Shown in pieces: positions 1-64,000 of a stretch of DNA of 64,000 nucleotides (within the stretch, counting starts at the first letter, position 1; each line of letters starts with the position of its first letter). The DNA is taken from positions 731 through 64,730 of the forward strand of contig JAFGBT010000039.1 in the NCBI GenBank assembly GCA_016933025.1. Reading direction: 5' to 3'. The notes beneath the pieces were generated by a model. That model ran no database searches, was not told the origin of the DNA, and worked only from the letters and a program-made list of their open reading frames with translations. The position numbers were made by a program, and so were the translations under genes. The stretch comes from Spirochaetota bacterium. Lineage in GTDB: Bacteria; Spirochaetota; UBA4802; UBA5550.

Positions 1-335
1 GCCCGGAGTAGCATACTGGTCCGGGCCCAGGGTCAGCGCGACAATAGTCAGGTCCCACCGCTCCTTTGACAGGCAGGCCGGCTCACGTATTAGCGAGACT
101 GAACACCCTGAAAACGCGAGGGCAAGCGCGCATGCCGAACCTAACCACTTACTGTTCATTATGAATACCTCCATTATGATTGTGCCCTGCCAGGCCCGGA
201 ATCAGCGGTCGCGGAGAAGCCCGACAGAATATCCCGTTACTAGTATAACGAACGGCGGCGGGGAATTGGGGAAAAAATTGCAAAGTACCGCATAGACCAC
301 GCCCTCCGCCAAAGCGCGCAATGGGTAAAATGTAA

Positions 336-1958
336 TTGACAATGGAGCCTTTTACAACACGTTATAATATCCAATACGACGCGGAAGGGGACCGACCTAT
401 GACAGAGAATAACGAAAACGGGAACGGCGTAACGACCACGGCCGATAACAAACCAAAAAGAAACATGACATTCACCCTGACGAGCATCGCGGCGTTCACC
501 CTGATCCCCGTATCAATCGTGGCGGCAATTATCATAACCATACTGCTGCAGCCCTCATTTTACACGGGGATACTGAAGGACGGACGCTTTATCACCGCCT
601 TCATTCAGGCGAAGAGCTGGCAGAAAGAGCAAAATGTCAGTGATGAAATCGAGCGGGAACTCCACCTTGCCGAATTCACGAAGGAGTTCGAAAAAATCAG
701 GGCGCGCTATGAACGCTCGAAAGACGAATATCTGATAATTAGCCGCGACGCGGAGATCGGATTGCTCGAGAAACAGCGCAAGGAGCTCAAGGACCTCGAC
801 TGGGAACAGGTCCGGGAAACGTACACGGATAAAAAGGATTTCGAACAGAACCGCGACAGCGAGCTCGCCAGAGTTAAAAACGCGCTCGGAGCAATCAAAG
901 AGTACCGCGAGTTGAACCGCGACCGGATTAAGTCGGCGGAAGAACAAATGAACGATGCCCGGGACGAGTTCGAGGACGCCCTCGCGACGCTCGAGGACAA
1001 GAAAAAGGAGGCGGAAAAAATATCCAGGAAGCACCGGGACACGGTTTCGGGAAAACTCTACGCCGACCTGGAAAAAATTGAAGGCCCCCTTTCAAAAGTA
1101 CTGAACGAGAGACTCATAGACGGAGCCGTCCGTTCCGAAATCGAGAAGGTGATCCGTTTTTTTACCGGCTACGACAGGCAGATCGAGCAGAGGAACGTGT
1201 ATTACGAGCTGGTTATGGACGAAGGTCTACTCGGCAGGCGCGCCCTCAGGGTCCGTCTTCCTGAAATTGGAATAAACCTGTGGGTCGACGACGAAACGGG
1301 CGGCCTGCGGGTAAAAAAGCATGTACTGAGCCAGCTCCTTGTCGAAGAGCTTCAAAATATCAACGCCCTCCAGAACCACGCTCTTCTCATGACCATCTTC
1401 AAGATGTCCGATTCCAGGCTGGGCGAACACTTCGGCGGCAGGTATCTCGGCAAGCTGGGACTGACTATAAACAACGGCGTCATCCGATGGCCGGGCCTCG
1501 TTCTTAAAGATAGAGATGCCGAAATTGCCTCGGCCGTGATGCAGGCCCTGTCCTGGGGCCAGTATGCGATATACGGCGTGGCGGGTCTTGCCGTGCTATT
1601 CCTGGTTTACCTCTTCTTTTCCACGGCAGAACGGAGGCGCAAACTCGTCATGATGAAACGGCTCCTTCTCTATCCGTCAATACTTTTCCTGATACTGTGC
1701 GGGGCACTCCTCTGGGCCTCCAGGAATATTTTCAATTACTACCCCGATTTCATTGCGGATCTTTCAGTGAGAAGCTACGTGAAGTATCTGAGCTTTACCG
1801 CCGCATGGCATTTTTCGGTGCCGATACTCGCGGTATTCGGCGCTCTGCTGGCAGGCGGACTTGCAATCAGGAAATATCTCGCCTGGAAGGACTCGAAAAA
1901 CACCGGGCGGGTGCTCGACGCGGCTCCGGGGGAATCGCCGGCGGCACCGCACGCATAG
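336..1958 (+). CDS. Hypothetical membrane protein. One N-terminal TM helix, a long central E/K/R-rich coiled-coil segment, and a C-terminal cluster of TM helices.
   Basis: A 540-aa ORF. Hydrophobic segments at ~aa 50-70 and ~400-520. The central region is dominated by charged heptad-like repeats. I recognise no catalytic motif. Confidence 0.45.
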   Translation: MTMEPFTTRYNIQYDAEGDRPMTENNENGNGVTTTADNKPKRNMTFTLTSIAAFTLIPVSIVAAIIITILLQPSFYTGILKDGRFITAFIQAKSWQKEQNVSDEIERELHLAEFTKEFEKIRARYERSKDEYLIISRDAEIGLLEKQRKELKDLDWEQVRETYTDKKDFEQNRDSELARVKNALGAIKEYRELNRDRIKSAEEQMNDARDEFEDALATLEDKKKEAEKISRKHRDTVSGKLYADLEKIEGPLSKVLNERLIDGAVRSEIEKVIRFFTGYDRQIEQRNVYYELVMDEGLLGRRALRVRLPEIGINLWVDDETGGLRVKKHVLSQLLVEELQNINALQNHALLMTIFKMSDSRLGEHFGGRYLGKLGLTINNGVIRWPGLVLKDRDAEIASAVMQALSWGQYAIYGVAGLAVLFLVYLFFSTAERRRKLVMMKRLLLYPSILFLILCGALLWASRNIFNYYPDFIADLSVRSYVKYLSFTAAWHFSVPILAVFGALLAGGLAIRKYLAWKDSKNTGRVLDAAPGESPAAPHA

Positions 1959-2042
1959 ACGAGAACGACGCACACCCGGCCACCCGGGGGGACGCACCTC
2001 ACCGGAGCTCACGCAGCCGTACATACACGGCAGTGCTCCCGG

Positions 2043-2414
2043 TTATTCCGTTTCGGGATTATACTTTTTTAAGATTCTCGGGCAGAAGAGATAGTCAACT
2101 TCCTTACGGCTGGCGGCATGCGGCTCCGACAGGCTCCCATCGGCCTTGATCCTTCTTGTCTCAACAATGCAGCCGTCGCCGCCTCCGCATGACACCTTCA
2201 GCGTCTGGTCCTTGGTGGCGATTGTCAGCACCCCGCCTGCTACCTTGACAGTCGGATTTTTACTCTGAAGGAGCGTGGTGGCGATAAGGTTGGCCCGCGA
2301 TTTCGCCTCCGTCAGACATTCAAGGCACCGACTCTTCTCTGAAAACTTGAAGGTGTCACAGCCAAAAAAAACAAATCCGGCTGCGAACAGAATAATAAAT
2401 GCGGTTTTTCTCAT
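2043..2414 (-). CDS. Small lipoprotein of unknown function.
   Basis: The N-terminus MRKTAFIILFAAGFVFFGC is a signal peptide with a lipobox Cys. The 123-aa ORF contains several Cys residues. Confidence 0.45.
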   Translation of the reverse strand: MRKTAFIILFAAGFVFFGCDTFKFSEKSRCLECLTEAKSRANLIATTLLQSKNPTVKVAGGVLTIATKDQTLKVSCGGGDGCIVETRRIKADGSLSEPHAASRKEVDYLFCPRILKKYNPETE

Positions 2415-2559
2415 GGGTCATCTCCTTTTGATAATGATTAAATAACAGCGGTGAATAATCCGTCCGGCGGTCGAGGGCATATCACGCCGGCACGATACAG
2501 CATATCAGGACTCGGCTTCACGTCAACAGGATTAACGTGTAAAAATGAATTTTTCGGTA

Positions 2560-3504
2560 TCAGGAATCGAGGAGCGCGTCCTTCTCTTGCCAGAGGTCAT
2601 TCAGCCATAGCTGGAATTCGGCCTGGAATTTTTTGTCCTCGACATAGTCGCCAAGCAGGTCCGGGGTGACCGGAATTTTTTCCACCAAGACCCGTATCTC
2701 CTTGATCCTGCCGCAGAGGAAGCTCCAGAAGCTCGTATCCCCGCCCGGATATATGATGGTCACGTTCAGTATGCTGCTCAATTGCTCTCCCATGGTGGAC
2801 AGCACGAAACCTATCCCGCCCGCTTTCGGCTTCAGCAGATGCCTGAAGGGGGAATTCTGCCTGTCGTGTTTCTCTTTTGTAAAGCGCGTGCCCTCGACAA
2901 AGTTCATGATGGATACCGGCAAGGTTTTAAATTTCCTGCACGCATTACGGGTAATCTCAATGTCCTTGCCCTTGAGATGAGGATTCTTTTCTATAAACGA
3001 CGGCGAATATCTTTTCATGAAAGGATAGTCCAGCGCCCACCAGGCGATCCCGAGTATCGGGACCCAGATCAGCTCTTTTTTAAGGAAGAATTTCAGGAAC
3101 GGTATCTTTCTGTTAAATACCTTCTGCAGCACAACAATATCGACCCATGTCTGGTGATTTGATATTACAAGATACCATTTCATTAAAGAAAGGCCTTCAA
3201 GGCCCTGTATATCCCATTTGATCCTCTGTGACCACCAGAGATTGAAATTGTTTATCGTAATCCAGGAAACAGCGATCCCATTCAACAGCAACCCGCATAG
3301 TTTTCTCCAGCCGCCGACAGGTATCAGAAGCTTTAAAAACGCGATTGGGATCAAGGGTATAAACCAGAATACTGTATTCGTATAGAGCAACAGCATGGAC
3401 AGTATTCCTCGGAGGTTGTACAAGAGGGTCAGGTAAGCCGGTTCTTTTTTTTCTGTGCGGACAGTATTCCGCTCTGTTTTGTCAATTGATACATTCATAA
3501 TCAA
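2560..3504 (-). CDS. Membrane-bound acyltransferase, PlsC/LPLAT superfamily, YihG-like.
   Basis: HX4D acyltransferase motif (NHQTWVDIVV). An FVEGTR motif follows downstream. There is an N-terminal TM segment. Total length is 314 aa. Confidence 0.7.
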   Translation of the reverse strand: MIMNVSIDKTERNTVRTEKKEPAYLTLLYNLRGILSMLLLYTNTVFWFIPLIPIAFLKLLIPVGGWRKLCGLLLNGIAVSWITINNFNLWWSQRIKWDIQGLEGLSLMKWYLVISNHQTWVDIVVLQKVFNRKIPFLKFFLKKELIWVPILGIAWWALDYPFMKRYSPSFIEKNPHLKGKDIEITRNACRKFKTLPVSIMNFVEGTRFTKEKHDRQNSPFRHLLKPKAGGIGFVLSTMGEQLSSILNVTIIYPGGDTSFWSFLCGRIKEIRVLVEKIPVTPDLLGDYVEDKKFQAEFQLWLNDLWQEKDALLDS

Positions 3505-3712
3505 GAATTATCTCCTGGACTTTATAAGCGGCGTAACAGTTATCGAGCGTGGCAAATCCAGCGGGATTATGTTACTAAAAAACGGGACAGATGAATATCA
3601 ATATACGGTGCAAAAAAAACGCATTGTTAATGAAAAACATTGCCCCATGCAGCTTATTACCTTCATCGCTTAAGGGGCATAATTGTGCCATCACAATATA
3701 TTATGCCTGATT

Positions 3713-3750
3713 AAAAAAGGGGCTGCCCCGCGAGGGGGGGCCCCTTTTTG
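3713..3750. terminator. Bidirectional intrinsic terminator candidate: a GC hairpin flanked by an A-run and a T-run.
   Basis: The sequence is AAAAAAGGGGC-loop-GCCCCTTTTT. The loop itself is GC-rich. It lies immediately downstream of the minus-strand gene that ends at 3774. Confidence 0.5.
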
Positions 3751-3773
3751 CTTTCAGTTATGAGGGATATCCC

Positions 3774-4340
3774 CTATTTACCACCGCCGAGCAGGCTTTT
3801 CTTCAGCGATTCCTGGACAGGATTAGGACCAAGCCAGATGGCATAGAGCGCCTTTTTCAGGTCAAGACCAGCTATGGTGCCCAAATTCTCGGTTTTGCCC
3901 GTTTCTTTATATGTCATTTGCGTGATGAGACCCGCAGGGGTATACTTCATGATAACGATATCGCCCTTGCTGAACTTCACATTGTCAAACTGCTTCAAAA
4001 AAGAGCTTGTTTTTGCTGAAGCGTAGCCTGCTTTCGCGGACTTCCCGAAACCATCTGTGGTGGCCTCGACAAACCGTTTGCGGGTGATGAGCCTGCTGTC
4101 GATCACCAGCACCATGGACATCGGTTCATTGGCTTCAATTATTTTCTTTCCGTCCGCCCCCTTTAATTTTGCCGGGACCCAGAGAGTCAGTTTATACATA
4201 GAGCCGAGAATCGCCTTGGTCCTGATTCCGCTGCCGTTTATCACCATCTCCTTACCGGCAAGCTTGAAAGCAAATCCATCAAACGATGCAAATGCAAGCA
4301 ACAGCGCCGCGGTGCCAAGAAACAAACATAGTTTTTTCAC
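3774..4340 (-). CDS. Secreted chalcone-isomerase-like (CHI-like) family protein.
   Basis: Signal peptide MKKLCLFLGTAALLLAFA. The GSGIRTK...YKLTLWVP motif pattern is typical of bacterial CHI-like domain proteins. Length 188 aa. Confidence 0.5.
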   Translation of the reverse strand: MKKLCLFLGTAALLLAFASFDGFAFKLAGKEMVINGSGIRTKAILGSMYKLTLWVPAKLKGADGKKIIEANEPMSMVLVIDSRLITRKRFVEATTDGFGKSAKAGYASAKTSSFLKQFDNVKFSKGDIVIMKYTPAGLITQMTYKETGKTENLGTIAGLDLKKALYAIWLGPNPVQESLKKSLLGGGK

Positions 4341-4630
4341 GCGTGCATTCCTCCTTTTATATCGTATTTTCCCTGATGATTATCCGTCTTTCTTACCATA
4401 ATAATAAACATAGAATTCCGGCATTTGTCAATAGAATATTTCAATAACCATGACAAATAACGCCCCTGATGAAAGCACGAATCATTAACTACGTCCCGAC
4501 GCGGGACAGTAATGTTCTTGACAGCGGCCATTTTTATTACTACTGTCATGAGGGCCTGATTGAAATTAACTGAATCTCAGGTGAATGTTCCGGCGCGACC
4601 CGGAATCCCGGCCCGTTATGGAGGCGCGTC

Positions 4631-6022
4631 ATGAAAAACCCCCTGCTTGTCCCCGAATTCCGCGAGATGATCGACTCGGGCGATCTGGAACAGGTGAAGG
4701 ATTTCTGCATGACGACCCCGCCGGCGGTCGTTGCCGACTTCCTCGGGGCGCTGACCCCCGAGGAAAACAAAAAGATACTTTCGACCCTCAGCCGCGATCG
4801 CCGCTCAAGGATATTCAGCTACTATGACGACGACGTAAAGCTTTCGATCATCCAGCTGTTCGATGACGGGGAACTGGTCGACCTTATCGCGCGGATGCAC
4901 GACGAGGAACAGCTGCATTTCCTCACGCTCTTCCCCGCCGCGAAGCAGAAGGAGATGCGGGATCTTGCCGCGCGCTCCAGGGGGAAGGAGGCGGCCGAAC
5001 TGGTCGCCGCCATCGACCAGCTGATCAAGCATGAAATGCCTGCCGGGGAGGCGATGACCCCCGATGAGATCGCCGCCGAAATCCAGCCCCTCATCAACGT
5101 GTACGGGCTTGCCAAAGGGGCGATCCGTAAAATCGGCAGGATCGAAAAGGACTGCTGGATAAACATCGTCAACCCGACCAGGGACGACCTTCCCCTGCTC
5201 GCCAGTTACTTTAAGATTCCGCTCGATTTTCTCACCGCCTCTCTCGACATAGATGAAACGGCCCGTATCGAAACGGAAGATAACGCGACCCTGATCATCA
5301 TAAAGATTCCATACTTCGACGAGCAAAACCCCGACCTGCCGTACGTCACCCTGCCGATCGGCATCATACGGACCGGCGGTCTTCTTATAACCGTGTGCCA
5401 GAAGGACGAGATGATCCTTCGCGACTTCATCGAGGGGCGGATCAAAAACATAACCACCATCAACGGCGTCAAGTTCATCCTCCAGATAATCATGAAATCG
5501 CTGATGCTTTACCTGCAGTACCTGAAACAGATCAACAACGCCGCCAACATGATACAGAAAAAACTCGAGCAGGAATCGAAGAACAAGCAGCTCATCAAAC
5601 TCATGAACCTCGAAAAATGCCTGGTCTATTTCACCACGTCGCTGAGGACGAGCGAACTCATGCTGGAACGTCTGCAAAAGCACAATATCGTAATACTCAA
5701 AGGAGAGATCGAGGACCTGTACGAAGACATTGTGATCGAGATCAGGCAGGCTCTCGAGATGGCGAACGTATACAGCGACATTCTGAGCGGCATGATGGAC
5801 GCCTTTGCGTCGATCATTTCGAACAATCTGAATATCACGATAAAATTCCTGACATCCATGACAATTATACTTATCATTCCAGGGACCATCGGGACATTTT
5901 ACGGAATGAACGTCAAGCTGCCTCTTCAAGGGCATCCGCAGGGATTCCTGTTCATTATACTAATAAGCATCGTACTGTCAATAGCCGCGGTCCTCGTCTT
6001 TATCAGGAAGCGGTGGCTGTAG
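4631..6022 (+). CDS. corA: CorA-family divalent cation (Mg2+/Co2+) transporter carrying an N-terminal MgtE-N-like domain.
   Basis: The C-terminus has two TM helices and the signature YGMN (GMN) motif, in FYGMNVKLP. The first ~100 aa resemble the MgtE N-terminal helical domain (DLEQVKDF...VVADFLGALTPEE). A GGAGG ribosome-binding site sits 7 nt upstream of the ATG. Confidence 0.65.
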   Translation: MKNPLLVPEFREMIDSGDLEQVKDFCMTTPPAVVADFLGALTPEENKKILSTLSRDRRSRIFSYYDDDVKLSIIQLFDDGELVDLIARMHDEEQLHFLTLFPAAKQKEMRDLAARSRGKEAAELVAAIDQLIKHEMPAGEAMTPDEIAAEIQPLINVYGLAKGAIRKIGRIEKDCWINIVNPTRDDLPLLASYFKIPLDFLTASLDIDETARIETEDNATLIIIKIPYFDEQNPDLPYVTLPIGIIRTGGLLITVCQKDEMILRDFIEGRIKNITTINGVKFILQIIMKSLMLYLQYLKQINNAANMIQKKLEQESKNKQLIKLMNLEKCLVYFTTSLRTSELMLERLQKHNIVILKGEIEDLYEDIVIEIRQALEMANVYSDILSGMMDAFASIISNNLNITIKFLTSMTIILIIPGTIGTFYGMNVKLPLQGHPQGFLFIILISIVLSIAAVLVFIRKRWL

Positions 6023-6079
6023 CGGAGCGCCCGGAAACGGAAGTCTCCGGAGATAACTATCACACATGGTATATTCAGA

Positions 6080-7069
6080 ATGAAAATTCTCGATATCATC
6101 ACGAGGGGGTTCCCCGTATGGGTACTGGCCGCGAGCATCGTCTCTCTGGCGTATCCCCCCTCGTTCACCTGGTTCTCGGGCCGCATGATCACCGTCGGTC
6201 TCGGCATGATCATGCTCGGCATGGGGATTACCCTCACCGTCGAAGATTTCAGGCGGGTCATACGCTTCCCGGGCCGCGTCATCGTCGGCGTCGCCTTCCA
6301 GTACGGGGTGATGCCGGCGCTCGGCTGGACCCTCGCCGCCCTCTACGACCTGCCCGTTCCACTGGCGGTCGGGCTGATCCTGGTGGCCTCCTGTCCCGGC
6401 GGCACCGCCTCGAACGTCATATCCTTCCTGGCCAAGGCCGACGTTCCCCTGTCCGTGACCATGACGAGCGTGTCGACCATGATCGCGATCGGCGCCACTC
6501 CGCTTCTTACATCGATTTATGCCGGGAGCAGGATTGACGTTCCGGCCATGGGGCTTTTTCTTTCGACGGTACAGGTGATCCTGCTGCCGGTGACGGCGGG
6601 CGTCATCATGAACAGGTACCTGCCGCGCGTCACCAGGAAGGTCCTTCCGGTCATGCCGCTGGTGGCGGTCATATTCATCACGCTCATCGTGGCCTCAATT
6701 ATCGGCGCGGGGAGGGATGAAATCCTGAGGTCCGGCTGGCGGCTCATCGCCGCGGTATTCTCGCTTCACGCGGGAGGATTTTTCTTCGGTTACACGGCCG
6801 CATTTCTCATCACGCGCGATGTCATCGCCGCACGAACCATTTCAATCGAGGTGGGGATGCAGAACTCCGGACTCGGCGTCGTTCTCGCGCGGAGCAATTT
6901 TTCCAACCCGGTCACCGCGATACCGAGCGCCATATCGAGCCTTTTTCACTCGCTTATCGCAAGCGTTCTCGCCGCATGGTGGAAGCGCTCTGCGGACAGG
7001 CACAGGGCGGACGCGGCAGAAACGCCACTCTCGGATCACAGCCCGGGTCGGGAAGGAGATATGGCCTGA
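6080..7069 (+). CDS. Bile acid:sodium symporter (BASS/SBF) family transporter.
   Basis: About 9-10 TM helices. Characteristic BASS motifs are present (GLILVASCPGGTASNV, IEVGMQNSGLGVVLA). Confidence 0.7.
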   Translation: MKILDIITRGFPVWVLAASIVSLAYPPSFTWFSGRMITVGLGMIMLGMGITLTVEDFRRVIRFPGRVIVGVAFQYGVMPALGWTLAALYDLPVPLAVGLILVASCPGGTASNVISFLAKADVPLSVTMTSVSTMIAIGATPLLTSIYAGSRIDVPAMGLFLSTVQVILLPVTAGVIMNRYLPRVTRKVLPVMPLVAVIFITLIVASIIGAGRDEILRSGWRLIAAVFSLHAGGFFFGYTAAFLITRDVIAARTISIEVGMQNSGLGVVLARSNFSNPVTAIPSAISSLFHSLIASVLAAWWKRSADRHRADAAETPLSDHSPGREGDMA

Positions 7070-7109
7070 AATGCCGAGGCGAATAGAATAACATGACAGG
7101 ATAAAGAGC

Positions 7110-8444
7110 CTATGCTGGCGCTGATTCCATGGCCGCTTTTTCACGCTTTTTCTTCTTGTAATCCCGGATCCGGTAACCCACGACCATGTTAAGATAGAGC
7201 TTGATGAGCGATCTGTCCTTGAAGACCCATCTCATCAGCATCCGTATGATATTCAAGACATTGAAGAACTCATCCAATATTTCCTTGCGCGCCGCGATGG
7301 CCTCTTCCCGCGTGAAATGCTTGAACTGTATTGACGGCACGTCTTTCCGCACCTCGTCCCAGTTTCGGCTTGCCCTCCCTTCTTTTTCAAGGCCGTCAAA
7401 AAACGGCGTACCCGGCCAGGCTGTCGTGAAAAACACCCTGGGGAAATCCGCTTTCGATTTTTTCAACGCCTTGATCAATTTTTGCGGGTAATCCTTGTCG
7501 TGGGAATCGAGCCCGATGATAGTCGACGCTATAACGGCGATATTGTTGTCGTGAAGTTTGCGCACGATTTCCCCGTAATCGAGCCCTATGTTATGGTTTT
7601 TCCTGACGAGCTTCAGGCTTTCTTCATCAATGGCCTCGAATCCCACGAACACGGCCCTGCACCCGGCACGATACATCAATTTCATTAATTCAGGATCGGA
7701 CGCGATGGTGGTGGTGGTCTGGCATCCCCACACGAACTTGTAGTTCTTCCGAATCATCTTTTCAAGCAGCGCCTTCCTGTCGTTCCTTTCCTCCTCCGAA
7801 TAACCTATGAAATTTTCGTCAACCAGTATCACGGCATAGCTGTCCTTCACGGCGTCGAAATCCTCGATGACCGTGTCATGGGGAATGGTCCGGTACTTTC
7901 TCTGCTTGAACACCGTGAGATAGCAGAACGAGCAGCTGAACGGGCAGCCGCGCGACGTGAGCACCGAAGGGAACTGGTAATTGGGATGACACATGTCGCG
8001 CCGCGGAATCCCCAGGTCATCCAGCGGCACGTCCATCGGGCCGAAATACGTCTGCTTGATCTTTCCTTTTTCGAAGTCTCCGAGAAAACTCTTCCAGGGC
8101 CCCTCGCCTTCGCCGACGCAGACACTGGTATAATGCTCGAGCGCTTCTTCCGGCAGGGCCGTTACGTGCGCGCCGCCGATTATAGTTGTTATTCCCCTCT
8201 TCTTCAGGCGGTCGCCGAGATGGTACGCCCGGGTAATCTCCGGTGTTATGGCCGCAACGGCCACGAGGTCGGCCTCCACGGCGTCCGGATCGAACACATC
8301 ACCGCCGTATTCGTCATAAAGGGTAAGCGAATAATTATCAGGCGTATGCCGCGCGAGGTAGCCGAGGGCAAGGGGATTATACAGCATGATCTCGCCCATA
8401 TGGACATTTTCCCTTGAAGGATATACCATTGCCACTTTTATCAT
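7110..8444 (-). CDS. B12-binding-domain radical SAM protein (class B radical SAM).
   Basis: The N-terminus is a cobalamin-binding Rossmann-like region. The radical SAM cluster motif CPFSCSFC (CxxxCxxC) is at ~aa 165. Length 444 aa. Confidence 0.75.
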   Translation of the reverse strand: MIKVAMVYPSRENVHMGEIMLYNPLALGYLARHTPDNYSLTLYDEYGGDVFDPDAVEADLVAVAAITPEITRAYHLGDRLKKRGITTIIGGAHVTALPEEALEHYTSVCVGEGEGPWKSFLGDFEKGKIKQTYFGPMDVPLDDLGIPRRDMCHPNYQFPSVLTSRGCPFSCSFCYLTVFKQRKYRTIPHDTVIEDFDAVKDSYAVILVDENFIGYSEEERNDRKALLEKMIRKNYKFVWGCQTTTTIASDPELMKLMYRAGCRAVFVGFEAIDEESLKLVRKNHNIGLDYGEIVRKLHDNNIAVIASTIIGLDSHDKDYPQKLIKALKKSKADFPRVFFTTAWPGTPFFDGLEKEGRASRNWDEVRKDVPSIQFKHFTREEAIAARKEILDEFFNVLNIIRMLMRWVFKDRSLIKLYLNMVVGYRIRDYKKKKREKAAMESAPA

Positions 8445-8631
8445 TATTATCTCCTGTCGAATTATCGGATTATGTTGCTCAGTCTGATAGCGAGGTATCT
8501 CTGCTCTCTAACAGCTGAAAAAAACGGATTGGCGAGATTTATATCACAATTAGATTTATGTCAATATAATTACGTGAGTCAGCTAATTATACGAATATTT
8601 ATTTCAATGTAGATGAGGTGCGAAAACTAAT

Positions 8632-8870
8632 ATGCGTAAAAAAGATAAAGAAATAACGGATTTCAGCAAAATCGAAAAAATAATCCGCACAGCTGCCATA
8701 TACCGCCTTGGCATGAGCGATGACGGTATGCCGTATATCGTTCCGCTCAATTTCTGATACAGAGAGAGGAATCTTTATTTCCATACAGGCCGGCGGGGGA
8801 AAAAATCGACATCCTGGCGGGGAATAATTTCGATAATAATTTCGCCGGCATGAGCCGAATCAAATAGTAG
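8632..8870 (+). pseudogene. Frameshifted and truncated remnant of a PNPOx-like (pyridoxamine 5'-phosphate oxidase / NimA-family) flavin-binding protein.
   Basis: An ATG at 8632 opens a 42-codon frame, MRKKDKEITDFSKIEKIIRTAAIYRLGMSDDGMPYIVPLNF, then hits a TGA. That peptide matches the N-terminal signature of the PNPOx family. The +1 frame continues with ...SLFPYRPAGEKIDILAGNNFDNNFAG, which looks like the next conserved block. The remnant sits in a 450-bp AT-rich intergenic island. Confidence 0.4.
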
Positions 8871-8896
8871 AGATAAACTATCGGTAGGGCAACACA

Positions 8897-9211
8897 ATGA
8901 AAAAAAGCATCGTCGCCGCCGGGATGGCCGCGATTCTCCTCGGCATATTACTGATGCCGCGAAACGACGCCGGTTTCCATGCCGGGGAACCGGCTTTTGC
9001 CGCCTGTTCGGCCGTTGAAATCATGAACAACTGCTGCTTCAAGTTCCGCAAGTGCCTTGACGACGATTCCCTGGACGTCTCTCCGGAGGCCCGCGAGCAG
9101 AGGGCCGTCGGCGAATTCAGGCGCTGCCTTCGCTCCGATCTCGGATGTTCTGCGGAAATGACCGAGATGAAGTCGAAGGACGCACGGCAGATACGCGCGA
9201 TCTGCCGGTAG
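8897..9211 (+). CDS. Small secreted Cys-rich protein (hypothetical).
   Basis: Signal peptide MKKSIVAAGMAAILLGILLMP. The mature region is ~80 aa and contains eight Cys, including a CC pair. Confidence 0.4.
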   Translation: MKKSIVAAGMAAILLGILLMPRNDAGFHAGEPAFAACSAVEIMNNCCFKFRKCLDDDSLDVSPEAREQRAVGEFRRCLRSDLGCSAEMTEMKSKDARQIRAICR

Positions 9212-9419
9212 GCGCAGCCCGGGCAACGACGACCGGCCGCACAGCCGCACCCCAAAGCCCGAACACACAGGGAAACCAAAAAAGAGCGGTTTGGCCATAT
9301 ACCGGCCCGTGATCACAGCGATGATGAACGGTTTTAACCGGGGACAAATAAAAATACAACTGTATTGACAAAAAATATCGGCCGTATATCATTAACCTAA
9401 TTTTTCGCGAGGTAGTGTT

Positions 9420-9638
9420 ATGTTTGAAAAAATCAAGCTTATCATGACCCTGGTTTTCACACTCTGTTTTCTGTCATACAGTGTCCTGATCGGGAAATAC
9501 TATGAGAGGATCTCACTAAGCCGCTCAACATGGGTCGTTGTCTGCGTCGTGATTACCGTCGCCGTTGCCGTGGTATTCATTATCGACCTGTTCTTTACAA
9601 AACACCCGACCGATCAAACGAGCAGTAACAGGAAATAG
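9420..9638 (+). CDS. Small membrane protein (hypothetical).
   Basis: A 72-aa ORF with two predicted TM helices. The call rests only on hydrophobicity and the open frame. Confidence 0.3.
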   Translation: MFEKIKLIMTLVFTLCFLSYSVLIGKYYERISLSRSTWVVVCVVITVAVAVVFIIDLFFTKHPTDQTSSNRK

Positions 9639-9679
9639 GCCGGGATATAACGTATCCGCCGACCTCCATCGTAAACAGC

Positions 9680-10195
9680 ATGGACGCCATCTATAAAAGA
9701 CGAAGTATCAGGAAATACTCCACGCGGCCGGTACCCCGCGAGAGTATAGAAAATATCATACGGGCCGGCATGAACGCGCCATCTGCAGGGAACCAGCAGC
9801 CGTGGCATTTCATAGTTATCGAACGACGGAAGGTGCTGGATGAAATTCCGAACATCCACCCCCACGCCGAGATGGTGCGTCAGGCTCCCGTGTCAATACT
9901 GGTATGCGGCGACCTTTCGATGGAAACGCACACGGGCTACTGGGTGCAGGATTGCGCCGCGGCAACGGAAAACATGCTCCTTGCCGTAGTTTCAGAAGGT
10001 CTCGGCTCCGTATGGCTCGGCGTGCATCCTCGCCACGATCGTGTTGAAAAGCTAAGAAGGCTCCTCAACATCCCCGATCACGTGGTGCCCTTTTCACTTC
10101 TTCCGATCGGGTTTCCGGCCGAAAAAAAGGGACGGAAAGACGAATTCCATCCAGAGCGGATACACTTTAACACATGGAAAGGCGGAGCATCATGA
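9680..10195 (+). CDS. Nitroreductase-family flavoprotein.
   Basis: RRSIRKY near the N-terminus, plus the PSAGNQQPWHF motif typical of the NADH nitroreductase fold. Length 171 aa. Confidence 0.75.
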   Translation: MDAIYKRRSIRKYSTRPVPRESIENIIRAGMNAPSAGNQQPWHFIVIERRKVLDEIPNIHPHAEMVRQAPVSILVCGDLSMETHTGYWVQDCAAATENMLLAVVSEGLGSVWLGVHPRHDRVEKLRRLLNIPDHVVPFSLLPIGFPAEKKGRKDEFHPERIHFNTWKGGAS

Positions 10196-10340
10196 CCGGG
10201 ACGCCGATTCCCAGGAAATAACGGTATTGTCTGTAACATAAATTAACTGATAATTCCATAATTAATGGTTGAAAAATACCCCTTGCTTATTACTTTATGG
10301 ATAGATGGAATCGTTAGTTCAATTACCATAAGAAGAGCAT

Positions 10341-10841
10341 ATGAAATTCATGAAAAAATCTATGAGGATATACGCCTTTGCAGCGATGGCGGCCATTGCC
10401 CTTACTCTCTCCTGTGATTCCTTCCTCGACCTCGAGGAGAATGCCGATGTCTGGGTCATGGTGATTTGCGATGGCAGCGCTACAAGTAACGAGGTCACGG
10501 CAACCTATTATATCAACAAAGAAATCCCGGTCAGTCAATCAGAGGCAGCCATTCCGCCGACGCAATCGATGCTAATGCTCCCCCTTTCGATTTATACCGA
10601 CGATCCGGAAACCGTCACCGTGACCGCGACAAAGAAAGAAGGAGACGCGTCGCTGAGCATATTGATATATAAGGACAATAAAATCGTCAAGTTCGCCAAT
10701 CTTCCCGGCTGTACGGGAACATACAGCTGCACCACCACCATTGTTCTCGACTACGACATAACAGAGGATGAAGCAAAGGCCGCCGGAACATCCACGGGCA
10801 CCGGCACGGGCACCGGTACCGGTACCGGAACAGGGTCGTAA
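10341..10841 (+). CDS. Lipoprotein with a C-terminal (Thr-Gly)n tail.
   Basis: Signal peptide with lipobox (ALTLSCDS). The C-terminus is STGTGTGTGTGTGTGS, encoded by a GGCACC/GGTACC hexanucleotide tandem repeat. Confidence 0.55.
   Translation: MKFMKKSMRIYAFAAMAAIALTLSCDSFLDLEENADVWVMVICDGSATSNEVTATYYINKEIPVSQSEAAIPPTQSMLMLPLSIYTDDPETVTVTATKKEGDASLSILIYKDNKIVKFANLPGCTGTYSCTTTIVLDYDITEDEAKAAGTSTGTGTGTGTGTGTGS
10794..10838. repeat. Hexanucleotide simple-sequence repeat (GGCACS/GGTACC)x~7 that encodes the (TG)n tail.
   Basis: The read-out is acgggcaccggcacgggcaccggtaccggtaccggaaca, at the 3' end of the lipoprotein gene. Confidence 0.7.
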
Positions 10842-10903
10842 CAGCCTATATCACTGAAAACAGCTCGGTCATAAACCTCAATCTCTGCCTCCCGACGCCC
10901 CGT

Positions 10904-11806
10904 CTATCGTTTACACTTGTTGAGGCACCGGGTCCGTTCCGATCCTTTCATGGCAGAGCACAGGGCAGCGCATTCTTTATAGGTCATGCCGCTCCTCTCC
11001 GGGACATAGCCGTCCGGTTTTTCGCTGTATCTGTCTTCAATCTTTTTTTTCCTTTCCTGCTTTGGATTCTTGCGTTCCTCCTGAATTTTCTTTCTGCTCT
11101 CTTCGATCTTCTGCTTTCGCTCTTCCTGAAGCTTTTTCTTCCGCTCATCCTCCTTCTTTTTCCGGCGCTCCTTCTCAAGCAGATCGCGCTCCCGGGCAAG
11201 CCTCTGTCGCTCCTCCTCGCGCTTTTTCAGACGCTCCGTTTCTTCCTTGAGGCGGCGGTCATCCTCGAGCTTCCTCTTCTTTTGGTCATCGCTCCACTTC
11301 TGACACAGTTGGTTGCACTGTGCCCTGTCCCGGCCCGTCATGCCCTTGCATGAATCGACGCATTCCCTGTGCGCTTTATTTATATCATTCCTGCTTTCTT
11401 CCTCAAACTTTTGATGCCGTTTCTCCTGCTCTCGCTTCCGGCGATCTTCATCGAGTTTCTTAAGCCGCTCTTCCTCCTGCTTTCTCCGACGTTCCTCTTC
11501 GTTCCTTTTCCGGCGCTCATCTTCCAGCTTCTTCCGACGCACCTCCTCGAGCTTCTTCAGACGCTCATGTTCAATCCTGCGCCGTTCCTCTTCAATCTTC
11601 CTCTTCCGCTCTTCCTCAATCCTCCTGCTCTCTTCCTCGAGTTTCCGCCGACGTTCCTGTTCAAGCCTTCTTCGTCGATCTTCCTCAATTTTTCTCTGGC
11701 GTTCCTGCTTATATCCGGGGTCCCGTTCCTTCTCAGAGACGACAAAAAGAGTCCCGCATGACCCGGTCAGCATGGCAAACATGATAAAAATCGCGATTTT
11801 TTTCAT
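10904..11806 (-). CDS. Lipoprotein with long E/R/K-rich charged-helix repeats and two CX3C-X9-CX3C motifs.
   Basis: Signal peptide with lipobox (MLTGSCG). About 70 % of residues are E, R or K, in KKLEE/ERRRK-type repeats. The two conserved Cys motifs are CVDSCKGMTGRDRAQCNQLC and CAALCSAMKGSERTRCLNKC. Confidence 0.6.
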   Translation of the reverse strand: MKKIAIFIMFAMLTGSCGTLFVVSEKERDPGYKQERQRKIEEDRRRRLEQERRRKLEEESRRIEEERKRKIEEERRRIEHERLKKLEEVRRKKLEDERRKRNEEERRRKQEEERLKKLDEDRRKREQEKRHQKFEEESRNDINKAHRECVDSCKGMTGRDRAQCNQLCQKWSDDQKKRKLEDDRRLKEETERLKKREEERQRLARERDLLEKERRKKKEDERKKKLQEERKQKIEESRKKIQEERKNPKQERKKKIEDRYSEKPDGYVPERSGMTYKECAALCSAMKGSERTRCLNKCKR

Positions 11807-11903
11807 GATTTTCCTTCCCTATAATTTGTAAAATTCCATTTGCAAAATCATTAGAATATGTATATAATGCACCTGTCAAATACAAATACATGCGGGGTCC
11901 GTT

Positions 11904-12371
11904 ATGACAAACGAATACATGAATTTCATTATTTTCCTGGAGAAAACGCTGGCGACCTATTACCAGAAGATAAAAAACCTGCCCCGGCTCGAAGGCACCC
12001 GGAACGTGCTGGAATTCATGGAGGTCCATTCCTTCGAGCACGCGGAGATAATGGAAGAAGCCAACAAAAAACTGGTAAAGCCCGCGGTCCGCGATTCCAT
12101 TATAACCGACTTCCAGAACAATCTGCTCAACACAGTGTTTAAAAAAATATCCGACGAAAAGGACATACTCACAGTTTTACAAATTCTCGCGAATTCAGAA
12201 GAATCGATCGGCAAGCTCTACCAGAGCATATCAGGACTTTTGAATAAAATCGCCGAGCACTACCATGCCGTCGCTGCGGAGATAGAAAAAATCGCGCTTC
12301 AGGAGTACGATCACCGCGACCTTCTGCTGAAAGACAGGGACCGGCTGGCAAAGAAGGCGGGCCCTGAGTAG
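11904..12371 (+). CDS. Hypothetical cytoplasmic helical protein. It may be a ferritin-like four-helix bundle.
   Basis: A 155-aa ORF, all-helical by composition. Two E..H-type motifs (EHAEIMEE and AEHYHAVAAEIE) sit ~90 aa apart. The ferritin-like assignment is weak. Confidence 0.4.
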   Translation: MTNEYMNFIIFLEKTLATYYQKIKNLPRLEGTRNVLEFMEVHSFEHAEIMEEANKKLVKPAVRDSIITDFQNNLLNTVFKKISDEKDILTVLQILANSEESIGKLYQSISGLLNKIAEHYHAVAAEIEKIALQEYDHRDLLLKDRDRLAKKAGPE

Positions 12372-12400
12372 AATCCTATCAAATACCGATGGGGTTTGTC

Positions 12401-12511
12401 ATGCGCTCATCAATGAAAACACCGATGCTTACGGCGCTGACCATGACAGTCGTTCTGATAGGGACTTCATGCAAAAAGGTGACGGTTGAAATACTGCCGT
12501 CCCGTCTCTGA
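12401..12511 (+). CDS. Possible 36-aa lipoprotein-like small ORF.
   Basis: MRSSMKTPMLTALTMTVVLIGTSCKK... is a signal peptide plus lipobox. It is below the ORF-track length cutoff. Support is the open frame and the signal-peptide pattern only. Confidence 0.2.
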   Translation: MRSSMKTPMLTALTMTVVLIGTSCKKVTVEILPSRL

Positions 12512-12517
12512 AAAGGA

Positions 12518-12543
12518 AAGCGCGGCCGGGAAGCCGCGCTTTC
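12518..12543. terminator. Intrinsic terminator candidate between convergent genes.
   Basis: The perfect inverted repeat AAAGCGCGGC-cgggaa-GCCGCGCTTT. On the minus strand it is followed by a TTTT run, just downstream of the gene ending at 12568. Confidence 0.45.
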
Positions 12544-12567
12544 ATCAGCACCATATCGGAAAATCGA

Positions 12568-12828
12568 CTAGTTCGGATCAATGACCTTGACATTGGCGGC
12601 GGTGGAGCAGCTTGCCGTGCCGGTCACCTTGCAGCCAGCCGCCTCGCATTTCTTGCGCTGGTCGAAGGTATCACTGCCATGGTACTTGCACTGGTCAGCA
12701 GAGCTGTCCGAGCTGCAGAGATAGCACCCGTCGGCCGCGTAAGCGCTCGGCAGCGCCTGGAATGAAAGCATAAAACCGAGGACTGCCCCAACCGCGGCTA
12801 TCGCGGCTAAAATGATAAGTTTCTTCAT
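12568..12828 (-). CDS. Small secreted Cys-rich protein (hypothetical).
   Basis: The start is probably the internal MKKLIILAAIAAVGAVLG... signal peptide, with AYA at the cleavage site. The mature peptide is ~55 aa with seven Cys (DGCYLCSSDSSADQCKYHG...CEAAGCKVTGTASCS). Confidence 0.45.
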   Translation of the reverse strand: MKKLIILAAIAAVGAVLGFMLSFQALPSAYAADGCYLCSSDSSADQCKYHGSDTFDQRKKCEAAGCKVTGTASCSTAANVKVIDPN

Positions 12829-12984
12829 AGGTCCTCCTATTGACGTTTGTACAGGACGGGATTGCGCCGCCCCTTTATCGCGGATTGCTTTTGGCATCGG
12901 CCCTTATAATAGGATAGGGTTCTATCATTGTCAATTATTAATATTGAAATGCGGTAAGGTATTCTTTGGTTACAGGCCTTAAAA

Positions 12985-13001
12985 TACCGATAACTATCGG
13001 A
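12985..13001. repeat. Palindromic motif, copy 1 (tACCGATAACTATCGGa), in the carB upstream region.
   Basis: Inverted repeat CCGATA/TATCGG with a 2-bp spacer. It is one of seven copies in the window. Confidence 0.6.
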
Positions 13002-13158
13002 CTGCCTGACTCTAACCACCTGGTTTTTTATTGGTTTTTAAGTAAAAATTATCATAAAGGCTCAAGTATGGCTGCCGAAGCCCTCACAGTGTCAGGACCC
13101 ATCCATAGCCGGAAAAACTACCGTCCCAATGTTACTCTGACCCCCTTGTTCTCTTCTA

Positions 13159-13172
13159 CCGATAACTATCGG
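13159..13172. repeat. Palindromic motif, copy 2 (CCGATAACTATCGG), in the carB upstream region.
   Basis: Same 14-mer as copy 1, 174 bp downstream. The flanking sequence is partly similar too (ctgccYgactYt). Confidence 0.6.
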
Positions 13173-13274
13173 CACCATTTTACTCTGCCCGACTTTATTC
13201 ATTATGATTGGCCTACTCCCGCCCGCCAATTGAGGTTCATTTAAAAATTAATTGCCGCCCTCATTATTCCATAC

Positions 13275-13309
13275 TTGACATAATCCAGCTTGTTTTTTAG
13301 TGTTACAAT
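13275..13309 (+). promoter_or_regulatory. Candidate carB promoter elements: a TTGACA -35-like hexamer and an extended -10 (TGtTACAAT).
   Basis: TTGACA at 13275-13280. TGTTACAAT at 13301-13309. The spacing is 23 bp, which is non-canonical. The extended -10 alone could be enough. Confidence 0.25.
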
Positions 13310-13391
13310 CGTTTTAGCCGTATATCGGCTCTCGCCCGCCGATACGGCGAAGGACATTCACGATATCCTGGTAATTCCAAAGAGGTGCCAC

Positions 13392-16300
13392 ATGCCAAAA
13401 CGCGACGACATCAACAAGGTACTGATAATCGGTTCGGGCCCCATCATCATCGGCCAGGCCTGCGAATTCGATTATTCAGGCACCCAGGCATGCAAGGCAC
13501 TCAGGAAACTCGGCTATAAGATAATCCTCGTTAACTCAAACCCGGCCACCATCATGACCGACCCCGGCATGGCTGACGTGACGTACATAGAGCCCCTCAA
13601 CAAGGAAACCCTGACTAAAATCATTGAGAAGGAGAGACCGGATGCCCTCCTCCCCAACCTCGGCGGCCAGACCGGCCTGAATCTTTCCTCAGAACTGTTC
13701 AAAGACGGCACGCTCGACCGGTTCGGGGTGAGAATCATCGGCGTGGCTGCGGACGCTATCGAGCGCGGCGAAGACCGGATAGCCTTTAAAGAGACCATGA
13801 ACAGGCTGGGAATCGAAATGCCCCGAAGCAGCCCGGCGTACTCAGTGGAAGAAGCGGAGAAGATTGCGGGCGAGCTCGGCTATCCGGTCGTCATCAGACC
13901 GGCATACACCATGGGCGGAACGGGCGGCGGGCTCGTCTATAACCTCGAGGAGCTCCGCATCGTGGCGGCTCGCGGCCTTTCGGCAAGCATTGTCAGCCAG
14001 ATTCTAATAGAGGAATCGGTTGTCGGATGGGAGGAGCTGGAGCTCGAGGTCGTTCGCGACGCAAAAAACCAGATGATCACCGTGTGCTTTATCGAGAACG
14101 TGGACGCCATGGGTGTCCACACCGGGGACTCCTACTGCACCGCCCCTATGCTCACGATCGACCCGGAACTCCAGAAGAAGCTTCAGAAATATTCGTATGA
14201 TATCGTCGAGGCCATACAGGTAATCGGCGGCACCAACATTCAGTTCGCCCATGATCCGAAGACGGGCCGCATTGTGGTCATAGAGATCAATCCCCGCACA
14301 TCGAGGTCGTCCGCCCTGGCGTCCAAGGCTACGGGTTTCCCAATCGCCATGGTTTCGTCAATGCTCGCCGGAGGCCTCACGCTGGACGAGATCCCGTACT
14401 GGCGCGACGGTACGCTCGACAAATACACGCCCTCGGGCGACTACGTGGTCGTGAAATTCGCGCGGTGGGGCTTTGAAAAATTCGAGGGCGTCAAGGACCT
14501 GCTCGGCACCCAGATGCGCGCCGTGGGCGAGGCCATGAGCATCGGCAAGACGTACAAGGAGGCCTTTCAGAAGGCAATTCGCTCCATGGAAACGGGCCGG
14601 CATGGGCTCGGATTCGCGAAGAACTTCAACGCGCTCCCTCTTGACGAACTGATGCGGATGCTCGCAATCCCTACCAGCGAACGGCAGTTCATCATGTACG
14701 AAGCCATACGCAAGGGCGCCGACATAAACGTGCTGTACGAGCGCACCTACATCAAACCATGGTTCATCCAGCAGATGAAAGAGATGGTGGAGCTTGAAGA
14801 AGAGATGCTGAAATACCGGGGGAAAAAGCTTCCCGATGACCTGCTCACGAAAGCAAAAAAAGACGGCTTCTCCGATAAATACCTCGCGAAGATACTGGAA
14901 ATCCCGGAAGAAAAAGTGCGCAAACAGAGAACCGCGCTCGGCGTAGTCGAGCACTGGGACGCGGTGCCGGTCAGCGGCGTGGAGGACCGGGCATATTACT
15001 ATTCGACCTACAATGGCACGGACACGGTCCCCGTGTCAAAGAAAAAGAAGATCATGGTCCTCGGCGGCGGCCCCAACCGGATCGGCCAGGGGATCGAATT
15101 CGATTATTGCTGTGTCCACGCGGCCTTCGCCATACGTGACGAGGGACTGGAATCGATCATGATCAACTGCAACCCGGAGACCGTTTCCACTGACTACGAC
15201 ACCTCCGACAAGCTCTACTGCGAGCCGCTCACGGCGGAGGACGTCCTCTCGATCTACGAAAAGGAAAAACCTGACGGCGTCATCGTGCAGTTCGGCGGCC
15301 AGACGCCTCTCAACCTGGCCGGTCAGCTCATGAAAGCGGGAGTAAAAATCATCGGGACCTCGCCGGACTCCATTGACCTGGCGGAGGACCGTGACCGGTT
15401 CCGCAAGATGATGAAGAAACTCGGGATACCCGAGCCGGAATCCGGCATGGCCAGCACCATCGAGGAGGCGATAACTATCGCAAACCGGATCGGATACCCC
15501 CTCATGGTCAGACCGAGCTACGTACTGGGCGGCAGGGCCATGCAGGTGATACATTATGAGGACATGCTCAGGCAGTATGTCACCGCGGCCGTCGACGTAT
15601 CCCCGGAGCGCCCGATCCTTATCGATAAGTTCCTGGAAAACGCAATTGAATGCGAGGCGGACGCCATCAGCGACGGCACCGATGTGATCGTACCGTCCGT
15701 GATGGAGCATATCGAGCTGGCGGGCATCCACTCGGGCGACTCGGCCTGCGTGATACCGCCGGTAACCATCCCGGAGAAGCACATCAAGACCATCGAATCC
15801 TACACGAAAAAAATCGCCCTGGAGCTGAAGGTTGTCGGTCTCATGAACATCCAATACGCCATAGCCGGCGACACGGTATACATCCTGGAGGCAAATCCGC
15901 GGGCCTCGCGCACCGTCCCCCTGGTGTCAAAGGTGTGCAGCATCTCCATGGCGCGGATCGCGACGCAGGTGATGCTCGGCAGAAAGCTGAAGGAGCTCGA
16001 TATCGAGAAAAAGCCGGTTAAGCATTTTGGCGTCAAGGAAGCGGTATTCCCTTTCAACATGTTCCCGGAAGTTGACCCGGTGCTCGGACCGGAAATGCGC
16101 TCCACCGGAGAGGTCCTGGGCCTCGCGGATTCATTCGGGCTGGCCTTCGCCAAGGCGGAAGAGTCGGCGAACATGAAGCTCCCGGTCTCGGGGACTGTCC
16201 TCATCACGGTAAATAAAAACGACCGACCCAGGGCGCTCGAAGTCGCGAAGGAATTCAAGAAACTCGGCTTCCATGTCATGACGACTGAAGGCTGCAACCG

Positions 16301-16589
16301 CTACATGGCCGAGAGCGGCCTGGACACCGAGGCGGTGTTTAAAATCTACCAGGGACGGCCGCACATCGTCGACCGCATCAAAAACAGCGAAATACAACTT
16401 ATCGTCAACACCCCGAGCGGGCGCCAGAGCGAATACGACGATTCGTACATTCGCAAAGCGGCGGTGCAATACAAGCTCCCGTATATCACGACCATGGCCG
16501 CGGCCATGGCCACGGCGCGGGGGATCCAGGCGATCATGCAGGGGAAAAGCGACGTCAAGTCGCTTCAAGAGTATCACAAGGGATTATAG
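13392..16589 (+). CDS. carB: Carbamoyl-phosphate synthase large subunit.
   Basis: The start is MPKRDDINKVLIIGSGPIIIGQACEFDYSGTQA, the canonical CarB N-terminus. There are two ATP-grasp halves, an oligomerisation domain and a C-terminal MGS-like domain, about 1065 aa from this start. An AAGAGGTG ribosome-binding site is upstream. The ORF-track start at 13290 adds 34 unlikely residues. Confidence 0.9.
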   Translation: MPKRDDINKVLIIGSGPIIIGQACEFDYSGTQACKALRKLGYKIILVNSNPATIMTDPGMADVTYIEPLNKETLTKIIEKERPDALLPNLGGQTGLNLSSELFKDGTLDRFGVRIIGVAADAIERGEDRIAFKETMNRLGIEMPRSSPAYSVEEAEKIAGELGYPVVIRPAYTMGGTGGGLVYNLEELRIVAARGLSASIVSQILIEESVVGWEELELEVVRDAKNQMITVCFIENVDAMGVHTGDSYCTAPMLTIDPELQKKLQKYSYDIVEAIQVIGGTNIQFAHDPKTGRIVVIEINPRTSRSSALASKATGFPIAMVSSMLAGGLTLDEIPYWRDGTLDKYTPSGDYVVVKFARWGFEKFEGVKDLLGTQMRAVGEAMSIGKTYKEAFQKAIRSMETGRHGLGFAKNFNALPLDELMRMLAIPTSERQFIMYEAIRKGADINVLYERTYIKPWFIQQMKEMVELEEEMLKYRGKKLPDDLLTKAKKDGFSDKYLAKILEIPEEKVRKQRTALGVVEHWDAVPVSGVEDRAYYYSTYNGTDTVPVSKKKKIMVLGGGPNRIGQGIEFDYCCVHAAFAIRDEGLESIMINCNPETVSTDYDTSDKLYCEPLTAEDVLSIYEKEKPDGVIVQFGGQTPLNLAGQLMKAGVKIIGTSPDSIDLAEDRDRFRKMMKKLGIPEPESGMASTIEEAITIANRIGYPLMVRPSYVLGGRAMQVIHYEDMLRQYVTAAVDVSPERPILIDKFLENAIECEADAISDGTDVIVPSVMEHIELAGIHSGDSACVIPPVTIPEKHIKTIESYTKKIALELKVVGLMNIQYAIAGDTVYILEANPRASRTVPLVSKVCSISMARIATQVMLGRKLKELDIEKKPVKHFGVKEAVFPFNMFPEVDPVLGPEMRSTGEVLGLADSFGLAFAKAEESANMKLPVSGTVLITVNKNDRPRALEVAKEFKKLGFHVMTTEGCNRYMAESGLDTEAVFKIYQGRPHIVDRIKNSEIQLIVNTPSGRQSEYDDSYIRKAAVQYKLPYITTMAAAMATARGIQAIMQGKSDVKSLQEYHKGL

Positions 16590-16658
16590 AAGGCTCGGCT
16601 GCGCAACCGCGTTTCCAATAATTCGGACCACCCCGACTTCTCAATTGACATTACCGCG

Positions 16659-17669
16659 TTAAAATTTATACATCGCCCCGAAAAACAGCGCGCCGAACTG
16701 ATCGAACTCTCCGGTCAGCCAGCCCCGCGCGTACGCCGCGTTGAAGGCGGAGATCCCGTCATAGAGGCAAACGTGGGGAAGGACGGCATACCTCCCCCCG
16801 ATGAACACCTCCAGGCGTATCCGTTTGATAAAGTAGGCCAGCCTGAGGCTTGCCTCCCCGCCCGGATCCACGTGAACTATATTGAACTCATCCGACACAA
16901 AGCAGAAGATCCTCAATAGCGGGTTAATCATTCTCCTGTCAACATGAAGCATGCCGCACCGGATCAACGCCGATACGCCAAGGTTTACTGAAAAATTATT
17001 AACTTCATATTGGAAGCCGAGGCCCGCATACGGACCGATATGCCATTCGGTAGTTTCATCATTCGTAATAGTCAGCGGAACGTAGAGGCTCGAAAGCCGC
17101 TTCGAACGCCCTTCTCCCTCGTAATAACCGACCCTGACGCCGAAGAGAACGTTGAGATATTTGATCATTGAGCGTTCAACGGCAATTTCGGCATCATAGC
17201 GCCTTACATCCGAACGCCCCCTATCGGCATACCACTGAACCGGCCAGTCCGGCACCGTAAGGTAGAGATAATTCCCTTCAATGGCCAGGGTGGAATGCCT
17301 GAAACGGTCCCTGCTGAGGCCGAACAGGGCAGTCGCTCCCACCGTCCAATCTCTCCCAACTTTTACAGAAGCAGTCGGCCCCATCATGAAGGACCCGCTG
17401 AGCGTCGCATCCATGTTATGCGATTTAATATTTCCGGTAAGCCCGTTCTGGAGCTTGATGAACGAGGGCGTCCACCAGTCATACATCATGATCAGGCCGA
17501 GCTTTGCCTCCACGTTCGACTTCCTGACGGTTTTCGGCCTGACGGTTTTCCGCCTGACGGCCGTCACGCGCTTCTGTTTCTGCTTGCGCACGACCTTGGA
17601 CAGTGCCGGATCAACGACTCCCCCGGCGCAGATCAGCAGTGCCGTCATCAAGATAAAAATTCTTTTCAT
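16659..17669 (-). CDS. Predicted outer-membrane beta-barrel protein, paralog 1 of an unknown family.
   Basis: Signal peptide MKRIFILMTALLICAGG. A basic KTVR-repeat linker follows. Aromatic and alternating residues run throughout. The C-terminal residue is F (…GAMYKF), as in OMP beta-barrel signatures. It is ~35 % identical by eye to the adjacent gene. Confidence 0.5.
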   Translation of the reverse strand: MKRIFILMTALLICAGGVVDPALSKVVRKQKQKRVTAVRRKTVRPKTVRKSNVEAKLGLIMMYDWWTPSFIKLQNGLTGNIKSHNMDATLSGSFMMGPTASVKVGRDWTVGATALFGLSRDRFRHSTLAIEGNYLYLTVPDWPVQWYADRGRSDVRRYDAEIAVERSMIKYLNVLFGVRVGYYEGEGRSKRLSSLYVPLTITNDETTEWHIGPYAGLGFQYEVNNFSVNLGVSALIRCGMLHVDRRMINPLLRIFCFVSDEFNIVHVDPGGEASLRLAYFIKRIRLEVFIGGRYAVLPHVCLYDGISAFNAAYARGWLTGEFDQFGALFFGAMYKF

Positions 17670-17789
17670 GATACCCCCCGGATCCGACCCGACCGCGCCC
17701 ATCCAACACCGGCAAGAGCGACGCGGGATTACAGAAAGGCGCGGTCACGCGACCACGCCTTCTCCGCGATGTATATGTATGATATTCGT

Positions 17790-18719
17790 TTACCGGAAGC
17801 GGTACGCAGCGCCGAAGAAAATGCCTCCCCAGTGCTCGACTTCCCCGTCGATCCAGCCGTCCTTGTAGGTCAGGTCGTATACCGGGCTGTCGTCGCTCGC
17901 TGCGATGTGCGGCAGCACCTGGTACCTGCCGCCCACAAAGACCTCAAGATGGGCCGGCTTGATGTAATACGAAAGCTTCAGGTTCATGTCAAACCCGATG
18001 CAGACATATCCCGCAGTGTAATCGTAGGGAACGAGCGTCCAGAACGAATCGAGGTATCTTCTCTCGCTATCAAATTCGCCGAACTGGAAGGTAAGCGCCG
18101 CACCGGTGCTGAGTACCAGGCCCTCGACGAATTCATAATGAAACTGGGCTCCGATCGAGGGGCCAAAATACCAGGCGCTGTATTCTTCCTGCTTCATGTC
18201 AAACCAGGGAGTCCCGAACCTGAATGAATCACCCTCGCCGTCGTCATAGTTAAACCTGAGGCCGATGGTCAGATCAACATATTTATGCACGGGATGCTCC
18301 GCGTACAGGTCAAGGTCATACCTGCGGCATTTCGACTCACCTATGTCGAAATATCCTCCAAGTAAACCGCCCCAGCCGGGCGAAAGCCACCTGAGGAGGT
18401 CCGCATCAAGCGCAAGCGATGTGTATTCGAACTTATTTCTGGAAAGACCGAAGAGCATCTGGCCGCCGATGTTCCAGCCGCTGGCGACGTTGACCCAGAA
18501 CATCGGGCCGAACATGAACGAGCCATCCAGTTCGTCTTCCATGTTCGATCCCATCAATTTTGCCGACTCTTCCTGCAGGAAAGGCAAAAATGCAGGCTTC
18601 CACCAGTCGCCCATCATGTTAATTCCGAGTTTGGCATCTACCGCGTGGGACGCGGTAGGCACGAAGAGCAGCGCCCCGGCAAACATAGCCGAAACGACAA
18701 CCACGACTATTTTTTTCAT
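17790..18719 (-). CDS. Predicted outer-membrane beta-barrel protein, paralog 2.
   Basis: Signal peptide MKKIVVVVVSAMFAGALLFVPTASHA. Blocks shared with paralog 1 include MMGDWWKP vs MMYDWWTP, FGLSR and EVFVGGRYQVLPH vs EVFIGGRYAVLPH. The C-terminus is FFGAAYRF. Confidence 0.5.
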   Translation of the reverse strand: MKKIVVVVVSAMFAGALLFVPTASHAVDAKLGINMMGDWWKPAFLPFLQEESAKLMGSNMEDELDGSFMFGPMFWVNVASGWNIGGQMLFGLSRNKFEYTSLALDADLLRWLSPGWGGLLGGYFDIGESKCRRYDLDLYAEHPVHKYVDLTIGLRFNYDDGEGDSFRFGTPWFDMKQEEYSAWYFGPSIGAQFHYEFVEGLVLSTGAALTFQFGEFDSERRYLDSFWTLVPYDYTAGYVCIGFDMNLKLSYYIKPAHLEVFVGGRYQVLPHIAASDDSPVYDLTYKDGWIDGEVEHWGGIFFGAAYRFR

Positions 18720-18878
18720 ATCCTCACCTCTCCAACCCATAATGTTTTGATTAATAGCAGAATTAATGGGTGTATTAACAAAGGGCAAATGGGATGTCCA
18801 GTAAATTTTTAATTTTTTAAGACTTATTTAATTTGAACCTGTGTCTAAAATCGAATCATGCATCATGGCTCGCCGATG

Positions 18879-19691
18879 TCAGTCAGCCCGACGGGCCTGG
18901 CCGTCAATCTCAAATAAATGTTCAAGGCCCCTCAGCGATTGCTCCAGATCGCCCCGATTATAAACCTCGATAACGAGCGACCCCGCCATTTTCATCAATA
19001 ATTTTCCGGCGAACTTCAAATGCCGGACATCATGCGCCGAGATCGCACGGTGATCTTTTCCTCCGCCAACGCCGTGCATGTGCACCTGGCGAATACGGGA
19101 GCCGAAAAGTTCCATGAATCTTTCACCGTCATGCCCGTGAAACATGAGGTGCCCCGCATCCATGCAGACCGGGAATGGGCTGTCATTGACAATGTCGCCG
19201 AAATACATGAGGTCGTACGAAGTATTTTCAAGATAAATATCGCGTGCCGCATCGCCAAGCCTCTCTGCCATAATGCCGAGAACTCCGCTGAACTCTTCGC
19301 GCCATGACTGCGTTAGCTCGACCCGCTCCGGGCCGGAGTCAACATGAAGCACATATCCTTCAACACCGAGAACTCCGGTCGCGTCCAGTATCCGCTCGAT
19401 TACATCGAGGGACCGAAGCGCGGCTTCCTTCGACGCGCCGAGTAGGGCCAGGTCCGCCGGAAGATGCACGGTGAACCGGAGCCCGCTGTCGTCCCCTATC
19501 TTTCTCAGATCGCGTATAATCCGCGGGCTCATGACCTCGTCGAGATGGTCCCGGCCGAAAAGCAGAAGCTGCACCATGTCAAGAAAACCGGCGAGAAACC
19601 TCGCATTGGCGACCACGCTGTCAGCTTTCACCGGAATTATATACGACGGCGCGCCGACAGCGAAGGGGAACCTGTTCTTGTATGATTTCAT
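18879..19691 (-). CDS. Sugar phosphate isomerase/epimerase-family TIM-barrel protein (xylose-isomerase-like fold).
   Basis: The block QVHMHGVGGGKDHRAIS resembles the metal-binding HxKD...H.PLG region of this family. The start is probably the internal MKSYKNRFPFAVGAPS. The long ORF-track N-terminal extension is unlikely. Confidence 0.4.
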   Translation of the reverse strand: MKSYKNRFPFAVGAPSYIIPVKADSVVANARFLAGFLDMVQLLLFGRDHLDEVMSPRIIRDLRKIGDDSGLRFTVHLPADLALLGASKEAALRSLDVIERILDATGVLGVEGYVLHVDSGPERVELTQSWREEFSGVLGIMAERLGDAARDIYLENTSYDLMYFGDIVNDSPFPVCMDAGHLMFHGHDGERFMELFGSRIRQVHMHGVGGGKDHRAISAHDVRHLKFAGKLLMKMAGSLVIEVYNRGDLEQSLRGLEHLFEIDGQARRAD

Positions 19692-19943
19692 ACTATTTAT
19701 ACCGGTGCGGATTATGCCGCCACAGTATGGCCCCGCTTCCATCATATCAATTGAAAAAATTATTCTTATCAAAATATATTTTGACAGGACTTTGAATAAT
19801 CGGGTAGTGTCATGCATGCCTCGACGGAGTTCATCCTGAGCCCCTCGACCGCGCTCGGGACAGGCTTCGCCGGGAGGGTGTCGCCCGGAGCGGGTGAAAG
19901 CGCATACGGATGTAATTTTAAGAAACTTTTGCGGGAAGGGCAT

Positions 19944-20504
19944 ATGACACAACAGGAATTATTTACCCTGGCGTATATTTTCTTCGCGCGGATCCTGGAC
20001 GTGTCCCTGGGAACCATGAGGATCGTGCTGATCTCCCGCGGATACCGGCACATCGCCCCCCTGCTCGGCTTTTTTGAGATCCTTATATGGCTTACCGCCA
20101 TCAGCAGGGCCCTCGCCAGCCTGAACAGCGTCTACAGCTATCTCATCTATGCCGCCGGATTTGCCGCGGGCAACTACGTCGGCATGATGCTTGAAGAGAA
20201 GCTGCCGTTCGGGTATAAGTCGCTCCGGGTCGTCACAACCAAGGAGGTGTCCATCCTGCCCCTGATGCTCCGGGAAGAGGGCTTCGGCGTGACCATCGTC
20301 GAAGGCATGGGCCTTAAAGGGCCCGTCACGCTGCTCTACTCGCTGGTCAGGAAAAAAAAGCTGCAGCGCTTTCTGGAAATCGTCAGAATCCTCGAGCCGA
20401 ACGCGTTCATAACCATCGAGGAGGTCCGCGCGTACCGGCCCGGCTTCGTTTCCCGCAAGCCCTACCCGGCGATCCTCGGCCGGTTAATGAGAAAAGGGAA
20501 ATAG
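19944..20504 (+). CDS. DUF2179-type small membrane protein (UPF0316-like).
   Basis: Three N-terminal TM helices (start MTQQELFTLAYIFFARILDV), then a ~80-aa soluble C-terminal domain (SLRVVTTKE...VTIVEGMGLKG...EEVRAY) that resembles DUF2179. Confidence 0.4.
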   Translation: MTQQELFTLAYIFFARILDVSLGTMRIVLISRGYRHIAPLLGFFEILIWLTAISRALASLNSVYSYLIYAAGFAAGNYVGMMLEEKLPFGYKSLRVVTTKEVSILPLMLREEGFGVTIVEGMGLKGPVTLLYSLVRKKKLQRFLEIVRILEPNAFITIEEVRAYRPGFVSRKPYPAILGRLMRKGK

Positions 20505-20521
20505 AACGCGAAGCGACATCC

Positions 20522-21769
20522 CTACTTTTTTTCGATGGCGATGTTCGCGTCAATCTCCGCCACGAACCTCCGGCAGACCTCGTTCATAAGCCGCATCGCC
20601 TCCGGGTCCATCCGGTCGAGCCTGTCCTGAGAGGTATGGTAGTTCGAACGCGGCGTTCGGTCCTGCGCGGTCAGGGTAATTGATTTTTTTATTCCGGCCT
20701 TCGCGAATTCGGCGGCGTCCGTACCGCCGGCGTCCAGCTTCCAGCGGTAATACCCGAGGCCCATGGCCTTCATGATCTTTTCCGCCATATCGACGTACTC
20801 GCGGTCATACCTGATCATCTGCCATATCTCGCCCTCCATGCAGATGAAATCGTCCTTATCCGCGACGCCGTCCACGTTCAGGACACGAACTTCGCCCGAA
20901 AGGAGGTCCTCCCGGTGGCGTCTGACGAATGCCCGCGACCCCCTGAGACCCGCCTCCTCGGAGCCGAACGCCGCCAGAATGATCCTGAGATGCCGGGGCG
21001 CATTCTTCGGGTCGTTCCGGTATGATTTCACCAGCCAGAGGGCGGTTGCAATGCCTGAGAGATTGTCCATGGCGCCCGGGGACGCCTTGCTCCTGTCATA
21101 CACCAGGTAATTGAAGAGGAAATAAAAGCCGATGTAAAGCAGCGGCACGATCAGCATGCTCCACCAGAGCGACCAGGGGAGCATGCCCAGGTTGTCCGCG
21201 TCAAGGTAGAGCGCGATGGCGAGGGCAAGGAGCAGGAATCCCGAGAGCGCCCCGAAATTCAGCTTGTAGCGGGCCAGGTGGCTCTTTTCGGCGAAAGGCG
21301 GAACGTGCCAGGACGAATCGATGTGCCCTGATATGATCAGGGTGGCCTGCGCTTTTTTCGGCCCGCCGGGAGGATCGATAATGCTGTAGACGTTCTGTGA
21401 TACCGCCTTCGGGAAAATGACATCGAACCAGTCCCTGTACAGTATGATCTGCGTTATCGCGAAAAACTGCAGCACCGCGACCATGATGACGGTCACCAGC
21501 GGCTGCCAGAAAAAAAAGAGGCCGGCGATCATGAGGCCGAGGCCGATACCCGGGATTGAGCCGATGCCGGCCTTCGGCGCCAGGGTGAACTCATCCACGG
21601 TCACATTGCCCGCCGTCGCCCTGAACTCGTCGGCAATGTCGGCCGCCGCCCGGCGCTCCTCGTCCGATCCGGGAAGCCGCGGCCCGTGGCGGTCGATAAT
21701 ACGCTGTATAAAGTCGCGCTGGGCCCTTACGGTTTTATCCATACCATCCCCCCTCCTGTCATGGTTCAA
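20522..21769 (-). CDS. M28-family metallopeptidase (aminopeptidase-like) with membrane-spanning insertions.
   Basis: An M28 zinc-ligand region GAMDNLSGIA and an upstream HIDS. Several hydrophobic helices are inserted mid-protein. Length 415 aa. Confidence 0.55.
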   Translation of the reverse strand: MNHDRRGDGMDKTVRAQRDFIQRIIDRHGPRLPGSDEERRAAADIADEFRATAGNVTVDEFTLAPKAGIGSIPGIGLGLMIAGLFFFWQPLVTVIMVAVLQFFAITQIILYRDWFDVIFPKAVSQNVYSIIDPPGGPKKAQATLIISGHIDSSWHVPPFAEKSHLARYKLNFGALSGFLLLALAIALYLDADNLGMLPWSLWWSMLIVPLLYIGFYFLFNYLVYDRSKASPGAMDNLSGIATALWLVKSYRNDPKNAPRHLRIILAAFGSEEAGLRGSRAFVRRHREDLLSGEVRVLNVDGVADKDDFICMEGEIWQMIRYDREYVDMAEKIMKAMGLGYYRWKLDAGGTDAAEFAKAGIKKSITLTAQDRTPRSNYHTSQDRLDRMDPEAMRLMNEVCRRFVAEIDANIAIEKK

Positions 21770-21812
21770 ATGATATCAATAAAAAGAGTTGCTATGATCA
21801 CGGATTATACCT

Positions 21813-22256
21813 TCAAATAGAATAATCGGCAGCCGCCTTCCCTCTGTTTTTATTATATTGTTTTACCAGGTCGTCCAGGGTTGTTCCATCAAGAAATTCA
21901 ACCATTAGTGAACTCATCTCCGCCCATACATTGCGCGTAATGCACCCAGCGTTCCAATCGCATTCCTCCGGCCTGGCCACGCAATCAACAAGACTCAGAT
22001 CTCCCTCGAGCGGTTCAATAATTTCCCGCAGCCTGATCTGCGACGCGGGCCTGCCCAGCATATATCCGCCATGGGCGCCCCTGATGGCAGCCACCAGCCC
22101 GCCGGCTTTCAGGGGAATGATTATCTGGCTCAAATATTTTTCAGATATCCTCTCCGAACGCGCGATCTCTTTTAGAAAGACCGGCCTCCTTTCGTCTCCG
22201 AGTCCCAGCGCGAGCATGAGCCTGAGTCCGTATCTTGATCTTGTTGACAGCTTCAC
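21813..22256 (-). CDS. Rrf2-family transcriptional regulator (CymR/IscR-like). It is probably a cysteine-metabolism repressor.
   Basis: MKLSTRSRYGLRLMLALG is the canonical Rrf2 wHTH N-terminus. Length 147 aa. It lies immediately downstream of cysK on the same strand. Confidence 0.7.
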   Translation of the reverse strand: MKLSTRSRYGLRLMLALGLGDERRPVFLKEIARSERISEKYLSQIIIPLKAGGLVAAIRGAHGGYMLGRPASQIRLREIIEPLEGDLSLVDCVARPEECDWNAGCITRNVWAEMSSLMVEFLDGTTLDDLVKQYNKNRGKAAADYSI

Positions 22257-22292
22257 GTCATCGTCCCTCTAAGGCCATATTCAACTCCGATG

Positions 22293-23261
22293 TCATGATT
22301 CAATACCCTCGAACAGCACGCTCGACAGGTAACGCTCCCCGGCGTCGGGCAGAATAACCACCACGTTTTTCCCCTTGCTCTCCGGCCTTGCCGCCACCCG
22401 TACCGCCGCAGCCATGGCCGCTCCGCTGGATATCCCGACCGTGATTCCCTCCTCTTTATGGAGGCGGCGGGCCATCTCGACCGCCTCCTCGTTCGAGACC
22501 GTGGCGATTTCGTCGATGAGGTCCAGGTCGAGAACGTCCGGCTTGAAGCCGGCGCCGATCCCCTGGATCCTGTGGGGGCCGGGCTTCGGCGTTTCGCCTT
22601 TCTTGATTGCGGTGAGCACCGGCGAACCGGCCGGCTCGACCGCCACGGAGAGGATCTGCCTCCGTCTTTGCTCCTTGATGAACCTGGTCACTCCGGTGAT
22701 GGTGCCCCCCGTGCCTACGCCTGCCACGAAAATATCGACCTTCCCGTCAGTATCGTCCCATATCTCAGGACCTGTGGTCTTGAAGTGAATCGCCGGGTTT
22801 GCCGGATTCTTGAACTGTTGGGGGATATAGTATTTCCCGGGATCGCGTGCCGCCATCTCCTCGGCCTTCTCGATTGCGCCAGGCATCCCCTGCACGCCCT
22901 CCGTCAGAATCAACTCCGCGCCGAACGCCCTGAGCATCTTGCGGCGCTCGATCGACATGGTGTCGGGCATCGTCAGAATGAGGGGATACTGCCGGGCCGC
23001 TGCGACATAGGCGAGCGCGATGCCGGTGTTGCCGCTGGTCGGCTCGATGATCGTGACGTCCCTTTTCCCCGGCTTGAGCTTTCCCCGGCGTTCCGCCTCC
23101 CAGATCATCGCCGCGCCGATGCGGCACTTGAGAGAATAAGCCGGGTTCCGCCCCTCGATCTTCGCGAGCACCGTCGCGGGGAGGCCCGCTGCTATCCTGT
23201 TGATTCTGACCAGCGGCGTGCGGCCGATGCTCAGGCTGTTGTCGTCGTATATTCGTGCCAT
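22293..23261 (-). CDS. cysK: Cysteine synthase A (O-acetylserine sulfhydrylase).
   Basis: PLP-lysine motif ([15 protein letters not shown]) and a glycine-rich loop ([10 protein letters not shown]). The start MARIYDD has an AAGGAG ribosome-binding site. Length ~322 aa. Confidence 0.85.
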
Positions 23262-23283
23262 GATTTTTCTCCTTTTTAATAAA

Positions 23284-24654
<1,371 letters not shown>

Positions 24655-24739
24655 TTAATGTCAAGGTAAAGTTATAATTTTGCATCTAAAATCAGTAGAT
24701 TTAACAATTTATATTAGAACAGGTTGGGATGATATTATT

Positions 24740-24753
24740 TCGATAGTTATCGG
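24740..24753. repeat. Palindromic motif copy (tCGATAGTTATCGG), reverse orientation, in the metY/msrBA divergent intergenic region.
   Basis: Reverse complement of the CCGATAACTATCG core. Confidence 0.55.
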
Positions 24754-24796
24754 TAATGGATACCATAAGCCATGAATGCCCATGATCCGGCATTAA

Positions 24797-24810
24797 CCGA
24801 TAACAATCGG
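24797..24810. repeat. Palindromic motif variant (CCGATAACAATCGG) in the same intergenic region.
   Basis: One mismatch to the 14-mer. It lies 44 bp from the previous copy. Confidence 0.5.
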
Positions 24811-24925
24811 CTATGATGCTCACACTCTGCTGTTTTTGCTCATGCTATTCTTTTTTAATCATTTCAGCCAATATGAGGCGAAAAAAAGCTGCAACCCCAT
24901 ATTTTTTGTATCCTGAATATATTTT

Positions 24926-24953
24926 TTGACTCATAACAATAACAATTTAGTAT
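24926..24953 (+). promoter_or_regulatory. Candidate sigma70-type promoter for msrBA: TTGACT, a 16-bp spacer, then TAGTAT.
   Basis: -35 TTGACT at 24926-24931. -10 TAGTAT at 24948-24953. The start codon at 24976 is ~23 nt downstream. Confidence 0.35.
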
Positions 24954-24975
24954 TTTAGAATATTATGGATATTTT

Positions 24976-26007
24976 ATGAACCGATATTTAACGGCTGCAC
25001 TGGCGGCCATGATACTCTCGACAATTACTTTCTGCACAAACTGCAGAAAAGAAGGATATTCAGACATGAAGTCGAATGATAAACAACACCTATTGAATAA
25101 ACTGACTCCCGAGCAGTATCGGGTTACCTGCGAAAACGGAACCGAACCCCCCTTCAGGAACGAATACTGGGACAATCACCGCCCGGGCATCTATGTCGAT
25201 GTTATATCGGGAGAGCCCCTGTTCAGCTCGCTTGACAAGTTCGATTCCGGGACAGGATGGCCGAGCTTTACCCGCCCGATGGAAAACGACAATATCGTGC
25301 TAAAGGTCGACCGGAGCCTCTTTATGACACGAACCGAGGTTCGGGGCAAAAAAGCCGATTCTCATCTCGGGCATGTATTTAAGGATGGGCCGCCCCCAAC
25401 CGGACTCAGGTACTGCATGAACTCCGCCGCGCTCCGCTTTATACCGGCATCCGAGCTGGAAAAAGAAGGATACGGACAATACGCAAAACTCTTTGCCCCC
25501 CGCGGGCCGGCAACCGTTGTAAAGACAGAAACCGCCACGTTTGCGGCCGGATGCTTCTGGGGCGTCGAGCACCTATTCAAGGGGATCAGGGGCGTCCTGA
25601 AGACCCGGGTCGGATACACCGGCGGCCGCACGGACAATCCCACGTATCGCGACGTCAGCACCGGCACGACCGGGCATGCCGAAGCGGTACAGGTTGAGTA
25701 CGACCCGTCGGTCATTTCGTACCGGGAGCTCCTGGATTACTTCTGGAGGCTTCATGACCCGACACAACTGAACCGGCAGGGCCCGGACATCGGCACGCAA
25801 TACCGAACGGCACTATTCTACCATAACGAGGAACAGCGCACAACAGCCGAGAAATCGAAGGAAGATTTTGACCGATCAGGCGTGTTCCGCACGAAGGCCG
25901 TGACAGAAATCAAGCCGGCGGGAAAATTTTACGACGCGGAGGAGTATCATCAGGATTATTTCGGCAAGAATCAGGGCCGATCATGCCATATACTCAGGGA
26001 CCGGTAA
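24976..26007 (+). CDS. msrAB: Peptide methionine sulfoxide reductase MsrB-MsrA fusion with a lipoprotein-type signal peptide.
   Basis: N-terminal signal peptide with lipobox ([11 protein letters not shown]). The MsrB domain has zinc Cys pairs and the RYCMNSAAL catalytic motif. The MsrA domain carries GCFWG. Confidence 0.85.
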
Positions 26008-26031
26008 GGAGCGCTCCCTGCCCGCATAACA

Positions 26032-26499
26032 TCAACCGCTCCCCAGATACCGGTACAGGAAAAACGCGATCGCCCCCGCCAGGGCAATGATGAGCATGAC
26101 ATACAGTATGGCCGAAAACCGCGCGGTATGGGGGGGCGCCTCGTTCTGTTTCGGCTGATCGCCACGATACGGCTCACCGGTCTTCATGTCGGCCCTGCAG
26201 TTCCAGCACAGGTCATAAAGATCGCAGACCATTTCGCCACAGCGGGCGCATTTCGCCATTCTGACACTGTAAATGTCGACCGATGTTGATTGCTCAATCA
26301 ACGCCTCCGCTTCATGCAGCCTGTCCGCACGCACCAGTACACTCGTTTCCGGGTCCACCCGCGGCACCATTCCGAAGACAGGCGTCATGCCATCATTCTC
26401 GATTATCGCTTCAATCCCATTGTTGTCGAGAAGGAACTTGACCATATGGGCATCCGCGCTATTGAGCGAAGAATAAACAATTGAATACCCGTTTTTCAT
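26032..26499 (-). CDS. DUF2007-like domain plus zinc-ribbon plus C-terminal TM anchor (hypothetical).
   Basis: The N-terminal ~70 aa resemble the putative signal-transducing DUF2007 fold. Then CARCGEMVCDLYDLCWNC gives two CxxC pairs. A hydrophobic helix lies near the C-terminus. Confidence 0.45.
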   Translation of the reverse strand: MKNGYSIVYSSLNSADAHMVKFLLDNNGIEAIIENDGMTPVFGMVPRVDPETSVLVRADRLHEAEALIEQSTSVDIYSVRMAKCARCGEMVCDLYDLCWNCRADMKTGEPYRGDQPKQNEAPPHTARFSAILYVMLIIALAGAIAFFLYRYLGSG

Positions 26500-26607
26500 A
26501 ACAACCTTGTTACCCGCTGCCCGTACACATAATATAACGCTTTACCTCATATATTGCAACAATTATAAAAGCGGGCCGAACGATGACAGGCCGGCAATGT
26601 ATTACAT

Positions 26608-27957
26608 TTGCGAAAATATTTTTCAATTCGCGCATCTGTAATTATATTATATTTTTTTCCCCCATATACCGCCTTATCCAAAAAATGCTTCCAAGACAGA
26701 GCCCTGCGGGTAGAATTGCCACCCATGAGATCAAAACCAAAACCGTCATCCAGTCTCCTCAGGCATAAATCGACCAGGCGACTGCATGGAAAAAAGCTTA
26801 TTCATAGCAGGACATCATCGGCTGTAAAAAAAGTCGCGGTTTTCTGGACCGTGACGCTCGCGATACTGCTCGCAGGTATCTATTTCACCTGCCCGACACA
26901 GCCCCGACATTACGCCACCGATCCCTACTGGAACGACGTGGCACGGTATCTGGCCGGCATGGATGTAGAGCAAAAAAGCGTACTATGGCCCTTGACCCAG
27001 GAATACACCTATACGATGCACCGGCAATTCATGGACAACCTATGGAACAGAATACAGAAAGAGACAATCGACCTGATTGTGCCGTGGAGGACGCAGAACA
27101 TGCCGCCCCTCCGTAAACGCGCCACCGCCTTTTACCCTTTGAGCGGGGCGGACTTCATCAACCTTTATACCCTTTTCCCCGACTCCTATAGATACCTGAT
27201 GATCGCCATGGAACCCGGGGGCGACGTGTCCATACTGCGCGATTACACCTCCCGGAGGCTTGTCGACGGACTCTGGTCAATCCAGCGGAGCATCTATCTC
27301 TATGGGATGAGCAACTATTTTCAGACCAGAGTGATGTCCCAGGAAATGACCAATACCCTCCTGCCGGGTACGGCCCCATCGCTCCTCATTTTCATGGCGC
27401 GACTGGGACTGGTCATTAAAAGCGTGGAGAATGTACGCATCGGCCCCGGAGGCACGCTGGTTCGCACTATGTTTGACAGCACCAGGCCGGCTCCCGGGAT
27501 CACCACCGGAATACGAATCGGCTTTATCGGAGATGATGGAAGCCGGCGCGAGCTGGTCTATCTATGTATGAAGCTCGGTCCGGGATCGGTCGACCGTGCT
27601 ACCTCCGCGGGCAAGTATCTCCACCGGCTGAGCGACATCAAGACCATGATGAAATCGGCGGTCTATCTTCTTCATCACAGCCCCTTTGAACCTGTAAGGG
27701 ATTTCATTCTCGAAAAGAGCGTCCTGATGGCCCAGGACGATTCAGGCATACCCTATCATTATTTCACCGAAGGATGGGATACCTCCCTGTTCGGTGTCTA
27801 CCGGCCGGCCATGCACCTGCATGACTGCCTCCCGGTCTGGCAGGCGGATCTCTACGAGAAGTACCTGCAGGGGGCGCCCGAACTCCCGTTCAATTTCGGG
27901 TACGGCATCCTCTTTGGTCCCCGCCAGTCCAACCTGATGATCGCCAGGAAACAATAA
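26608..27957 (+). CDS. Hypothetical protein, ~400 aa, with an N-terminal TM helix. The true start is probably internal.
   Basis: A long open frame with coding-like composition and no recognisable motif. The TM segment is at VAVFWTVTLAILLAGIYF. A terminator follows. Confidence 0.4.
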   Translation: MRKYFSIRASVIILYFFPPYTALSKKCFQDRALRVELPPMRSKPKPSSSLLRHKSTRRLHGKKLIHSRTSSAVKKVAVFWTVTLAILLAGIYFTCPTQPRHYATDPYWNDVARYLAGMDVEQKSVLWPLTQEYTYTMHRQFMDNLWNRIQKETIDLIVPWRTQNMPPLRKRATAFYPLSGADFINLYTLFPDSYRYLMIAMEPGGDVSILRDYTSRRLVDGLWSIQRSIYLYGMSNYFQTRVMSQEMTNTLLPGTAPSLLIFMARLGLVIKSVENVRIGPGGTLVRTMFDSTRPAPGITTGIRIGFIGDDGSRRELVYLCMKLGPGSVDRATSAGKYLHRLSDIKTMMKSAVYLLHHSPFEPVRDFILEKSVLMAQDDSGIPYHYFTEGWDTSLFGVYRPAMHLHDCLPVWQADLYEKYLQGAPELPFNFGYGILFGPRQSNLMIARKQ

Positions 27958-27995
27958 TCGGCCGCCATCTCCACTATCAATACAGTACCGTGCGA

Positions 27996-28036
27996 ACGGA
28001 AGGCGCGGATAACAAACCGCGCCTTCCATGCTTTTC
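27996..28036. terminator. Intrinsic terminator candidate between convergent genes.
   Basis: GGAAGGCGCGG-ataacaaac-CCGCGCCTTCC, followed by atgCTTTTCaat. Confidence 0.45.
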
Positions 28037-28072
28037 AATAATCGATCAGATCCCTTAAGGGACCTTCACATA

Positions 28073-28726
28073 TCAATATACAAACCCGAGAATTCCCAGC
28101 CCTATTACGTTCATTCCTATCGCAATCGTGTATATGGCGCCGATAAAAATCAGGCGGGCCTTCGTGGTCTTGAGGGACAGCATCACGTTAATGGCCGCGA
28201 AGAAAATAAAATACCCGAATACAAATATGAGCCAGATGCCCGCAAACGAACGATACCACCATGGATATTCCCATACGAGATGGCCGCCGTAGTTCAGGAC
28301 ACACTCGACGAAGACGCAGAATGCCGAAAACAGTATTGCCAGGAACCACCGGTTCGGCAGGCCGAGTATCCTGGTTCTCTTGTCCGGCAGCAGAGAATGG
28401 TAAAAAATTATCCCCGCGAGGGTGAACATGAACATGATCTCGATGTTCCATCCCACCAGGGTCCTGAGGGCCGTATCGCCCGGCGTGGTCCAGAACGCCG
28501 ACCGCTGAGTCAGGTGGAACACCCACCCGTTCCAGCTCTCGTTGATGAAGTCCATGCCGAAGAGGGTCAGGCCCGCGAAAATGGCCTCCCAGTTCCCGGA
28601 CTCCCGCGCCTTCTTGATCTCAATCGCGTAGATATACATCACGATTGCCAGAAGAGGTATCACGTACCACTTCAGCATTGAAAGGTCCCTGAGCCCCTGG
28701 AGCGCCTGCACCGATGCTTCTGTCAT
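28073..28726 (-). CDS. Integral membrane protein (hypothetical), ~6 TM helices.
   Basis: A 217-aa ORF with hydrophobic helices throughout. No motif recognised. Confidence 0.45.
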   Translation of the reverse strand: MTEASVQALQGLRDLSMLKWYVIPLLAIVMYIYAIEIKKARESGNWEAIFAGLTLFGMDFINESWNGWVFHLTQRSAFWTTPGDTALRTLVGWNIEIMFMFTLAGIIFYHSLLPDKRTRILGLPNRWFLAILFSAFCVFVECVLNYGGHLVWEYPWWYRSFAGIWLIFVFGYFIFFAAINVMLSLKTTKARLIFIGAIYTIAIGMNVIGLGILGFVY

Positions 28727-28990
28727 ATGAACCCCCCGATGTCCAAGATTTCACCACCAGCCGCCGCATTGACGCGACTACAAACCGGCTGATAATAACT
28801 ATAGCATAATACAATACATGTGCCGTGTCAATATGAAAACCGGTAGCCTCCCCTCGCACCGAGCGAAAGGGGCAGAGGAGAAGGAGCTATTATTAAAAAG
28901 TTCTTGCATTCAGCGTTATTTTGGCCAATAATTGATGAGGAAAGGAATTGACCGCATGACTATCTATCTGCCACCTGCGAAGGGGGGATT

Positions 28991-30820
28991 ATGACGGATA
29001 TCGCTCTTGATAAAAAAACTGCCGGCTTCATTAAGTCATTTTATCTGAGATTCAACCTCTTCACCGAAGGATTCAGCTTCTTCATCGTCGTCCCCATCCT
29101 CCTGGTCTATGTATGGGCCAATATCCAGCTCACCCCGGAACAGCTTGTACTCTTCTTTAAAATCGTTCCGCCTGCATTCCTGTTCGGGATCGCTTTCGTG
29201 CTGGTGAACAACCTGATCGTACTCTGGCCGATTCTCCGATATTTCAAGAAATTTCTCGCAGGCAAAGAAGTCCCGGACGCCGAATACTTCAGGATAAAAA
29301 AGCGTTTTTTGAGACTGCCGTTCATACACGCGGCAGGCGCCTTCTTCCGCTGGCTCATTCTCCTTGGTAACGCCATTCTTCCCTTCTCGCTGCTCTCGGA
29401 CGCGACCAGGCCCCAGATTATCAACATGTGGATGGGGGCCGCACTCTGCTCGGTGCTCGGCATCGCCTCCTATTTCGCCATCACGGAAATCATGGTGCAG
29501 AACATGATAAGCATGGGAGTCTTCGCGAAAAAAATCGAGGGCGAGAAACCGCCCCGCGTCTCCCTGCGAATGAGACTCACCGTCCTGACCGGCTCATCGG
29601 TGCTCCTGACCGTGGCGGTCATTGTCACCTTTTTTTTTATAACCGTCGAGAATAACAGGATCGCCGACACCCTCATGTACGTCCGCATCGGCATCATGAT
29701 CTTCCTCGCGCTCGTGATCGGGGTCTTCAGCCCTCTCCTGGTCATCAAGACCCTGCGCGACAAGATAAACATCGTGGTCGAGCTTCTCAGCAAGATCGGC
29801 GCAGGCGACCTCCGGAGCGCCGCCCGCGAGGTGCCGATCCATGACGAGATCAGCGAAATCATTTTCGACGTCGACGACATGAAGGACAAGCTCCGGATGT
29901 CGCGGGACGAGCTGATGGACCTCAACATCAACCTGGAAAAGAAAGTCGCGGAAAGGACTCGCGAACTCAAGGCCGCGCTGGAAGAGATCGAGGCGGCCAA
30001 CAACGAGCTCGAAGCGATGAACGACAACCTGGTCCGCGCCAACCGCGAGCTCGAGGAGACGGAGCGTATACGCAAAAAGGACCTAACGCTTGCGGCCACC
30101 GTCCAGGCCGCATTTCTTCCCGGGAAAGCCCCTGTTTACGATCAGTACGATATCGCCTATATCTACAAGCCATGGGCGGAGGTATCCGGCGATTTTTTTG
30201 ATTTTTATGAAAATAACGCGACCCTGAAAGGCGTTGGCCTCTTCGACGTTTCTGGCCACGGGGTCTCCTCCGGCCTCCTCACTCTCATCACCAAGTCAAT
30301 CATCTCGAGAAATTTTTATTCAATGATAAAAGACAAAATCGTCACGGTCATGGAGCATATCAACAATCAGTTGATCGAGGAGATCGGCCAGATCGACAAC
30401 TACGTCACCGGCATCCTGCTCCGCTTCACGGACGATCGGTTTGAATACGTGAACTGCGCCCACCCGGATATCGTGTTCAGGTCCGGCTCTACCGGCAGGG
30501 TCGGGATGATCCTGGAAAAGCCGGGCGAAAGATACCGGAGCTTTTTCCTGGGCGTGCGCGACATGCAGCAGTCATTTCCATCGCTTTCGGTCAAGTTGGG
30601 CTCGGGTGACTGCCTCTTCCTCTACACCGACTGCATGATTGAAAACGAAAACAGCGGCGGCCAGGTCTTCGGTGAAACGCGGATTATGGAATCGCTGAGA
30701 AAAGCCCCGGAAGGAGACGCCAGGAGCATGCTTAATCATATCATCAATAATTTCAACGAATTCCACCGGGGAACCGAATTCAAGGACGATCTGACGGCAA
30801 TCCTGATAAAAAGAAGGTAG
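28991..30820 (+). CDS. Membrane sensor with a HAMP/coiled-coil region and a C-terminal PP2C-type (SpoIIE/RsbU-like) serine phosphatase domain.
   Basis: Multiple N-terminal TM helices. A coiled coil (LKAALEEIEAANNELEAMNDNLVRANRELEE). SpoIIE-type motifs (VSGDFFDF, GLFDVSGHGVSSGLL, LYTDCMIE). Confidence 0.7.
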   Translation: MTDIALDKKTAGFIKSFYLRFNLFTEGFSFFIVVPILLVYVWANIQLTPEQLVLFFKIVPPAFLFGIAFVLVNNLIVLWPILRYFKKFLAGKEVPDAEYFRIKKRFLRLPFIHAAGAFFRWLILLGNAILPFSLLSDATRPQIINMWMGAALCSVLGIASYFAITEIMVQNMISMGVFAKKIEGEKPPRVSLRMRLTVLTGSSVLLTVAVIVTFFFITVENNRIADTLMYVRIGIMIFLALVIGVFSPLLVIKTLRDKINIVVELLSKIGAGDLRSAAREVPIHDEISEIIFDVDDMKDKLRMSRDELMDLNINLEKKVAERTRELKAALEEIEAANNELEAMNDNLVRANRELEETERIRKKDLTLAATVQAAFLPGKAPVYDQYDIAYIYKPWAEVSGDFFDFYENNATLKGVGLFDVSGHGVSSGLLTLITKSIISRNFYSMIKDKIVTVMEHINNQLIEEIGQIDNYVTGILLRFTDDRFEYVNCAHPDIVFRSGSTGRVGMILEKPGERYRSFFLGVRDMQQSFPSLSVKLGSGDCLFLYTDCMIENENSGGQVFGETRIMESLRKAPEGDARSMLNHIINNFNEFHRGTEFKDDLTAILIKRR

Positions 30821-30831
30821 CGGCCGCTCGG

Positions 30832-31776
30832 CTACACGATCTCAATCCCTTTAAACAGCGACCTGATGCGTTCCATCTTCTCCCTGTCGATCCACGCGCG
30901 CATGGACCCGGTTTCGATGTCGGTCGAACGGCCGAGCATCTCGTTCTTTTCGAACCAGAGGGGATTGTTCTGGAGAAGCCCGATTTTTTTCACCCCCAGT
31001 TTCCGGAGAAAATCAGCAATTGCCGACAGGTTTTCTTCGGTGGCGGTGCAATCCGGTATGAGCGGTACACGCGGCAGAACCTCCGTGCCCCCCTGGCGGT
31101 ATTTCCGGTAGAGTTTTGCGAAATTTGCCAGAATAACATCATTAGGCCGGCCGCAAAGCCTCAGGTGTTCGGCGCCGTCGAAAAGCTTGATGTCAAAGTA
31201 GATCATGTCCAGGTGGGGATACAGCATCTTCATAAACGTGTCGCAGTTGAAGAACCCGCAGGTCTCAAGGAGCACGCTGACGCCCCGCTTTTTCAGGCGG
31301 GCGGCAAGCCGGGAGGCGAAGTCCATGAACAGCGTGGGCTCGCCCCCGGAAAGGGTGACGCCGCCGCCCGAGTTCTCGAAGAAGGGAACATCCTTCTCAA
31401 TTTCCCTCACGATTTCATCGACGCTCATCCGGTTCCCCACTGCGGACAGAGCGCCCGAAGGGCAGACTTCAGCGCACTTCAGGCAGAGGCTGCACCGCTC
31501 CCGATTGACGAACCCGGGCAAACCCCGGTCCAGGGCCTTTTCCGGGCAGGCGCCGACGCACGTATCGCACCCGACGCACTTCTTTTTATCGTAGGATAGT
31601 TCCCGCTCGCGGCGCTTGCTTTCCGGGTTGTGGCACCAGACGCAGGAGAGAGGACACCCCTTGAAGAAGACGACGGTCCTGATGCCGGGCCCGTCGTCCA
31701 GCGAATTGCCTTTTATTTCAAAAATCAACGGTTCATTTTTTGATTGATTCACTTCTGACTTGACTGTTCGATTCAT
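30832..31776 (-). CDS. Glycyl-radical-enzyme activating enzyme (radical SAM, PflA family) with an additional ferredoxin-like dicluster insert.
   Basis: The N-terminus carries GCPLSCVWCHNPE (CxxxCxxC). Two extra motifs, CVGCDTCVGACP and CSLCLKCAEVCP, follow. This layout is typical of activases for PFL2-class GREs. Confidence 0.8.
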   Translation of the reverse strand: MNRTVKSEVNQSKNEPLIFEIKGNSLDDGPGIRTVVFFKGCPLSCVWCHNPESKRRERELSYDKKKCVGCDTCVGACPEKALDRGLPGFVNRERCSLCLKCAEVCPSGALSAVGNRMSVDEIVREIEKDVPFFENSGGGVTLSGGEPTLFMDFASRLAARLKKRGVSVLLETCGFFNCDTFMKMLYPHLDMIYFDIKLFDGAEHLRLCGRPNDVILANFAKLYRKYRQGGTEVLPRVPLIPDCTATEENLSAIADFLRKLGVKKIGLLQNNPLWFEKNEMLGRSTDIETGSMRAWIDREKMERIRSLFKGIEIV

Positions 31777-31922
31777 ATTGTTAATCGTAAATGATTCTTA
31801 TGAAGTTATTTATATAATGGCGGCAGTATCCCGTGAGCAGGCGGCCAGGATGGCCGCCGGAGCCGATAGGACAGGATGTCCTATTTGCGGCGGGGCGAAC
31901 GGGATGCTGCCGCCATTAATAC

Positions 31923-34886
31923 TCATACCCTGTACTCCGCCCTCTCGATGAGCTCAATCTGCATCTCGCGGTTGAGGGTAACGAAATAGGCGTTGTAGCC
32001 CGATATGCGCACGATAAGGTTCCGGTACAGCTCCGGGTGCACCATGGCGTCGCGGAGAACCGCGGAAGAGACGACATTCATCTGCATCTGCATTCCGCCC
32101 AGGCCAAAATAGGTCTTCACATATGAGTGCATGGTGTCGACCATCTTCTCGTGGGTATCGCTCGCGCTCGGAACCACCTTGACGTTAAAGGCGATATTGT
32201 TGTTCATGTGCCGGGGGTTAAGCCGCGCGACGTCACGGATGTTGTCCAGCAGATTTTTCGAGGCGTTCGGCTCCGGCGTGAGGCCGGGTGTGAAGGCCTT
32301 GCCGGTCAGCCGGCCCGAGGGGAGCGCACCGGTCATGTTGCCGAAAATCACGTGGTTCGACATTGACCAGAAACCGGCCGTGTACCGGCCGCCCCGATAG
32401 TTCTTGTGCGCGTAATAGGCATCATGCGCGAATTTCGCCACGCGTCCGGCCATCGCCAGCGCCTCCTCGCTGCCCGAGCCGAATCGGGGCACCCTGCTCA
32501 TCACCAAGGCATGGAGCTCAGGGTAGCCCTGGTAGTTGGCGTCGATCGCCTTTTTAAATTCGGGGAGCGACACCTGCTTCTCGTCGTACACCAGCTTCTT
32601 GACCGCCATGAGCGAATCGGTGATGTCCGCCAGCCCGATGCATGCCGAGCCGGAGCTGTTGTACTTGGCCCCGCCCCGCGTCACGTCGAGGCCCTTCTTC
32701 ATTGGCCCGTCGATGAGCGCCGAGAGGAGCGGCGTGGGTCTGATATAGCCGTGTGCCTTCCCGAGCATGTTGTTCAGTTCAACGGAATTGTCGATAAGGA
32801 ACTGGAACTGCCTCGTGAAGGCGCGGTAGAATTCCTCGAAGGTCCGGAAGCTGCCGGACTCGATCGCGCCGGTCTCCGGGCCGACCTTCCAGTTCATGAG
32901 AGGATGCCTGCCGTTGTTGAGCGCCATCTCCAGCGCGGCCACCATGTTCATCATCATGCAGTTCGTGTGGCCGATGTGCTTGCCGGACAGGGTGGGCTCA
33001 ACGCACCCGGTTGCCGACCAGTTCCTCAGATCCTTTATATCGTACGCGAACTCTTTCAAAGAGGACATGACCGATTTGTCGTTGTGGAGCGACGGCGTTG
33101 CGGTCGTTATCAGGTTCACCTCGCAGAGCCGCCTCAGGTACGCGTCGCTGTTCACGCCGGGGCAGAAGCGGGCGTTGACGTTCGGGTCCCTGATGCTGAG
33201 CATCTCGGTGACCTTGAGGAATAGGTATGTCATGTCGCATACCGCGTCCTTCCCTTCCGGCGTGATACCGCCAAGCGTGATGGCCTGGTCCGACGAGCTG
33301 CCGCCAAAGAGGTAGTTTCCGATATCCGGCACCAGGGGAAGATGATCGGTGCACCGCATGTAGAAACAGCCGACCAGCTCGATAGCCTTCTTAATATACT
33401 CCTCGCGCTTCTTCGCGCTTTTCAATTTCGCCATGTCAGCCGCAAAATAGGGCTGGAACCACTGATCCATCCTTCCCAGGGAGAGGCCGGCGTTGGTGTT
33501 CTCCATGTGAAGACCCACCCATCCGATCCAGGCAGCGTTGACCGCCTCGTCGAGTGTTTCGCAGGGGCCCTCGGGCACACGGTCGCAGATAACGGCAAGC
33601 CTGAGGAGCTCCCCCTTCCTCACCGGGTCGGTCTCGCTCTGAGCCTCCGCGGCCGCCTGCTTCGAAAGGTTTTTCGCGTACGCGGCGAGCCCCTCCAGAC
33701 AGAGGATCATGGCCTCCAGAAGGGTACGCTTGTCCCGTTTCGATGCCGAGGTCTTCGCGATTTCACGGCGGATTTCCCCGATGTAGCCCTTTGTCCCTAT
33801 GCGCAGGAGCTTCGGGAAATCCGCGATCGTATGGGACAGGGCCACGCTCTTCCAGAGGAAGTAGACGGCGAACCGCTCGTCTATCCGCTGGCAGAGGGGA
33901 TTATCGTACTCCTCGCGGACCCACTCGCGGAAATTCCGGTGAGTCCAGTAGGGAAAGACGTCGCGATGAAGGACGCGCTTGGTATCACCAGAAATATTGT
34001 AGGGATTCAGCTCCCGGTCCGGCACGTTGTTGAGCTCGCCCCAGATCATAGTTCCGTGCGCGTCCGGATACAGGATGACGCCGATGTCCTTGGTGGTGGA
34101 GGTGCCGGCGACCAGGTCGCCCTTCCGGATGATCGGCCTGCGGTGTTCCATCATGTATTTATAGGCGCCCGCCTGCCTGAGCTCGGGGGGCCATGGCGTG
34201 CCGTCGGCCCTCTTTTCGAAACCATTCTCCTTGAACCACCGCGTCATCAGAAGCGCGCGCTCCGGGCATATTTCGGGCTTCGTGGTGAAATGCTGGTCGA
34301 GGAACTCCTTCAGCCGCGGAAAATCAGACAAGGAATAGCCCGATAGGTAGGGATCTGAAAGATATTTTACGCCCCGGTCCCTCGCCGGCGCCCTGAGCGC
34401 TCCATGGCGCGCGCTTTTTTCCGCGGGCGCGGGCCCGCTGTCGCCCTTCATCGAATCCGCCTGCTTCTGCCGCTCGTGTTCCTCGATCAGTTTCTTCTGC
34501 ATTCCGAGATGTTTCTTGTAGAGGAGGACTGAAACATAGTAGTTGAACAGGTTCGGGTAGGCGAAGTTGCCCTCGATGCGGAGCTTGCCTTTGGTCAGGA
34601 ACATGACCAGTTCGTTGGGGGGAAGATTGAGCGCTTCCATAACGGCTTTCCCGTCCCTGAAGATAAGGACCGAATCGACCCCTTCGGGTATAGAGCCCAT
34701 GACCGAGACCCTGCCGTCATTGAAGCGGACGGCGGCCATCACGCTCCTGTTCTCGGTACGGATCCCGATGCAAAAATTGGTCCACCCGTCAGCGCTCTTC
34801 AGGTACTGCCGTTTTGAGGGTATCCGGCTGTAAATAGCCGCCATCAAATGGAGCAGTATTTTGACCAGGATGTTCGTGAAATTCAT
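31923..34886 (-). CDS. Glycyl radical enzyme, PFL2 / dehydratase-lyase class, of unknown substrate. It carries an N-terminal SCP2-like extension of ~140 aa.
   Basis: C-terminal glycyl-radical motif RISGYNAYF. Thiyl-radical loop ATGCVEPT (single Cys followed by Glu, as in glycerol dehydratase/CutC/HypD types, not the CC of PFL). Length 987 aa. The N-terminal ~120 aa (…FLTKGKLRIEGNFAYPNLF…) resemble an SCP2 sterol-carrier fold. Confidence 0.85.
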   Translation of the reverse strand: MNFTNILVKILLHLMAAIYSRIPSKRQYLKSADGWTNFCIGIRTENRSVMAAVRFNDGRVSVMGSIPEGVDSVLIFRDGKAVMEALNLPPNELVMFLTKGKLRIEGNFAYPNLFNYYVSVLLYKKHLGMQKKLIEEHERQKQADSMKGDSGPAPAEKSARHGALRAPARDRGVKYLSDPYLSGYSLSDFPRLKEFLDQHFTTKPEICPERALLMTRWFKENGFEKRADGTPWPPELRQAGAYKYMMEHRRPIIRKGDLVAGTSTTKDIGVILYPDAHGTMIWGELNNVPDRELNPYNISGDTKRVLHRDVFPYWTHRNFREWVREEYDNPLCQRIDERFAVYFLWKSVALSHTIADFPKLLRIGTKGYIGEIRREIAKTSASKRDKRTLLEAMILCLEGLAAYAKNLSKQAAAEAQSETDPVRKGELLRLAVICDRVPEGPCETLDEAVNAAWIGWVGLHMENTNAGLSLGRMDQWFQPYFAADMAKLKSAKKREEYIKKAIELVGCFYMRCTDHLPLVPDIGNYLFGGSSSDQAITLGGITPEGKDAVCDMTYLFLKVTEMLSIRDPNVNARFCPGVNSDAYLRRLCEVNLITTATPSLHNDKSVMSSLKEFAYDIKDLRNWSATGCVEPTLSGKHIGHTNCMMMNMVAALEMALNNGRHPLMNWKVGPETGAIESGSFRTFEEFYRAFTRQFQFLIDNSVELNNMLGKAHGYIRPTPLLSALIDGPMKKGLDVTRGGAKYNSSGSACIGLADITDSLMAVKKLVYDEKQVSLPEFKKAIDANYQGYPELHALVMSRVPRFGSGSEEALAMAGRVAKFAHDAYYAHKNYRGGRYTAGFWSMSNHVIFGNMTGALPSGRLTGKAFTPGLTPEPNASKNLLDNIRDVARLNPRHMNNNIAFNVKVVPSASDTHEKMVDTMHSYVKTYFGLGGMQMQMNVVSSAVLRDAMVHPELYRNLIVRISGYNAYFVTLNREMQIELIERAEYRV

Positions 34887-35077
34887 GCCGCCACCTCGCC
34901 TGTCTGATTGCCTGGCTCACCCGCCAATGCCCGAGTCACTGTTGAGACAAGTATACTCTACTGTTGTTTACGAATCGACCTAAATTATAAATCAATACGA
35001 AAAAAGATACAACCGGGGCGCAGCGTATCGACAGATCAAGATAAGAAATTCAATCCCGTGCGGATTAAAATTATGTC

Positions 35078-35105
35078 TTGACTATTGTGAATGGTGATTT
35101 ACTCT
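35078..35105 (+). promoter_or_regulatory. Candidate sigma70-type promoter: TTGACT, a 16-bp spacer, then TACTCT.
   Basis: It lies in the divergent region between the GRE gene and the lipoprotein gene at 35267. The sequence match is weak. Confidence 0.25.
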
Positions 35106-35266
35106 CTCTTTTGACGGTTTTCACCGGATCTGTTGCAAAGCCGATTCCGTAATTAGCGTCAAGGGACGCAGCCGTTTGCAAGGAAATTCGGGGCTTCCCG
35201 GAGGCATTACCGGAGTTTCGCAGCAAATCAATTACTCGTCAATATAATAAAGGAGAGCCGCACAGG

Positions 35267-35590
35267 ATGAAAATATTAAAAAAGGTAACGGCACTGGTTG
35301 TTGTCGGTTCCGTAATTATGATAGCCATCGCCTGTAAAAAGGGGAATTTATACGTCGATCAATTGGCTGTTCTGAGCAAAAGGGCGTGCGGATGCGCCGA
35401 TAAAAAATGCGCGGAAGATGAATTCAAGAATTTCATGGTCATTGTTGCCGACATGAAAAAAACCGACGCGAAAGTTACCAACGAAGAGGGCCAGAAGCTT
35501 GGCGAACATACGGCCACCATAATCAAATGCCTGATGACAAAAGGATTATCGCCCATAACCGTTCAGCAGGAGCTTCAAAAATTCAGATGA
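35267..35590 (+). CDS. Small lipoprotein (hypothetical).
   Basis: MKILKKVTALVVVGSVIMIAIACKKG is a signal peptide with lipobox. Length 107 aa. An intrinsic terminator follows. Confidence 0.45.
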   Translation: MKILKKVTALVVVGSVIMIAIACKKGNLYVDQLAVLSKRACGCADKKCAEDEFKNFMVIVADMKKTDAKVTNEEGQKLGEHTATIIKCLMTKGLSPITVQQELQKFR

Positions 35591-35615
35591 TACCGTATTG
35601 AAACGTACTCGGAAT

Positions 35616-35647
35616 AAAAAAGCCCCTTATTTAGGGGCCTTTTATTG
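35616..35647 (+). terminator. Rho-independent terminator.
   Basis: AAAAAAGCCCCTtatttAGGGGCCTTTTATT, which is a stem-loop plus a T-run. Confidence 0.55.
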
Positions 35648-35813
35648 TATTTCTGCAAAAAAAATTGGTGATAGTGTAGGAGGCCGCCTGTCTCATAAGC
35701 CCCCCTGGTCAGGATGAAAAAATTTAATACTACACAAAAAATAGCTAAACATTTGTATATATAAACCGATTATAATTATGTCACGATAATATTAATGGAA
35801 AAGGAGTTTTGTC

Positions 35814-36194
35814 ATGCTTATCAATAAAACCATGGAATCCATAAGCTACCGGGACATGTTTCATACGGGGCTTGAAAAAACCCCAAAATTTATCAGAAGG
35901 ACATCCCCTGCCGGCTCCGGAAGTGAAAGCGATATCGTTGAAATCTCAGAGGACGCCCGCAGACGGCTCATGGAAAAAAACAGCTCGCCGCTCGTCAAGG
36001 TCGTTGGACGGCTATCGCGCGAAATCAGCGAATTGATCCTTAACCAAGAATTGAGCTCCGACGCAGAACGACGCAACAGGACCGGGGAGCTCCGCGAAAG
36101 GGTGCTGAGCGGCTCATACGATTTCGATAGCGCGGCCGGCCTTGAAATGGCAGGCAAAGCTGTAACGGCACAGCTGATCGGCAGGGATCGGTAA
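35814..36194 (+). CDS. Possible FlgM-like anti-sigma-28 factor.
   Basis: The C-terminal segment ELRERVLSGSYDFDSAAGLEMAGKAV resembles the conserved FlgM C-terminal helix (…I.sGsY.vDs..iA…). The size is right. The rest of the protein is uninformative. Confidence 0.35.
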   Translation: MLINKTMESISYRDMFHTGLEKTPKFIRRTSPAGSGSESDIVEISEDARRRLMEKNSSPLVKVVGRLSREISELILNQELSSDAERRNRTGELRERVLSGSYDFDSAAGLEMAGKAVTAQLIGRDR

Positions 36195-36277
36195 CCGCAT
36201 CGATCTGCGAAATGTCTGGACACACACGGGGGAGCCGGTATACTATTGCCGGCAACCCTAATAAGGCACACCCCCTC

Positions 36278-37474
36278 ATGAAGTATGATTTCGACAGGGT
36301 CATCGACCGCACCGGAACCGGCTCATTTAAATGGGACCTTGCGGACGCCCTATTCCATGGCAGCGGTCTCCTTCCCCTCTGGGTGGCCGACATGGACTTC
36401 GAATCGCCCCCCGAAGTAATCGAAGCACTTGTTATGAGGGCCCGTCACGGAATTTTCGGATACACTGCACCGGGCCCCGCATACCATGATGCCATCATCA
36501 AATGGTTCAGGAAGCGACATCGCTGGAAGATCAGGCCCGAATGGCTCCGGTTCGCCCCGGGGGTCGTCCCGGCGCTCAACCTTCTGGTGCAGGCGTTCAC
36601 GGCTCCCGGCGACAGCGTGATCGTACAGATGCCGGTCTACTATCCGTTCATGCGGGCAATCAGCCTCAACGGCAGGACCGTCCTCAACAATCCGCTGAAG
36701 CTCGAGAAGGGCCGTTACCGAATGGATCTCGAAGACCTCGAGCGCAAAGCGATGACACCGGGCGCCCGCCTTATCATACTCTGCAGTCCCCATAACCCTG
36801 TCGGAAGGGTATGGACGCGCGACGAGCTCGAGGGCCTCGGCTCAATCTGCCTGAAGCGCGGCATCCTTGTCGTGGCGGACGAGATACACTGCGACCTGAC
36901 CTATCAGGGCGTTCGCCATGTTCCCTTCGCGTCGATCAAAGAGGAATTCCTGATGAATTCCGTCACCTGCCTCTCGCCGAGCAAGACATTCAACCTGGCA
37001 GGCCTGCAGACCGCCGCACTGGTCATCGCCGGAGGGGAGCGGCGCGCAGGCTACGAAACGACCCTCAGCCGGCTGGGCCTCACCTGGCCCAATGTATTCG
37101 GGAGCGAGGCGCTCACCGCGGCGTATACCCACGGCGCCCCGTGGCTCGACGCCTTGATCGACTACCTGGCGGGAAATCTCGAGTTTCTGAAGCAATTCAT
37201 CGCGCGCAACATCCCCGGTGTGACCGTCATAGAACCGGAAGGGACATACCTGGTATGGCTCGACTTCAGGGGCCTCGATATGGACAACAACGCCCTCAAA
37301 CGGCTGATGATCGAAGACGCACGGGTGGCCCTCGATCACGGATTCATCTTCGGGTCACCGGAAGGGGACGGCTTCGAACGGATCAACATTGCCTGCCCCA
37401 GGGCAACGCTCGAGGAGGCTCTCAGACGGATAGAGCGGGCGCTAAAAAGCAGATTTCAGGAGGCGAAGCCATGA
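36278..37474 (+). CDS. PLP-dependent C-S lyase / aminotransferase class I, MalY/PatB-type cystathionine beta-lyase.
   Basis: The start MKYDFDRVIDRTGTGSFKWD is the hallmark MalY/PatB N-terminus. The PLP-lysine region is SPSKTFNLAGL. Length 398 aa. Confidence 0.75.
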   Translation: MKYDFDRVIDRTGTGSFKWDLADALFHGSGLLPLWVADMDFESPPEVIEALVMRARHGIFGYTAPGPAYHDAIIKWFRKRHRWKIRPEWLRFAPGVVPALNLLVQAFTAPGDSVIVQMPVYYPFMRAISLNGRTVLNNPLKLEKGRYRMDLEDLERKAMTPGARLIILCSPHNPVGRVWTRDELEGLGSICLKRGILVVADEIHCDLTYQGVRHVPFASIKEEFLMNSVTCLSPSKTFNLAGLQTAALVIAGGERRAGYETTLSRLGLTWPNVFGSEALTAAYTHGAPWLDALIDYLAGNLEFLKQFIARNIPGVTVIEPEGTYLVWLDFRGLDMDNNALKRLMIEDARVALDHGFIFGSPEGDGFERINIACPRATLEEALRRIERALKSRFQEAKP

Positions 37475-38289
37475 AACTCGCGGTAATAACCGGATGCGAC
37501 AGCGGCATCGGGAAGTCACTCGCGCGCGTCTTTTCCGAAAAAGGATTTAGAGTCATCATCTCCTACCTGGAAAGGAATCCCTTCGAGGGGGACAGGCGCA
37601 TCATCGCGAAGAAGCTGGATATTCGCGATGAAAAGCAGATCAACTCCTTCTCCGCCCTGGTGCACCGTTACTGCAGCGAGGGCCACGGCCTGGAATATTT
37701 CATCAACAACGCGGGGGTGGCGCTGGGCGGGCCCTTTGAAAACATTCCACTTGAAATATACCGGACCGTCATGGAGATAAATTTCATCGGCCTGGCGTCC
37801 CTCTCACAGAAAATCCTCCCCGCTCTGATCAGGAGCAGGGGGCGCCTTGTTGTGAACGGCTCAATGGCGGGACGGATCGCGCTTCCGTTTCTATCCCCGT
37901 ACACCGCGTCCAAGTTCGCTCTCGAGGGCTGGTGCGATTCGGTCAGGAGGGAGCTCAAGCCCCTCGGCGTCAGGACAATCCTTCTGGAGACAGCCGGGAT
38001 CGCCACGCCGATATGGGACAAGGGTCTGCAGCAGGACTATTCCTTCGCGGACAAAAAGTATGATGCGAGCATACGGCTGTTCAAGGAAAAATTCATCGCC
38101 GGCGGCAACCGGGGGATGGATACCGACCGCGCCGCAGCCCAGATCTTCAGGTTCATAACAGAAAAAAAACCGAAGGCGCGGTACATCGTCGCTCAAAACA
38201 GGCTGCTATCGTTTCTCGAGCTCATGATCCCCGGCAGGGTGCTCGATGCCCTGGTGGTGAAGATGTTTTCCATGCGGTACGAAGGATGA
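37471..38289 (+). CDS. Short-chain dehydrogenase/reductase (SDR) family oxidoreductase.
   Basis: The start MKLAVITGCDSGIGKSLA is the TGxxxGIG NAD(P)-binding motif. YTASK gives the catalytic YxxxK. There is a 4-bp ATGA overlap with the upstream lyase gene. Confidence 0.7.
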   Translation: MKLAVITGCDSGIGKSLARVFSEKGFRVIISYLERNPFEGDRRIIAKKLDIRDEKQINSFSALVHRYCSEGHGLEYFINNAGVALGGPFENIPLEIYRTVMEINFIGLASLSQKILPALIRSRGRLVVNGSMAGRIALPFLSPYTASKFALEGWCDSVRRELKPLGVRTILLETAGIATPIWDKGLQQDYSFADKKYDASIRLFKEKFIAGGNRGMDTDRAAAQIFRFITEKKPKARYIVAQNRLLSFLELMIPGRVLDALVVKMFSMRYEG

Positions 38290-38397
38290 TGCCGGTGATA
38301 TGCGCGGTTAAAGACCATTCTACAGCCTCATCTCACCGACGATTGCACACCCGGCCGGGCCGGTGCCGGCCATGCTCACACCTTCCGGCCCTCCGCC

Positions 38398-39297
38398 TCA
38401 TTGCTTGTTGATCATGCTTCTCACGTAATCCATATCAAGAGGGAGAATTGATGCGTTCTCGTCAAGGCGCAGCGCAAGCGCCCCGTTCTGGCACTTCTCA
38501 ACGCAGAGCTCGCATCCCTGACAGCGGCGTCCATCATGCAATGGCCCCTCCTCCCCCATGGTATTGGCGCCGAAATGACATGCCTCAACGCATGCGCCGC
38601 ACTTTTTGCATTTATTCCTGTCGCGAATGAGCGAGTAGCCTGATTTCTCCGACATATACAGAGTTCGGTCTATCTTCCTCGTCAGGGCCGAGGCCCTGAG
38701 CGCCACGCAGGTGTCCGGGTGACAGTTGCATATGATGCCGGTACTCCCGCCCGTGGCGACCTTGAAGAAGGCCTGTGTGATATACCCCTTTGCGCGGAAG
38801 GATCGTATCAGGTCGAGCGCCTCCTGCTGGGTGACACGGCGGGGGTGATACTTCTTGCAGCGGTCGAGCCAGAAGGCGCCGGTTCCGCTGCCCACGAAAA
38901 TGCACGAGTTGATGTTCTCCGGTTTGTCTCCGAGCGTTTTCTTGCAGGGGCAGTCCATTACCACAATGAACTCCGGATCGGTGAAGAGGATTGTACGGGC
39001 ATATCTGAAGGGGATTATTTTCCTGTTTTCTTCCGAATCCAGGTGTATGTTCTCGTGAAGCTCAAAGATCTTCCTGGCGTCGCCGGCCGATAAAACCTTG
39101 CAATGGTACCTGTTGAATATAAAGCGCCCGAGGTATGTCAGCGGCTTCAACCAGGTGAGATGCCACAGTGGCTTCAGGACGATGCTGACAAATTTCACAT
39201 AGGGATAATACCAGGCAAAGTAAAGGTAGTTGTGAAGCGCCCGGTCCAATCGCCAGCCATGTTTCTTCAATAAGCGCTTTGTCGAATCCCTCACCAC
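38398..39297 (-). CDS. 4Fe-4S dicluster-domain-containing protein (hypothetical).
   Basis: The C-terminal part holds CKKCGACVEAC and CQGCELCVEKC ferredoxin motifs. There are additional Cys clusters (CPCKK, CNCHPDTC). It is the last gene of a three-gene minus-strand operon. Confidence 0.5.
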   Translation of the reverse strand: MVRDSTKRLLKKHGWRLDRALHNYLYFAWYYPYVKFVSIVLKPLWHLTWLKPLTYLGRFIFNRYHCKVLSAGDARKIFELHENIHLDSEENRKIIPFRYARTILFTDPEFIVVMDCPCKKTLGDKPENINSCIFVGSGTGAFWLDRCKKYHPRRVTQQEALDLIRSFRAKGYITQAFFKVATGGSTGIICNCHPDTCVALRASALTRKIDRTLYMSEKSGYSLIRDRNKCKKCGACVEACHFGANTMGEEGPLHDGRRCQGCELCVEKCQNGALALRLDENASILPLDMDYVRSMINKQ

Positions 39298-39331
39298 CCA
39301 TCACCTTCTGTGTCGGCATTATGATGTTTTA

Positions 39332-40147
39332 TCAGTCGTCAAGCAGTGCCACGGCACGTATCCAGCCGGCGCTCGCGCCCTTTATCTTCACGGGAAAGCA
39401 GAAGAACGTGAATCCGACGGCGGGGAGCAAATCCAGGTTCGTGAGCTTTTCCATGTGGCAGTATCCCTTTTCAATTCCGGCGAAATGCCCCTCCCAGATA
39501 ATCGAGGAATTACCGGACTGCTTGAATTCGTTCGCGATGAGCGGCAATGGACGGTCCCAGCTCCAGGCGTCGGTTCCCACCACGCGCACCCTCCGGTCGC
39601 ACAGCCACAGGGTCGCCTCCCTCCCCATGCCGCATCCTTTGACCAGGTAATCAGGCTTCCCCCAGAATTTATCGGCGCCGGTGTTTACAAGTACGATATC
39701 GCCCTCGGTGACCGTATAACCGATCCGCACGAAAGCCTCCTCCATGTCCTTCGCTGTGACCAGATACCCGTCCGGGAAATGACGGAAGTCCAGCCTCACG
39801 CCGCGGCCCATGCACCACCGGAGCGGCACCTCGTCGATTGTGATGGCGCGCTTCCCGCCGTCCATGGTCGGGTAATAGTGCCACGGCGCGTCAAGGTGAG
39901 TGCCCGAGTGAGTGCTCAGGGAGACGAACTCCACCGCCCATCCCTTGCCTCCCGGAAGGTCCTTTTTCGTATCGATGTCGGGGAAAAAGAGCTTCATCTG
40001 TTCGGCCCCCGATTCGTGGCCGAGATACTGCACGCGGGGGATCATCATCGGGGGGTCCGAAGGGATGTCGTTTTCTATGGCGATGCTGCAGTCAATGAGT
40101 GTGGGCATGTTGCTCCTCCGCGAGTATACTAACGCCGGTAATGACAT
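39332..40147 (-). CDS. Putative cyclase-family protein (kynurenine-formamidase-like fold).
   Basis: HSGTHLDAPWHY matches the HxGTHxDAPxH metal-binding motif of the cyclase family. Length 271 aa. Confidence 0.65.
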   Translation of the reverse strand: MSLPALVYSRRSNMPTLIDCSIAIENDIPSDPPMMIPRVQYLGHESGAEQMKLFFPDIDTKKDLPGGKGWAVEFVSLSTHSGTHLDAPWHYYPTMDGGKRAITIDEVPLRWCMGRGVRLDFRHFPDGYLVTAKDMEEAFVRIGYTVTEGDIVLVNTGADKFWGKPDYLVKGCGMGREATLWLCDRRVRVVGTDAWSWDRPLPLIANEFKQSGNSSIIWEGHFAGIEKGYCHMEKLTNLDLLPAVGFTFFCFPVKIKGASAGWIRAVALLDD

Positions 40148-40176
40148 TCACGAGACCGCGTTTCAAGGCGGCATTC

Positions 40177-41346
40177 TCAGCCGATACCGTGAATAGGGAA
40201 TACGTTCTTTTTAATACTCGCGACCATGTCCCGGGCGTACTCGAAGCACCGATCCTTGGTGTTCCCCGATACCAGGTATGGCTGATCGCGCAGCGTCCCG
40301 GACTGCGACTCGGGACCGTACATCATCCCTCCGATGAGGCCGGCATAGGCGTCCACCGGCTCCAGGCCGCATACCGCGGCCCAGGCAAGGGTCCAGAGCG
40401 ACGCCGTCTTGTACATATTGTAACCGCCGCCGCCGGTGAGCAGCAGCCGTGGCGAAAGGGCGTTGATCGTCCTGACGGTCCGCTCGTACCCTATGCTGGT
40501 GAGGTTCAGGTGCCCCAGGAGGTCCTCCCGGTGCGTGTCGGCCCCGATCACGGCGACCACGATATCCGGGCGGAAGGCTTGAAGTATCGGCGGGACTACA
40601 GACTCAAAGGCGTACAGGTAGACCTCGTCATCGCTCGCTTCCATGATAGGGATATTGACGGTGTATCCCCTCCCCTCTCCCTCTCCGATATCCTCCACGA
40701 ACCCGGACCACGGATAAATGGACATACCCGATTCATGGATGGAAACGCAGAGCACGTCGCTGCGCCCGGCGAACGCGTCGCGAATGCCGTTTCCGAAGTG
40801 AACGTCGATATCGATGTAGGCCACCCGCCTGCCGCGCCCCGTCAGCCACTCGATAGCAACGGCAAGGTCATTTATGTAGCAGAATCCCTCGGCGTGTCCG
40901 GCTCCCGCGTGGTGAAAACCTCCGACCGGATTGAATACGACGCGCGGGCCGGCATCCTCCGCTATCATCATCGCGCCCCGGTGCGTGCCCCCGGCGGCAT
41001 GGAGACAGAAATCCCAGAGTCCCGGGAACACCGGGCAGTCCTCCGTGCCGAGGCCGGCCTCGAGCATTTTCATGGTAAACTCGCCCCGTTCCGAATTCCT
41101 GAGAATATCTATATACGCCCTGTCATGGAACAGATAAAGGAGTTCTTCGTCGATGGGCCCGGGGACAATGACGAGCTTGTCCGGCCCGTCGAGAAGGGAA
41201 TACCGGTTGAGGAGTTCCATCATCTGCCTGGCGCGCGACGGCTTGAAAGGATGGCCGTGTCCGAAATCATAGCTGGCGAGACGATCGGAATACACGAGCA
41301 CGTGGCGCAAGGCGCCGTCTTTATGTTCACTTGCTTCTGACATCAT
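40177..41346 (-). CDS. Histone-deacetylase-superfamily enzyme (AcuC / acetylpolyamine-amidohydrolase-like).
   Basis: It has the HDAC zinc-site block GGFHHAGAGHAEGFCYINDLA and the downstream DIDVHFGNG (DxDxHxGxG) signature. Length 389 aa. Confidence 0.7.
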   Translation of the reverse strand: MMSEASEHKDGALRHVLVYSDRLASYDFGHGHPFKPSRARQMMELLNRYSLLDGPDKLVIVPGPIDEELLYLFHDRAYIDILRNSERGEFTMKMLEAGLGTEDCPVFPGLWDFCLHAAGGTHRGAMMIAEDAGPRVVFNPVGGFHHAGAGHAEGFCYINDLAVAIEWLTGRGRRVAYIDIDVHFGNGIRDAFAGRSDVLCVSIHESGMSIYPWSGFVEDIGEGEGRGYTVNIPIMEASDDEVYLYAFESVVPPILQAFRPDIVVAVIGADTHREDLLGHLNLTSIGYERTVRTINALSPRLLLTGGGGYNMYKTASLWTLAWAAVCGLEPVDAYAGLIGGMMYGPESQSGTLRDQPYLVSGNTKDRCFEYARDMVASIKKNVFPIHGIG

Positions 41347-41414
41347 GAGGCACCATACGAATTGCGGAACAACAGTGCTTTGAAATTACAGAGCGACCGC
41401 AACGAGTACGCCGT

Positions 41415-42074
41415 TCAATCGCACTGCCTGCTCTTTTCGCCGGTAATGAACACGATCACTCCCGCATCCACGAGTTCCTCGAAGCCCGGGTTGTCTGCCT
41501 TCAGGGCAGATGCCGGCATTGCGCCGCTGCGGGACACGTCGAAATCGAACAACCGGTCCAGGTCAAGGATATACGAGAGGTGCACCCCCGCAAGCTTGTC
41601 CTCGATGAAGACTGACATGTTCGTTCTGTCGAGGGAGTAGGTCGCGAAATAGTGGCTCCTGGTATCGTCAAACAGCAATTCTATGCCCTTCGACGATAGA
41701 ACGCTCTTTGTTTCCTCGATATTTTCACTGTGAACGCGGAAGGATTCGCCGGAGACTTTTTTGCCCCCGCCCACGAGGTGGAGGCAGCGGATATCCTTAC
41801 GGTCAACTGCAAAATCCTCACGGTAATGATCGAGGATCTCGTCAATCTGCTGCAGGGCGCTTTTCTTGGCGATAATGCCATGGGGATGCTCGCGGGCGAT
41901 CATGATATGATTGGCGGAAACGACATACTCGCTGTTCCTGCCGATGAATACCGTTGATATGCAGGAGCCGAGTATCAGCGAGAGCGTCTGGCCGTTCCTG
42001 ATAAACCGGACCTGGTCCGGCGCGGGCATGACATACTTGTCCCGCGAATTGATGTTTTCAATACCAAGTTGCAT
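41415..42074 (-). CDS. CheD-like chemoreceptor glutamine deamidase homolog with a C-terminal extension.
   Basis: TLSLILGSCISTVF matches the CheD catalytic-Cys block (LGSCVAV). LHLVGGGKKV matches the GGAxMF block. The start MQLGIEN is internal to the ORF-track frame. Upstream of it the frame overlaps the START-domain gene, so I do not count that part as coding. Confidence 0.5.
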   Translation of the reverse strand: MQLGIENINSRDKYVMPAPDQVRFIRNGQTLSLILGSCISTVFIGRNSEYVVSANHIMIAREHPHGIIAKKSALQQIDEILDHYREDFAVDRKDIRCLHLVGGGKKVSGESFRVHSENIEETKSVLSSKGIELLFDDTRSHYFATYSLDRTNMSVFIEDKLAGVHLSYILDLDRLFDFDVSRSGAMPASALKADNPGFEELVDAGVIVFITGEKSRQCD

Positions 42075-42160
42075 GATGAATCTGCGACGATATGTCCAGT
42101 TTCCATACGTGACAGAATTTGTCAGTATTTTTTTATAATATACATCCGGAATATGCCGGC

Positions 42161-42814
42161 TTACTTCCCGCCGCTGTTCTGCTGGTCCCGCCAGAAAAAG
42201 CTCCGGTCGCGAATCTTCCGTAAAAAATCGGGGACACTCGACCGGTTGGCCAGGTTCGCGGCCCAGGGGGGGACCTGTCCGCCCGGATCGAAGCAGAGCC
42301 AGTAGGTTATGAACGACCTCTTCCCGCCGTCGCGGGGCTCTATCGTGAACCAGCCGTCGCACACCGACAGCCGGAGGACGCCCTTTTCCGGCGGAGGGCC
42401 GAAATCCCCCGCCACGGCCCAGACGAGCTTGTATTGCATCTTCTCCGGCCTGTTCATGCTCTCGTAGCGCAAAGTGTAATCCCTCTTCTTCATGAGCGGC
42501 GGAGCAACTTTCTGGTAATTGTACCAGACATTTTCATTGGCCGTCCGGTACACCGTGTCCACCTCAACGTACTTGTTGGAATCCCGGTATGTCTCCTTGT
42601 CCAGGAGGGCCTGCCACACGTTCCGCGGGGGTGACTCGATAGTATACGTCGATTTAACCTCCCGTATGGGCGAGTCCGTCACAATGCGAGTGTATATCAC
42701 GATGCCGTCTTTAGTCTGGTTGATCTTTTTCCATTCATCCGGCGACCGGTCTTCGGCCGGAATGGCCGCTGCAGAGCAGAAGACGACTATCAGGCCGCAT
42801 AATAACATTTTCAT
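42161..42814 (-). CDS. Secreted START/SRPBCC-superfamily ligand-binding protein.
   Basis: Signal peptide MKMLLCGLIVVFCSAAA. The ~190-aa mature domain has the composition and pattern (…W..L.D...Y..W…) of a START/Bet-v1-like fold. The call is tentative. Confidence 0.4.
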   Translation of the reverse strand: MKMLLCGLIVVFCSAAAIPAEDRSPDEWKKINQTKDGIVIYTRIVTDSPIREVKSTYTIESPPRNVWQALLDKETYRDSNKYVEVDTVYRTANENVWYNYQKVAPPLMKKRDYTLRYESMNRPEKMQYKLVWAVAGDFGPPPEKGVLRLSVCDGWFTIEPRDGGKRSFITYWLCFDPGGQVPPWAANLANRSSVPDFLRKIRDRSFFWRDQQNSGGK

Positions 42815-43062
42815 TGACGCCTCGCATGACTATCAGGGTAATTGCTAAATAAAAACCGGAATTCTCCCGGCGTCAAGCGAAAAGCGGCCGGGAGAACGGG
42901 CCCCGTAAGCGGCACCTTCCCGAGCAACCATCCGTATTTTGCTTGATTTTATGAGGAACGGTGCTATGCCTGATTCATGTCCCGGGCATAATACTGCGGC
43001 CCAAAGGGCGGGAACCGTCAGGGCTCTCCCCCCGCAGATATTCGACCACAGAGGAGACCGTA

Positions 43063-43752
43063 ATGAAAACGTACAGTTCCACAGTCACGGCAGCGATCCT
43101 ATCAGTCATTTTCGCCTTATCTGTCTCAGCACGTGCCCAGTTCATTACGGATGAGAACGAGGAACGGGGCCGAAAGACCATCGGAGAGCTTCGCGACGAG
43201 GGCTTGATGAAGCCGAAGGTTCGCCCCATAATCGGCATTGACGGCGGCGCCAGCGTGCGCGACGGCGCTGCCAGCGTCTCGACCATGCTCCAGATCGGCA
43301 TGCAGTATGACCGGTACATCGTTACAGCCGACCCGGTCTTCATCTACCTTAACGCGCAATCGCTCCAGGGGAAAAAAAACATGACGCGCTATTTCCTCAG
43401 GACAAAAACAAGCGGGCAGGTCTACGAGTTCGCGCTTCCCGTCAAATTCAACTACGTGATCCTCAACATGGAGAAATACCAGTACGCCCCCTATGTCTCT
43501 GCAGGCGCCGGATACAGCTTCCGAAGCTTCGCACTGGACGGCTCGTCGTTCATCAGCCATACAAGCCGGGCGTTCGATCTCCATTCGTTGACGCTGAATT
43601 TCGGGTTCGGCTTTTTAGTGAAAACCACCGCTGAGACGAAATTCAATGTGGGGATAAACGGGGTATCGTATTTTAACACCCGCTCGGGCATCTTCGATTA
43701 CGACACGACCGGCGCCTCGCTCCACTTCGGCATGATGGTTTTCATTCGGTAG
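43063..43752 (+). CDS. Secreted, probably outer-membrane, beta-rich protein (hypothetical).
   Basis: The start is the internal MKTYSSTVTAAILSVIFALSVSARAQ signal peptide. Alternating hydrophobic pattern. It ends …FGMMVFIR. Confidence 0.45.
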   Translation: MKTYSSTVTAAILSVIFALSVSARAQFITDENEERGRKTIGELRDEGLMKPKVRPIIGIDGGASVRDGAASVSTMLQIGMQYDRYIVTADPVFIYLNAQSLQGKKNMTRYFLRTKTSGQVYEFALPVKFNYVILNMEKYQYAPYVSAGAGYSFRSFALDGSSFISHTSRAFDLHSLTLNFGFGFLVKTTAETKFNVGINGVSYFNTRSGIFDYDTTGASLHFGMMVFIR

Positions 43753-43761
43753 GACGGCCCA

Positions 43762-44544
43762 TCAGCGGCACCCGGCGTCTATGCCGTTTACGTACACGGG
43801 GGCAAGCGAGCCCGCCATCTCCGACCCGCCGAACAGGCCCGCACGGGAAAATGCCGCCGGGTTTTCGCGATAGAGCGCATTCCACCTCGCGAGAAAAACA
43901 GAGGAAAGGGGACGATAGGACCAGTGCCACTTCTCCTCGTTGTACCCGGCCGTCCGCCCGGCGGTATACGGCTGGCAGAAACCGAACCTTCCCGCGTTGG
44001 CCTTCATCCAGGCACACAGGACCCTCCCCTCGCCGCTCTTAAAATACGCGTTGTTCAGAACATTGAGGTCGACGTCAGTGCCCCAGTGATGGCGCGACGT
44101 GCCCGGCATCGAAGAGTACTTCAGTATCTCGACCGCTCTCTTGAGCCGGTCCGGTATGGCCTTCGAGAGGTCGGCACCCATGACTTTCGTCACGCCGTTC
44201 CACTTGCCGTCCCATATGCGCTTCTGGTCGTCGTAGGTTCGGGTTGAACTCTGGACCCAGAATGGCGCCTTCGGGTGATCCTTGTGAAACGCGTCATAGA
44301 GCTTCTTCAGTTCAACCGCCGCCGCCCGGCGGAGATAATGCCGCCGCCCGCCTGTCGGGACCCCGACATCGGAAAGACTGACAAACGACTCATGCCGCGC
44401 CGGATTGAAGCGTCCGGTCAGGTAATCAGCCGGCGACACCGGGCCGAACAGTTGTGCGCCGTCATCAGCCGCCGCGCAGCCGAGGAGTGAGAGGGCGCAG
44501 AGAAACGACAGTGTGAATATTCGCAGCATTATGCCTCGCTTCAA
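43762..44544 (-). CDS. M15-family peptidoglycan D,D- or L,D-carboxypeptidase (VanY-like) lipoprotein.
   Basis: Signal peptide with lipobox (ALSLLGCAA). The M15 zinc-site block SRHHWGTDVD (SxHxxGxAxD) is present. Confidence 0.6.
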   Translation of the reverse strand: MKRGIMLRIFTLSFLCALSLLGCAAADDGAQLFGPVSPADYLTGRFNPARHESFVSLSDVGVPTGGRRHYLRRAAAVELKKLYDAFHKDHPKAPFWVQSSTRTYDDQKRIWDGKWNGVTKVMGADLSKAIPDRLKRAVEILKYSSMPGTSRHHWGTDVDLNVLNNAYFKSGEGRVLCAWMKANAGRFGFCQPYTAGRTAGYNEEKWHWSYRPLSSVFLARWNALYRENPAAFSRAGLFGGSEMAGSLAPVYVNGIDAGCR

Positions 44545-44623
44545 AGGCGCTGTCCCAAAAGTCGGTTGCAGCGCCCCCCAACCCCCCAGAGGGGGGCTTT
44601 AATAAAACAGATATGAGACCTTT

Positions 44624-44670
44624 TCCCCCTCTCCCTCTGGGAGTCAGCAGCTTGAACATCCGTGTACGCT
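44624..44670. repeat. Degenerate copy of the GC-rich hairpin repeat element (ccccctctccctctgggag…gtgtacg).
   Basis: Its 5' half matches the element found at 46095, 59183 and 60901. The 3' half is diverged. It sits in a cluster of G/C-tract hairpins between rodA and the M15 peptidase gene. Confidence 0.45.
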
Positions 44671-44760
44671 GCTGCATTCGTGACATCCTGCCACTCAGTG
44701 GCCGGGGGGAGCAAGTCCCCCTTCGGGGATTTAGGGGCTTCTTAGACAGCCCCTCCCGGA

Positions 44761-46080
44761 TCAGTAGACGAACTTCCTGGCCCGGATATTGAGGATAATG
44801 CCGATGCTGATCATCGACATGAGGAGATTCGACCCGCCGTACGACACGAAACAGAGCGGGAGCCCCGTTACCGGCATGATCCCCACCGCCATCCCGATGT
44901 TGACCAGGACATGGAAAAAGAAGATCGTCGTTATCCCGCTCGCGAGCAGCGCCCCGAACTTGTCCTTGGCCTCAAAGGCGGTCTGGATGCAGCGGAATAT
45001 GATAAACCCGAAAAGGGATATAAGGACTATTCCGCCGAACAGGCCCCACGCCTCGGCCACCACCGAGAATATGAAATCCGATGTCTTCTCCGGGAGGAAC
45101 CCGAGCTGGGATTGCGAGCCCTTGAGAAACCCCTTGCCGAAGAACCCGCCGGAACCGATGGCGATCTTCGATTGTATAATGTTGTAACCCGAACCCTGGG
45201 GGTCCAGATCGGGGTTCAGAAAAACGAGGATCCGCCTCTTCTGGTAGACCTTGAAGAGATTCTGGATCAGGACAGACGCCAGGAGGCCCAGTGACAGGAT
45301 TGCGCCCGGGATATAGATCTTCCGTAAAAATTTCTTCACCGAAAAGAAATGAAACATGAACGCTGCGATCGTGATCACGAGCAGGACGCTGGAGACGATC
45401 AGGATGAGGTTCACGTCCTTGAAAAAATCGAGGATGAAATTGGAACTCTCGGCGCCGATCCACTCGCGGTAGGTCAGGATCATGGGGACAACCATCGCGA
45501 TGGCGGCGATCAGTATGATGGATACCAGATGGGAGACATCCGCGCCGCCGACAAAAAGCATCGTCAGGAGGATCGGAATGAAAATAATGGCCGTTCCGAA
45601 GTCCGGCTGATTCAGGATGATAATGATCGGAATGAACGTCAGAATCGTCGGCACGATCAGCTCGCGGAGGCGGTTGATATCGCGCTCGCGGATCTCCAGG
45701 TACTTGGCCAGTATGATGACCAGGGCCAGCTTCATGAACTCCGAGGGCTGTATCGAAAAAACGCCGAAATTGAGCCAGGCCCTGGTGTTGCGCACCGGCG
45801 TCCCGAAGATAGTCGTAATTATCAGCAGCACCAGGACTACGATATATATATGAAGGGAAAACTCCCCCAGCGCCTGGTAGTTGATGATGGTCAGACCGAT
45901 CATTAAAATCAGCCCGAAAATGAACCACAGGATCTGCTTGCGATAAAGGCCGCTGTTCATCTTGTCTATCGGGTCAAAACCGGCGCTGTAGATCATCAGA
46001 ATGCCGATGGCCACGGCAACCATAACCGCGATGACCAGGAGATAGTCCATCCTGGTTAATCCTTCTTTATTGAAAAGCAT
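44761..46080 (-). CDS. rodA: Peptidoglycan glycosyltransferase RodA (SEDS family).
   Basis: About 10 TM helices. SEDS signature blocks are present (GFDP, NLQPSEFMKL, FIFSVVAEAWG). It is the last gene of the mreBCD-mrdA-rodA cluster. Confidence 0.85.
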   Translation of the reverse strand: MLFNKEGLTRMDYLLVIAVMVAVAIGILMIYSAGFDPIDKMNSGLYRKQILWFIFGLILMIGLTIINYQALGEFSLHIYIVVLVLLIITTIFGTPVRNTRAWLNFGVFSIQPSEFMKLALVIILAKYLEIRERDINRLRELIVPTILTFIPIIIILNQPDFGTAIIFIPILLTMLFVGGADVSHLVSIILIAAIAMVVPMILTYREWIGAESSNFILDFFKDVNLILIVSSVLLVITIAAFMFHFFSVKKFLRKIYIPGAILSLGLLASVLIQNLFKVYQKRRILVFLNPDLDPQGSGYNIIQSKIAIGSGGFFGKGFLKGSQSQLGFLPEKTSDFIFSVVAEAWGLFGGIVLISLFGFIIFRCIQTAFEAKDKFGALLASGITTIFFFHVLVNIGMAVGIMPVTGLPLCFVSYGGSNLLMSMISIGIILNIRARKFVY

Positions 46081-46094
46081 ATGTCCTCGTACAA

Positions 46095-46160
46095 TTACCG
46101 ACCCCCCTCACCCCCGCCCCCTCTCCCGCAGGAAGAGGGGCGAAGAGCGCCTGAGCGGTC
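46095..46160. repeat. GC-rich hairpin repeat element, reverse orientation, in the mrdA-rodA intergenic spacer.
   Basis: Its reverse complement reads gcccctcttcctgcgggagagggggcgggggtgaggggggtcggtaattgtacg. That aligns at ~85 % with the copy at 60901-60950, flanks included. Confidence 0.65.
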
Positions 46161-46188
46161 TCATAATCAATGCCTTACAGGCTAACAC

Positions 46189-48165
46189 TTACAGTTTAAT
46201 CCCCGGAGGATTACCATATGTCTTTTTAACGGCCGCGGCATCTCTGCCAGCAACCTGCCCCGGCGCGGGAACCGCCGCCTGCTTTGCCTCCGGCTGCTTC
46301 CTTAACGGAGAGTCCTGCTTCTGCCGGGACGCGGCGGTAAAATACCCGAGCTCATGCAGCTTCGCAAAAATACGTTCGGCGATCGGGACGGCGCTCGCCG
46401 CGCCGGCAATGCCGTATTCTATCAGGATGGCAGTGGCGACCGCCGTTTCAGGAGGCCCGTCATACGGCGCGTAGCCGACGAACCAGGCGTGCTGTGAGTA
46501 CTTTTCCTGCCTGATTGAACGCGTCTGCGCCGTCCCGGTTTTTCCGGCGACCGGAACTTTTAGATAGCCGAGGCGGCCCGATGTTCCGCTAGTGACGCTG
46601 AGCCGCATCCCCTTCTTGACCGCCTGTAATGTAAGGGGGGAGAGCGGTATCTCCCGGACCTTCTCCCGATGCATGGCCGTGATAACGCGATTGTTATCGT
46701 TGGTGCGTATCTCCTTTACTAGATGGGGGCGGTAGACAATGCCGTTGTTTACCAGCGCCGAGACAAATTCGCACATTCCTATCGGCGTCACGTGCAGGAA
46801 GCCCTGCCCTATCGACATGTTAACGGTGTCACCGTCGAACCAGGGCTGACCAAACACTTTGTATTTCCATTGCCTGGACGGCACAAAGCCGGCCACCTCG
46901 CCCGGGATATCGATGCCCGATTTCTGGTTGAGGCCGAAGTCCTCGGCGTATCTCATCATGATCGTGGGGCCGGTCAGGAGCCCGAGCTGGTAGAAGTAGA
47001 CGCTGCACGACTTGGCGATCGCCCAGTGGAGGTCAACAGTCCCATGGACATCGTAATCGTAAAACACATGGTCACGGTACCCCTTCAGGACGAACTTGCC
47101 CGGACAATAATAGGTCTTATCCGGCGTCGCCTTCTCGGTCTCGAGCGCCGCAACGGCGGTGACGAGCTTGAAGGTCGACGCGGGAGGGTATTTCGACTGG
47201 ATCACCCGATCCAGGAAGGGCCTCTGCTTATCGTTTTGGAGCTTCTTAATGATGGCTGCGTTGTTTTTTGATATAATAAGGTTCGGGTCGAAATCGGGCT
47301 TGCTCAGAAGCGCGATCACCTCGCCGGTTGAGGGCTTCAGGACTATCGCGGCGCCCTTCATGCCCTTCATTGCGTCATATATGATCTTCTGAATATTGTA
47401 ATCAATGGTGAGGACCAGGTTGTTCCCGGCCACCGGACGCTGCCCGATCTCCTCCCCCTCCGTTCTCTGTCTGACATCGACAATCCGGCGGACGTACCCG
47501 TCCCGCCCGCGCAGGAGCGGATCGTACTGCTTCTCGATACCCGATTTCCCGATCTTCTGATAGTGCTTGTAGCCTTCGGATTTCAGGCGCCTGTATTCGG
47601 CATGGCTTATGCTCCCGACGTAGCCGACAGCGTGGGCGAACATCTCGCTGAAATTATAGACCCGTACCGAAGCGTCCTCCCAGTCGATATTGGGGAACTT
47701 TTTCGGATGGGAGGCGATTTTCACGATGGTGTCGAATTCAACGTCCTCTTTTAACACCACCCGCTCCCACGGGTTGCCGCTATTGATCTCATCGATTATC
47801 TCGTCTTTATCGATTTTCAGAAGACGCGACAGAAGGTCGAGGATCTCGTATAATTTTTTTTTTGATTTGAATTTTGCCGGAATGGTCGTCAGGTTAAAAG
47901 ACGCCCGGTTTGAGACGAGGACGACGTTCTTTTCGCCCTCCTTGAAGTTGCGGTCGTATACATCGCCCCGCGCCGCAGGGATGGGGATATTGCTCTCCAT
48001 ATTAATCCGCGCCCTTGCCTGGTACTCTTTCCCCTGTATCACCTGAAGGTTGAGCAGTTGAAGTATCAGGGCGGCGAATGCCACGGCGGCGACCGCCATG
48101 TAGAAATACATCCTGACCCGGAAGGCTTCCTGCAGCTTTGCCCGCAAAGACGATTGCATCAGCAT
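46189..48165 (-). CDS. mrdA: Penicillin-binding protein 2 (elongasome transpeptidase).
   Basis: An N-terminal TM helix, a PBP dimerisation domain and the transpeptidase motifs STFK, SGT-like and KTGTAQ. The Ala/Pro/Gln-rich C-terminal tail is unusual. The start is placed to abut the mreD stop. Confidence 0.85.
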   Translation of the reverse strand: MLMQSSLRAKLQEAFRVRMYFYMAVAAVAFAALILQLLNLQVIQGKEYQARARINMESNIPIPAARGDVYDRNFKEGEKNVVLVSNRASFNLTTIPAKFKSKKKLYEILDLLSRLLKIDKDEIIDEINSGNPWERVVLKEDVEFDTIVKIASHPKKFPNIDWEDASVRVYNFSEMFAHAVGYVGSISHAEYRRLKSEGYKHYQKIGKSGIEKQYDPLLRGRDGYVRRIVDVRQRTEGEEIGQRPVAGNNLVLTIDYNIQKIIYDAMKGMKGAAIVLKPSTGEVIALLSKPDFDPNLIISKNNAAIIKKLQNDKQRPFLDRVIQSKYPPASTFKLVTAVAALETEKATPDKTYYCPGKFVLKGYRDHVFYDYDVHGTVDLHWAIAKSCSVYFYQLGLLTGPTIMMRYAEDFGLNQKSGIDIPGEVAGFVPSRQWKYKVFGQPWFDGDTVNMSIGQGFLHVTPIGMCEFVSALVNNGIVYRPHLVKEIRTNDNNRVITAMHREKVREIPLSPLTLQAVKKGMRLSVTSGTSGRLGYLKVPVAGKTGTAQTRSIRQEKYSQHAWFVGYAPYDGPPETAVATAILIEYGIAGAASAVPIAERIFAKLHELGYFTAASRQKQDSPLRKQPEAKQAAVPAPGQVAGRDAAAVKKTYGNPPGIKL

Positions 48166-48166
48166 A

Positions 48167-48670
48167 TTACAGGTACCCCTCTTTCTCCAGCTCACCCTCG
48201 AAAATCTTGTCGAATATGAAAAATAGCGGCGGCGCGAGCAGGGCATTGTAAAAAGACTCGGGAAGAATTATGCTCAGGATGGAAGAAGCCGACGCCTCGT
48301 GAAACACGTAGCACATAAAAAGGGTGATAAAGCCCTTGGCCAGCGACGCCACGAACAGGAGGAGCGACGTGGTGAGTATATTGCTCTTGAAGAGTGACCT
48401 GCCGAACATTCCCACGATAAAGGCGACCGCCACCTTGGGGAAGGTGAGAAGGCCCAATGGAGAGTTCGACACCGCGTCGTGAAGCAGACCGCCGATGAAT
48501 GCCGTCACCTCCCCGTAAAAAGAACCGAAGCAGTAGGAAAGGTAAACCACCGCGATAAATATGAGATCCGGCTTGACACCCGCGATACGAAGGACGTCAA
48601 ACGAGGTGTGGCCCTGAATCAGCAGGGAAACCAGTATTATCACCCCGGTGAACACGTATGTTAGTATCAT
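48167..48670 (-). CDS. mreD: Rod shape-determining protein MreD.
   Basis: A 167-aa polytopic membrane protein, placed between mreC and mrdA. Its start overlaps the mreC stop by 4 bp. Confidence 0.7.
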   Translation of the reverse strand: MILTYVFTGVIILVSLLIQGHTSFDVLRIAGVKPDLIFIAVVYLSYCFGSFYGEVTAFIGGLLHDAVSNSPLGLLTFPKVAVAFIVGMFGRSLFKSNILTTSLLLFVASLAKGFITLFMCYVFHEASASSILSIILPESFYNALLAPPLFFIFDKIFEGELEKEGYL

Positions 48671-49536
48671 TCGTTTTTCTCTTCGTCAAATATTTCGAAC
48701 AGATCCTTGTCGATGTCCTTTTTGATCACGAAGACGTCCTCCACAAGATCATAATCGACCACCGGCTTCACCATGGCGCGCTGGTACGCGCTCGATTCCA
48801 GCGAGTAGGATTTAAGGACCGTGCCCACCACCAGCCCGGCCGGAAAGACGCCGCCCTGGCCCGAGGTGATCACCACGTCGTTGAACTTGATAAAGGCGGC
48901 GCGGCTGATGTAGTCCATCTTGCAGAGATTCGAGTTTCCCGAATAGCCGCAGAGGAGGCCCGGGAACCTGCTCTCCTGCAGCTTCACCCCGATCCTTACT
49001 GCGGGAGAGATAATCGGCGCAATGCGGGATATGCTTCCGCGCACCTCGATCACCGTACCCACGACGGCTTTCTGCCCTCCCTGGTACGCTATCACCGGCA
49101 TGTTCTCCCTTATCCCGTCCGATGCACCCTTGTTAATGATGATGGTGCGGAACCAGTTGTCCGGGTCCTTTGAGATAATGGACGATGGGATGGAGTCGTA
49201 CTCCACCCGCTCCTTCATGCCGAGAAGCTCGCGGAGCCGGTCGTTTTCCCGCCTGATCTCGCTCATCTCGTCTGTCATCGATTCGTACTGCTGGAGCTTG
49301 GCGCGGGTCTTCATCAGCTCGTCGCGCACCTCGGTGAGCTCGGTGAACCCGGCCCATATCCGCGAAATACCGCCCTGCACGCCGTTATAGGCCTTCTGGA
49401 AGGGCATGGTAACCGCGCTGATTATTCCCTCAAAAGAAAGGGTGAACGTGGTCGACTGGAGCGAGAGTGAAATGATGCAAAACAGAGTAAACGATATGAA
49501 CGCGACAACGCTTTTATTTCGTATTATAAATTCCAA
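48667..49536 (-). CDS. mreC: Rod shape-determining protein MreC.
   Basis: An N-terminal TM anchor, then a coiled coil (LQQYESMTDEMSEIRRENDRLRELL), then a beta-rich C-terminal domain with a GLVVG motif. Confidence 0.8.
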   Translation of the reverse strand: MEFIIRNKSVVAFISFTLFCIISLSLQSTTFTLSFEGIISAVTMPFQKAYNGVQGGISRIWAGFTELTEVRDELMKTRAKLQQYESMTDEMSEIRRENDRLRELLGMKERVEYDSIPSSIISKDPDNWFRTIIINKGASDGIRENMPVIAYQGGQKAVVGTVIEVRGSISRIAPIISPAVRIGVKLQESRFPGLLCGYSGNSNLCKMDYISRAAFIKFNDVVITSGQGGVFPAGLVVGTVLKSYSLESSAYQRAMVKPVVDYDLVEDVFVIKKDIDKDLFEIFDEEKNE

Positions 49537-49613
49537 TTCTGATGGTTCTCTTAGCTGCTAATTTATCGCCCGTGCGGCTAAAGCCGCAATTTTAGTGAGG
49601 CTAAAGCCTCATG

Positions 49614-50639
49614 CTATTTAAGGTTCGCCCGGTACAGGTGCTTCAGCTCCTCGAGGAATTTGCCGGCGCCCAGCACGACGCAGGTGAGCGGATTTTCGGC
49701 AAGGATAACCGGCACGCCCGTCTCCTTGCTGATGAACTTGTCGAGCCCTTTTAACAGCGAGCCGCCGCCGGTCATGACAATACCCCGCTCCACGATATCG
49801 GCGGCGAGTTCCGGCGGTGTCTTTTCCAGCGCATGCTTGATGCCGTCGAGCACCTGATCAACCGGCTCCTTGAGGGCCTTGCGCACCTCTGTAGAATCTA
49901 TCTCCAGTGTCCGGGGAAGGCCGGAAATGGCGTCCCGCCCCTTCAGCTCCATGGTTTCGATTTTTTTCTCAGGGAAGGCGTTCCCAATCCTGAACTTGAC
50001 CTCCTCTGCCATCCGCTCGCCGATGACCAGGTTGTACTGCGTCCTCATGTATTTTATTATAGCGTCGTCGAATTCGTCGCCGGCGATACGGAGGGAGTCC
50101 GCTATAACCATGCCGCCCAGCGATATAACGGCGATCTCCGTCGTCCCGCCCCCCACATCGACCACCATATGGCCCGCCGGCTCATGGATGGGGATATTGG
50201 CGCCGATGGCGGCCGCAAGGGCCTCCTCGATCAGAAATATCTCCCGTGCCCCGGCCTGCTCTGCCGATTCCCGCACCGCCCGCTTCTCCACTTCGGTGAT
50301 TCCCGACGGGACGCCAATGACGACCCGGGGCCGGACCAGGGTCTTCCTTTTATGCACTTTTGTGATGAAATACCTGATCATCTTTTCAACGGTTTCGAAG
50401 TCCGCAATAACGCCGTCTTTCATCGGGCGGATTGCGACGATGTCGCCCGGGGTCCTTCCGAGCATCCTCTTGGCCTCATGGCCGACGGCAAGGACCTTGC
50501 CGGTGCTTGTCTGCACCGCCACAACTGAAGGTTCTGACAGCACTATCCCCTGGCCCTTCACGTGGACCAGGGTGTTCGCGGTTCCGAGATCTATGCCCAT
50601 GTCGTTGGAAAACATTCCATACAGCGAATCAAGAAACAT
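49614..50639 (-). CDS. mreB: Actin-like rod shape-determining protein MreB.
   Basis: The start [25 protein letters not shown] aligns with E. coli [24 protein letters not shown]. The phosphate and adenosine motifs are present ([28 protein letters not shown]). A GAGGAG ribosome-binding site is upstream. Confidence 0.9.
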
Positions 50640-50682
50640 GAATAAACTCCTCTGATTGGTTGCGCCAAAAATATGTGATTCT

Positions 50683-50710
50683 GATAAATAAAAGCCCCCT
50701 CCGGGGGGTC
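50683..50710 (-). terminator. GC hairpin plus T-run, ~45 nt upstream of mreB. It could be the terminator of the upstream operon or an attenuator in the mreB leader.
   Basis: On the minus strand it reads CCCCCCggaGGGGGC followed by TTTTATTTAT. Confidence 0.3.
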
Positions 50711-50898
50711 TGGGGATTATGGTCAAAATCCCTGAATCGCGCGCTATAAGACATTATAATTCATTGATAACTCAGGCTTTCTACTACAATAAGTACGTTT
50801 TTTGTCAAGTGATTATCATTATTTACACGAATTATTCAATTGTTGATAAAAAAAATTCCGGACGTATGCGGCAGTATGCCGCCCGAACGGGCTCTTCA

Positions 50899-51897
50899 CT
50901 ACATGGTACCGAGCAGTTCTCTGACCTCGGTATTCTTTCCGTCGGAAGTAAGCACGTCGCTCCAGATTGCCCTGGCCTTATCCTTCTCGCCCATCGCCGA
51001 ATAGTTTTTCCCGATCCATATTTTAGGAGTGCTGTCTTTTTCATCAATCTTCAGCGCATAACCGAACTGTTCAATTGATTCCCTGTAGAGCGACCGGTTG
51101 AAATAGATCTTACCGAGATTAACGTGAACAAGTTTTCGTATGTTTTCATCAGACGTCCTCGCGAGGACATCCTTGTAGCTAACGATCGCGCCGGTATACT
51201 TCTTAGCCGTCCTCTCCGCGGTGGCGTAAAACAGAAGGCCCTGTATATTGTCCCTCACCATCCCGTGCTTTAACAGGTGCTTCAGCCCATAATCCTCGTG
51301 CCGGTTCAGGATGTTAATGACCGAGTAAAACCTTATATTCTCGATATTATCCGGCTTAATTGAGTCGCCGATATTTTCAATCATCTGGAAAATCTCGGTT
51401 GGCGAATGATAGTCGGTATAAAAACCGGACCTGGCAAGCATCAGACTGCGTTCACCATCGAGATCACCATTTTTAATGGCTGCCCCCTTCTTGATGTCCT
51501 TCATGGCCTTGAGGAACTCGTCCCTGGCCTCTTTGCCGATGTCGCGGGCGCGATCATTGATGAACAGCTCTGAAAAATTACCGGGCAGGTACGTCTCGCC
51601 GAGGAGGAAGTGGATCTCCCCTGATGTGAAAAACGCGTCCGGATCCACCTGATGCTCGTCCTTGTACCGCTCGTAGATATCAGCCAGGTCCGACAGCGCC
51701 TCGCGTCTCCTGGCTGCGTCCTTGATCTGCCGCATGGATGCTATCTTCTTTTCCAGCTTGGTCTGGGTGTATTTCCAGAACGCAAGATGGTGGCGATACC
51801 TGACGCCGAAAAACGAGGCGGCGCCGATTAATATGAGCGCAAGGAGAACCTTGTAAACGCTCCTCCCCTTTTTTTTGCTTTTATACCTGTCGTACAT
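50899..51897 (-). CDS. Membrane-anchored protein with a TPR-like helical repeat region (hypothetical).
   Basis: N-terminal TM helix (VYKVLLALILIGAASFFGV). The rest is helical repeat-like and Y/K/E-rich. Length 332 aa. Confidence 0.4.
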   Translation of the reverse strand: MYDRYKSKKKGRSVYKVLLALILIGAASFFGVRYRHHLAFWKYTQTKLEKKIASMRQIKDAARRREALSDLADIYERYKDEHQVDPDAFFTSGEIHFLLGETYLPGNFSELFINDRARDIGKEARDEFLKAMKDIKKGAAIKNGDLDGERSLMLARSGFYTDYHSPTEIFQMIENIGDSIKPDNIENIRFYSVINILNRHEDYGLKHLLKHGMVRDNIQGLLFYATAERTAKKYTGAIVSYKDVLARTSDENIRKLVHVNLGKIYFNRSLYRESIEQFGYALKIDEKDSTPKIWIGKNYSAMGEKDKARAIWSDVLTSDGKNTEVRELLGTM

Positions 51898-51898
51898 G

Positions 51899-52549
51899 TT
51901 ACGACGAACTCCTCAGGTATGCCGCGTACGCGCTGTCGGCCGCTTCGATAAACCCGCTCCCGTTTTCCACGATGAAAAGCTTGACCACATCGCTCCCGTC
52001 AATAAAGAGCGCCAGGAACTTATTCCCGGCCTTCATGCCGCTTAGCCTGGTAAAATCGTACCGGTACAGCTTCTTCCCGAGGAAAAAGTTGATGCCTCCC
52101 TTCTCCACGGCAAGGCGGCCGCTTCCGATCCGCTTGATATTTTTATACTCTTCCAGGCTGGGATCGATGCTGCCGGATTCATTGTTGTAATCGATCACGT
52201 GGGAACTGTCTTCGAACAGAACGGCAAGCTGTTCCGCCTGGGTAGCGGGAGCTTTACGCATCACAGGGGCGCTTTCAACCTCAGGCTTCTTCGCCCCGCG
52301 GTTTTCCGCAACAGGCGGCCGCGGAGCCGGGGAGCGCATACGCAGAGGACGGGAATTCACATCAGGCCCGGGTGAGCCAGCGCTGCCGATGGCAGGACCG
52401 GCAACGGGACGCGTTGGACGCCGCACGGGGGCGGTGACCCCTGGCGACGAAGCCACGGGCGATTCCCGCCGTCTCCTGGCGTCCACAATCAGGGAATACG
52501 CAAAAATGAGTATTCCCAGGAAAATAATCCCCAATGATATATATAACAT
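51899..52549 (-). CDS. Membrane-anchored protein with a Pro-rich linker and a C-terminal globular domain (hypothetical).
   Basis: N-terminal TM helix, a Pro/Ala/Arg-rich spacer and a C-terminal domain of ~100 aa. Its stop is 2 bp before the downstream gene's start, which suggests translational coupling. Confidence 0.4.
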   Translation of the reverse strand: MLYISLGIIFLGILIFAYSLIVDARRRRESPVASSPGVTAPVRRPTRPVAGPAIGSAGSPGPDVNSRPLRMRSPAPRPPVAENRGAKKPEVESAPVMRKAPATQAEQLAVLFEDSSHVIDYNNESGSIDPSLEEYKNIKRIGSGRLAVEKGGINFFLGKKLYRYDFTRLSGMKAGNKFLALFIDGSDVVKLFIVENGSGFIEAADSAYAAYLRSSS

Positions 52550-52601
52550 ACCCTACCGCGAGGCCCTGTTAATATGATTTTCGAAACAAAAATGCGCCCT
52601 G

Positions 52602-53558
52602 TCAAGAGTTTTTTATCGCCCAGAGACCTACCTTGAGGTACGGTTTTGCCGCAGTAGCAAAGTCAGATGATTCACTGGCCAAAAACTCGAGCCGCCATCC
52701 ATCGGGATGAAACGAGAGGTATTGCTCACGGGAAACGGAATACGAATTCACCGAGGTAAGGACATATCCTTCCGTGACCAGTCCATTCACCAGGCCAAGC
52801 GATTCACGGTAATTCCTTTTTAAGGAGAAGGTCCTTCTCCGGTTGCGGGAAAACGTGGGGGGATCGAATATGACAAAGGAAAAGCTCTTCCCCTGCCTAT
52901 TGAACCGCCTGAGCCATTCAATAGAATCTCCGTAGATAAAATCCCTGTCGTCGATTTTCAGCCCATTGAGGGCGTAATTTGCCTTTGCCCGACCGAGGAC
53001 GCCCTTCGATAAATCGACATTCACCGCCCCGGCGACTCCGTGTTTGATCGCATGAACCGAAAACAGGGCCGTATAACTGAAGAGGTTGAGCATGATATCG
53101 GACGGCCGGTAATAGCCGGTCAGCCTTTCCCGGACCTCCCGCATATCAAGAAAAATACCGGTACTCTGACCGCCCACCAGATCGACGGCGGCCAGGACCC
53201 CGTTCTGGCGCACCTGGCAGTTCCCCGGTGGCCAGGATCCCTCGATAAGGGAGCTTTTCATCGCTGCGGATATGTCCCGGTCGTCCGACGGCTTGAGCCG
53301 TTTTTTCAGAAGCAGGCCGAGGGGACGGGCGGGGAGGAGGTCCGCCGACCGCTCGATTGCAAGGGCAATTTCATCAGTTGCCGAATATAGATCCCTGCTG
53401 AAGTACTGGATCAGCATATATTCGCCGTACCAGTCAATAATGAGGCCGGGTATGCCGTCGCCATCGCCGTTAAAAAGGCGGAAGCAATTCGTGTCCGGAT
53501 CTTTCATCAGGCGGCTTCGTTTTTCGAAGGATTTCCGTAGGGTAATTTCGATATCCAT
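52602..53558 (-). CDS. Class I SAM-dependent methyltransferase, RlmI/YccW-like (probably an rRNA m5C methyltransferase).
   Basis: VLDLFSYTGGF-type motif I (MLNLFSYTALFSVHA), the DxS…N motifs and PUA-like N-terminal region typical of the RlmI/RlmK family. Confidence 0.55.
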   Translation of the reverse strand: MDIEITLRKSFEKRSRLMKDPDTNCFRLFNGDGDGIPGLIIDWYGEYMLIQYFSRDLYSATDEIALAIERSADLLPARPLGLLLKKRLKPSDDRDISAAMKSSLIEGSWPPGNCQVRQNGVLAAVDLVGGQSTGIFLDMREVRERLTGYYRPSDIMLNLFSYTALFSVHAIKHGVAGAVNVDLSKGVLGRAKANYALNGLKIDDRDFIYGDSIEWLRRFNRQGKSFSFVIFDPPTFSRNRRRTFSLKRNYRESLGLVNGLVTEGYVLTSVNSYSVSREQYLSFHPDGWRLEFLASESSDFATAAKPYLKVGLWAIKNS

Positions 53559-53569
53559 CGCGGAGTGTG

Positions 53570-54202
53570 CTACTGCAGCGCCGACATTATTGCGTTCATC
53601 CGCTCGCCAAGGGCGGCAAGGTCGCCCTTCTGTATTAGCCCGGCATCAACGACATATGACATGCCGACGGAGACGACCCGGTCCGCTTTCAGATAGTCGA
53701 GGTAATTGTTCTGATTTACGCCGCCGGTCGGCACCAGGTGGAAGTTTTTTGTCTTGAAGGGCGCGGCAACGGCCTTGATATATTCAGGGCCGCCCAGGAG
53801 CGAAGCCGGGAATATCTTTATCACATTGCACTTCTTGAGGGCCGTGTTCAGTTCCGTGGGCGTTGCAACGCCGGGGATGAAGGGGACGCCGCATGATGCC
53901 GCATAGTCGATGAGCTCGAGGTCCATGCCGGGCGCCACGCAGAATGAAGCGCCGGCGTCAATCGCCCTTTTCAACGCATCGATCGAAAGGAGGCTCCCGG
54001 CACCGACAGTGAATCCGGGGAACTGCTCCGCCACGGCCGCGATGCTTTCGGCCGCGCTCTCGGTCCTGAATGTTACTTCCAGAATTCCGTAGGAGTGTTT
54101 CTGGAGGAGTTCCGCGATTTTAACGGCTGATTGCGGGCTTGCAAACTGCGCTACCGGTATGACCCTGTTCTTCTTGAGAATGTCCGCAAGCTCGGCCGCC
54201 AC
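53570..54202 (-). CDS. eda: KDPG / KHG aldolase (2-dehydro-3-deoxyphosphogluconate aldolase).
   Basis: The N-terminal block VIPV…LEVTFRTE…GAGSL aligns with the Eda family, including the Schiff-base Lys region. Length 210 aa. Confidence 0.7.
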   Translation of the reverse strand: MAAELADILKKNRVIPVAQFASPQSAVKIAELLQKHSYGILEVTFRTESAAESIAAVAEQFPGFTVGAGSLLSIDALKRAIDAGASFCVAPGMDLELIDYAASCGVPFIPGVATPTELNTALKKCNVIKIFPASLLGGPEYIKAVAAPFKTKNFHLVPTGGVNQNNYLDYLKADRVVSVGMSYVVDAGLIQKGDLAALGERMNAIMSALQ

Positions 54203-54225
54203 GCTTTACTCCTCCCAGAATTCTA

Positions 54226-54594
54226 TCAGATCATCGGGTAGGATAATTCGATCTGATTCCCGTCCGGGTCCAGGAAAACAACGGTTTTACCTTTCCTGAT
54301 ATTTTCCGGCCCGAAAATAATCTCGATATCGCGCTCCTGAACCTCTTCAACAGCGTCCTCGAAATCCTCCTCGTCCACATAGAAAGCTATACGGCCCCGG
54401 GAGTTCTCGGAATTCTTGAAGCCGGGCACTTCGTAGAGACCGATGCTGATATCTGCCACCCTCATGAATGCGAGACCTGGAGAGCTCGCCTTGTCGATGA
54501 CATCGAAATCAAACAAATCTTTATAGAATTTTATTGATTCTTCAAGGTTTGATACGGTAATCCCTATATGGTTTACACTTTCTATTACTATCAT
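54226..54594 (-). CDS. VOC-family protein (glyoxalase / bleomycin-resistance fold).
   Basis: The N-terminus MIVIESVNHIGITVSNLEESIKFYKDLFDF is the classic VOC opening. Length ~122 aa. The longer ORF-track start is unlikely. Confidence 0.6.
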   Translation of the reverse strand: MIVIESVNHIGITVSNLEESIKFYKDLFDFDVIDKASSPGLAFMRVADISIGLYEVPGFKNSENSRGRIAFYVDEEDFEDAVEEVQERDIEIIFGPENIRKGKTVVFLDPDGNQIELSYPMI

Positions 54595-54818
54595 TGCTAC
54601 CTCTTGGAACACATTGATATGGAGTTGTATACGGGACGGCGAAAATTTAGCGCTCCCCGAGATACTTGAAAGGCGGGAATTATCCCGCCTTGAAGCTCTA
54701 TTTTTCAAATGATATTGATTATGTCAATCAATATACACCGATATTGGCGAAAAAAAATCCAAAACTGGGCTCATTAATTTAAAAATTTTTTACGCATGCC
54801 AACTCCGTCCGTTTATGT

Positions 54819-55292
54819 ATGATAGGAAGAAAATTCCGGGGGGATATGATGGAAACAACGCTTAATGTTCACGAAAAAGTTCTTGAAAAAATTGAGTCAG
54901 CTGCAGCTTCCGCAGGAATGGGCAGATCAACGTTGATAATCAGGCTGATTAAAATGGCAATGGATGATATTCCAAACCCCGCCCGCATGGGCTCCAACGT
55001 CAAATATCAAAAAAGGTGCAGTCCTGATGAATGGCGCCCGGTCCACCTGCAGTTGAGAATTGATGATTATGAGTATTTCCAGGATCTGAGGAGGTTGCGG
55101 AAGATGTCGATTTCATTTATTCTGGCATATTCTGTTGAAAAATTCCTTCCACAGCTTTTAGAAAAAAAAGATACCGATAACTATCGGTATCAAAATTATA
55201 TTGTCATCAGAGAAATCATTGAAAATATCATATCATGGAGATTCATATGGGGATACCCACCCAATCTTGAAAAACATCTCCAATTTTCATAG
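54819..55292 (+). CDS. Hypothetical protein with an N-terminal ribbon-helix-helix-like (CopG/Arc-like) segment. A 22-bp perfect palindrome lies inside its coding sequence.
   Basis: TLNVHEKVLEKIESAAASAGMGRSTLIIRLIKMAM has the beta-strand, helix, loop, helix pattern of an RHH DNA-binding domain. The palindrome GATACCGATAACTATCGGTATC at 55170-55191 encodes DTDNYRYQ. Confidence 0.4.
   Translation: MIGRKFRGDMMETTLNVHEKVLEKIESAAASAGMGRSTLIIRLIKMAMDDIPNPARMGSNVKYQKRCSPDEWRPVHLQLRIDDYEYFQDLRRLRKMSISFILAYSVEKFLPQLLEKKDTDNYRYQNYIVIREIIENIISWRFIWGYPPNLEKHLQFS
55170..55191. repeat. Longest copy of the palindromic motif (GATACCGATAACTATCGGTATC, 10-bp arms), inside a coding sequence.
   Basis: A perfect inverted repeat around the non-palindromic AC centre. 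Confidence 0.65.
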
Positions 55293-55300
55293 CTCCCCAC

Positions 55301-55843
55301 TCACTTTTTCCCATCATCATAGAGAATGGTAATTTTATCCAGATAGAGGTGTATAACATCGCCATGCGCGTCCCAGTCGAGCTTAAAATTCTTCAGCTTG
55401 CCCCTGACCGCGAAGAGCGCGCCGGAGCGCCACCACCCCTTCATGGGAGCATAGTTCTTATCGGCCATCTGCTTAAGGGATTCCGGGTCGATCTCGCCGT
55501 GAATGTAGAGCCAACGGCCGCTGAGAAAAATGCAGACAACGTCCTTATCGTATAGTCTTTCGGGCGAGGAGAGCGTGAAATCGCTGCCCGTGGTGATCTC
55601 TTTTCCCAGGAGCCTGATAAGCAGTCGCCTGAGCTTGCCTTCATGGTAATGCTTGCTCCCGAACAGCCCCAGGCGCCACTTTTCATACTGATTCTGGATC
55701 AGAAAAAAGTTCCGCAGCCCCTCAGGGACATCTTCCGCGCTCAATTCAGCGCCGGTCGTCAACGGCGTTTCGAAGAAGGCGGGATAACCGATAACTATCG
55801 CCCCGCAAAAAAGACCTATCATGCAGCATCGCCTTAATCTCAT
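55301..55843 (-). CDS. Secreted hypothetical protein.
   Basis: The probable start is the internal MRLRRCCMIGLFCGAIVIG signal peptide. The upstream part of the ORF-track frame is R/G-rich and overlaps the DUF3467 gene, so I treat it as non-coding. A palindromic motif copy (55788-55801) encodes AIVIGYP. Confidence 0.4.
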   Translation of the reverse strand: MRLRRCCMIGLFCGAIVIGYPAFFETPLTTGAELSAEDVPEGLRNFFLIQNQYEKWRLGLFGSKHYHEGKLRRLLIRLLGKEITTGSDFTLSSPERLYDKDVVCIFLSGRWLYIHGEIDPESLKQMADKNYAPMKGWWRSGALFAVRGKLKNFKLDWDAHGDVIHLYLDKITILYDDGKK

Positions 55844-55845
55844 GG

Positions 55846-56145
55846 CTACTGCAGCCTCCCCCCTTCCTCTCCCGGGACGCGGATATCGATAACCCCGTAG
55901 CGCTCCTCGTATTCCTTCAGGTTCTGCCCCAGGGCCATCATGAAACGCTTGACGTGAGCGGGCGTCAGGATGACCCGCGACATCAGCTTGCCGAACCCGG
56001 GAGGCGGCGCCGGGTGGACGAAGATGAAATCGAACACAAACTCGTCCGACGAGTGGCTTATGTTGGAAAAGTTCGTAAAAATCCCCATGGCGACGTTCTC
56101 GTCGACCTTCACCTCTATCTTCATGTCCTTGTCCTTCGGGTTCAT
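55846..56145 (-). CDS. DUF3467-family small protein.
   Basis: MKIEVKVDENVAMGIFTNFSNISHSSDEFVFDFIF matches the conserved DUF3467 core (…YANF..v.hs.dEF.lDF). Length ~95 aa. Confidence 0.5.
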   Translation of the reverse strand: MNPKDKDMKIEVKVDENVAMGIFTNFSNISHSSDEFVFDFIFVHPAPPPGFGKLMSRVILTPAHVKRFMMALGQNLKEYEERYGVIDIRVPGEEGGRLQ

Positions 56146-56335
56146 ATACGTCTCCTTGCAGATAAACTGTACGCGCTCTGGGCCGTATTACACGTAAACA
56201 TTCTTTTTTGAGAACAACCCGCCCGTGGCGGGCTGTCCGCTCTATCATCCCAATTGATAAAAAAATAATGGCAAAGGTGGGAAAAAATTCAATAACAATT
56301 TAGTCAGAGCGGCATTAAAAAGCACCGGAGGCGCA

Positions 56336-57088
56336 TCACCGTGTATATCTTTTCAATAATTGCACAACCCGCACCTTTTTGGCCTTCTCAGCGTAATCAA
56401 GAGGAGTCATGCCTTTCTCGTCCTTGATGGTGATGTCCGCGCCGTTCTTGAGCAACAGCTCAATTATTCTGATATTGCCGACAAAAACGGCTCTGTGAAG
56501 CGGGGTCTGTTTTTCCTTGTTTTGAATATTTACGCTGGCTCCTTTTTGCAATAAATAGCTTGTTTCCTGAAAAAGTTCACCAGAGATTGTTTTAAAAATT
56601 GGAGTATCTCCATAATCAAAATCTACAGAATCAATACATACATCGAGATCTTCAATTACAAATCTGATTATATTAAATAACCTAGAATAAACAGCAGTAA
56701 ATAACAATTGGCTATCACAACTTCTATTAACGTAAACACCTTGACTAATCAAATATAAAATTATTTTTATATTACCATTATAAATAGCATCGCTTAAACA
56801 ATGTCTATTTTCATTTTCTGTATCAATCCTTGCTCCATTTATAATAAGCAATTTAACGATTTCAAGGCTGCTACTTTTTATAGCACCATTTAAAGGATAT
56901 TCGTCATGTGATAAAAATTGCTTTTTATAATTAACATCAACCCCTTGATTAATCAATAATAATACTCTTTGATACTCTCCTTTCATAGATGCCTGGTACA
57001 ACTGATCACCCAAATCTTCAACTATATTTGTTGTTGCACAACCAGACGAGAAAATCAATAATATTAAAAATATAATTATAATTCTCAT
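56336..57088 (-). CDS. Ankyrin-repeat lipoprotein. It is the probable cognate immunity protein of the upstream RHS toxin.
   Basis: Signal peptide with lipobox (LIFSSGCATT). At least 4-5 ANK repeats (…TPLHRAVFVGNIRIIELLLKNGADITIKDEKGMTPLDYA…). The start ATG overlaps the RHS stop as ATGA. GC content is very low compared with the rest of the window. Confidence 0.7.
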   Translation of the reverse strand: MRIIIIFLILLIFSSGCATTNIVEDLGDQLYQASMKGEYQRVLLLINQGVDVNYKKQFLSHDEYPLNGAIKSSSLEIVKLLIINGARIDTENENRHCLSDAIYNGNIKIILYLISQGVYVNRSCDSQLLFTAVYSRLFNIIRFVIEDLDVCIDSVDFDYGDTPIFKTISGELFQETSYLLQKGASVNIQNKEKQTPLHRAVFVGNIRIIELLLKNGADITIKDEKGMTPLDYAEKAKKVRVVQLLKRYTR

Positions 57089-60000
57089 TTATCTTTTGAC
57101 CTATTATATTCTTCTCTTACTTTACTTCTGTCATAAGGTTTTACACCCGGTATCAACTTACCATTAATATCATACATTTTCTGATTTTCAAATATCTGAT
57201 CTGGTAATGCTAAAAATGATTTACCAAGTTTAGCATTCTTGTCATCCTCATACGCCCAGGCGATAACCTCGGTACATACCATTTTATTATCGCCATCCTT
57301 AAACTTCCCTAAATTTCTCTTCCAGTTTTTACTATTGGTGAGCAAACTCCATGCGCCGCCGACCGCTCCAAGAAGCCCCTTCATGTCATATTCAAAATTG
57401 TCTTCTTTCATTGCCTTATCTAGCTTATTGATAGCATTCTTTCCTTCCTCTACCGTACCAACCCTGAAAAATCTATACTGGTCTATAGTTTCATATTTAT
57501 TATATTTCGTCCATTTTTCTTTTTTTGGATCCCATTCCATGCTTCCTTCCTTGCTAATAATCCTTTCCACGATTTTATCACCCTGGATATCAGTAACCAT
57601 CACTCCGACGACTTGGCCTTTATACTTAAACGACTGTTGCACCATTGCTGAATGGCCGAGCCTGCAACTGGTCTGCGAAAGTATCCTGTTTGATACTTCC
57701 GCGCCAAGCTTCGCTACAACACCCGCCTTTTCAGCCATTATCTGATCTTTAGGGCTTTCGGCCCGCATCATAAAATCCCCGATCCTCGCCTCCTCCATGC
57801 CTATCTCAACATGCCCGGTCGGGTCCTTGTACATTATCGGGTTGTTGGAGCAGTACGCGTACCGGTTCCAGGCCTGTGTGTTCGTCTCGCTCGATATAAC
57901 GGTGTCGGCCGTCACAAAACGCGCGATGTCCGGGTCGTAGTGGCGCGCGTTATAGAAGTAGTACCCGGTCTCCCGGTCCAGCTCCTGGCTGTTGTACTTG
58001 GGCGCGTGGCCCCGGTCGCCCTCGGTGATCCATGTCCCGCCGAAGGGGAGGTACTCGTTCTGCGACACGATCATCCCCGCATGGTCGAGCGTGACGGTGA
58101 CGCTGTCGACCTGGTCCGTCAGGTAGTGGAACGGCCTCCCGCCGGGAGCGACCGCGGCAATCCTCACGCCGTTCAGGTATATATGGCTGACCCGCATAGA
58201 GGACCCTGGTATTGGACGGCCGTCAATATCTTTTTGTGTCTCCAGGGTGAGGTACATGGAGGGCGATATCGTCTCCACGCTCCGGGCCTCGCTGCCGGCC
58301 GGCCTCGCGGAGACCTTGCGCACCCTGAACCCCTGTTCGTCGTAATCGTACCGGCCGAGCTCCTCGCCGGTGTCCGGGTCGGTCGCCAGGCGGATGCGGT
58401 TCAGGGAATCGTACGCCATCCGCTTTGCCATGTTTTTCTCCCGGTCGCGCTGGTATGTCATGTTCCCGGCCGCGTCGTATTCCATCTCGTAGCGTCCGGG
58501 GAGCCGCGCCGTGCCTATGGCGGTCGCTGCATGGTTGGCGTACGTGTACTCCCACCGGTCGTCGACCGCGCCGGTCTCACTATCATACACCGTCCTGGCC
58601 GTGAGATTGCCGCCGGGCGAATACTCATACCCGATTTCAAATTTCTTTGATATAACGGCGCCTGTATCCGGCGCTTCTGCAATCCCCGGATTTAAATCCG
58701 GGGATTGCAGAAGCGTTTTATTATAATCACCCCGCGCGTGCGCCAGCCGGTTCAGGCCGTCATACTCGTAATCGTAGCGAATGAGCCCCTCGCACGCCCC
58801 TTCGGCGTCGACGTTCGGGGCGTTTTCGATGGCGGCGATGCTGTCGTCCGGCCTGAATTCGTACGCGACGTCCTGCACCTTCCACTCCTCTCCATTGTGG
58901 CGCGCCACGGTCAGAAGGCGCTCAAGCCTCCCTCTGCGATCATACGTATAAGCGGTAACGGCATTGTTGCCGCGGCTCATTTCTATCATGCGCCCGAACT
59001 CGTTGTAGCGGACATTCTTCACGATATCCAGCGTCTCGCCGCCATTGTCGGCCGTGATTGATGTCACGCCCATGGCGCAGCGGCCGTACGAGACGGCCAT
59101 GCCTTTTCTCGCGTGCGGCTCTCGCGGGTATTCGATCAATATTTTTCTTCCTAAAAGATCATATTGATATCGAGTTATATATCTCCCCTCTCCCCGTGGG
59201 AGAGTGGTCGGGGGTGAGGGTTTCATAACTCGCGTCTCCTCCTTCACCCTCCCGATTTTATCATAGCAGAATTTCTTCGCCGACACCGGATCCTCGATGT
59301 ACGCCACCCTCCCGAGTGCGTTCGCGCATCCCCTGTACGAATCGTACACGTACCTGACCGTCCCTTCGTCTCCCGGAAGTCGCTTCACGGTCATCCGGCC
59401 CAGCCGGTCGTATTCAAAGGCCGTGACGCGGCCGAGTGCGTCGGTCACGGCGGCAGGCTCGCCGAAGGCGTTGTAATCGAGGCGCGCGTATCCGAGGTCC
59501 GGGTCGCTCGATTCCGTTACCCGGCCGAAGGCGTCGTAGCGCCATGCCGCCACGTTGCTGCCGGATGTGTCCTTCACGCCGGGCGCGAACAGCGACGCGT
59601 CCACTTCCCGTAGCGAGGGGCTTAAGCCCCTCGCTACGGGAAGATCAAATTTCTTCACCCTGTTGCCCGCGATATCATACACGAACCCGATCATCGCGCT
59701 CACAAACGCGCCGGCCCCTGAGCCTGTGCCGAGCGAAGCCGAGGCATCGCCGATGCCCGAATCCCCGGCATAGAGAACGAGCCCCCGTCCGTTCCTGACG
59801 ACCCGCTTGGACCTTTCGAGGCTGTTGGTTTCAATAACTTCCCATGGATCATGGTAGACAAACGACGTCGACGCCTCCGGCTCGCCGTCATACGCCGGGG
59901 GGAGGGTGATTTTTGACGGGCGTCCGGACCCGTCATACTCTGTCACGGTCGGGTTCTTCTCACGGAGGTGGGGGACGAACCGCCCGATCTCGTCATCGGC

Positions 60001-63000
60001 CGCCCAATCCGGCTGGCTGCGCCGCGTTACGCGGCCAACCCGGTCGTAGGTTACCATGCCCGTCTTGATGTACCGCCTCCCCGGCTCGCCGGTCGCGCTC
60101 CGCAGCGTGTGGAGCTTGCGGCCCATGCCGTCGGCGAACACGCGCGTTTCTATCATGCCCGGCCCCATGCCGAGGGCGCCCGAAGCGCCCGTGTACTGCC
60201 GCACTATGCCGCTCAGGGGGAACGCGTCCGAATAGGCGTACTCGTTCAGGGTCTCTGTCCCGGCATCGGTATCGGCCCGCTCGCGCGCCAGCCGGCCCAG
60301 TCCGTCGTACTCGAAATAGGCGCTGTTGCCGTTCGGGTCGGTCTTCTTCACCGGCGCGCCGAAAGCCGGCCCATACCCGATCTCATATACTGTGGAAAAA
60401 ATTACCGCGTCGCCAAGAGCCCGCTCCTCCACGACGAACTGACGGAGCTCCCCGTCGTAGGCCTTCTCCGCGATCCGTGCCGGGCTCCCGCTCGCGTTGG
60501 TCTCCCGCACCCTGTTGCCGCACCCGTCATAATAGTATTCAATTATTTTATCGGACACGGGAGCAAGCCCCGATCCGGTGTACGACACGAGCTCGCGAAC
60601 GACGTTTCCCCGTTCGTCGTACTCGTATGATACCGTTGTCTCATGGTCCGTGCCGGCGAGGTTCTTCCGGTACGCGGCCCTCATCTCGTTCGTGGCCTGG
60701 ATGTTTTCGAACCGGGTACTTGTCGATGCGGTCACCGGCGCGTGGGCCGCGTCCGAGTAGTGGTCGGTCACGCTCTCGGACGCGCCGGTCATCTCGTACT
60801 TCCCGGAAACAAGCTCGATGCTCGAGGTACGGGTCTCCACGAGTACGCCACGGGCGTACCTGCGCGTTTCAGTAGGCTCTACAAGATAACTGCACGCCGT
60901 CCCCCCCTCTCCCTGCGGGAGAGGGGCCGGAGGTGAGGGCTCGATTACCCGCACGGTGTAGTCATGTTCACTCCTTTCATACTCGACATGGTCAGACCCT
61001 ATCCGCCTCGTCTCCCTGACCGCGCCGCCAAGGGCCCGGTTCATCCTGAAGTCGTCGTACGGCATCGCATGATAGCGGCTCACGGTCTTCGCGCCGTACG
61101 CGTCCGTGACCGTAAACTCGCCGAAGCCGAAGCAGTCGCTCTCGCGGACGCCGTTCACAAAGGCCGAAAAGGAAGAGCCGTTTTTGTATCCGTACCGGGC
61201 GACCACGCTGCGGCCGAGGCCGTCGGCGACCTCCAGCCGCGAGCAGACGCGGTAGTTCATCGGGAGGTCCGGCACGCCGTCCCCGCCCGTGTTGTCAAAA
61301 CCGGACGAGTTGACGTACTCCATCGCGTACGATCCGCCGATACCGTTCTTCACGCCGGTAAGGAGGTCGGGCACGGCCCCCTGGGTCAGGGCGAAATACC
61401 AGCTCCGCTCTTTCAGGTGGAAAAAGCCGATATCGGTCTTGCCGTCGCCGTTGTAGTCGCCCTGGAGCCACGCGAAGGGATAGACCTTCCTCATTAAATC
61501 CGGACGGTCGAACACGATCCCGGGCGCCATCTCCTCCAGGCGGAAGCTCCCGTCATCCAGCACGACCCGCTTCGCGGCCGCACCGTCGAAGACGACCGGC
61601 CTCCCCTCATGGTCGAAGTCCCCGGTGAACGAAACCTGCTCCGCCATGACATAGTCCCGCGAGAACGACACGCGGCCGCCCTCTATCAGGAGCCGATGGA
61701 AGCATACCGGGCCGCCGTCCGCGGCGGCGTAGACGAATTCAGTCGAAGACCCGCGGGCGGCAGCGACGTGCCCCAGGAATCCTTCATTATAGAAGCGGGG
61801 GGCGCCCGATAGCGCTTCGAACGATACGCCGTCCCCGCCCGGCGTTATCCGTCCCCGGTACCAGCGGTGCGCCTCCGACGAGAAGTCGACCGCGAGCAGC
61901 GAGGCGCTCCCCTCGCCCCCGAACACGCAGGAGAGCACCCTGAGTCCCGCGCGGCTCCGCGCCTCCCGGAAAAATTCGGCATCGAGCGCGCCGGATACGG
62001 CCAGCCGCCGCGCGGCGCCATCCTTATCGAACAGGACGAAACCGGGCTCCTCAGATCGGTCGTCGAGCACCAGCAGGTATGAATCCGGGTCGTATTCCGC
62101 GAAGCGGCCGGCCCAGTAGAGGCTCATCCCGATGTCGAAATCGGACACCGCGCCGGAGTCAAACGCTGCGAAGGGCTCCTCGGAAAAGCCGGTCCCGGTG
62201 TGGCTGATCAGGAAAAAACGGTGCTCCGTACCGCCGATGACCGACCCCTCAGGCCGGTAGTAGAGGATGCCGTCCCTTCCGCGCCAGGGCCCCGGCCTCC
62301 CCCCGAACAGGACGCGGGCGCCGTCCGCCTCCATGCCCGGGACATCGAGAGCCGGAACCGGATCGGCGCTCCCCTCTTTCAGGTAAAACCGCCGCTCAGC
62401 CCGGTTGTATATGAGCAGCTCAGTCCCTTCGACTCCGCTCAGGGCAGGTTCTTCGGCGGAGCTTATCCCGAGTCCCTCGCCTGCGCTCGGGATAAACTCC
62501 GTCGAGGTGCTCTCCGGCGTGAACCGGCCGGCGAAGACCCGCTCGCCCCGGCCCTCGTGGCTGTTGCCGTCGTACCGGAACGCGACAACCGTCGTGACAC
62601 CATCGCCGGGCGCCACGGCCCTGCCGTCCGCCATCACGACCTCATCGCGCGGCAGGGGCGCGGCAAGGATGCGCGCCGGGTTGGGGCAGTCGCGCAGGTT
62701 CGTGTAGGCCCGGTAGCGGAAGCCGTCCGGCTCGGCCTCGCCGATCCAGAAGTTTCCGTCAGAGGCGGAGTAGAAGCCGATGTCGGTCCTGCCGTCTCCG
62801 TTGAAGTCACCCTGGAGCCAGCGCGTGACATCCCTGAACTTCGGCGCGCGCGAGAACTTTCGGAAGGATATGCGCCGGTCGCCGGTCTCGCCGATCCACC
62901 ATTCGCCGCTGTCCCGGTCGAACATGAGGAAATCGGAGAGGCCGTCTCCGTTGAAGTCACCGGAGAACCGGTCGTTCGCGAAGAGCGCCCGCTCCGGCGC

Positions 63001-63993
63001 GCTGAACCCGCCGTACCGGTACCAGTCCAGCGTGAAGCAGGCTGTCATGCCGAGCGTAGTCGAGGCATCGACACGCCGGTTCTCGCCCACCAGCCAGGCG
63101 CCGCTCCGGGAGTCGTAGAGAGAGACGTCGGTCCTGCCGTCGCCGTTGTAGTCGCCGCAGATGAAGTGCACGCGCTCCCGGTGCCGCCCCTGCGGGCCCG
63201 TGTCCGATGTCGCGTCCGAGTTCAGCGAGGAGTCGGGGTCATAATCGTCACGGAAGAGGTTTTTGAAATGCCGCGGCAGATCGATGAACTCGAACGAGCC
63301 GCCCCCGTTCTTCATGAAGGTCCAGCGGCCGGCCGGCTCGTGGAAGAGGAGAACGTCCGACAGGGCGTTGCCGTCGAAGTCGCCGGTGAACCATTCGCAC
63401 GCGGCCGGGTCGAGGCCCGCGCCGTATTTCCCGTAGACCCGGAAGTCGAAACAGATGCCGTTATGCTCCGCGACCCAGAGCTCCCGCGTCTCCGGAAGAT
63501 AGAAAGGGATGTCGCTCCGGCCGTCCCCGTTGTAGTCGCCGGTGGCGCCCCCCTTGAACCAGCAGATGCGGCCGCCGCCGTATCCACGGAAGCGCCTGCC
63601 GTAGATCTTCGCGGCATACCCGCCGCCGGCCCCCTCGACTCCGCTCGGGATGGCCTCTGCCGCCTTCCACTCGCCGGTCTCCGGGTTGAAAAAGGCCATG
63701 TCGGACAGGCCGTCGCCGTTGAAGTCTCCCTCGAAATACCGTACGTCGTCAGGTTCCTCCCCCGCATCGCCCGCAAATGGATTGGCCGCGTTTTGCCAGA
63801 GAAAATAGTGCTCGGCCTCCCGGTATTCGAACGCGGGCCGGGTGGAATGCCTGTCCGACCGGACCGTGTCGAGGAGCGGCCTGCGCGAGTCCGCCGACTC
63901 GCGAAAGACCGGCTCGTACCGCCAGAGCTCGCGCTCCCCCGATCGGGAGTCCCATCCGACGCAAACGGCTTCCAGGAGCCTGTCCATGCGCAT
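57085..63993 (-). CDS. RHS/YD-repeat polymorphic toxin. It has an N-terminal FG-GAP-like repeat region, a central YD-repeat shell, an RHS core ending …NPIMYKDPTGH, and a ~330-aa AT-rich C-terminal toxin domain. The N-terminus may run past the window edge.
   Basis: At least seven GD(F/Y)NGDG(R/L)(S/T)D…W repeats of FG-GAP type. More than twelve YD repeats (YEYDERGNV, YYYDGCGNR, YEYDGLGRL, FEYDRLGRM, YTYDRRGRL…). The core end reads ARHYDPDIARFVTADTV…NRYAYCSNNPIMYKDPTGH. The C-terminal domain matches no motif I know, but has candidate Cys/His residues (TSCRLGH, KMVCTEV). The frame is still open at position 64000. Confidence 0.85.
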   Translation of the reverse strand: MRMDRLLEAVCVGWDSRSGERELWRYEPVFRESADSRRPLLDTVRSDRHSTRPAFEYREAEHYFLWQNAANPFAGDAGEEPDDVRYFEGDFNGDGLSDMAFFNPETGEWKAAEAIPSGVEGAGGGYAAKIYGRRFRGYGGGRICWFKGGATGDYNGDGRSDIPFYLPETRELWVAEHNGICFDFRVYGKYGAGLDPAACEWFTGDFDGNALSDVLLFHEPAGRWTFMKNGGGSFEFIDLPRHFKNLFRDDYDPDSSLNSDATSDTGPQGRHRERVHFICGDYNGDGRTDVSLYDSRSGAWLVGENRRVDASTTLGMTACFTLDWYRYGGFSAPERALFANDRFSGDFNGDGLSDFLMFDRDSGEWWIGETGDRRISFRKFSRAPKFRDVTRWLQGDFNGDGRTDIGFYSASDGNFWIGEAEPDGFRYRAYTNLRDCPNPARILAAPLPRDEVVMADGRAVAPGDGVTTVVAFRYDGNSHEGRGERVFAGRFTPESTSTEFIPSAGEGLGISSAEEPALSGVEGTELLIYNRAERRFYLKEGSADPVPALDVPGMEADGARVLFGGRPGPWRGRDGILYYRPEGSVIGGTEHRFFLISHTGTGFSEEPFAAFDSGAVSDFDIGMSLYWAGRFAEYDPDSYLLVLDDRSEEPGFVLFDKDGAARRLAVSGALDAEFFREARSRAGLRVLSCVFGGEGSASLLAVDFSSEAHRWYRGRITPGGDGVSFEALSGAPRFYNEGFLGHVAAARGSSTEFVYAAADGGPVCFHRLLIEGGRVSFSRDYVMAEQVSFTGDFDHEGRPVVFDGAAAKRVVLDDGSFRLEEMAPGIVFDRPDLMRKVYPFAWLQGDYNGDGKTDIGFFHLKERSWYFALTQGAVPDLLTGVKNGIGGSYAMEYVNSSGFDNTGGDGVPDLPMNYRVCSRLEVADGLGRSVVARYGYKNGSSFSAFVNGVRESDCFGFGEFTVTDAYGAKTVSRYHAMPYDDFRMNRALGGAVRETRRIGSDHVEYERSEHDYTVRVIEPSPPAPLPQGEGGTACSYLVEPTETRRYARGVLVETRTSSIELVSGKYEMTGASESVTDHYSDAAHAPVTASTSTRFENIQATNEMRAAYRKNLAGTDHETTVSYEYDERGNVVRELVSYTGSGLAPVSDKIIEYYYDGCGNRVRETNASGSPARIAEKAYDGELRQFVVEERALGDAVIFSTVYEIGYGPAFGAPVKKTDPNGNSAYFEYDGLGRLARERADTDAGTETLNEYAYSDAFPLSGIVRQYTGASGALGMGPGMIETRVFADGMGRKLHTLRSATGEPGRRYIKTGMVTYDRVGRVTRRSQPDWAADDEIGRFVPHLREKNPTVTEYDGSGRPSKITLPPAYDGEPEASTSFVYHDPWEVIETNSLERSKRVVRNGRGLVLYAGDSGIGDASASLGTGSGAGAFVSAMIGFVYDIAGNRVKKFDLPVARGLSPSLREVDASLFAPGVKDTSGSNVAAWRYDAFGRVTESSDPDLGYARLDYNAFGEPAAVTDALGRVTAFEYDRLGRMTVKRLPGDEGTVRYVYDSYRGCANALGRVAYIEDPVSAKKFCYDKIGRVKEETRVMKPSPPTTLPRGEGRYITRYQYDLLGRKILIEYPREPHARKGMAVSYGRCAMGVTSITADNGGETLDIVKNVRYNEFGRMIEMSRGNNAVTAYTYDRRGRLERLLTVARHNGEEWKVQDVAYEFRPDDSIAAIENAPNVDAEGACEGLIRYDYEYDGLNRLAHARGDYNKTLLQSPDLNPGIAEAPDTGAVISKKFEIGYEYSPGGNLTARTVYDSETGAVDDRWEYTYANHAATAIGTARLPGRYEMEYDAAGNMTYQRDREKNMAKRMAYDSLNRIRLATDPDTGEELGRYDYDEQGFRVRKVSARPAGSEARSVETISPSMYLTLETQKDIDGRPIPGSSMRVSHIYLNGVRIAAVAPGGRPFHYLTDQVDSVTVTLDHAGMIVSQNEYLPFGGTWITEGDRGHAPKYNSQELDRETGYYFYNARHYDPDIARFVTADTVISSETNTQAWNRYAYCSNNPIMYKDPTGHVEIGMEEARIGDFMMRAESPKDQIMAEKAGVVAKLGAEVSNRILSQTSCRLGHSAMVQQSFKYKGQVVGVMVTDIQGDKIVERIISKEGSMEWDPKKEKWTKYNKYETIDQYRFFRVGTVEEGKNAINKLDKAMKEDNFEYDMKGLLGAVGGAWSLLTNSKNWKRNLGKFKDGDNKMVCTEVIAWAYEDDKNAKLGKSFLALPDQIFENQKMYDINGKLIPGVKPYDRSKVREEYNRSKDK
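59183..59232. repeat. GC-rich hairpin repeat element, copy A, in frame inside the RHS gene. It encodes KPSPPTTLPRGEGRY.
   Basis: tctcccctctccccgtgggagagtggtcgggggtgagggtttcataac. The stem is CCCCTCTCCCC/GGGAGAGTGG. It is ~85 % identical to the copy at 60901. Confidence 0.65.
60901..60950. repeat. GC-rich hairpin repeat element, copy B, in frame inside the RHS gene. It encodes EPSPPAPLPQGEGGT.
   Basis: ccccccctctccctgcgggagaggggccggaggtgagggctcgattaccc. The stem is a perfect 10 bp, CCCCTCTCCC-tgc-GGGAGAGGGG. Confidence 0.65.
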
Positions 63994-64000
63994 GATGAAC

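Follow-up and report, generated by a model that had tools for sequence, protein, structure and literature searches.

A clade-specific family of dispersed boxes tied to an unannotated, predicted tandem ribbon-helix-helix gene family in uncultured Spirochaetota

The window, by which we mean the whole analysed stretch of 64 kb from a Spirochaetota bacterium, has a GC content of 54.6% and a GC skew that is negative throughout. It harbors carB (13393–16589) and, next to it, a divergent ORF of 109 aa on the minus strand (12568–12897). The metY-cysK-rrf2 operon (24615–21813, minus strand) is divergent from msrBA (24976–26007), and a gene of the 'p157' family (54846–55292, plus strand) encodes a predicted 148-aa single-chain tandem ribbon-helix-helix (RHH) protein. 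A nearly palindromic motif, here named box A, occurs as a pair upstream of carB, as a second pair between metY and msrBA, and once within the 'p157' family gene, whose product is our candidate for the binder of the box.

The core 12-mer CGATAACTATCG was found six times without mismatch (12988, 13160, 15469, 55175 and 55789 on the plus strand, 24741 on the minus strand) and twice with one mismatch as CGATAACAATCG (24798, plus strand; 46688, minus strand), compared with 0.43 expected copies in 64 kb. None of 100 shuffled windows reached eight core matches. The initial annotation had described a non-random repeat with seven copies in the window; the repeat was confirmed, but a copy in the PBP2 gene at 46688 had been overlooked and the total is eight at up to one mismatch. 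A scan that allowed two mismatches returned 24 rows versus 5.8 expected, including the six exact copies re-read on the opposite strand and eight matches already counted at up to one mismatch. With these considered the excess was mostly gone, and we concluded that the family consists of near-exact copies. The flanks extend the consensus of the 12-mer to the full box wACCGATAACTATCGG (also written wACCGATAACTATCGGw). The positions listed earlier for a 14-bp palindrome were recovered, but no more than three of them (12987, 13159 and 55174) have the complete 14-mer CCGATAACTATCGG; those at 24740–24753 and 55788–55801 match it in 13 of 14 positions and the one at 15468 reads GCGATAACTATCGC.

The first box upstream of carB (taCCGATAACTATCGGa, 12987–13000, plus strand) precedes carB by about 400 bp and the start codon of the divergent 109-aa ORF by 91 bp. 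The second (taCCGATAACTATCGGc, 13159–13172, plus strand) lies in the carB upstream region with a copy of another motif, box B, on either side; the spacing between the two boxes was measured as 172 bp and not as 174 bp. A further core copy is present inside carB (15468–15481, plus strand), where it encodes A-I-T-I-A. This copy is without the wAC...G flanks of the other boxes, is absent from the corresponding place in carB of the related locus L137 and is probably weak or accidental. Of the copies in the metY/msrBA intergenic region, one (taCCGATAACTATCGA, 24740–24753, minus strand) is found about 80 bp upstream of the metY -35 hexamer, and the other, the variant CCGATAACAATCGG (24797–24810, plus strand), is inverted relative to it at a distance of 57 bp. 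The AAT variant at 24797 is also the internal box of 15 of 62 RHH genes and was seen again in the PBP2 copy (46688–46699, minus strand), a doubtful member of the family. The best copy (GATACCGATAACTATCGGTATC, 55170–55191, plus strand) encodes D-T-D-N-Y-R-Y within the linker of the tandem-RHH protein. As described before, it is coding and has 10-bp arms, and it forms a 22-bp palindrome that is perfect except for the AC centre. Another box (aaCCGATAACTATCGC, 55788–55801, plus strand) follows 614 bp downstream of this internal copy in the 5' part of the next ORF, which is on the minus strand, and reads A-I-V-I-G; a comparable second box is present 617 bp downstream in two related loci (L271 and L273).

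One genome per species was scanned for the 16-mer TACCGATAACTATCGG, and at least 118 tiles matched. Related loci are designated by L-numbers; most of them were picked by presence of the motif, and genes in them were called by crude ORF heuristics. Among the matches listed, at least 76 tiles were from about 24 (at least 20) Spirochaetota/"Leptospirales" MAG species, with many tiles per genome (for example JAFGJX01, CAZYBU01, CAZZHU01, CAYRGX01, CAWHAA01, JBGSUQ01 and CALEUQ01), while other phyla were represented by one tile per genome. The number of extra exact cores per tile in these listed matches was 0.78 for spirochaetes and 0.02 for the others. The suggestion that the motif could be a short dispersed repeat family was thus borne out for the matches listed, with multiple copies of the 16-mer in each genome for a large number of related MAG species. 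The palindrome was extended in 16 of 42 listed matches from other phyla, several of which were parts of longer hairpins. We take the matches outside the spirochaetes as unrelated hairpin elements, which were picked up because the search pattern is itself palindromic, and reject conservation across phyla. Viral contigs scanned with the 14-mer gave just single, chance-like matches.

When 162 sites from the listed tiles were oriented on the AC centre, the consensus was T-A-C-C-G-A-T-A-A-C-T-A-T-C-G-G. The centre is nearly invariant (A in 161 and C in all 162 sites), and the sequence is random beyond positions -3/+13. Since the flanks of these boxes are random, we rejected the view that the intergenic boxes are remnants of RHH pseudogenes; one genome, CALEUQ01, does hold 3' fragments of the RHH gene. 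Rfam contained no family for either box A or box B when the boxes of the window and eight array loci were tested, and the possibility that the long leader of carB contains a riboswitch or another described RNA family was rejected. A literature search for the box sequence yielded no match. The initial annotation knew of no operator consensus that matched, and we agree: box A matches no operator or partition site that could be found. We concluded that box A is a genuine, non-chance feature and that its copies form a dispersed family, which is specific to the clade and tied to a family of tandem-RHH genes that lack annotation.

Several genes retain the box in the same position across genomes. Locus L172 is fully syntenic with the window, and its box is found 340 bp upstream of carB, where it immediately precedes the homologue of the 109-aa ORF. 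L131 and L137 have boxes on this side of carB as well, with one additional gene between the boxes and carB. At metY the box is kept upstream in the window, L005 and L141, with flanks that are not conserved; in an alignment of the three species, just the box and a promoter block stand out from the diverged sequence. Boxes were also present 60–150 bp upstream of dnaE in three genomes (L130, L187 and L179) and upstream of one 330-aa gene in two genomes (L136 and L222). The listed tiles, chosen solely for their 16-mer content, repeatedly landed on the same genes as the window, and in 10 of 57 inter-genome orthologue pairs from them a box was found at most 450 bp upstream in both members, compared with 3.2 expected. 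The exact 16-mer is common to species with orthologous proteins that are merely 46–85% identical. That the positions of the boxes are kept while the flanks diverge speaks for selection as the force that maintains them, rather than for random insertion. Absence from the orthologous regions of related genomes had been named in the initial annotation as an argument against a conserved role; the motif is present there on the carB side in L172, L131 and L137, and at metY in L005 and L141.

The location of two boxes between metY and msrBA, with rrf2 as the last gene of the operon and the synteny of the locus conserved, raised the question whether box A is the operator of the adjacent Rrf2 (CymR-like) regulator and controls both metY-cysK-rrf2 and msrBA. 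The Rrf2 protein has a CX6CX5C motif, and its closest relatives are found in "Spirochaetes bacterium" MAGs. However, another conserved block (AATTcCTACTAAA..CTAT..ATTACT) lies across the metY promoter in L002, L005 and L141 as well as in the window. The loci L002–L004 possess the regulator and the whole operon and have no box, and genome-wide the boxes stand beside unrelated genes. The separate promoter block and the loci that lack the box essentially refute a function as Rrf2/CymR operator, and we give this explanation hardly any credence.

We also determined where the boxes are located relative to genes. In the listed tiles, 67% of 172 boxes were found in the 14% of the DNA outside long open frames. 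Based on rough gene calls, box density per kb was 1.76 in divergent, 1.02 in tandem and 1.78 in convergent regions, and 0.09 in coding sequence, so that boxes are about 10–20 times denser in intergenic DNA. The overall density was about one box per 8–10 kb, and the median distance from a box to the downstream start codon was 188 bp. The genes adjoining the boxes are functionally diverse and include purL/AIRS, SHMT, RecA and DnaE. The initial annotation had considered the operator of a regulon as one option and proposed to look for enrichment upstream of particular gene classes. This option lost ground: convergent regions are as dense in boxes as divergent ones, the neighboring genes are of diverse function, and Rrf2 has a separate operator-like block. 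A purely transcriptional role is unlikely, as convergent regions are as box-dense as divergent regions.

Boxes often occur in arrays. The spacing between neighboring boxes in the listed tiles peaked at 21–22 and 42–43 bp, and then at about 63, 84, 105 and 125 bp. Neighboring boxes had the same orientation in 47 of 62 cases and opposite orientation in 15; alternating orientation was seen in some arrays only, for example in L125 and L170. Arrays with 4–5 boxes were found in L134, L224, L135 and L125. The array of L224 is located 100–200 bp upstream of a tRNA gene, and in L135 a 43-bp unit is repeated four times in tandem. A second motif, box B (GGGGTCAGAGTAA), is interleaved with box A. In related loci, its consensus GGGGTCAGAG(T/C)AA was enriched 30–90-fold at distances of up to 100 bp from box A, typically 7–11 nt to one side, and the order box B, 7–11 nt, box A was also seen in L135, L146, L117, L129 and L200. 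Inverted pairs of box B make long hairpins within such two-motif mosaic clusters. The only exact box B of the window (GGGGTCAGAGTAAC, 13131–13144, minus strand) lies 15 nt from box A at 13159, and a variant (GGGCAGAGTAAA, 13180–13191, minus strand) lies 8 nt from it on the other side. The box B at 13131–13144 and the link to the gene at 54846–55292 were absent from the initial annotation. Readings of box A and box B as sigma-28, sigma-54 or ECF promoters were rejected, as on inspection the spacings do not appear to fit the consensus sequences.

A global regulator of the conventional kind and from outside the RHH family, for example an unlinked dimeric HTH protein that serves carB, purL, glyA, metY, dnaE and recA, would be in line with the conserved positions upstream of carB, metY and dnaE, with the median distance of 188 bp to the downstream start codon and with purL/AIRS, SHMT, RecA and DnaE as neighbors. 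It would not account for convergent regions that are as rich in boxes as divergent ones or for arrays of up to five copies, and the invariant asymmetric centre does not fit a symmetric dimer. A frequency of about one box per 8–10 kb with hardly any degenerate variants is also unlike the sites of known global regulators, and no regulator family recurs beside the boxes. We therefore regard such a regulator as unlikely. A cognate TetR protein beside the boxes was rejected: there were three TetR neighbors, each of a different subfamily.

The resemblance to sites for chromosome organisation such as parS, matS or the Noc and SlmA binding sites, pointed out in the initial annotation, holds loosely. 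A site of the type parS/ParB, NBS/Noc, SBS/SlmA or matS/MatP would be a palindrome of suitable size and high specificity with some copies in coding sequence, as is box A, and MatP is an RHH protein. The orientation of the boxes relative to the local GC skew showed a weak bias (81 versus 43 sites; 49 versus 30 clusters, p = 0.04). On the other hand, hits among the matches listed were at 0.15, 0.70, 2.32 and 4.71 Mb along one 4.8-Mb contig, and this spread suggests that the boxes are dispersed without clustering. The window has no switch of the GC skew, and no ParA/ParB gene was seen in its 64 kb. The 10–20-fold higher intergenic density and the tandem arrays, which are often phased and adjoin promoters, are foreign to the Noc-NBS, SlmA-SBS and MatP-matS systems, whose palindromic sites are single, restricted to regions of the chromosome and also tolerated within coding sequence. 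The parS sites share the consensus tGTTNCACGTGAAACa and occur in few copies that are clustered near the origin, with parAB adjacent; box A has another sequence, in addition to the wide spread and the lack of Par genes in the window. The matS sites are 13-bp palindromes of the Ter macrodomain, with 23 sites that are single and confined to one region. MatP-matS and box A have in common an RHH-type candidate reader and a near-exact palindrome scattered over the chromosome, but box A differs by its arrays, its intergenic bias, a sample with no visible regional restriction and an unrelated protein architecture. Taken together, a function of this type appears very improbable to us. The uptake sequences DUS and USS are found about once per kb irrespective of whether the DNA is coding, and at terminators they often form inverted pairs. 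Box A was found at about one copy per 8–10 kb, with a 10–20-fold intergenic bias and mostly in direct arrays.

The copy inside the RHH gene provided a different kind of evidence. Homologues of the ORF (28–56% identity by tblastn) were present in 12 of the 76 listed spirochaete tiles, with the box at the same codons (..TDNYRY..). Since these 12 tiles had been selected by the motif, relatives were retrieved by protein similarity instead. The protein-selected locus L232 has the exact box at the same place of the gene. In 62 distinct protein-selected metagenome genes the codons of the box were ACC (44 of 46), GAT (62 of 62), AAC (61 of 62), and TAT (47 of 47) or AAT (15 of 15). AAC makes up 34% of the Asn codons elsewhere in those 62 genes. 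The codon that follows begins with C in 57 of the 62 genes (background 19%), the residue being R, Q, L, H or P. Thus it is the DNA string CGATAACWATC that is conserved and not the peptide. This result shows that selection acts on the DNA itself at the internal box of the RHH genes.

The family has several copies per genome, five in CALEUQ01 (where contigs break inside the gene) and three in JBBFLA01. The paralogues are alike only over the ribosome binding site and the ORF (93% identity) and then diverge, and their neighbors are unrelated housekeeping genes. We rejected a mobile element whose terminal repeats would enclose the RHH gene, as this limit of similarity suggests paralogy or gene conversion more than a transposon. 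Upstream of the family genes there is a conserved block of their own that resembles a promoter, and an extra box in or near the promoter was seen for some of them, for example in L291, L244, L247 and L252. Relatives of the RHH protein were found in none of the plasmids, phages or viral contigs searched, and no relaxase, T4SS, plasmid or virus context was found for the RHH gene. An origin from a phage or plasmid was rejected based on the single viral matches of the 14-mer and the lack of such relatives of the protein. The pairing of box A with the RHH gene family was found described nowhere.

The main rival to the RHH reading is a REP/BIME-like extragenic repeat, according to which box A/B hairpin repeats would form mosaic clusters that are read by host factors or a transposase, and the RHH gene would merely be a carrier. 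Like the REP/BIME elements (enterobacteria, pseudomonads; RAYT), box A is a short, high-copy imperfect palindrome nearly confined to extragenic DNA, and it forms mosaic clusters with a second motif that are common to related species. The copies are numerous and near-exact and occur in every intergenic type including convergent regions. Long hairpins from inverted box B pairs and tandem arrays such as the 43-bp unit of L135 would also be in agreement, and the 22-mer is predicted to fold with -10.9 kcal/mol. The stem of the 14-mer, in contrast, comprises only 5 bp (-3.9 kcal/mol). BIME units have an alternating arrangement, whereas neighboring copies of box A are mostly direct (47 versus 15) and phased at 21 bp. 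Box A further differs in a shorter unit (16–22 bp) and a strictly asymmetric centre. The exact 16-mer is shared by species with only 46–85% protein identity, its positions are kept across deeply diverged species while the flanks have diverged, and one copy is fixed by selection within a multi-copy protein-coding gene, all of which speak against a repeat of this kind. Neither an HUH/Y1 transposase nor RAYT was present among the annotated genes near the boxes, the sole recurrent associated gene being that for the RHH protein, and the RHH protein has no HUH motif. We consider a REP/BIME-like repeat conceivable but rather unlikely.

The protein family comprises 658 clusters at 50% identity. Profile matches were weak (RHH_1, E 0.5; CopG, E 0.2; antitoxin RHH models, E 0.002–0.05), and beyond such RHH-type matches no assignment was obtained from Pfam/NCBIfam. 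An AlphaFold2 model of moderate quality (pLDDT 72, pTM 0.59) has two beta-alpha-alpha units in one chain (E2-9/H10-23/H27-40 and E63-70/H72-85/H89-106) and, after a linker, a C-terminal beta-hairpin. The confidence of the model is lowest at residues 110–116, which is the linker exactly where the box is encoded. The best PDB matches by Foldseek were chains E/F/G of the F-plasmid relaxosome, presumably TraY, followed by AvtR, VirC2 and single-chain Arc; these matches were weak (E 3e-3, TM 0.45–0.6). From the model, the product of 54846–55292 is predicted to belong to the single-chain tandem RHH type. The residues of the beta-strands predicted to face the DNA are nearly invariant throughout the family (T, N and H/R in one strand, H and R in the other), and no clear covariation between the box variant (TAT or AAT) and the beta-strand residues was seen across the family.

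TraY of the F plasmid is an RHH pseudo-dimer in one chain and binds as a train of three, with the proteins on adjacent subsites and the DNA bent (PMC12117103). Such a train on adjacent subsites fits the phased box arrays, and TraY on F oriT, AvtR of a lipothrixvirus and VirC2 on overdrive resemble the spirochaete protein in the predicted one-chain pseudo-dimer. Unlike these, the RHH gene is found here without relaxase, T4SS, plasmid or virus, the sites are many and chromosomal and not limited to a single locus, a beta-hairpin domain is added at the C-terminus of the protein, and the gene is multi-copy and carries its own site. The RHH proteins ParR (on parC), ParG and omega bind helically phased tandem repeats cooperatively, and the arrays of 4–5 boxes at 21 bp resemble iterons of the parC type. 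The differences from these centromere binders are that no ParA/ParM gene is adjacent, that the arrays are chromosomal, numerous and dispersed, and that the protein is single-chain. The nearest counterparts of the box family are thus REP/BIME elements and RHH-iteron systems, from each of which it differs in the features tested.

We propose that box A is a recognition box for the tandem-RHH family and nucleates phased protein trains, an assignment to which we give a little less than an even chance of being correct. Box A would then be a docking site for a sequence-specific protein, under selection throughout a clade of uncultured Spirochaetota, and its most likely readers would be the multi-copy single-chain tandem RHH proteins of about 150 aa, one of which is encoded at 54846–55292. 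We infer that the RHH protein binds box A, and likewise what such binding would do. Each polypeptide would act as an RHH pseudo-dimer, and since its two beta-strands are not identical, it could read the asymmetric centre of the box. The phasing of 21 bp, equivalent to two helical turns, and the interleaving with box B may align the proteins on one face of the DNA as a 'train', for which TraY on F oriT and the oligomers of ParR, omega and AvtR serve as the model. Such trains would be located 60–350 bp upstream of promoters (carB, metY/msrBA, dnaE and a tRNA gene) and also between convergent genes. Sites that lie upstream of promoters and not over them, together with sites between convergent genes, favor an architectural or modulatory role, which may consist of bending, looping or insulation rather than of classical repression by overlap with a promoter. 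Every family gene retains a single box in a linker that tolerates it structurally, and this box presumably serves feedback or self-marking. Against the RHH reading, the protein is connected to the box through the copy inside the gene, for which a different purpose is conceivable, and copies that are so nearly exact are more often seen in repeat elements than at the sites of regulators.

A wider proposal is a genome-wide system in which multi-copy single-chain RHH proteins each mark their own gene with one box and together read a network of phased arrays of box A and box B, or else a selfish module of gene and site; we put this forward as a speculation that is less likely to be right than wrong by a good measure. 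It would represent a new nucleoid-associated or insulator-like protein-site system, with arrays at orthologous intergenic positions across the spirochaete clade. In the case of a selfish module, the sites would have been domesticated as upstream architectural elements.

To our knowledge, dispersed near-exact sequences for protein recognition are rare in bacteria (REP, DUS, parS, matS, NBS and SBS), and every case so far has uncovered a mechanism by which genomes are maintained, organised or mobilised. In the uncultured lineage of spirochaetes described here, a 16-bp box is held constant in many species, is placed upstream of carB, metY, dnaE and a tRNA gene, and was forced by selection into the coding sequence of an unannotated multi-copy family of candidate DNA-binding proteins. 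If the RHH protein does not read the box, the selection inside the gene still needs an explanation. If it does, the two would form a testable protein-site pair for a lineage without genetics and a natural case of an asymmetric RHH pseudo-dimer on a palindrome with an asymmetric centre, and the box would provide a marker by which these genomes can be recognised in metagenomes.

A second repeated motif, box B (GGGGTCAGAG(T/C)AA(A/C)), was found beside the palindrome with the asymmetric AC centre (box A). Two copies of box B lie on the minus strand of the window (13131-13144 and 13180-13191), and it was also present in the related loci L135, L146, L117, L200, L240, and L257, typically at a distance of 7-11 nt from the palindrome. 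Inverted pairs of box B also occurred and would fold as 13-bp hairpins.

The orientation of box A, defined by the strand reading AAC, was analyzed for the window and the spirochaete loci L114-L230. It favored whichever strand of the local 8-kb tile was richer in C, at 81 vs 43 sites (p = 8e-4) and, when counted by cluster, in 49 vs 30 clusters (p = 0.04). This bias could reflect replication or transcription polarity. Outside the spirochaetes, single copies of the 16-mer search form of box A were seen in Bacteroidota and other phyla (L145, L154, L189, L181/L163, and L221/L225), often within longer hairpins such as CCCGAATACCGATAACTATCGGTATTCGGG. About 33 nucleotides around the 16-mer were identical between L181, from a gammaproteobacterium, and L163, from a Flavobacterium. 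The copies in other phyla were taken as putative unrelated hairpin elements.

The promoter of metY, the first gene of the minus-strand metY-cysK-rrf2 operon, was overlapped by a block conserved in four species, AATT(A/C)CTA(C/G)TAA..CTAT..ATT(A/G)CT, located at about 24615-24665 (minus strand) in the window, at about 6190-6240 in L005, at about 240-300 in L002, and also present in L141. The block was similar to the CymR operator (AATTCCTAT) and is likely the operator of the CymR-like Rrf2 regulator encoded at 21813-22256, which harbors a CX6CX5C cluster motif. An Rfam match to the TwoAYGGAY RNA at 31798-31933 (plus strand) scored 45 bits, barely over the gathering score of 43, and lies between the genes for a glycyl-radical enzyme and its activase, both on the opposite strand.

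The gene for the predicted tandem ribbon-helix-helix (RHH) protein (54846-55292, plus strand) carries an internal box A. A second box followed 614-618 bp downstream of the internal one in the window (55789) and in L271/L273 (4944-4956); the copy in L271 belongs to an unrelated membrane-protein ORF, in whose C-terminal tail it is again read in the T-D-N-N-R frame. Judged from the translations alone, an RHS/YD-repeat-like ORF of 2302 aa (57085-63993, minus strand) is followed downstream by an ankyrin-repeat-like ORF (56336-57088), and the region 54000-64000 looks like a putative toxin-immunity island adjoining the RHH gene. The GC content within this region was low (0.44) at 54-58 kb, and the RHS/YD-repeat-like ORF comes after that stretch. 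In L236-L315, the RHH genes are preceded at a distance of about 60-110 bp by a promoter-like block, located at 54780-54830 in the window and consisting of AAAATTTTT(C/T)A, about 20 nt, and then TTCGTATA. That the genes of the family have this block in common suggests that the RHH family has a dedicated promoter type or regulator.

Follow-up and report, generated by a model that had tools for sequence, protein, structure and literature searches.

The gene at positions 31923..34886 of the analysed window (the whole 64-kb stretch of DNA) encodes a two-module, presumably oxygen-sensitive glycyl radical enzyme (GRE), in which an SCP2-fold domain is tethered to a GRE barrel of the PFL2 type. This fusion is real and far from unique: genes for full-length relatives were counted in no fewer than 484 GTDB species representatives spread over many bacterial phyla, and also in one Asgard archaeal MAG. 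The arrangement occurs in hundreds of anaerobe genomes, with no studied enzyme among them, and the family, although large, is already in public databases under a wrong name, 'formate acetyltransferase'; the 987-aa product itself is 100% identical to MBN2160716.1 at NCBI, which carries this label. Literature searches returned no description of the architecture, and a June-2026 review of GREs (PMC13450708) mentions neither SCP2 nor any lipid-binding domain, which supports the view, put forward in an initial annotation of this DNA, that no characterized GRE shares it. All elements described in that annotation were confirmed at their positions. Judged from the architecture, the substrate is suggested to be lipid-like or greasy.

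The N-terminal extension and its predicted fold

31923..34886, minus strand: full-length SCP2-GRE gene, 987 aa, ATG start (ORF call; Pfam PFL-like and Gly_radical)
34512..34886, minus strand: predicted SCP2-fold domain, residues 1-125 (AF2 model, Foldseek, profile matches, conservation; translation verified)
34332..34511, minus strand: linker, residues 126-185 (variable columns in the family alignment A1; pLDDT; composition)

Homology to the GREs of Pfam and the PDB begins only at about residue 186-192 of the 987-aa protein. The extension recognized in the initial annotation is therefore present but about 185 aa long, rather than about 120 aa, and comprises a 125-aa domain and a linker of about 60 aa. 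A Shine-Dalgarno sequence (GAGGTG) lies 5 nt 5' of the ATG, preceded by an intergenic region of about 380 bp; this ribosome-binding site, together with the conservation and confident folding of the domain, argues against an upstream frame that is open by chance.

Direct scans of residues 1-200 against Pfam and NCBIfam gave no match (for PF02036, none at E <= 10). The AF2 model of the N-terminal domain (pLDDT 87.7, pTM 0.77) nevertheless matched SCP2-fold proteins throughout Foldseek PDB ranks 1-44 (TMt up to 0.70), with UbiJ-SCP2 at the top (E = 2.7e-7, TMt 0.67). The top three PDB matches of a profile built from 23 N-terminal domains were likewise SCP2 proteins, aligned in register (E about 0.06), and PF02036 itself was matched by two relatives, P0231, a divergent member of the family, and P0265, a standalone protein, each at E about 0.003, with 18 bits vs. 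a gathering score of 21.3. Across phyla, the domains are 33-70% identical and share invariant L12, W35, G58, V62, P67, G106 and N107. The end of the domain is marked by an (E/K/R)-G-N motif (E105-G106-N107) together with an amphipathic C-terminal helix; the domain lacks both a metal site and a conserved Cys motif. The model and these matches indicate that residues 1-125 form a genuine SCP2 fold, as initially proposed, rather than a CutC-type N-terminus. CutC also carries an extension before its barrel, but this extension is not of the SCP2 fold and did not align with the N-terminus of SCP2-GRE (query residues 190-983 aligned with residues 364-1145 of the 1150 aa of 9F3W).

The linker, which joins this domain to the barrel as initially described, starts with a helix running on from the SCP2 domain, becomes charged, variable and of low confidence at residues ~140-165 (pLDDT 52-56 at residues 140-160 of the full-length model), and leads into the barrel with about 15 conserved residues (from ~170).

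Among the direct structural matches of the N-terminal domain were the SCP2 domains of the alkylsulfatases SdsA1 and Pisa1, of peroxisomal MFE-2 and of SCPx thiolase (Foldseek E 1e-4 to 1e-5), in each of which SCP2 is fused to an enzyme whose substrate is long and hydrophobic and is attacked at its polar end. In these proteins SCP2 is C-terminal, whereas it is N-terminal in SCP2-GRE, and their catalytic partners are unrelated to GREs (metallo-β-lactamase, dehydrogenase/hydratase, thiolase), none being radical-based. UbiJ is a bacterial accessory protein of ubiquinone biosynthesis whose SCP2 module binds a hydrophobic intermediate while soluble enzymes modify it. This quinone-lipid binder (and UbiT) provides a functional analogy with the SCP2 module of the GRE; however, UbiJ is only 15-18% identical and works as a polypeptide of its own within a complex of several enzymes, with no GRE or radical-SAM partner, and no quinone-biosynthesis genes were found near the SCP2-GRE cassette.

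Catalytic core, activase and flanking elements

32340..34313, minus strand: PFL-like ten-stranded barrel core, residues 192-849 (PF02901, 560 bits)
31980..32294, minus strand: glycyl radical domain, residues 865-969 (PF01228, Gly_radical, 84 bits)
31995-32009, minus strand: RISGY motif, residues 960-964, with Gly963 as the radical site (translation verified)
32994..33008, minus strand: Cys loop GCVEP, residues 627-631, with Cys628 as the thiyl-radical site and Glu630 as the CXE glutamate (translation verified)
33831..33833, minus strand: His352, aligned with glycerol dehydratase His164 (1r8w), invariant in A1
33285..33305, minus strand: family-specific motif GGSSSDQ, residues 528-534 (alignment to 1r8w; invariant in A1)
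30832..31776, minus strand: predicted GRE activase, 314 aa (TIGR02494, 288 bits vs. a cutoff of 174; Pfam Radical_SAM and Fer4)
31798..31933, strand not assigned: three-way hairpin element in the GRE-activase spacer (fold z-score about -8, both strands)
28991-30820, plus strand: SpoIIE/PP2C protein, flanking the activase
35267-35590, plus strand: lipobox ORF, 107 aa, flanking the GRE

The gene has the hallmarks of the GRE superfamily, namely a barrel plus Gly_radical domain, a Cys-loop cysteine and a nearby radical-SAM activase. The CXE motif that defines GRE 1,2-eliminases and isomerases (PMC13450708) is present as C628-V-E630, and the score against the PFL model (TIGR01255) was 112 bits vs. 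a cutoff of 994, in agreement with the earlier assignment of GCVEP to the PFL2 class rather than to true PFL. The glycyl radical motif reads RISGY and not RVSGY, as had been noted; this motif and GCVEP are both invariant among 89 family members (CVE in 89/89, ISGYN in 89/89), and RISGY can therefore be regarded as a family signature. None of the NCBIfam cutoffs for the named GRE equivalogs (HypD, CutC, HpsG, HpfG, IAD, HPAD and PFL) or for TIGR01774 was reached; the best score was that of TIGR01774 (the PFL2-3 subfamily, 489 vs. 678), followed at a distance from their cutoffs by HypD (403 vs. 1100) and CutC (384 vs. 1050).

No solved GRE is more than 29% identical to the core, whose top Foldseek matches were propanediol and glycerol dehydratases, CutC, Archaeoglobus fulgidus PFL2 and HypD (25-29% identity); confidence in the active-site loops of the full-length model was low. 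B12-independent glycerol/1,2-propanediol dehydratase (GD/PD, C-O 1,2-eliminases; 1R8W/1R9D, 5I2A/5I2G) shares the barrel fold (TMt 0.86-0.87), the layout of Gly radical and Cys loop, the CXE motif, the His general acid (H352 = GD H164) and a PFL2-class activase with a two-ferredoxin insert. However, these dehydratases are only 27-29% identical to SCP2-GRE, the GD substrate contacts are replaced and the TIGR01774 cutoff is missed, and the known enzymes, whose substrates are C3 diols, lack an SCP2 domain. The best PDB sequence match was A. fulgidus PFL2 (2F3O, 384 bits), also of the CXE type, which has the pocket motif SGQATNQ in place of the GGSSSDQ of SCP2-GRE, both being relatively polar and rich in small residues. 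This 776-aa protein is uncharacterized, and some authors link it to long-chain hydrophobic substrates; it has no SCP2 domain, aligns from query residue 225 and is about 29% identical. CutC (including 9F3W), a CXE-type eliminase, lies at a comparable distance (342 bits), but, in contrast to CutC, SCP2-GRE has the His general acid, and no microcompartment genes were seen near its gene. Thr641, which lies 13 residues past the catalytic Cys, presumably corresponds to CutC Thr502, going by the offset in what we take to be the CutC numbering.

In the active site, Cys628 aligned with GD C433, PD C438 and HypD C434, and Glu630 with GD Glu435. The residues that we take to be the GD substrate contacts in 1R9D (S282, Y339, D447 and Y640) are all swapped in the alignment to 1r8w, S282 to G467, Y339 to D533, D447 to N642 and Y640 to W840. 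Asp533 thus occupies the substrate-pocket position of GD Tyr339; it is part of the GGSSSDQ motif, whose SSSD is kept in 86/89 family members. With GGSSSDQ, HTN and GFWSMSNH, the pocket motifs are unusually polar, and the portion of the substrate that reacts would therefore not be greasy. GD His164 serves as general acid and donates a proton to the departing hydroxyl (PMC13450708).

On the same strand, 146 bp downstream of the GRE, lies the 314-aa radical-SAM gene, which contains the radical-SAM motif C41x3C45x2C48 and two ferredoxin-type CxxCxxCxxxC motifs (C67/70/73/77 and C95/98/101/105), the two-ferredoxin insert reported initially. Its sequence supports assignment as a dedicated PFL2-class GRE activase, and in 59 of 87 loci of relatives an activase gene lies next to that of the GRE.

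The spacer between the two genes is filled by a very stable hairpin element, in which an outer stem of ~20 bp surrounds two 8-bp hairpins. It is unique within the 64-kb window and is a borderline match, on the antisense strand, to Rfam TwoAYGGAY (45 bits vs. a gathering score of 43). The element is not conserved in 7 related loci, although at locus L010 the corresponding position is taken by another, GC-rich hairpin; as an mRNA stabilizer, attenuator or processing site, the element could set the ratio of GRE to activase. The flanking PP2C sensor and small lipoprotein pointed out in the initial annotation are present, but comparison with the neighbourhoods of relatives showed that the SpoIIE/PP2C gene and the lipobox ORF are lineage-specific and are not conserved or functionally linked partners.

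Distribution, split loci and gene neighbourhoods

The full-length relatives are 61-82% identical to SCP2-GRE. Databases contain upwards of 120 proteins with 63-82% identity and ~100% coverage, whose source labels name Spirochaetota, Chloroflexota, Actinomycetota, Desulfobacterota and Promethearchaeota, and SCP2-GRE subfamilies that are more divergent than the main family are also present. Many carriers are labelled as, or related to, hydrocarbon degraders (Smithella, Desulfatibacillum, Desulfococcus, Desulfosudis oleivorans).

In most of 80 metagenome loci, a standalone SCP2 homologue lies between a shorter GRE and an activase: the GRE ends just upstream of it in 59/68 loci, and the activase starts just downstream in 65/69. 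The GREs of these split loci lack the N-terminal domain and are 36-44% identical to the SCP2-GRE core, closer than any solved GRE; the other partner genes of the split systems are quite different from those of the fused genes. Because the standalone SCP2 sits between GRE and activase (a Rosetta stone arrangement), SCP2 is regarded here as a dedicated partner of this GRE lineage, whether fused or separate. Extra polypeptides dedicated to a GRE are also known in BSS (β/γ), MASS (β/γ/δ) and HPAD (γ), some of which gate a hydrophobic channel, and in the split GRE-SCP2-activase operons SCP2 is likewise a separate small subunit; the known GRE small subunits, however, bind FeS or Fe and have folds unrelated to SCP2.

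Flanking genes of the fused GREs vary between lineages. A TetR gene lies directly upstream of the GRE in 44 of 87 loci, and an extended SDR plus a classical SDR are in an operon with the GRE in 16-18 loci, the best matches of the extended SDR being HpnA, OleD and SdmB (all below cutoff). Syntrophales loci contain AOR, AMP-ligase and ACAD genes, a context that may in part reflect lineage synteny, and a Smithella locus has the order TetR-FadB-thiolase-SDR-GRE-SDR. Within the 64-kb window, no TetR, SDR or β-oxidation gene was found in an operon with the GRE, and an SDR that does lie near it is only 30% identical to the operonic SDR of the relatives. The hint at a hydrophobic substrate in the initial annotation is thus strengthened by the neighbourhoods of relatives and by the split operons, although it is not proven.

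Proposed reaction and alternative readings

We give about an even chance to the reading that SCP2-GRE is a two-module 1,2-eliminase whose SCP2 domain delivers an amphiphilic substrate to the GRE. Eliminase chemistry is proposed because the CXE motif and the equivalent of His164 are conserved and the nearest structures are those of propanediol and glycerol dehydratases, CutC and HypD; a hydrophobic substrate and a role in catabolism are proposed because the structural matches of the N-terminal domain include UbiJ and the SCP2 domains fused in SdsA1, Pisa1 and MFE-2, and because TetR, SDR, AOR and β-oxidation genes occur as neighbours in relatives. The part played by SCP2 in delivery we infer by analogy with these proteins. 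In such a reaction, the activase would install the Gly963 radical, which would be passed to Cys628, and the resulting thiyl radical would take H from the hydroxyl-bearing carbon of the substrate; Glu630 would deprotonate the substrate hydroxyl and His352 would protonate the leaving group on the adjacent carbon. The outcome would be a 1,2-elimination, probably a dehydration with C-O cleavage, and the product an aldehyde or ketone. SCP2 would hold the hydrophobic tail of a lipid-like molecule whose head is polar and hydroxylated, pull this molecule from the membrane or a micelle and offer the head group to the buried polar active site. In relatives, the carbonyl product might pass to the co-operonic SDR reductases or, alternatively, through aldehyde:ferredoxin oxidoreductase and acyl-CoA activation to β-oxidation, with TetR control in either case.

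A different division of labour, in which SCP2 is an accessory or regulatory module (for channel gating, oligomerization, activase docking or membrane tethering) and the substrate is small, soluble and polar, seems to us unlikely, if still credible. To our knowledge, all characterized CXE-type GREs act on a small soluble polar metabolite, and G467, D533, N642 and W840 together with the polar GGSSSDQ and HTN motifs would fit a small hydroxylated or aminated substrate. BSS β and MASS β gate the substrate channel and do not carry substrate (PMC13450708). In the window and in many lineages, lipid-metabolism genes are absent beside the cassette, and the partners of the split systems seem unrelated to lipid metabolism. 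Against this, every experimentally studied SCP2-fold protein among the structural matches binds lipids or hydrophobic tails, as is established for SCP2, UbiJ, SdsA1 and MFE-2; the long, partly disordered tether is more in keeping with a mobile domain for capture than with a fixed structural part; and lipid-type neighbours (TetR, HpnA/OleD-like SDR, AOR, β-oxidation) recur in several lineages.

The same first steps and the same CXE motif are found in GRE isomerases (PMC13450708), so the motif does not separate elimination from isomerization. An isomerase like YbiW, PflD or HplG would cleave a ring or ether C-O or C-N bond beside a head-group hydroxyl to give an isomeric ketone with no net elimination, and lipid-linked head groups such as a glycolipid sugar or a cyclic ether could be its substrates; we consider this isomerase reading improbable. 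The isomerase structures 8id0, 8yjo, 8id7 and 7vua were significant matches at a distance similar to that of the eliminases, and a polar pocket rich in Ser, Asp, Asn and His would suit a sugar-like head group. However, it is dehydratases that match most closely in sequence and structure, the general acid of GD (His164) is conserved, the co-operonic reductases and AOR of relatives fit a released aldehyde or ketone, and nothing specific indicates a cyclic substrate.

Fumarate addition of the X-succinate synthase (XSS) type, with SCP2 taking over from the usual small subunits and delivering a hydrocarbon such as an alkane, we judge to be very improbable. In its favour, a hydrocarbon would be a suitable cargo for SCP2, taxa that degrade hydrocarbons (by label or by relationship) are numerous among the carriers, and the function of A. 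fulgidus PFL2, the best PDB sequence match, is debated between GD and MASS. On the other hand, numerous other carriers of the family belong to taxa that are not known to use hydrocarbons, XSS structures appeared only at Foldseek ranks 46-49 (20-22% identity), and their PDB sequence scores were 189-219 bits vs. 340-384 bits for eliminases. FeS small subunits (β, γ) define the fumarate-adding enzymes (PMC6776118; PMC13450708), whereas the loci of relatives contain no conserved small Cys-rich ORF (a candidate ORF was found in only 2/85 loci), and the conserved CXE Glu and the His serve hydroxyl chemistry.

Finally, an ordinary PFL whose N-terminal extension is a mis-called start or a non-functional remnant, as the database name and the failure of Pfam and NCBIfam to recognize the N-terminal region might suggest, is virtually untenable and already contradicted by the single Cys within CXE in place of the PFL Cys-Cys pair, by the low TIGR01255 score, by a domain that is preserved from phylum to phylum, is modelled with confidence as an SCP2 fold and follows a proper ribosome-binding site at the annotated start, and by the standalone homologues of this domain that sit in GRE operons.

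An SCP2-fold domain at the N terminus of a glycyl radical enzyme

The glycyl radical enzyme (GRE) considered here, termed SCP2-GRE, and its activase comprise the following features (coordinates are window positions; PFL, pyruvate formate-lyase; CXE, the Cys-loop motif).

Features of the SCP2-GRE gene and its activase
31923-34886, minus strand: SCP2-GRE open reading frame, 987 aa
Residues 192-849: PFL-like barrel (Pfam, 560 bits)
Residues 865-969: glycyl-radical domain (Pfam, 84 bits)
Residues 627-631: GCVEP, the CXE motif, from the exact codons translated
Residues 960-964: RISGY, from the exact codons translated
30832-31776, minus strand: GRE activase, 314 aa, 146 bp downstream of SCP2-GRE (TIGR02494, 288 bits vs. 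a cutoff of 174)

The SCP2-GRE gene starts with an ATG 5 nt past a GAGGTG Shine-Dalgarno sequence and is preceded by ~380 bp of intergenic DNA. Neither Pfam nor any solved GRE in the PDB comparison aligns with the protein before residue ~186-225. Since direct scans of residues 1-200 against Pfam and NCBIfam gave no match, the fold of the N-terminal domain (residues 1-125, followed by a linker at 126-185) had to be assigned from a profile together with a structure model. A set of 25 diverse full-length homologs shows conservation over the first ~125 residues (33-70% identity to the window protein), with L12, W35, G58, V62, P67, G106 and N107 invariant across all 25; beyond this part, the homologs have a charged variable stretch and then a conserved lead-in to the barrel. 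Comparison of a profile of 23 such domains to the PDB ranked SCP2 from rabbit and human in the first three places, in register (query 53-114 vs. SCP2 49-108) and with a marginal E of ~0.06. The AF2 model of the domain (pLDDT 87.7, pTM 0.77) was searched against the PDB with Foldseek, and ranks 1-44 were all SCP2-fold structures, among them UbiJ-SCP2 (E = 2.7e-7), AF1534, the SCP2 domains of the alkylsulfatases SdsA1 and Pisa1, the SCP2-like domain of MFE-2, and yeast, insect and human SCP2. A transitive link is provided by the N-terminal domain of P0231, a divergent relative, and by P0265, a standalone SCP2 relative, each of which matches Pfam SCP2 at E ~0.003, slightly under the gathering score. 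The N-terminal extension is thus real and has an SCP2 fold, on three lines of evidence: conservation in homologs, the profile, and the AF2 model with Foldseek.

The initial annotation had proposed precisely this fusion from the sequence, and the proposal stands. The long N terminus of CutC offers no counterpart to the extension, given that the CutC structure 9f3w aligns only with residues 190-983 of the query, and the start upstream of the extension is genuine rather than the end of a frame open by chance, as the domain is conserved and confidently folded. In the AF2 model of the full-length protein (pTM 0.82), confidence is high for the SCP2 domain and drops to a pLDDT of 52-56 at residues ~140-165, which is consistent with a tethered SCP2 module; the active-site loops of this model have a pLDDT below 50.

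Fused and split forms of the SCP2-GRE pair

In the protein database, we identified more than 120 clusters of fused relatives (985-1025 aa, 63-82% identity, ~100% coverage), labelled as coming from Spirochaetota, Chloroflexota, Actinomycetota, Deltaproteobacteria/Desulfobacterales and one Promethearchaeota metagenome-assembled genome (MAG), with Arf/Ras-type GTPases encoded on the same contig. At least 484 GTDB species-representative genomes encode a fused relative; the best 80 of the 484 are all MAGs, from Smithella/Syntrophales, Desulfobacterales, Anoxymicrobiaceae/Geothermincolia, Spirochaetota, Chloroflexota, SAR324, Myxococcota and Bacillota. Among the 89 family members in the loci that we fetched, CVE and ISGYN are each present in all 89 and SSSD in 86. 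An exhaustive HMM search with the SCP2 profile recovered more divergent SCP2-GRE subfamilies (41-59% identity in the core, 22-35% in the N-terminal domain), together with proteins of ~140-180 aa that align over the whole profile. A profile search of a word-indexed protein database gave only short proteins, and the three that were checked proved to be pieces of frameshifted SCP2-GRE genes rather than standalone SCP2; true standalone relatives emerged from the HMM search alone.

Two of the ~140-180-aa proteins were looked up, and each has the 3' end of a PFL2-type GRE gene on one side and a TIGR02494 activase on the other. A metagenome scan queried with eight aligned standalone SCP2 proteins yielded 252 relatives and 80 loci. 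A same-strand GRE ends no more than 600 nt upstream of the standalone SCP2 in 59 of the 68 loci with upstream room, and an activase begins directly downstream in 65 of the 69 with downstream room. The resulting layout (metagenome contigs L091-L173; e.g., L098:4445-7411 and L163:4533-7429) consists of a CXE GRE of ~826 aa, an SCP2 protein of ~150 aa and an activase on one strand. The 32 complete GREs from split systems (median ~826 aa) have no N-terminal SCP2 domain, contain CVE and, in 31 cases, RVSGY; they share 36-44% identity with the core of the window protein (blastp, 516-687 bits), and their best solved relatives score 408-437 bits with phmmer, a value only roughly comparable to the blastp scores because the programs differ. 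We found no standalone SCP2 outside GRE operons among those examined. Flanked in this way by GRE and activase, SCP2 is, in fused and split form alike, a partner dedicated to this GRE lineage (Rosetta-stone evidence).

Two other proteins recur in the split operons: an internally duplicated protein of 616-821 aa (28 loci; e.g., L147:1910-4375 and L102:6669-8519) that has no Pfam match and carries the repeated motif ...YQLNYRWP...DELVQIADGLYLGQL..., and a DUF6765 protein (18 loci; e.g., L147:8399-9457). No informative annotation was found for these split-system partners, which are quite different from the partners at fused loci.

Several variants were seen among the relatives. In two divergent SCP2-GRE proteins, P0216 and P0194, the catalytic Cys is gone (Cys loops GDGGP and GAAAP), and in P0194 the column of the radical Gly holds Ala (RVGAC); these could be paralogues without activity, or kin of the aminoacyl radical enzymes described recently. 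In several relatives, two GRE genes stand side by side before one activase, and the tandem pair consists of two canonical SCP2-GRE copies in three loci (L043, 3257-9395; L018; L022). In two others (L001 and L011), SCP2-GRE and its own activase are followed by an unrelated RVTGY-type GRE of 838 aa (L001:12007-14523) that also has its own activase.

Active site and proposed chemistry

The CXE motif marks 1,2-eliminases (C-O, C-N and C-S) and isomerases, and its Glu hydrogen-bonds the substrate hydroxyl; in B12-independent glycerol dehydratase (GD), the C1 hydroxyl is deprotonated by Glu435 and the leaving C2 hydroxyl is protonated by His164 (PMC13450708, a review of June 2026). Comparison to GD (1R8W) places C433, E435 and H164 at C628, E630 and H352 of SCP2-GRE, all three invariant in its homologs. 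Structural comparison of the full-length model gave propanediol dehydratase, glycerol dehydratase, CutC, A. fulgidus PFL2 and HypD as its nearest matches (25-29% identity), and SCP2-GRE falls under the NCBIfam cutoff for all equivalogs and even for the TIGR01774 subfamily model. Four positions that we take to be the glycerol contacts in the GD structure differ: S282 is replaced by G467, Y339 by D533, D447 by N642, and Y640 by W840. D533 lies in an invariant GGSSSDQ, N642 in HTN and W840 in GFWSMSNH. With the CXE and His residues kept and the GD contacts replaced, SCP2-GRE is predicted from these alignments to combine a CXE-eliminase catalytic apparatus and a dehydratase-type His with a new, strongly polar specificity pocket.

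By analogy to the SCP2 domains of alkylsulfatases, MFE-2 and UbiJ, on which we model a delivery role, the substrate is probably lipid-like. The reading that we favour, with about even confidence, is a CXE-type 1,2-eliminase, assisted by SCP2, whose amphiphilic substrate would react at its hydroxylated head: the SCP2 domain, as a tethered module, would capture the amphiphile and deliver its head to the barrel for elimination. Of this reading, the analysis establishes the domain layout, its conservation, the catalytic residues, the activase and the coupling of SCP2 and GRE genes; lipid binding by the domain, delivery, the kind of bond cleaved and the later pathway steps are inferences. To our knowledge, the substrates of all characterized PFL-like GREs are small soluble metabolites or, for enzymes with FeS small subunits, hydrocarbons, and we know of none with a lipid-carrier domain. 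An SCP2 domain serving as a gating or structural accessory to an enzyme with a small, soluble substrate would keep to the first of these precedents and is unlikely next to the delivery analogies. A CXE isomerase would be compatible with the motif itself and appears improbable alongside a conserved His of the dehydratase type. Still less probable is hydrocarbon activation of the X-succinate-synthase kind: such synthases do occur among the structural matches to the full-length model, at ranks 46-49 with 20-22% identity, and a conserved small Cys-rich subunit was not found at SCP2-GRE loci. The limonene GRE (PMC12583861) and Atribacteria FAE (PMC6776118) were rejected as family members, both being multisubunit X-succinate synthases. 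An annotation artefact or a true PFL, as the public names have it, is very improbable: 'formate acetyltransferase' is wrong, since the Cys loop has one Cys and then a Glu, and the PFL equivalog TIGR01255 gives 112 bits vs. a cutoff of 994.

That name is carried by MBN2160716.1 ('formate acetyltransferase [Spirochaetota bacterium]', NCBI), which is identical to the window protein, and the public labels of the family at large (e.g., UniProt A0A1F2WTS7) are either this or 'pyruvate formate lyase family protein', so that metabolic reconstructions now misread the family. The sequences are therefore already public under wrong names; what is new is the accessory module on an eliminase-type GRE, a new type in GRE architecture. 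A full-text literature search for 'glycyl radical' with SCP2, SCP-2 or sterol carrier protein returned nothing relevant, and a 2026 review of GREs lists no such architecture and names whole unannotated clades as the main gap (PMC13450708).

More broadly, and with slightly less than even confidence, SCP2 would be an unrecognized class of dedicated GRE partner, as an N-terminal fusion or a separate subunit, that marks a large clade performing radical 1,2-elimination on the polar heads of lipids or amphiphiles. The anoxic breakdown of the polar parts of membrane lipids, ether lipids, hopanoid polyols and long-chain diols is poorly understood, and a GRE with a built-in or separate SCP2 points to anoxic radical chemistry on amphiphiles. 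If so, these would be the first GREs known on lipid-like substrates and would open a new route by which lipids turn over anaerobically. The enzymes occur widely in anoxic sediments, syntrophs, sulfate reducers, spirochaetes and Asgard archaea; the at least 484 species representatives (fused) and 252 metagenome relatives (split) span many phyla, up to Asgard archaea. As one two-gene cassette with a separable domain and clear catalytic residues, the system is a testable target.

Gene neighbourhood and the GRE-activase spacer

Clustering of ORFs from 87 SCP2-GRE loci showed that an activase adjoins the GRE, on either side, in 59 and that, in 44, the gene just upstream on the same strand encodes a TetR regulator (TetR_N and TetR_C_33). 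In-operon SDRs are of the extended, epimerase/3β-HSD type in 16 of the 87 loci and classical in 18; the best matches of the extended type, all sub-cutoff, handle lipids (hopanoid-associated HpnA, the 2-alkyl-3-oxoalkanoate reductase OleD and the sterol demethylase SdmB). Syntrophales loci additionally carry a divergent aldehyde:ferredoxin oxidoreductase (AOR) with a ferredoxin, an AMP-forming ligase, an ADP-forming CoA ligase and an acyl-CoA dehydrogenase, and one Smithella locus reads TetR, FadB-like, thiolase, SDR, GRE, SDR. These neighbours fit an inducible catabolic module in which a carbonyl product would be reduced, or oxidized and routed into β-oxidation.

In the window, no TetR, SDR, AOR or β-oxidation genes are in an operon with SCP2-GRE. 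Its neighbours, a convergent SpoIIE/PP2C protein (common only to other Spirochaetota) and a divergent 107-aa lipobox ORF (common to one relative), were rejected as partners because they are lineage-specific. The window SDR (37471-38289) was likewise rejected; it clusters with the operonic SDRs at only 30% identity. This SDR, of the classical type, forms only the C-terminal 272 aa, from a Met at ~37471, of a 492-aa ORF (36811-38289, plus strand) that overlaps a class I/II aminotransferase gene (36212-37474, plus strand), and the real start of the SDR gene is probably at ~37471. Two further features were identified.

Ferredoxin gene and spacer element
38398-39297, minus strand: ferredoxin protein, 299 aa, Cys-rich in its N-terminal part and ending in a 2x[4Fe-4S] ferredoxin domain
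31798-31933: three-way hairpin in the GRE-activase spacer, ~105 nt, very stable, with a 20-bp outer stem around two 8-bp hairpins

Six other loci, from Actinomycetota and Desulfobacterales, have a distant homolog of the 299-aa protein (28% identity over 230 aa) close to the cassette, and in three of these its gene is the one just upstream of TetR, encoded on the opposite strand; the protein may donate electrons to the activase, which has the Cys motifs C41x3C45x2C48 and two CxxCxxCxxxC ferredoxin motifs.

The 146-bp spacer between GRE and activase is almost wholly one hairpin element (fold z-score of ~-8 on either strand), which may adjust how much enzyme is made relative to activase. It has a borderline match to Rfam TwoAYGGAY (RF01731; 45 bits vs. 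a gathering score of 43) on the plus strand, antisense to the operon, with CA-GGAUG loops in which each AYGGAY is one base short. There is no second copy in the window, and the element was not found in 7 related loci; being borderline, antisense and not conserved in relatives, it is not claimed as a TwoAYGGAY member. A scan for consensus promoters and terminators gave nothing over chance level. In one relative (L010), a different GC-rich hairpin occupies the same GRE-activase position.

Composition shifts sharply within 56000-64000, with a GC content of 0.40 at 56-58 kb and 0.61-0.66 at 58-64 kb, and a 2302-aa ORF (57085-63993, minus strand) extends nearly to the end of the window.

Follow-up and report, generated by a model that had tools for sequence, protein, structure and literature searches.

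The RHS gene and the repeat copies around it

The stretch of DNA analysed here, a window of 64 kb, is closed on one side by a long minus-strand RHS gene whose reading frame contains GC-rich hairpin repeats of the 'intrastrand triplex motif' (TM) type. The gene, the TM copies and two further repeats are located as follows.

57085..64000, minus strand: host gene, a Tc-toxin BC-like fusion (judged from Pfam, a GC3 of 77%, the lack of an upstream stop and the model fit to TcdB2-TccC3)
60904..60939, minus strand: site A, in-frame TM of 36 nt encoding PSPPAPLPQGEG, aa 1019-1030 (PSPPAPLPQGEGG for aa 1019-1031)
59185..59220, minus strand: site C, in-frame TM (BoxC/PIT-type) of 36 nt encoding PSPPTTLPRGEG, aa 1592-1603
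46105..46140, plus strand: intergenic TM, CCCTCACCCC-CGC-CCCCTCTCCC-GCA-GGAAGAGGGG, between mrdA-like and rodA-like genes
44624..44647, plus strand: degenerate half TM, CCCCCTCTCCCTCTGGGAGtcag, downstream of rodA, matching the core pattern with 3 mismatches
58672..58715, minus strand: perfect 44-bp palindrome at loop site D, in frame, aa ~1760-1774, LLQSPDLNPGIAEA
62425..62504, minus strand: in-frame insertion of ~27 aa in the host gene, from a second GC-rich dispersed repeat family (…TEFIPSAGEGLGISSAEEPALSGVEG…)

The host protein is made up of FG-GAP repeats, a TcdB_toxin_midN region, an RHS/YD cocoon and a C-terminal variable domain, with Pfam matches to RHS_repeat (4.4e-32), TcdB_toxin_midN (1.7e-07) and FG-GAP_3. 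Its AF2 model (pLDDT 78, pTM 0.75) aligns with TcdB2-TccC3 in Foldseek at E = 1.8e-43 and a TM-score of 0.70, and the RHS/YD repeats, the TcdB mid/N region and the cocoon fold that characterize an Rhs / Tc-toxin BC cocoon are all present. An earlier note on this DNA had described a 2302-aa RHS ORF; the ORF exists, but its length is a lower bound because no stop precedes the ATG at 63993, so that the 5' end leaves the window, and an orthologous contig, 82% identical, runs on upstream for another 821 nt.

The TM is a unit of 36 nt composed of three 10-nt blocks with 3-nt linkers. In gene sense, the site A copy reads CCCTCACCTC-CGG-CCCCTCTCCC-GCA-GGGAGAGGGG and folds into a perfect 10-bp stem with a 3-nt loop, and the site C copy reads CCCTCACCCC-CGA-CCACTCTCCC-ACG-GGGAGAGGGG and forms 9/10 pairs, with one mismatch; the two are 80% identical across 49 nt. 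The intergenic copy occupies the 108-nt gap between the rodA-like (44761-46080, minus strand) and mrdA-like (46189-48246, minus strand) genes. Within 64 kb there are three full copies and one half copy with unrelated flanks: four matches to the core pattern were counted at a tolerance of 3 mismatches or fewer, against 0.03 expected, and three to the G-rich tail, against 0.00 expected. The earlier note had reported both in-frame hairpin repeats with their sequences, coordinates and peptides, all of which proved to be as described, and the additional copies it placed outside the RHS gene correspond to the intergenic TM and the half copy by rodA. Its description of the core as a perfect 10-bp stem closed by a 3-nt loop fits the 60.9-kb copy and not the 59.2-kb one. 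Its repeat length of ~50 bp with ~10 bp of similar flank has to be corrected to 36 nt, the likeness of the flanks being ordinary gene homology or chance.

Identity of the repeat

Judged by sequence, the RHS repeats are members of the BoxC / PIT / TMECO type of G/C-rich TM. This family comprises dispersed elements of 33-40 nt in which the blocks CCCTCACCC and CCCTCTCCC are followed, after a short loop, by GGGAGAGGG. The published pattern consists of three 9-nt blocks (CCCTCNCCC / GGGNGAGGG), two alike and one complementary, with a first loop of 3-6 nt and a second loop of N3, and the TMECO type B motif is given as CCCTCTCCCTGTGGGAGAGGGCCGGGGTGAGGGC (PMC4666352). The TM sequence found here equals that type B motif, and the window's plus-strand copy, CCCCTCTCCCTGCGGGAGAGGGGCCGGAGGTGAGGG, is nearly the same as the published type B sequence. 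When one mismatch was permitted in each 9-nt block, the blocks were recognized at 60904-60939 (CCCTCTCCC, GGGAGAGGG and AGGTGAGGG, the last with 1 mismatch), at 59185-59220 (CCCTCTCCC, GGGAGAGTG with 1 mismatch, and GGGTGAGGG) and at 46105-46140 (CCCTCACCC, CCCTCTCCC and GGAAGAGGG, with 1 mismatch in the last). The likeness extends to the overall architecture, namely CCCTCNCCC, a loop, GGGNGAGGG, a linker and again GGGNGAGGG (or the complement) in ~34-37 nt, and, as far as the 64 kb of the window reach, to dispersed, multi-copy occurrence with sharp borders. Unlike in the published motif, the window blocks measure 10 nt; the hairpin loop is 3 nt long, and the linker is 3 nt with 10-nt blocks and 5 nt if 9-nt blocks are read, the latter value exceeding the strict N3. 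This 10-nt-block variant is frequent in other phyla. In addition, two of the window copies lie inside a CDS whereas the 23 copies of E. coli K-12 are all intergenic, and the host, probably a spirochaete, differs from the 262 proteobacterial genomes reported by Holder et al. 2015 (PMC4666352).

The PIT (potential intrastrand triplex) motif is that of Hoyne and Maher 2000, as cited in Holder et al. 2015 (PMC4666352). The in vitro CD/NMR data on triplex formation concern the E. coli sequence only, and for the window TMs a hairpin is predicted from the sequence. For the E. coli motif, earlier studies detected neither promoter nor terminator activity, no triplex in vivo and no tie to transposons, phages or plasmids; five inverted TMECO pairs exist, and TM loci vary more among strains than control intergenic sites, pointing to local genomic instability (PMC4666352). 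A motif scan of genomes yielded at least 120 TM loci, and the 83 matches listed include Planctomycetota, Pseudomonas, Xanthomonas, Klebsiella, Acinetobacter, Acidobacteriota, Chloroflexota, Verrucomicrobiota, Myxococcota, Omnitrophota, Cyanobacteria, Bacteroidia and others. Across loci the borders are sharp, the flanks unrelated, and the hairpin arms covary (46 pairs are perfect, where shuffling gives a mean of 16).

In-frame insertions in the RHS protein

Of the 13 homologues that reach across the site A loop, 12 have a gap of ~10 aa where the TM is inserted, and site C is a loop of variable length in the family. In the AF2 model both inserts sit at the tips of beta-hairpins between paired strands, in loops with pLDDT <50 (site A between E155-168 and E186-198, site C between E734-741 and E755-762). 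The alignment of RHS homologues that had been proposed as a check on the insertions manifests a lineage-specific presence, the TM peptides being absent from most homologues, Leptospira included. At the DNA level, TMs were found at site A in L001 and L124, at site C in L002 as a perfect copy, and at the further loops B and D in L003. The site D loop, which also holds a TM in the homologue P0006, corresponds to the low-pLDDT model loop 913-929 into which the 44-bp palindrome of the window falls. At all four loops the TMs share one orientation and the same PSPP starting phase; chance alone would yield the common phase with a probability of ~0.04, which weighs against the reading favoured below. 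TM peptides occur at other positions in a Spirochaetes relative (P0019) and in a distant RHS protein (P0031). Neither a target-site duplication nor a conserved target was seen at the RHS TM sites, and no direct repeat flanks either genic TM.

The absence from most homologues, the low-pLDDT hairpin tips and the occurrence of the element in unrelated genomes and in intergenic DNA all support the earlier proposal of a dispersed hairpin repeat whose copies were inserted into loops of the RHS shell and are tolerated there. In-frame copies had been called unusual; they are uncommon, and the E. coli copies are all intergenic, but other genes carry them too, since solo in-frame TMs were found in Pfam-verified IcmF-like, Eco57I/MmeI-type methylase and YgiQ-like radical SAM genes. 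The RHS TMs are best read as tolerated, stop-free insertions of 12 codons. On this reading they are passengers and no part of the YD repeat, and any benefit to the toxin would be hypothetical.

Association with DUF559 genes

TMs were also counted within 150 bp of 80 metagenomic genes for YcjD-like DUF559 (Vsr-like nuclease) proteins. At least one correctly oriented TM accompanies 59 of them, and 36 have TMs on both sides. The resulting 74% is valid for this DUF559 subfamily only, because the ranking of the loci followed their similarity to an alignment of four query members, three of which had come to light through TMs. The association has a defined geometry: TMs upstream of the gene are mostly on the minus strand (48 vs 15) and those downstream on the plus strand (50 vs 16). 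Under a strict definition, TM density reaches 1.38/kb near the DUF559 gene vs 0.049/kb far off. The two ends of one locus resemble each other more than ends of different loci do (83% vs 73% identity), and their loops are identical in 7/36 same-locus pairs vs 1.2% between loci. The partner belongs to PF04480. Among solved structures the DUF559 profile comes nearest to 3hrl (a strong match, to an uncharacterised 'endonuclease-like protein'), followed by 3r3p at E = 0.031 and the Vsr structure 1cw0 at E = 0.5.

Whole TM-DUF559-TM modules are also found in frame inside protein-coding genes, namely metG (MetRS), metH (MetH), an hrpA-like helicase gene and an NTP-transferase (nucleotidyltransferase) gene. 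Among 46 related MetRS sequences, the length of the insert indicates the module in 33, with the consensus flanks P.P.GRG.GGEG and PSPxxPLPxGEG; relatives at 85-87% identity are without it. Neither the window nor any of the four RHS-homologue contigs contains a DUF559 gene, and the RHS copies are solo TMs. Solo TMs outnumber cassettes 30-100 to 1, and any mobilization would have to act in trans given that only ~1-3% of TM-centred loci, and none in the window, include a DUF559 gene. No paper pairing BoxC with DUF559 was found, and the text of PMC4666352 mentions neither DUF559 nor ycjD. The identity of the cassette ends with the TM may explain the origin of the long-unexplained BoxC repeat.

In E. 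coli, TMECO #9 lies 168 bp downstream of ycjD, the local DUF559 gene, carried by 3378 of 5426 complete genomes. We take K-12, BL21, HS, 55989, IAI1 and W to be strains of phylogroups A and B1, and the strains with the lowest TMECO counts to be of B2. The published counts are 19-30 in the six strains named and 1-2 in some others, and ycjD is reported from phylogroups A, B1 and C (PMC12817139). This correlation of ycjD with TMECO covers few phylogroups only, and O157 strains retain 11 TMs.

Origin and persistence of the RHS copies

With a probability of about 0.8, solo BoxC/PIT/TMECO TMs were inserted in RHS loops as passengers, the TM family representing the inverted ends of a DUF559 cassette. 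On this reading the copies entered beta-hairpin loops of the Tc-toxin BC-like RHS cocoon gene in an uncultured lineage, probably of the Spirochaetota, and are kept there because they are exactly 12 codons long, stop-free in this orientation, and read as a short Pro/Gly/Ser-rich peptide at a hairpin tip. The family itself forms the terminal inverted repeats that bound a small cassette for a YcjD-like DUF559 (Vsr-like PD-(D/E)XK) nuclease, and the thousands of solo TMs, RHS copies included, are most likely its non-autonomous derivatives or relics. The element's identity, its in-frame placement in loops, its lineage-specific presence and the geometry of the DUF559 association are direct results; we infer that the DUF559 protein mobilizes or maintains TMs, and likewise the route that brings a solo copy to a new site.

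It has also been considered that the RHS copies are footprints of TM-DUF559-TM modules that lost the left TM and the nuclease ORF and kept the right-hand TM. In-frame insertion of modules in proteins does occur, with presence in some MetRS relatives and absence in others, and the peptide of the right-hand module flank matches that of the RHS inserts in orientation, phase and sequence; in MetRS P0123 it is PSPPAPLPQGEG, letter for letter the site A peptide. This origin is nevertheless unlikely, since each of four independent loops would need a deletion to one clean in-frame TM, none among 120 RHS homologues listed contains PF04480, module-free MetRS relatives have a plain linker of 37-45 aa and no solo TM, and solo TMs so greatly exceed cassettes.

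Quite improbable is a retention of the in-frame TMs for function, either as a DNA structure that promotes recombination or diversification or as mRNA hairpins that pace translation. The higher variability of TM loci between E. coli strains (PMC4666352) and the covariation of the hairpin arms would agree with it, as would the variable length of the TM-bearing loops across the family and the different palindrome at site D. The site C TM, moreover, is 87% identical between the window and L002 vs 63-66% for its flanks, which could reflect selection on the element, against neutrality; conversion by copies elsewhere in the genome would explain such conservation equally well, and the site A copy decays like its flanks in L001 (67.5% vs 61-68% identity). 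Exchange of Rhs tips takes place at the core/toxin junction, and the TMs lie away from it, in mid-shell (aa 1019 and 1592). The TM copies are missing from most homologues, and PIT elements were found to exert no terminator or promoter effect and to form no triplex in vivo.

A motif intrinsic to the protein, with selection for PSPPxxLPxGEG in loops of the YD shell and an RHS origin of the intergenic copies, as the earlier note had contemplated for the latter, could account for the single phase at the four loops. It is very hard to sustain: in many phyla, identical DNA of this known BoxC/PIT/TMECO element stands between genes or in genes of other kinds, next to flanks that share no similarity, the palindrome is kept at synonymous positions, other proteins read the element in other phases and in the opposite orientation, and Leptospira and other RHS homologues do without the peptide. 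The chance of a chimeric ORF, made in metagenome assembly by joining contigs at a shared repeat, is negligible. Contigs of homologues do break off in or close to TMs (the orthologous L124 within site A, L002 at 144 nt past site C, and L001 with its start 218 nt ahead of site A), but frame and same-RHS-family homology run on through both copies, and independent assemblies such as L003 have TMs at the same loops in continuous genes.

Comparison with other repeat systems

The pairing of REP sequences with the RAYT transposase offers a possible parallel for TM and DUF559. Both systems combine many short hairpins with one or few genes flanked by inverted copies, and the inverted doublets of REPINs recall the five inverted TMECO pairs. 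They differ in that REPs are extragenic, unlike the RHS TMs, and that the TM partner is a Vsr-like PD-(D/E)XK DUF559 protein, with mobilization by it being putative. Membership in REP/RAYT was rejected, the partner gene being PF04480 DUF559 and no IS200/IS605-like Y1 tyrosine transposase. MITEs are likewise short, structured, non-coding derivatives that share the terminal repeats of a longer element, but a solo TM is a single end and no inverted pair, there is no known transposase, and the lack of a target-site duplication at the genic copies led to their rejection from this class. Of the REP/MITE label used in the earlier note, the short dispersed hairpin repeat stands and the name is an analogy only. 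The RHS copies were not assigned to TM-DUF559-TM cassettes either, as they are solo TMs with no DUF559 ORF in the window. The Vsr-like (EDxHD) homing endonucleases, I-Bth0305I (PMC3239194) and the 'fractured genes' family (PMC2677866), display a related nuclease fold with weak sequence relation, and reside inside conserved housekeeping genes with presence or absence among close relatives. The TM module, in contrast, has inverted TM ends and no intron or intein, and is in frame, so that it would be translated with its host.

A closer likeness is that to repeats which are translated. Rickettsia palindromic elements (RPE), which Ogata et al. in 2000 reportedly described as 'selfish DNA in protein-coding genes', are dispersed palindromic repeats that lie in frame, are translated as an extra peptide and are tolerated at non-critical protein positions. 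RPEs, also discussed in PMC1779305, are ~100-150 bp long, AT-rich and restricted to Rickettsia, whereas the TM is 36 nt long, GC-rich and spread over many phyla, with an unrelated sequence. The RHS inserts fit this class of in-frame selfish repeats, being in frame, absent from orthologues or paralogues and outside core secondary structure. The ~27-aa insertion at 62425..62504 in the same gene is 77% identical to intergenic DNA at 19821-19872.

The hairpin repeats of the RHS gene are BoxC/TM elements

Re-reading of the window returned the hairpin repeat sequences as the earlier note had described them. The hairpin core, CCCTCTCCC-NNN-GGGAGAGGG with up to three mismatches, is found four times in the window (at 44627, 46119, 59186 and 60905) against 0.03 occurrences expected, and the G-rich tail three times against 0.00. 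A repeat finder pairs 59185-59233 with 60904-60952 at 80% identity (D15), and 46105-46149 in inverted orientation with both genic copies (I1, I2). The genic copies do lie in frame, a minus-strand ORF (57085-63993) running uninterrupted through both; TM denotes here the G/C-rich intrastrand triplex motif also named BoxC, PIT or TMECO.

60904-60939, minus-strand RHS gene: in-frame TM of site A, encoding PSPPAPLPQGEGG (aa 1019-1031)
59185-59220, minus-strand RHS gene: in-frame TM of site C, encoding PSPPTTLPRGEG (aa 1592-1603)

Other details of the note required correction. The repeated unit measures 36 nt, that is 12 codons, and not about 50 bp; the perfect 10-bp stem is formed by the 60.9-kb copy only, the 59.2-kb copy having one mismatch; and the 2302 aa given for the ORF are a minimum, as there is no stop codon 5' of the first ATG and the orthologous contig L124 extends 821 nt further. 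The window edge truncates the RHS gene (57085-64000), and the SpvB domain located 5' in the orthologues P0023 and P0005 is absent from the window ORF. A unit of 36 nt preserves the reading frame, and in the orientation found in the RHS gene the TM has no stop codon in any phase.

A full-text sequence search identified the element as the BoxC repeat of the 1990s, for which the names PIT element and later TMECO were introduced (Holder et al. 2015, PMC4666352). The published pattern is 5'-CCCTCNCCC N3-6 GGGNGAGGG N3 GGGNGAGGG, the 23 copies of E. coli K-12 are "always located intergenically", and the single strand adopts a triplex in vitro, none having been observed in vivo (PMC4666352). It has also been reported that E. 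coli TMs have no promoter or terminator activity, that BLAST searches show no association with transposons, phages or plasmids, and that variation between strains is greater at TM loci than at control sites (PMC4666352). An Enterobacter genome paper described 100 hairpin copies at the 3' ends of genes. The window copies represent the variant with 10-nt blocks. A terminator scan of the window did not flag the TMs, none of which has a T tract, in line with the absence of terminator activity in the published work. At gathering thresholds Rfam gave no match at any TM of the window, its sole match there being a TwoAYGGAY RNA at 31798-31933 (+; 45 bits, threshold 43). A G-quadruplex reading of GGGAGAGGGGCCGGGGGTGAGGG was set aside, being superseded by the triplex literature, and a likeness to the 3' end of 16S rRNA (CACCTCC) was rejected since it fits one copy only and not the consensus. 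To our knowledge, the origin of BoxC/PIT/TMECO elements has stayed unexplained since the 1990s, and few bacterial repeats have lacked an explanation for as long.

Scanning a single genome of each species with CCCTCACC-N4-9-CCTCTCCC-NNN-GGGAGAGG retrieved at least 120 loci. Hosts among the matches listed (83 rows) include Planctomycetota, Pseudomonas, Xanthomonas, Klebsiella, Acinetobacter, Acidobacteriota, Chloroflexota, Verrucomicrobiota, Myxococcota, Omnitrophota, Cyanobacteria, Bacteroidia, Ignavibacteria and more. When 146 genomic copies were aligned, their borders proved sharp and their flanks unrelated; neither a target-site duplication nor a common target was found beside these copies or beside the RHS sites.

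TMs are inserted in predicted loops of the RHS protein

The host gene encodes RHS repeats, TcdB_toxin_midN and FG-GAP repeats (Pfam) and has a GC3 of 77%. An AlphaFold model of aa 850-2000 (pLDDT 78, pTM 0.75) finds its best match in the TcdB2-TccC3 cocoon (TM-score 0.70), with T6SS Rhs cores next. The closest homologues, 50-59% identical, come from metagenome-assembled genomes (MAGs), the named ones being Spirochaetota, Spirochaetes or Leptospirales, and Leptospira RHS proteins are about 42% identical; the labels of these homologues point to a placement of the host in Spirochaetota or Leptospirales.

The proposal that the repeats are insertions is supported at site A, which is spanned by 13 of 15 aligned homologues: 12 of the 13 have a gap of about 10 aa, and P0001 alone carries a version of the peptide, the decayed SLPLPTGEGG. 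The loop at site C (aa 1592) varies in length, and P0005 has TSPPDPLSPGERG there. As had been suggested, the insertions appear to occupy loops: sites A (model segment 170-182) and C (743-754) are stretches with pLDDT below 50 at the tips of predicted, presumably flexible, beta-hairpins, and the same holds for site D (aa ~1760-1774), which with site B is a further loop of this protein family. DNA was fetched for four RHS homologues, which carry TMs as follows.

L001, site A: decayed TM
L124, site A: 82% DNA identity, the contig end falling within the TM
L002, site C: TM with a perfect hairpin
L003, site B: perfect copy, MPSPPGPLSQGERGG; no TM in the window there
L003, site D: perfect copy, LPPGPLSHGERGS; no TM in the window there

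In all copies at sites A-D the C-rich strand is the sense strand and translation starts in the PSPP phase. A TM-type peptide is also present in the N-terminal region of the RHS-family protein P0019 and, in opposite orientation, in the distant RHS protein P0031. Conservation differs between sites: the window and L002 share 87% identity in the site C TM and 63-66% in its flanks, and the window and L001 are no more alike in the site A TM than in its flanks. In three of the four homologue contigs a TM lies no more than about 220 nt from a contig end, which in one case falls inside it (L124, 3' end; L002, TM at 7665-7685 and end at 7829; L001, start at 1 and TM at 219-239), and TMs seem to break short-read metagenome assemblies. 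In L003 the Tc BC-like protein is divided into two adjoining ORFs (5722-9942 and 10001-13300; P0026 and P0006), which could mean that the gene is frameshifted or a pseudogene, or that B and C are truly separate in this homologue; the break is not at a TM.

TMs are also found in frame in unrelated genes

The longest stop-free ORFs across the 146 genomic TMs were tested against Pfam and only verified cases were counted. Judged by in-frame position, the same element would be translated in the following unrelated proteins, each bearing a solo TM (a single copy with no DUF559 gene).

L008: IcmF-like fusion, in the linker between the MeaB and mutase domains
L088: Eco57I/MmeI-type methylase, PSPSGRGQGEG directly ahead of the NPPW motif
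L011 and L070: two YgiQ-like radical SAM proteins

Comparison of the latter two shows a clean 15-aa insertion in L011. Verified genes contain at least about 4% of the TM copies in the 146-copy sample. TM-spanning ORFs without stops are common in GC-rich genomes; long ones at eight other loci (L123, L118, L057, L009, L122, L078, L040, L030) had no Pfam match and were treated as spurious artefacts of GC-rich DNA, and L054, a molybdopterin subunit followed by a cytochrome c, is ambiguous, as it may represent two genes bridged by a stop-free TM.

TMs form the inverted ends of DUF559 cassettes

A methionyl-tRNA synthetase (MetRS, L015) contains, between its anticodon-binding and C-terminal tRNA-binding domains, a DUF559 domain (PF04480; YcjD-like, Vsr-like nuclease) flanked by oppositely oriented TMs. 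DUF559 genes also directly adjoin a TM in Acinetobacter (L013) and a sphingomonad (L037). In E. coli K-12, the published TMECO #9 lies 168 bp downstream of ycjD (L125, 1349500-1352500), and a BoxC-like half hairpin, CCCTCGCTCTTTCAGGGAGAGGG, spans the ycjD stop codon.

This association was quantified in 80 metagenomic loci, obtained with a query alignment trimmed of TM-coded tails (seeds [VI]E[LA]DGGQH and KFRRQ[HS][PV][VI][AGE]). In this set, which covers a single subfamily, ordered by resemblance to a query that was in part made up of TM-linked genes, a strictly defined TM lies within 300 bp of the DUF559 gene at 48 of the 80 loci, and 96 strict TMs fall in the 69.5 kb near the gene versus 15 in the 306.6 kb elsewhere, a 28-fold enrichment. 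Under a relaxed definition (up to 150 bp, correct orientation) at least one side carries a TM at 59 of the 80 loci and both sides do at 36. Upstream TMs are predominantly on the minus strand (48 versus 15 on the plus strand) and downstream TMs on the plus strand (50 versus 16 on the minus strand). TMs are the inverted ends of a TM-DUF559-TM cassette with the layout (CCCTCTCCC-loop-GGGAGAGGG-n-GGGTGAGGG)-ORF-(CCCTCACCC-n-CCCTCTCCC-loop-GGGAGAGGG). Within a locus the two ends are 83% identical, versus 73% between loci, and share an identical hairpin loop in 7 of 36 pairs, versus 1.2% between loci. As supporting evidence, hairpin arms covary (for example CCCTCCCCC/GGGGGAGGG and CCTTCCCCC/GGGGGAAGG) in a regex-based count that is noisy, given that variable loops shift the register. 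In several free-standing cassettes the upstream G-rich blocks sit a few bases 5' of the start codon, and in several the stop codon is in or beside the downstream TM, an arrangement that might be functional. Against PDB, the DUF559 profile matched 3hrl strongly (8e-36), and the homing endonuclease I-Bth0305I (3r3p, 0.031) and Vsr (1cw0, 0.5) weakly. At least 120 stretches with a TM were retrieved from viral contigs, and phage carriage of the cassette is unsupported, a DUF559 gene occurring in only 1 of the 120 among the matches listed.

Whole cassettes are embedded in housekeeping genes

Complete modules were verified in frame with Pfam in other conserved genes as well as in L015, in every case with neither an intron nor an intein.

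L148: HrpA-like helicase, between the DEAD and Helicase_C domains
L192: MetH, between the pterin-binding and B12-binding domains
L205 and L015: MetRS
L162: nucleotidyltransferase

When the L205 MetRS was used as a protein query, dozens of MetRS clusters with PF04480 (P0121-P0240) were retrieved, the named ones from Beta- and Gammaproteobacteria, including the cultured Methylocaldum szegediense and Methylococcus mesophilus, and in public annotation these proteins are plain 'methionine--tRNA ligase'. By insert length, 33 of 46 aligned MetRS sequences carry the module, with consensus flanks P.P.GRG.GGEG and PSPxxPLPxGEG; the right-hand flank of P0123 (PSPPAPLPQGEG) is identical to the RHS site A peptide. 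Relatives 85-87% identical have a linker of only 37-45 aa, and the existence of such close module-free relatives implies several gains or losses.

Distribution of ycjD and TMs in E. coli

The ycjD gene is accessory, being present in 3378 of 5426 complete E. coli genomes (62%), and strains lacking it have the eefRABC efflux operon at its position. We take K-12, BL21, HS, 55989, IAI1 and W to belong to phylogroups A and B1, and CFT073, UTI89, IHE3034, S88 and APEC O1 to B2. The former six strains have 19-30 TMECO copies each and the latter five 1-2, with 11 in O157 (Holder supplementary table, PMC4666352). Since ycjD has been assigned to phylogroups A, B1 and C, where it takes the position of the eef operon (2026 paper, PMC12817139), TMECO counts appear to track its presence by phylogroup, a suggestive correlation across very few independent lineages. 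A search for a clean empty site of ycjD in E. coli found none: homology stops about 40 bp short of TMECO #9 and the junction contains no TM, which makes the comparison uninformative on insertion borders.

Proposed explanation and alternatives

The results show that the RHS repeats are BoxC/TM elements, inserted relative to most homologues and located in predicted loops, and that the same element, which would also be translated in unrelated proteins, constitutes the ends of YcjD-like DUF559 cassettes. On the overall reading that we favor, with a probability of roughly 0.8, the RHS TMs would be neutral or near-neutral passengers, tolerated by a very large, loop-rich and non-essential toxin gene. 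The cassette may be 'translation-proof', its stop-free ends encoding flexible Pro/Gly linkers, which would account for its in-frame presence in essential genes (metG, metH) with no intron or intein; in the same way, solo ends would survive in loops of large proteins, the RHS toxin among them. Solo TMs would most likely be non-autonomous derivatives or relics of the cassette, and the DUF559 nuclease may spread or maintain them by making breaks or driving conversion. Such a causal role of DUF559 is tentative, its chances falling somewhat short of even, and at the same level we place the broader proposal that a hitherto unrecognised, multi-phylum selfish cassette has BoxC/PIT/TMECO as its inverted terminal repeats, its nuclease generating or maintaining solo copies.

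The common phase and peptide of the RHS copies would also fit footprints of lost modules, but no RHS homologue listed has a DUF559 domain and module-free MetRS sites are clean, leaving this explanation unlikely. Slightly less probable again is a function of in-frame TMs in recombination or translation: the published instability data and the conservation at site C speak in its favor, against which the copies are far from the toxin junction, one of them decays like its flanks and most homologues have no TM. A motif intrinsic to the protein, or intergenic copies derived from RHS fragments as the earlier note had considered, is very improbable, being contradicted by the alignment of homologues lacking the peptide and by genomic copies with unrelated flanks. 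An assembly artefact is contradicted by independent assemblies and can be practically dismissed.

The window TMs are members of the BoxC/PIT/TMECO family by sequence, yet differ from the E. coli copies in location (coding, not intergenic), block length and host phylum. Rickettsia palindromic elements are comparable as translated selfish repeats but unrelated; REP/RAYT systems likewise join a repeat to a flanked gene, although the TM partner is from a different enzyme family; and Vsr-like homing endonucleases also reside in conserved genes, whereas the TM module does so with neither intron nor intein. The element itself has been described before. The literature searched mentions neither its in-frame occurrence nor its DUF559 partner, and full-text searches returned no paper pairing DUF559 or ycjD with BoxC, PIT or intrastrand triplex. 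An oddity of a giant toxin gene would be tolerated selfish DNA, and 12-residue Pro/Gly-rich loop inserts (PSPPxPLPxGEG) in MAG proteins can be repeat-derived. Beyond published work, the results describe a multi-phylum 36-nt element, its repeated putative translation in real proteins and its fixed geometry around DUF559 genes; they offer a testable candidate for the origin and spread of TMs and suggest a possible function for the uncharacterised E. coli gene ycjD.

Other repeats in the RHS gene and the window

Further structured repeats are found in frame in the minus-strand RHS gene.

58672-58715: perfect 44-bp palindrome at site D, two 22-nt arms with no spacer, encoding LLQSPDLNPGIAEA
62425-62504: insertion of a second GC-rich dispersed repeat family, 27 aa, …IPSAGEGLGISSAEEPALSGVEG…
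63632-63662: insertion of the second family, 6 aa, IPSGVEG

The right arm of the palindrome is a 7-aa insertion relative to the homologue P0001, the outcome expected if the 22 nt before it had been duplicated in inverted orientation, and the site D loop of the homologue P0006 holds a TM. Both second-family insertions, located in the N-terminal part of the gene, are absent from all homologues except the closest orthologue, and an intergenic copy at 19821-19872 shares 77% identity with the family. The palindrome and these insertions would fit an RHS gene that acts as a sink for structured repeats. Downstream of rodA, adjoining the degenerate TM, two short three-block motifs (44574-44596 and 44717-44738; CCCCCC-AA-CCCCCC-AGA-GGGGGG and CCCCC-TTC-GGGGA-TTTA-GGGGC) look like other variants of triplex-type repeats. 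Finally, degenerate repeats with a 24-nt period (families D1 and D2) extend over 11086-11714; this long run, rich in pyrimidines on the plus strand, is probably the charged repeat region of a minus-strand gene.
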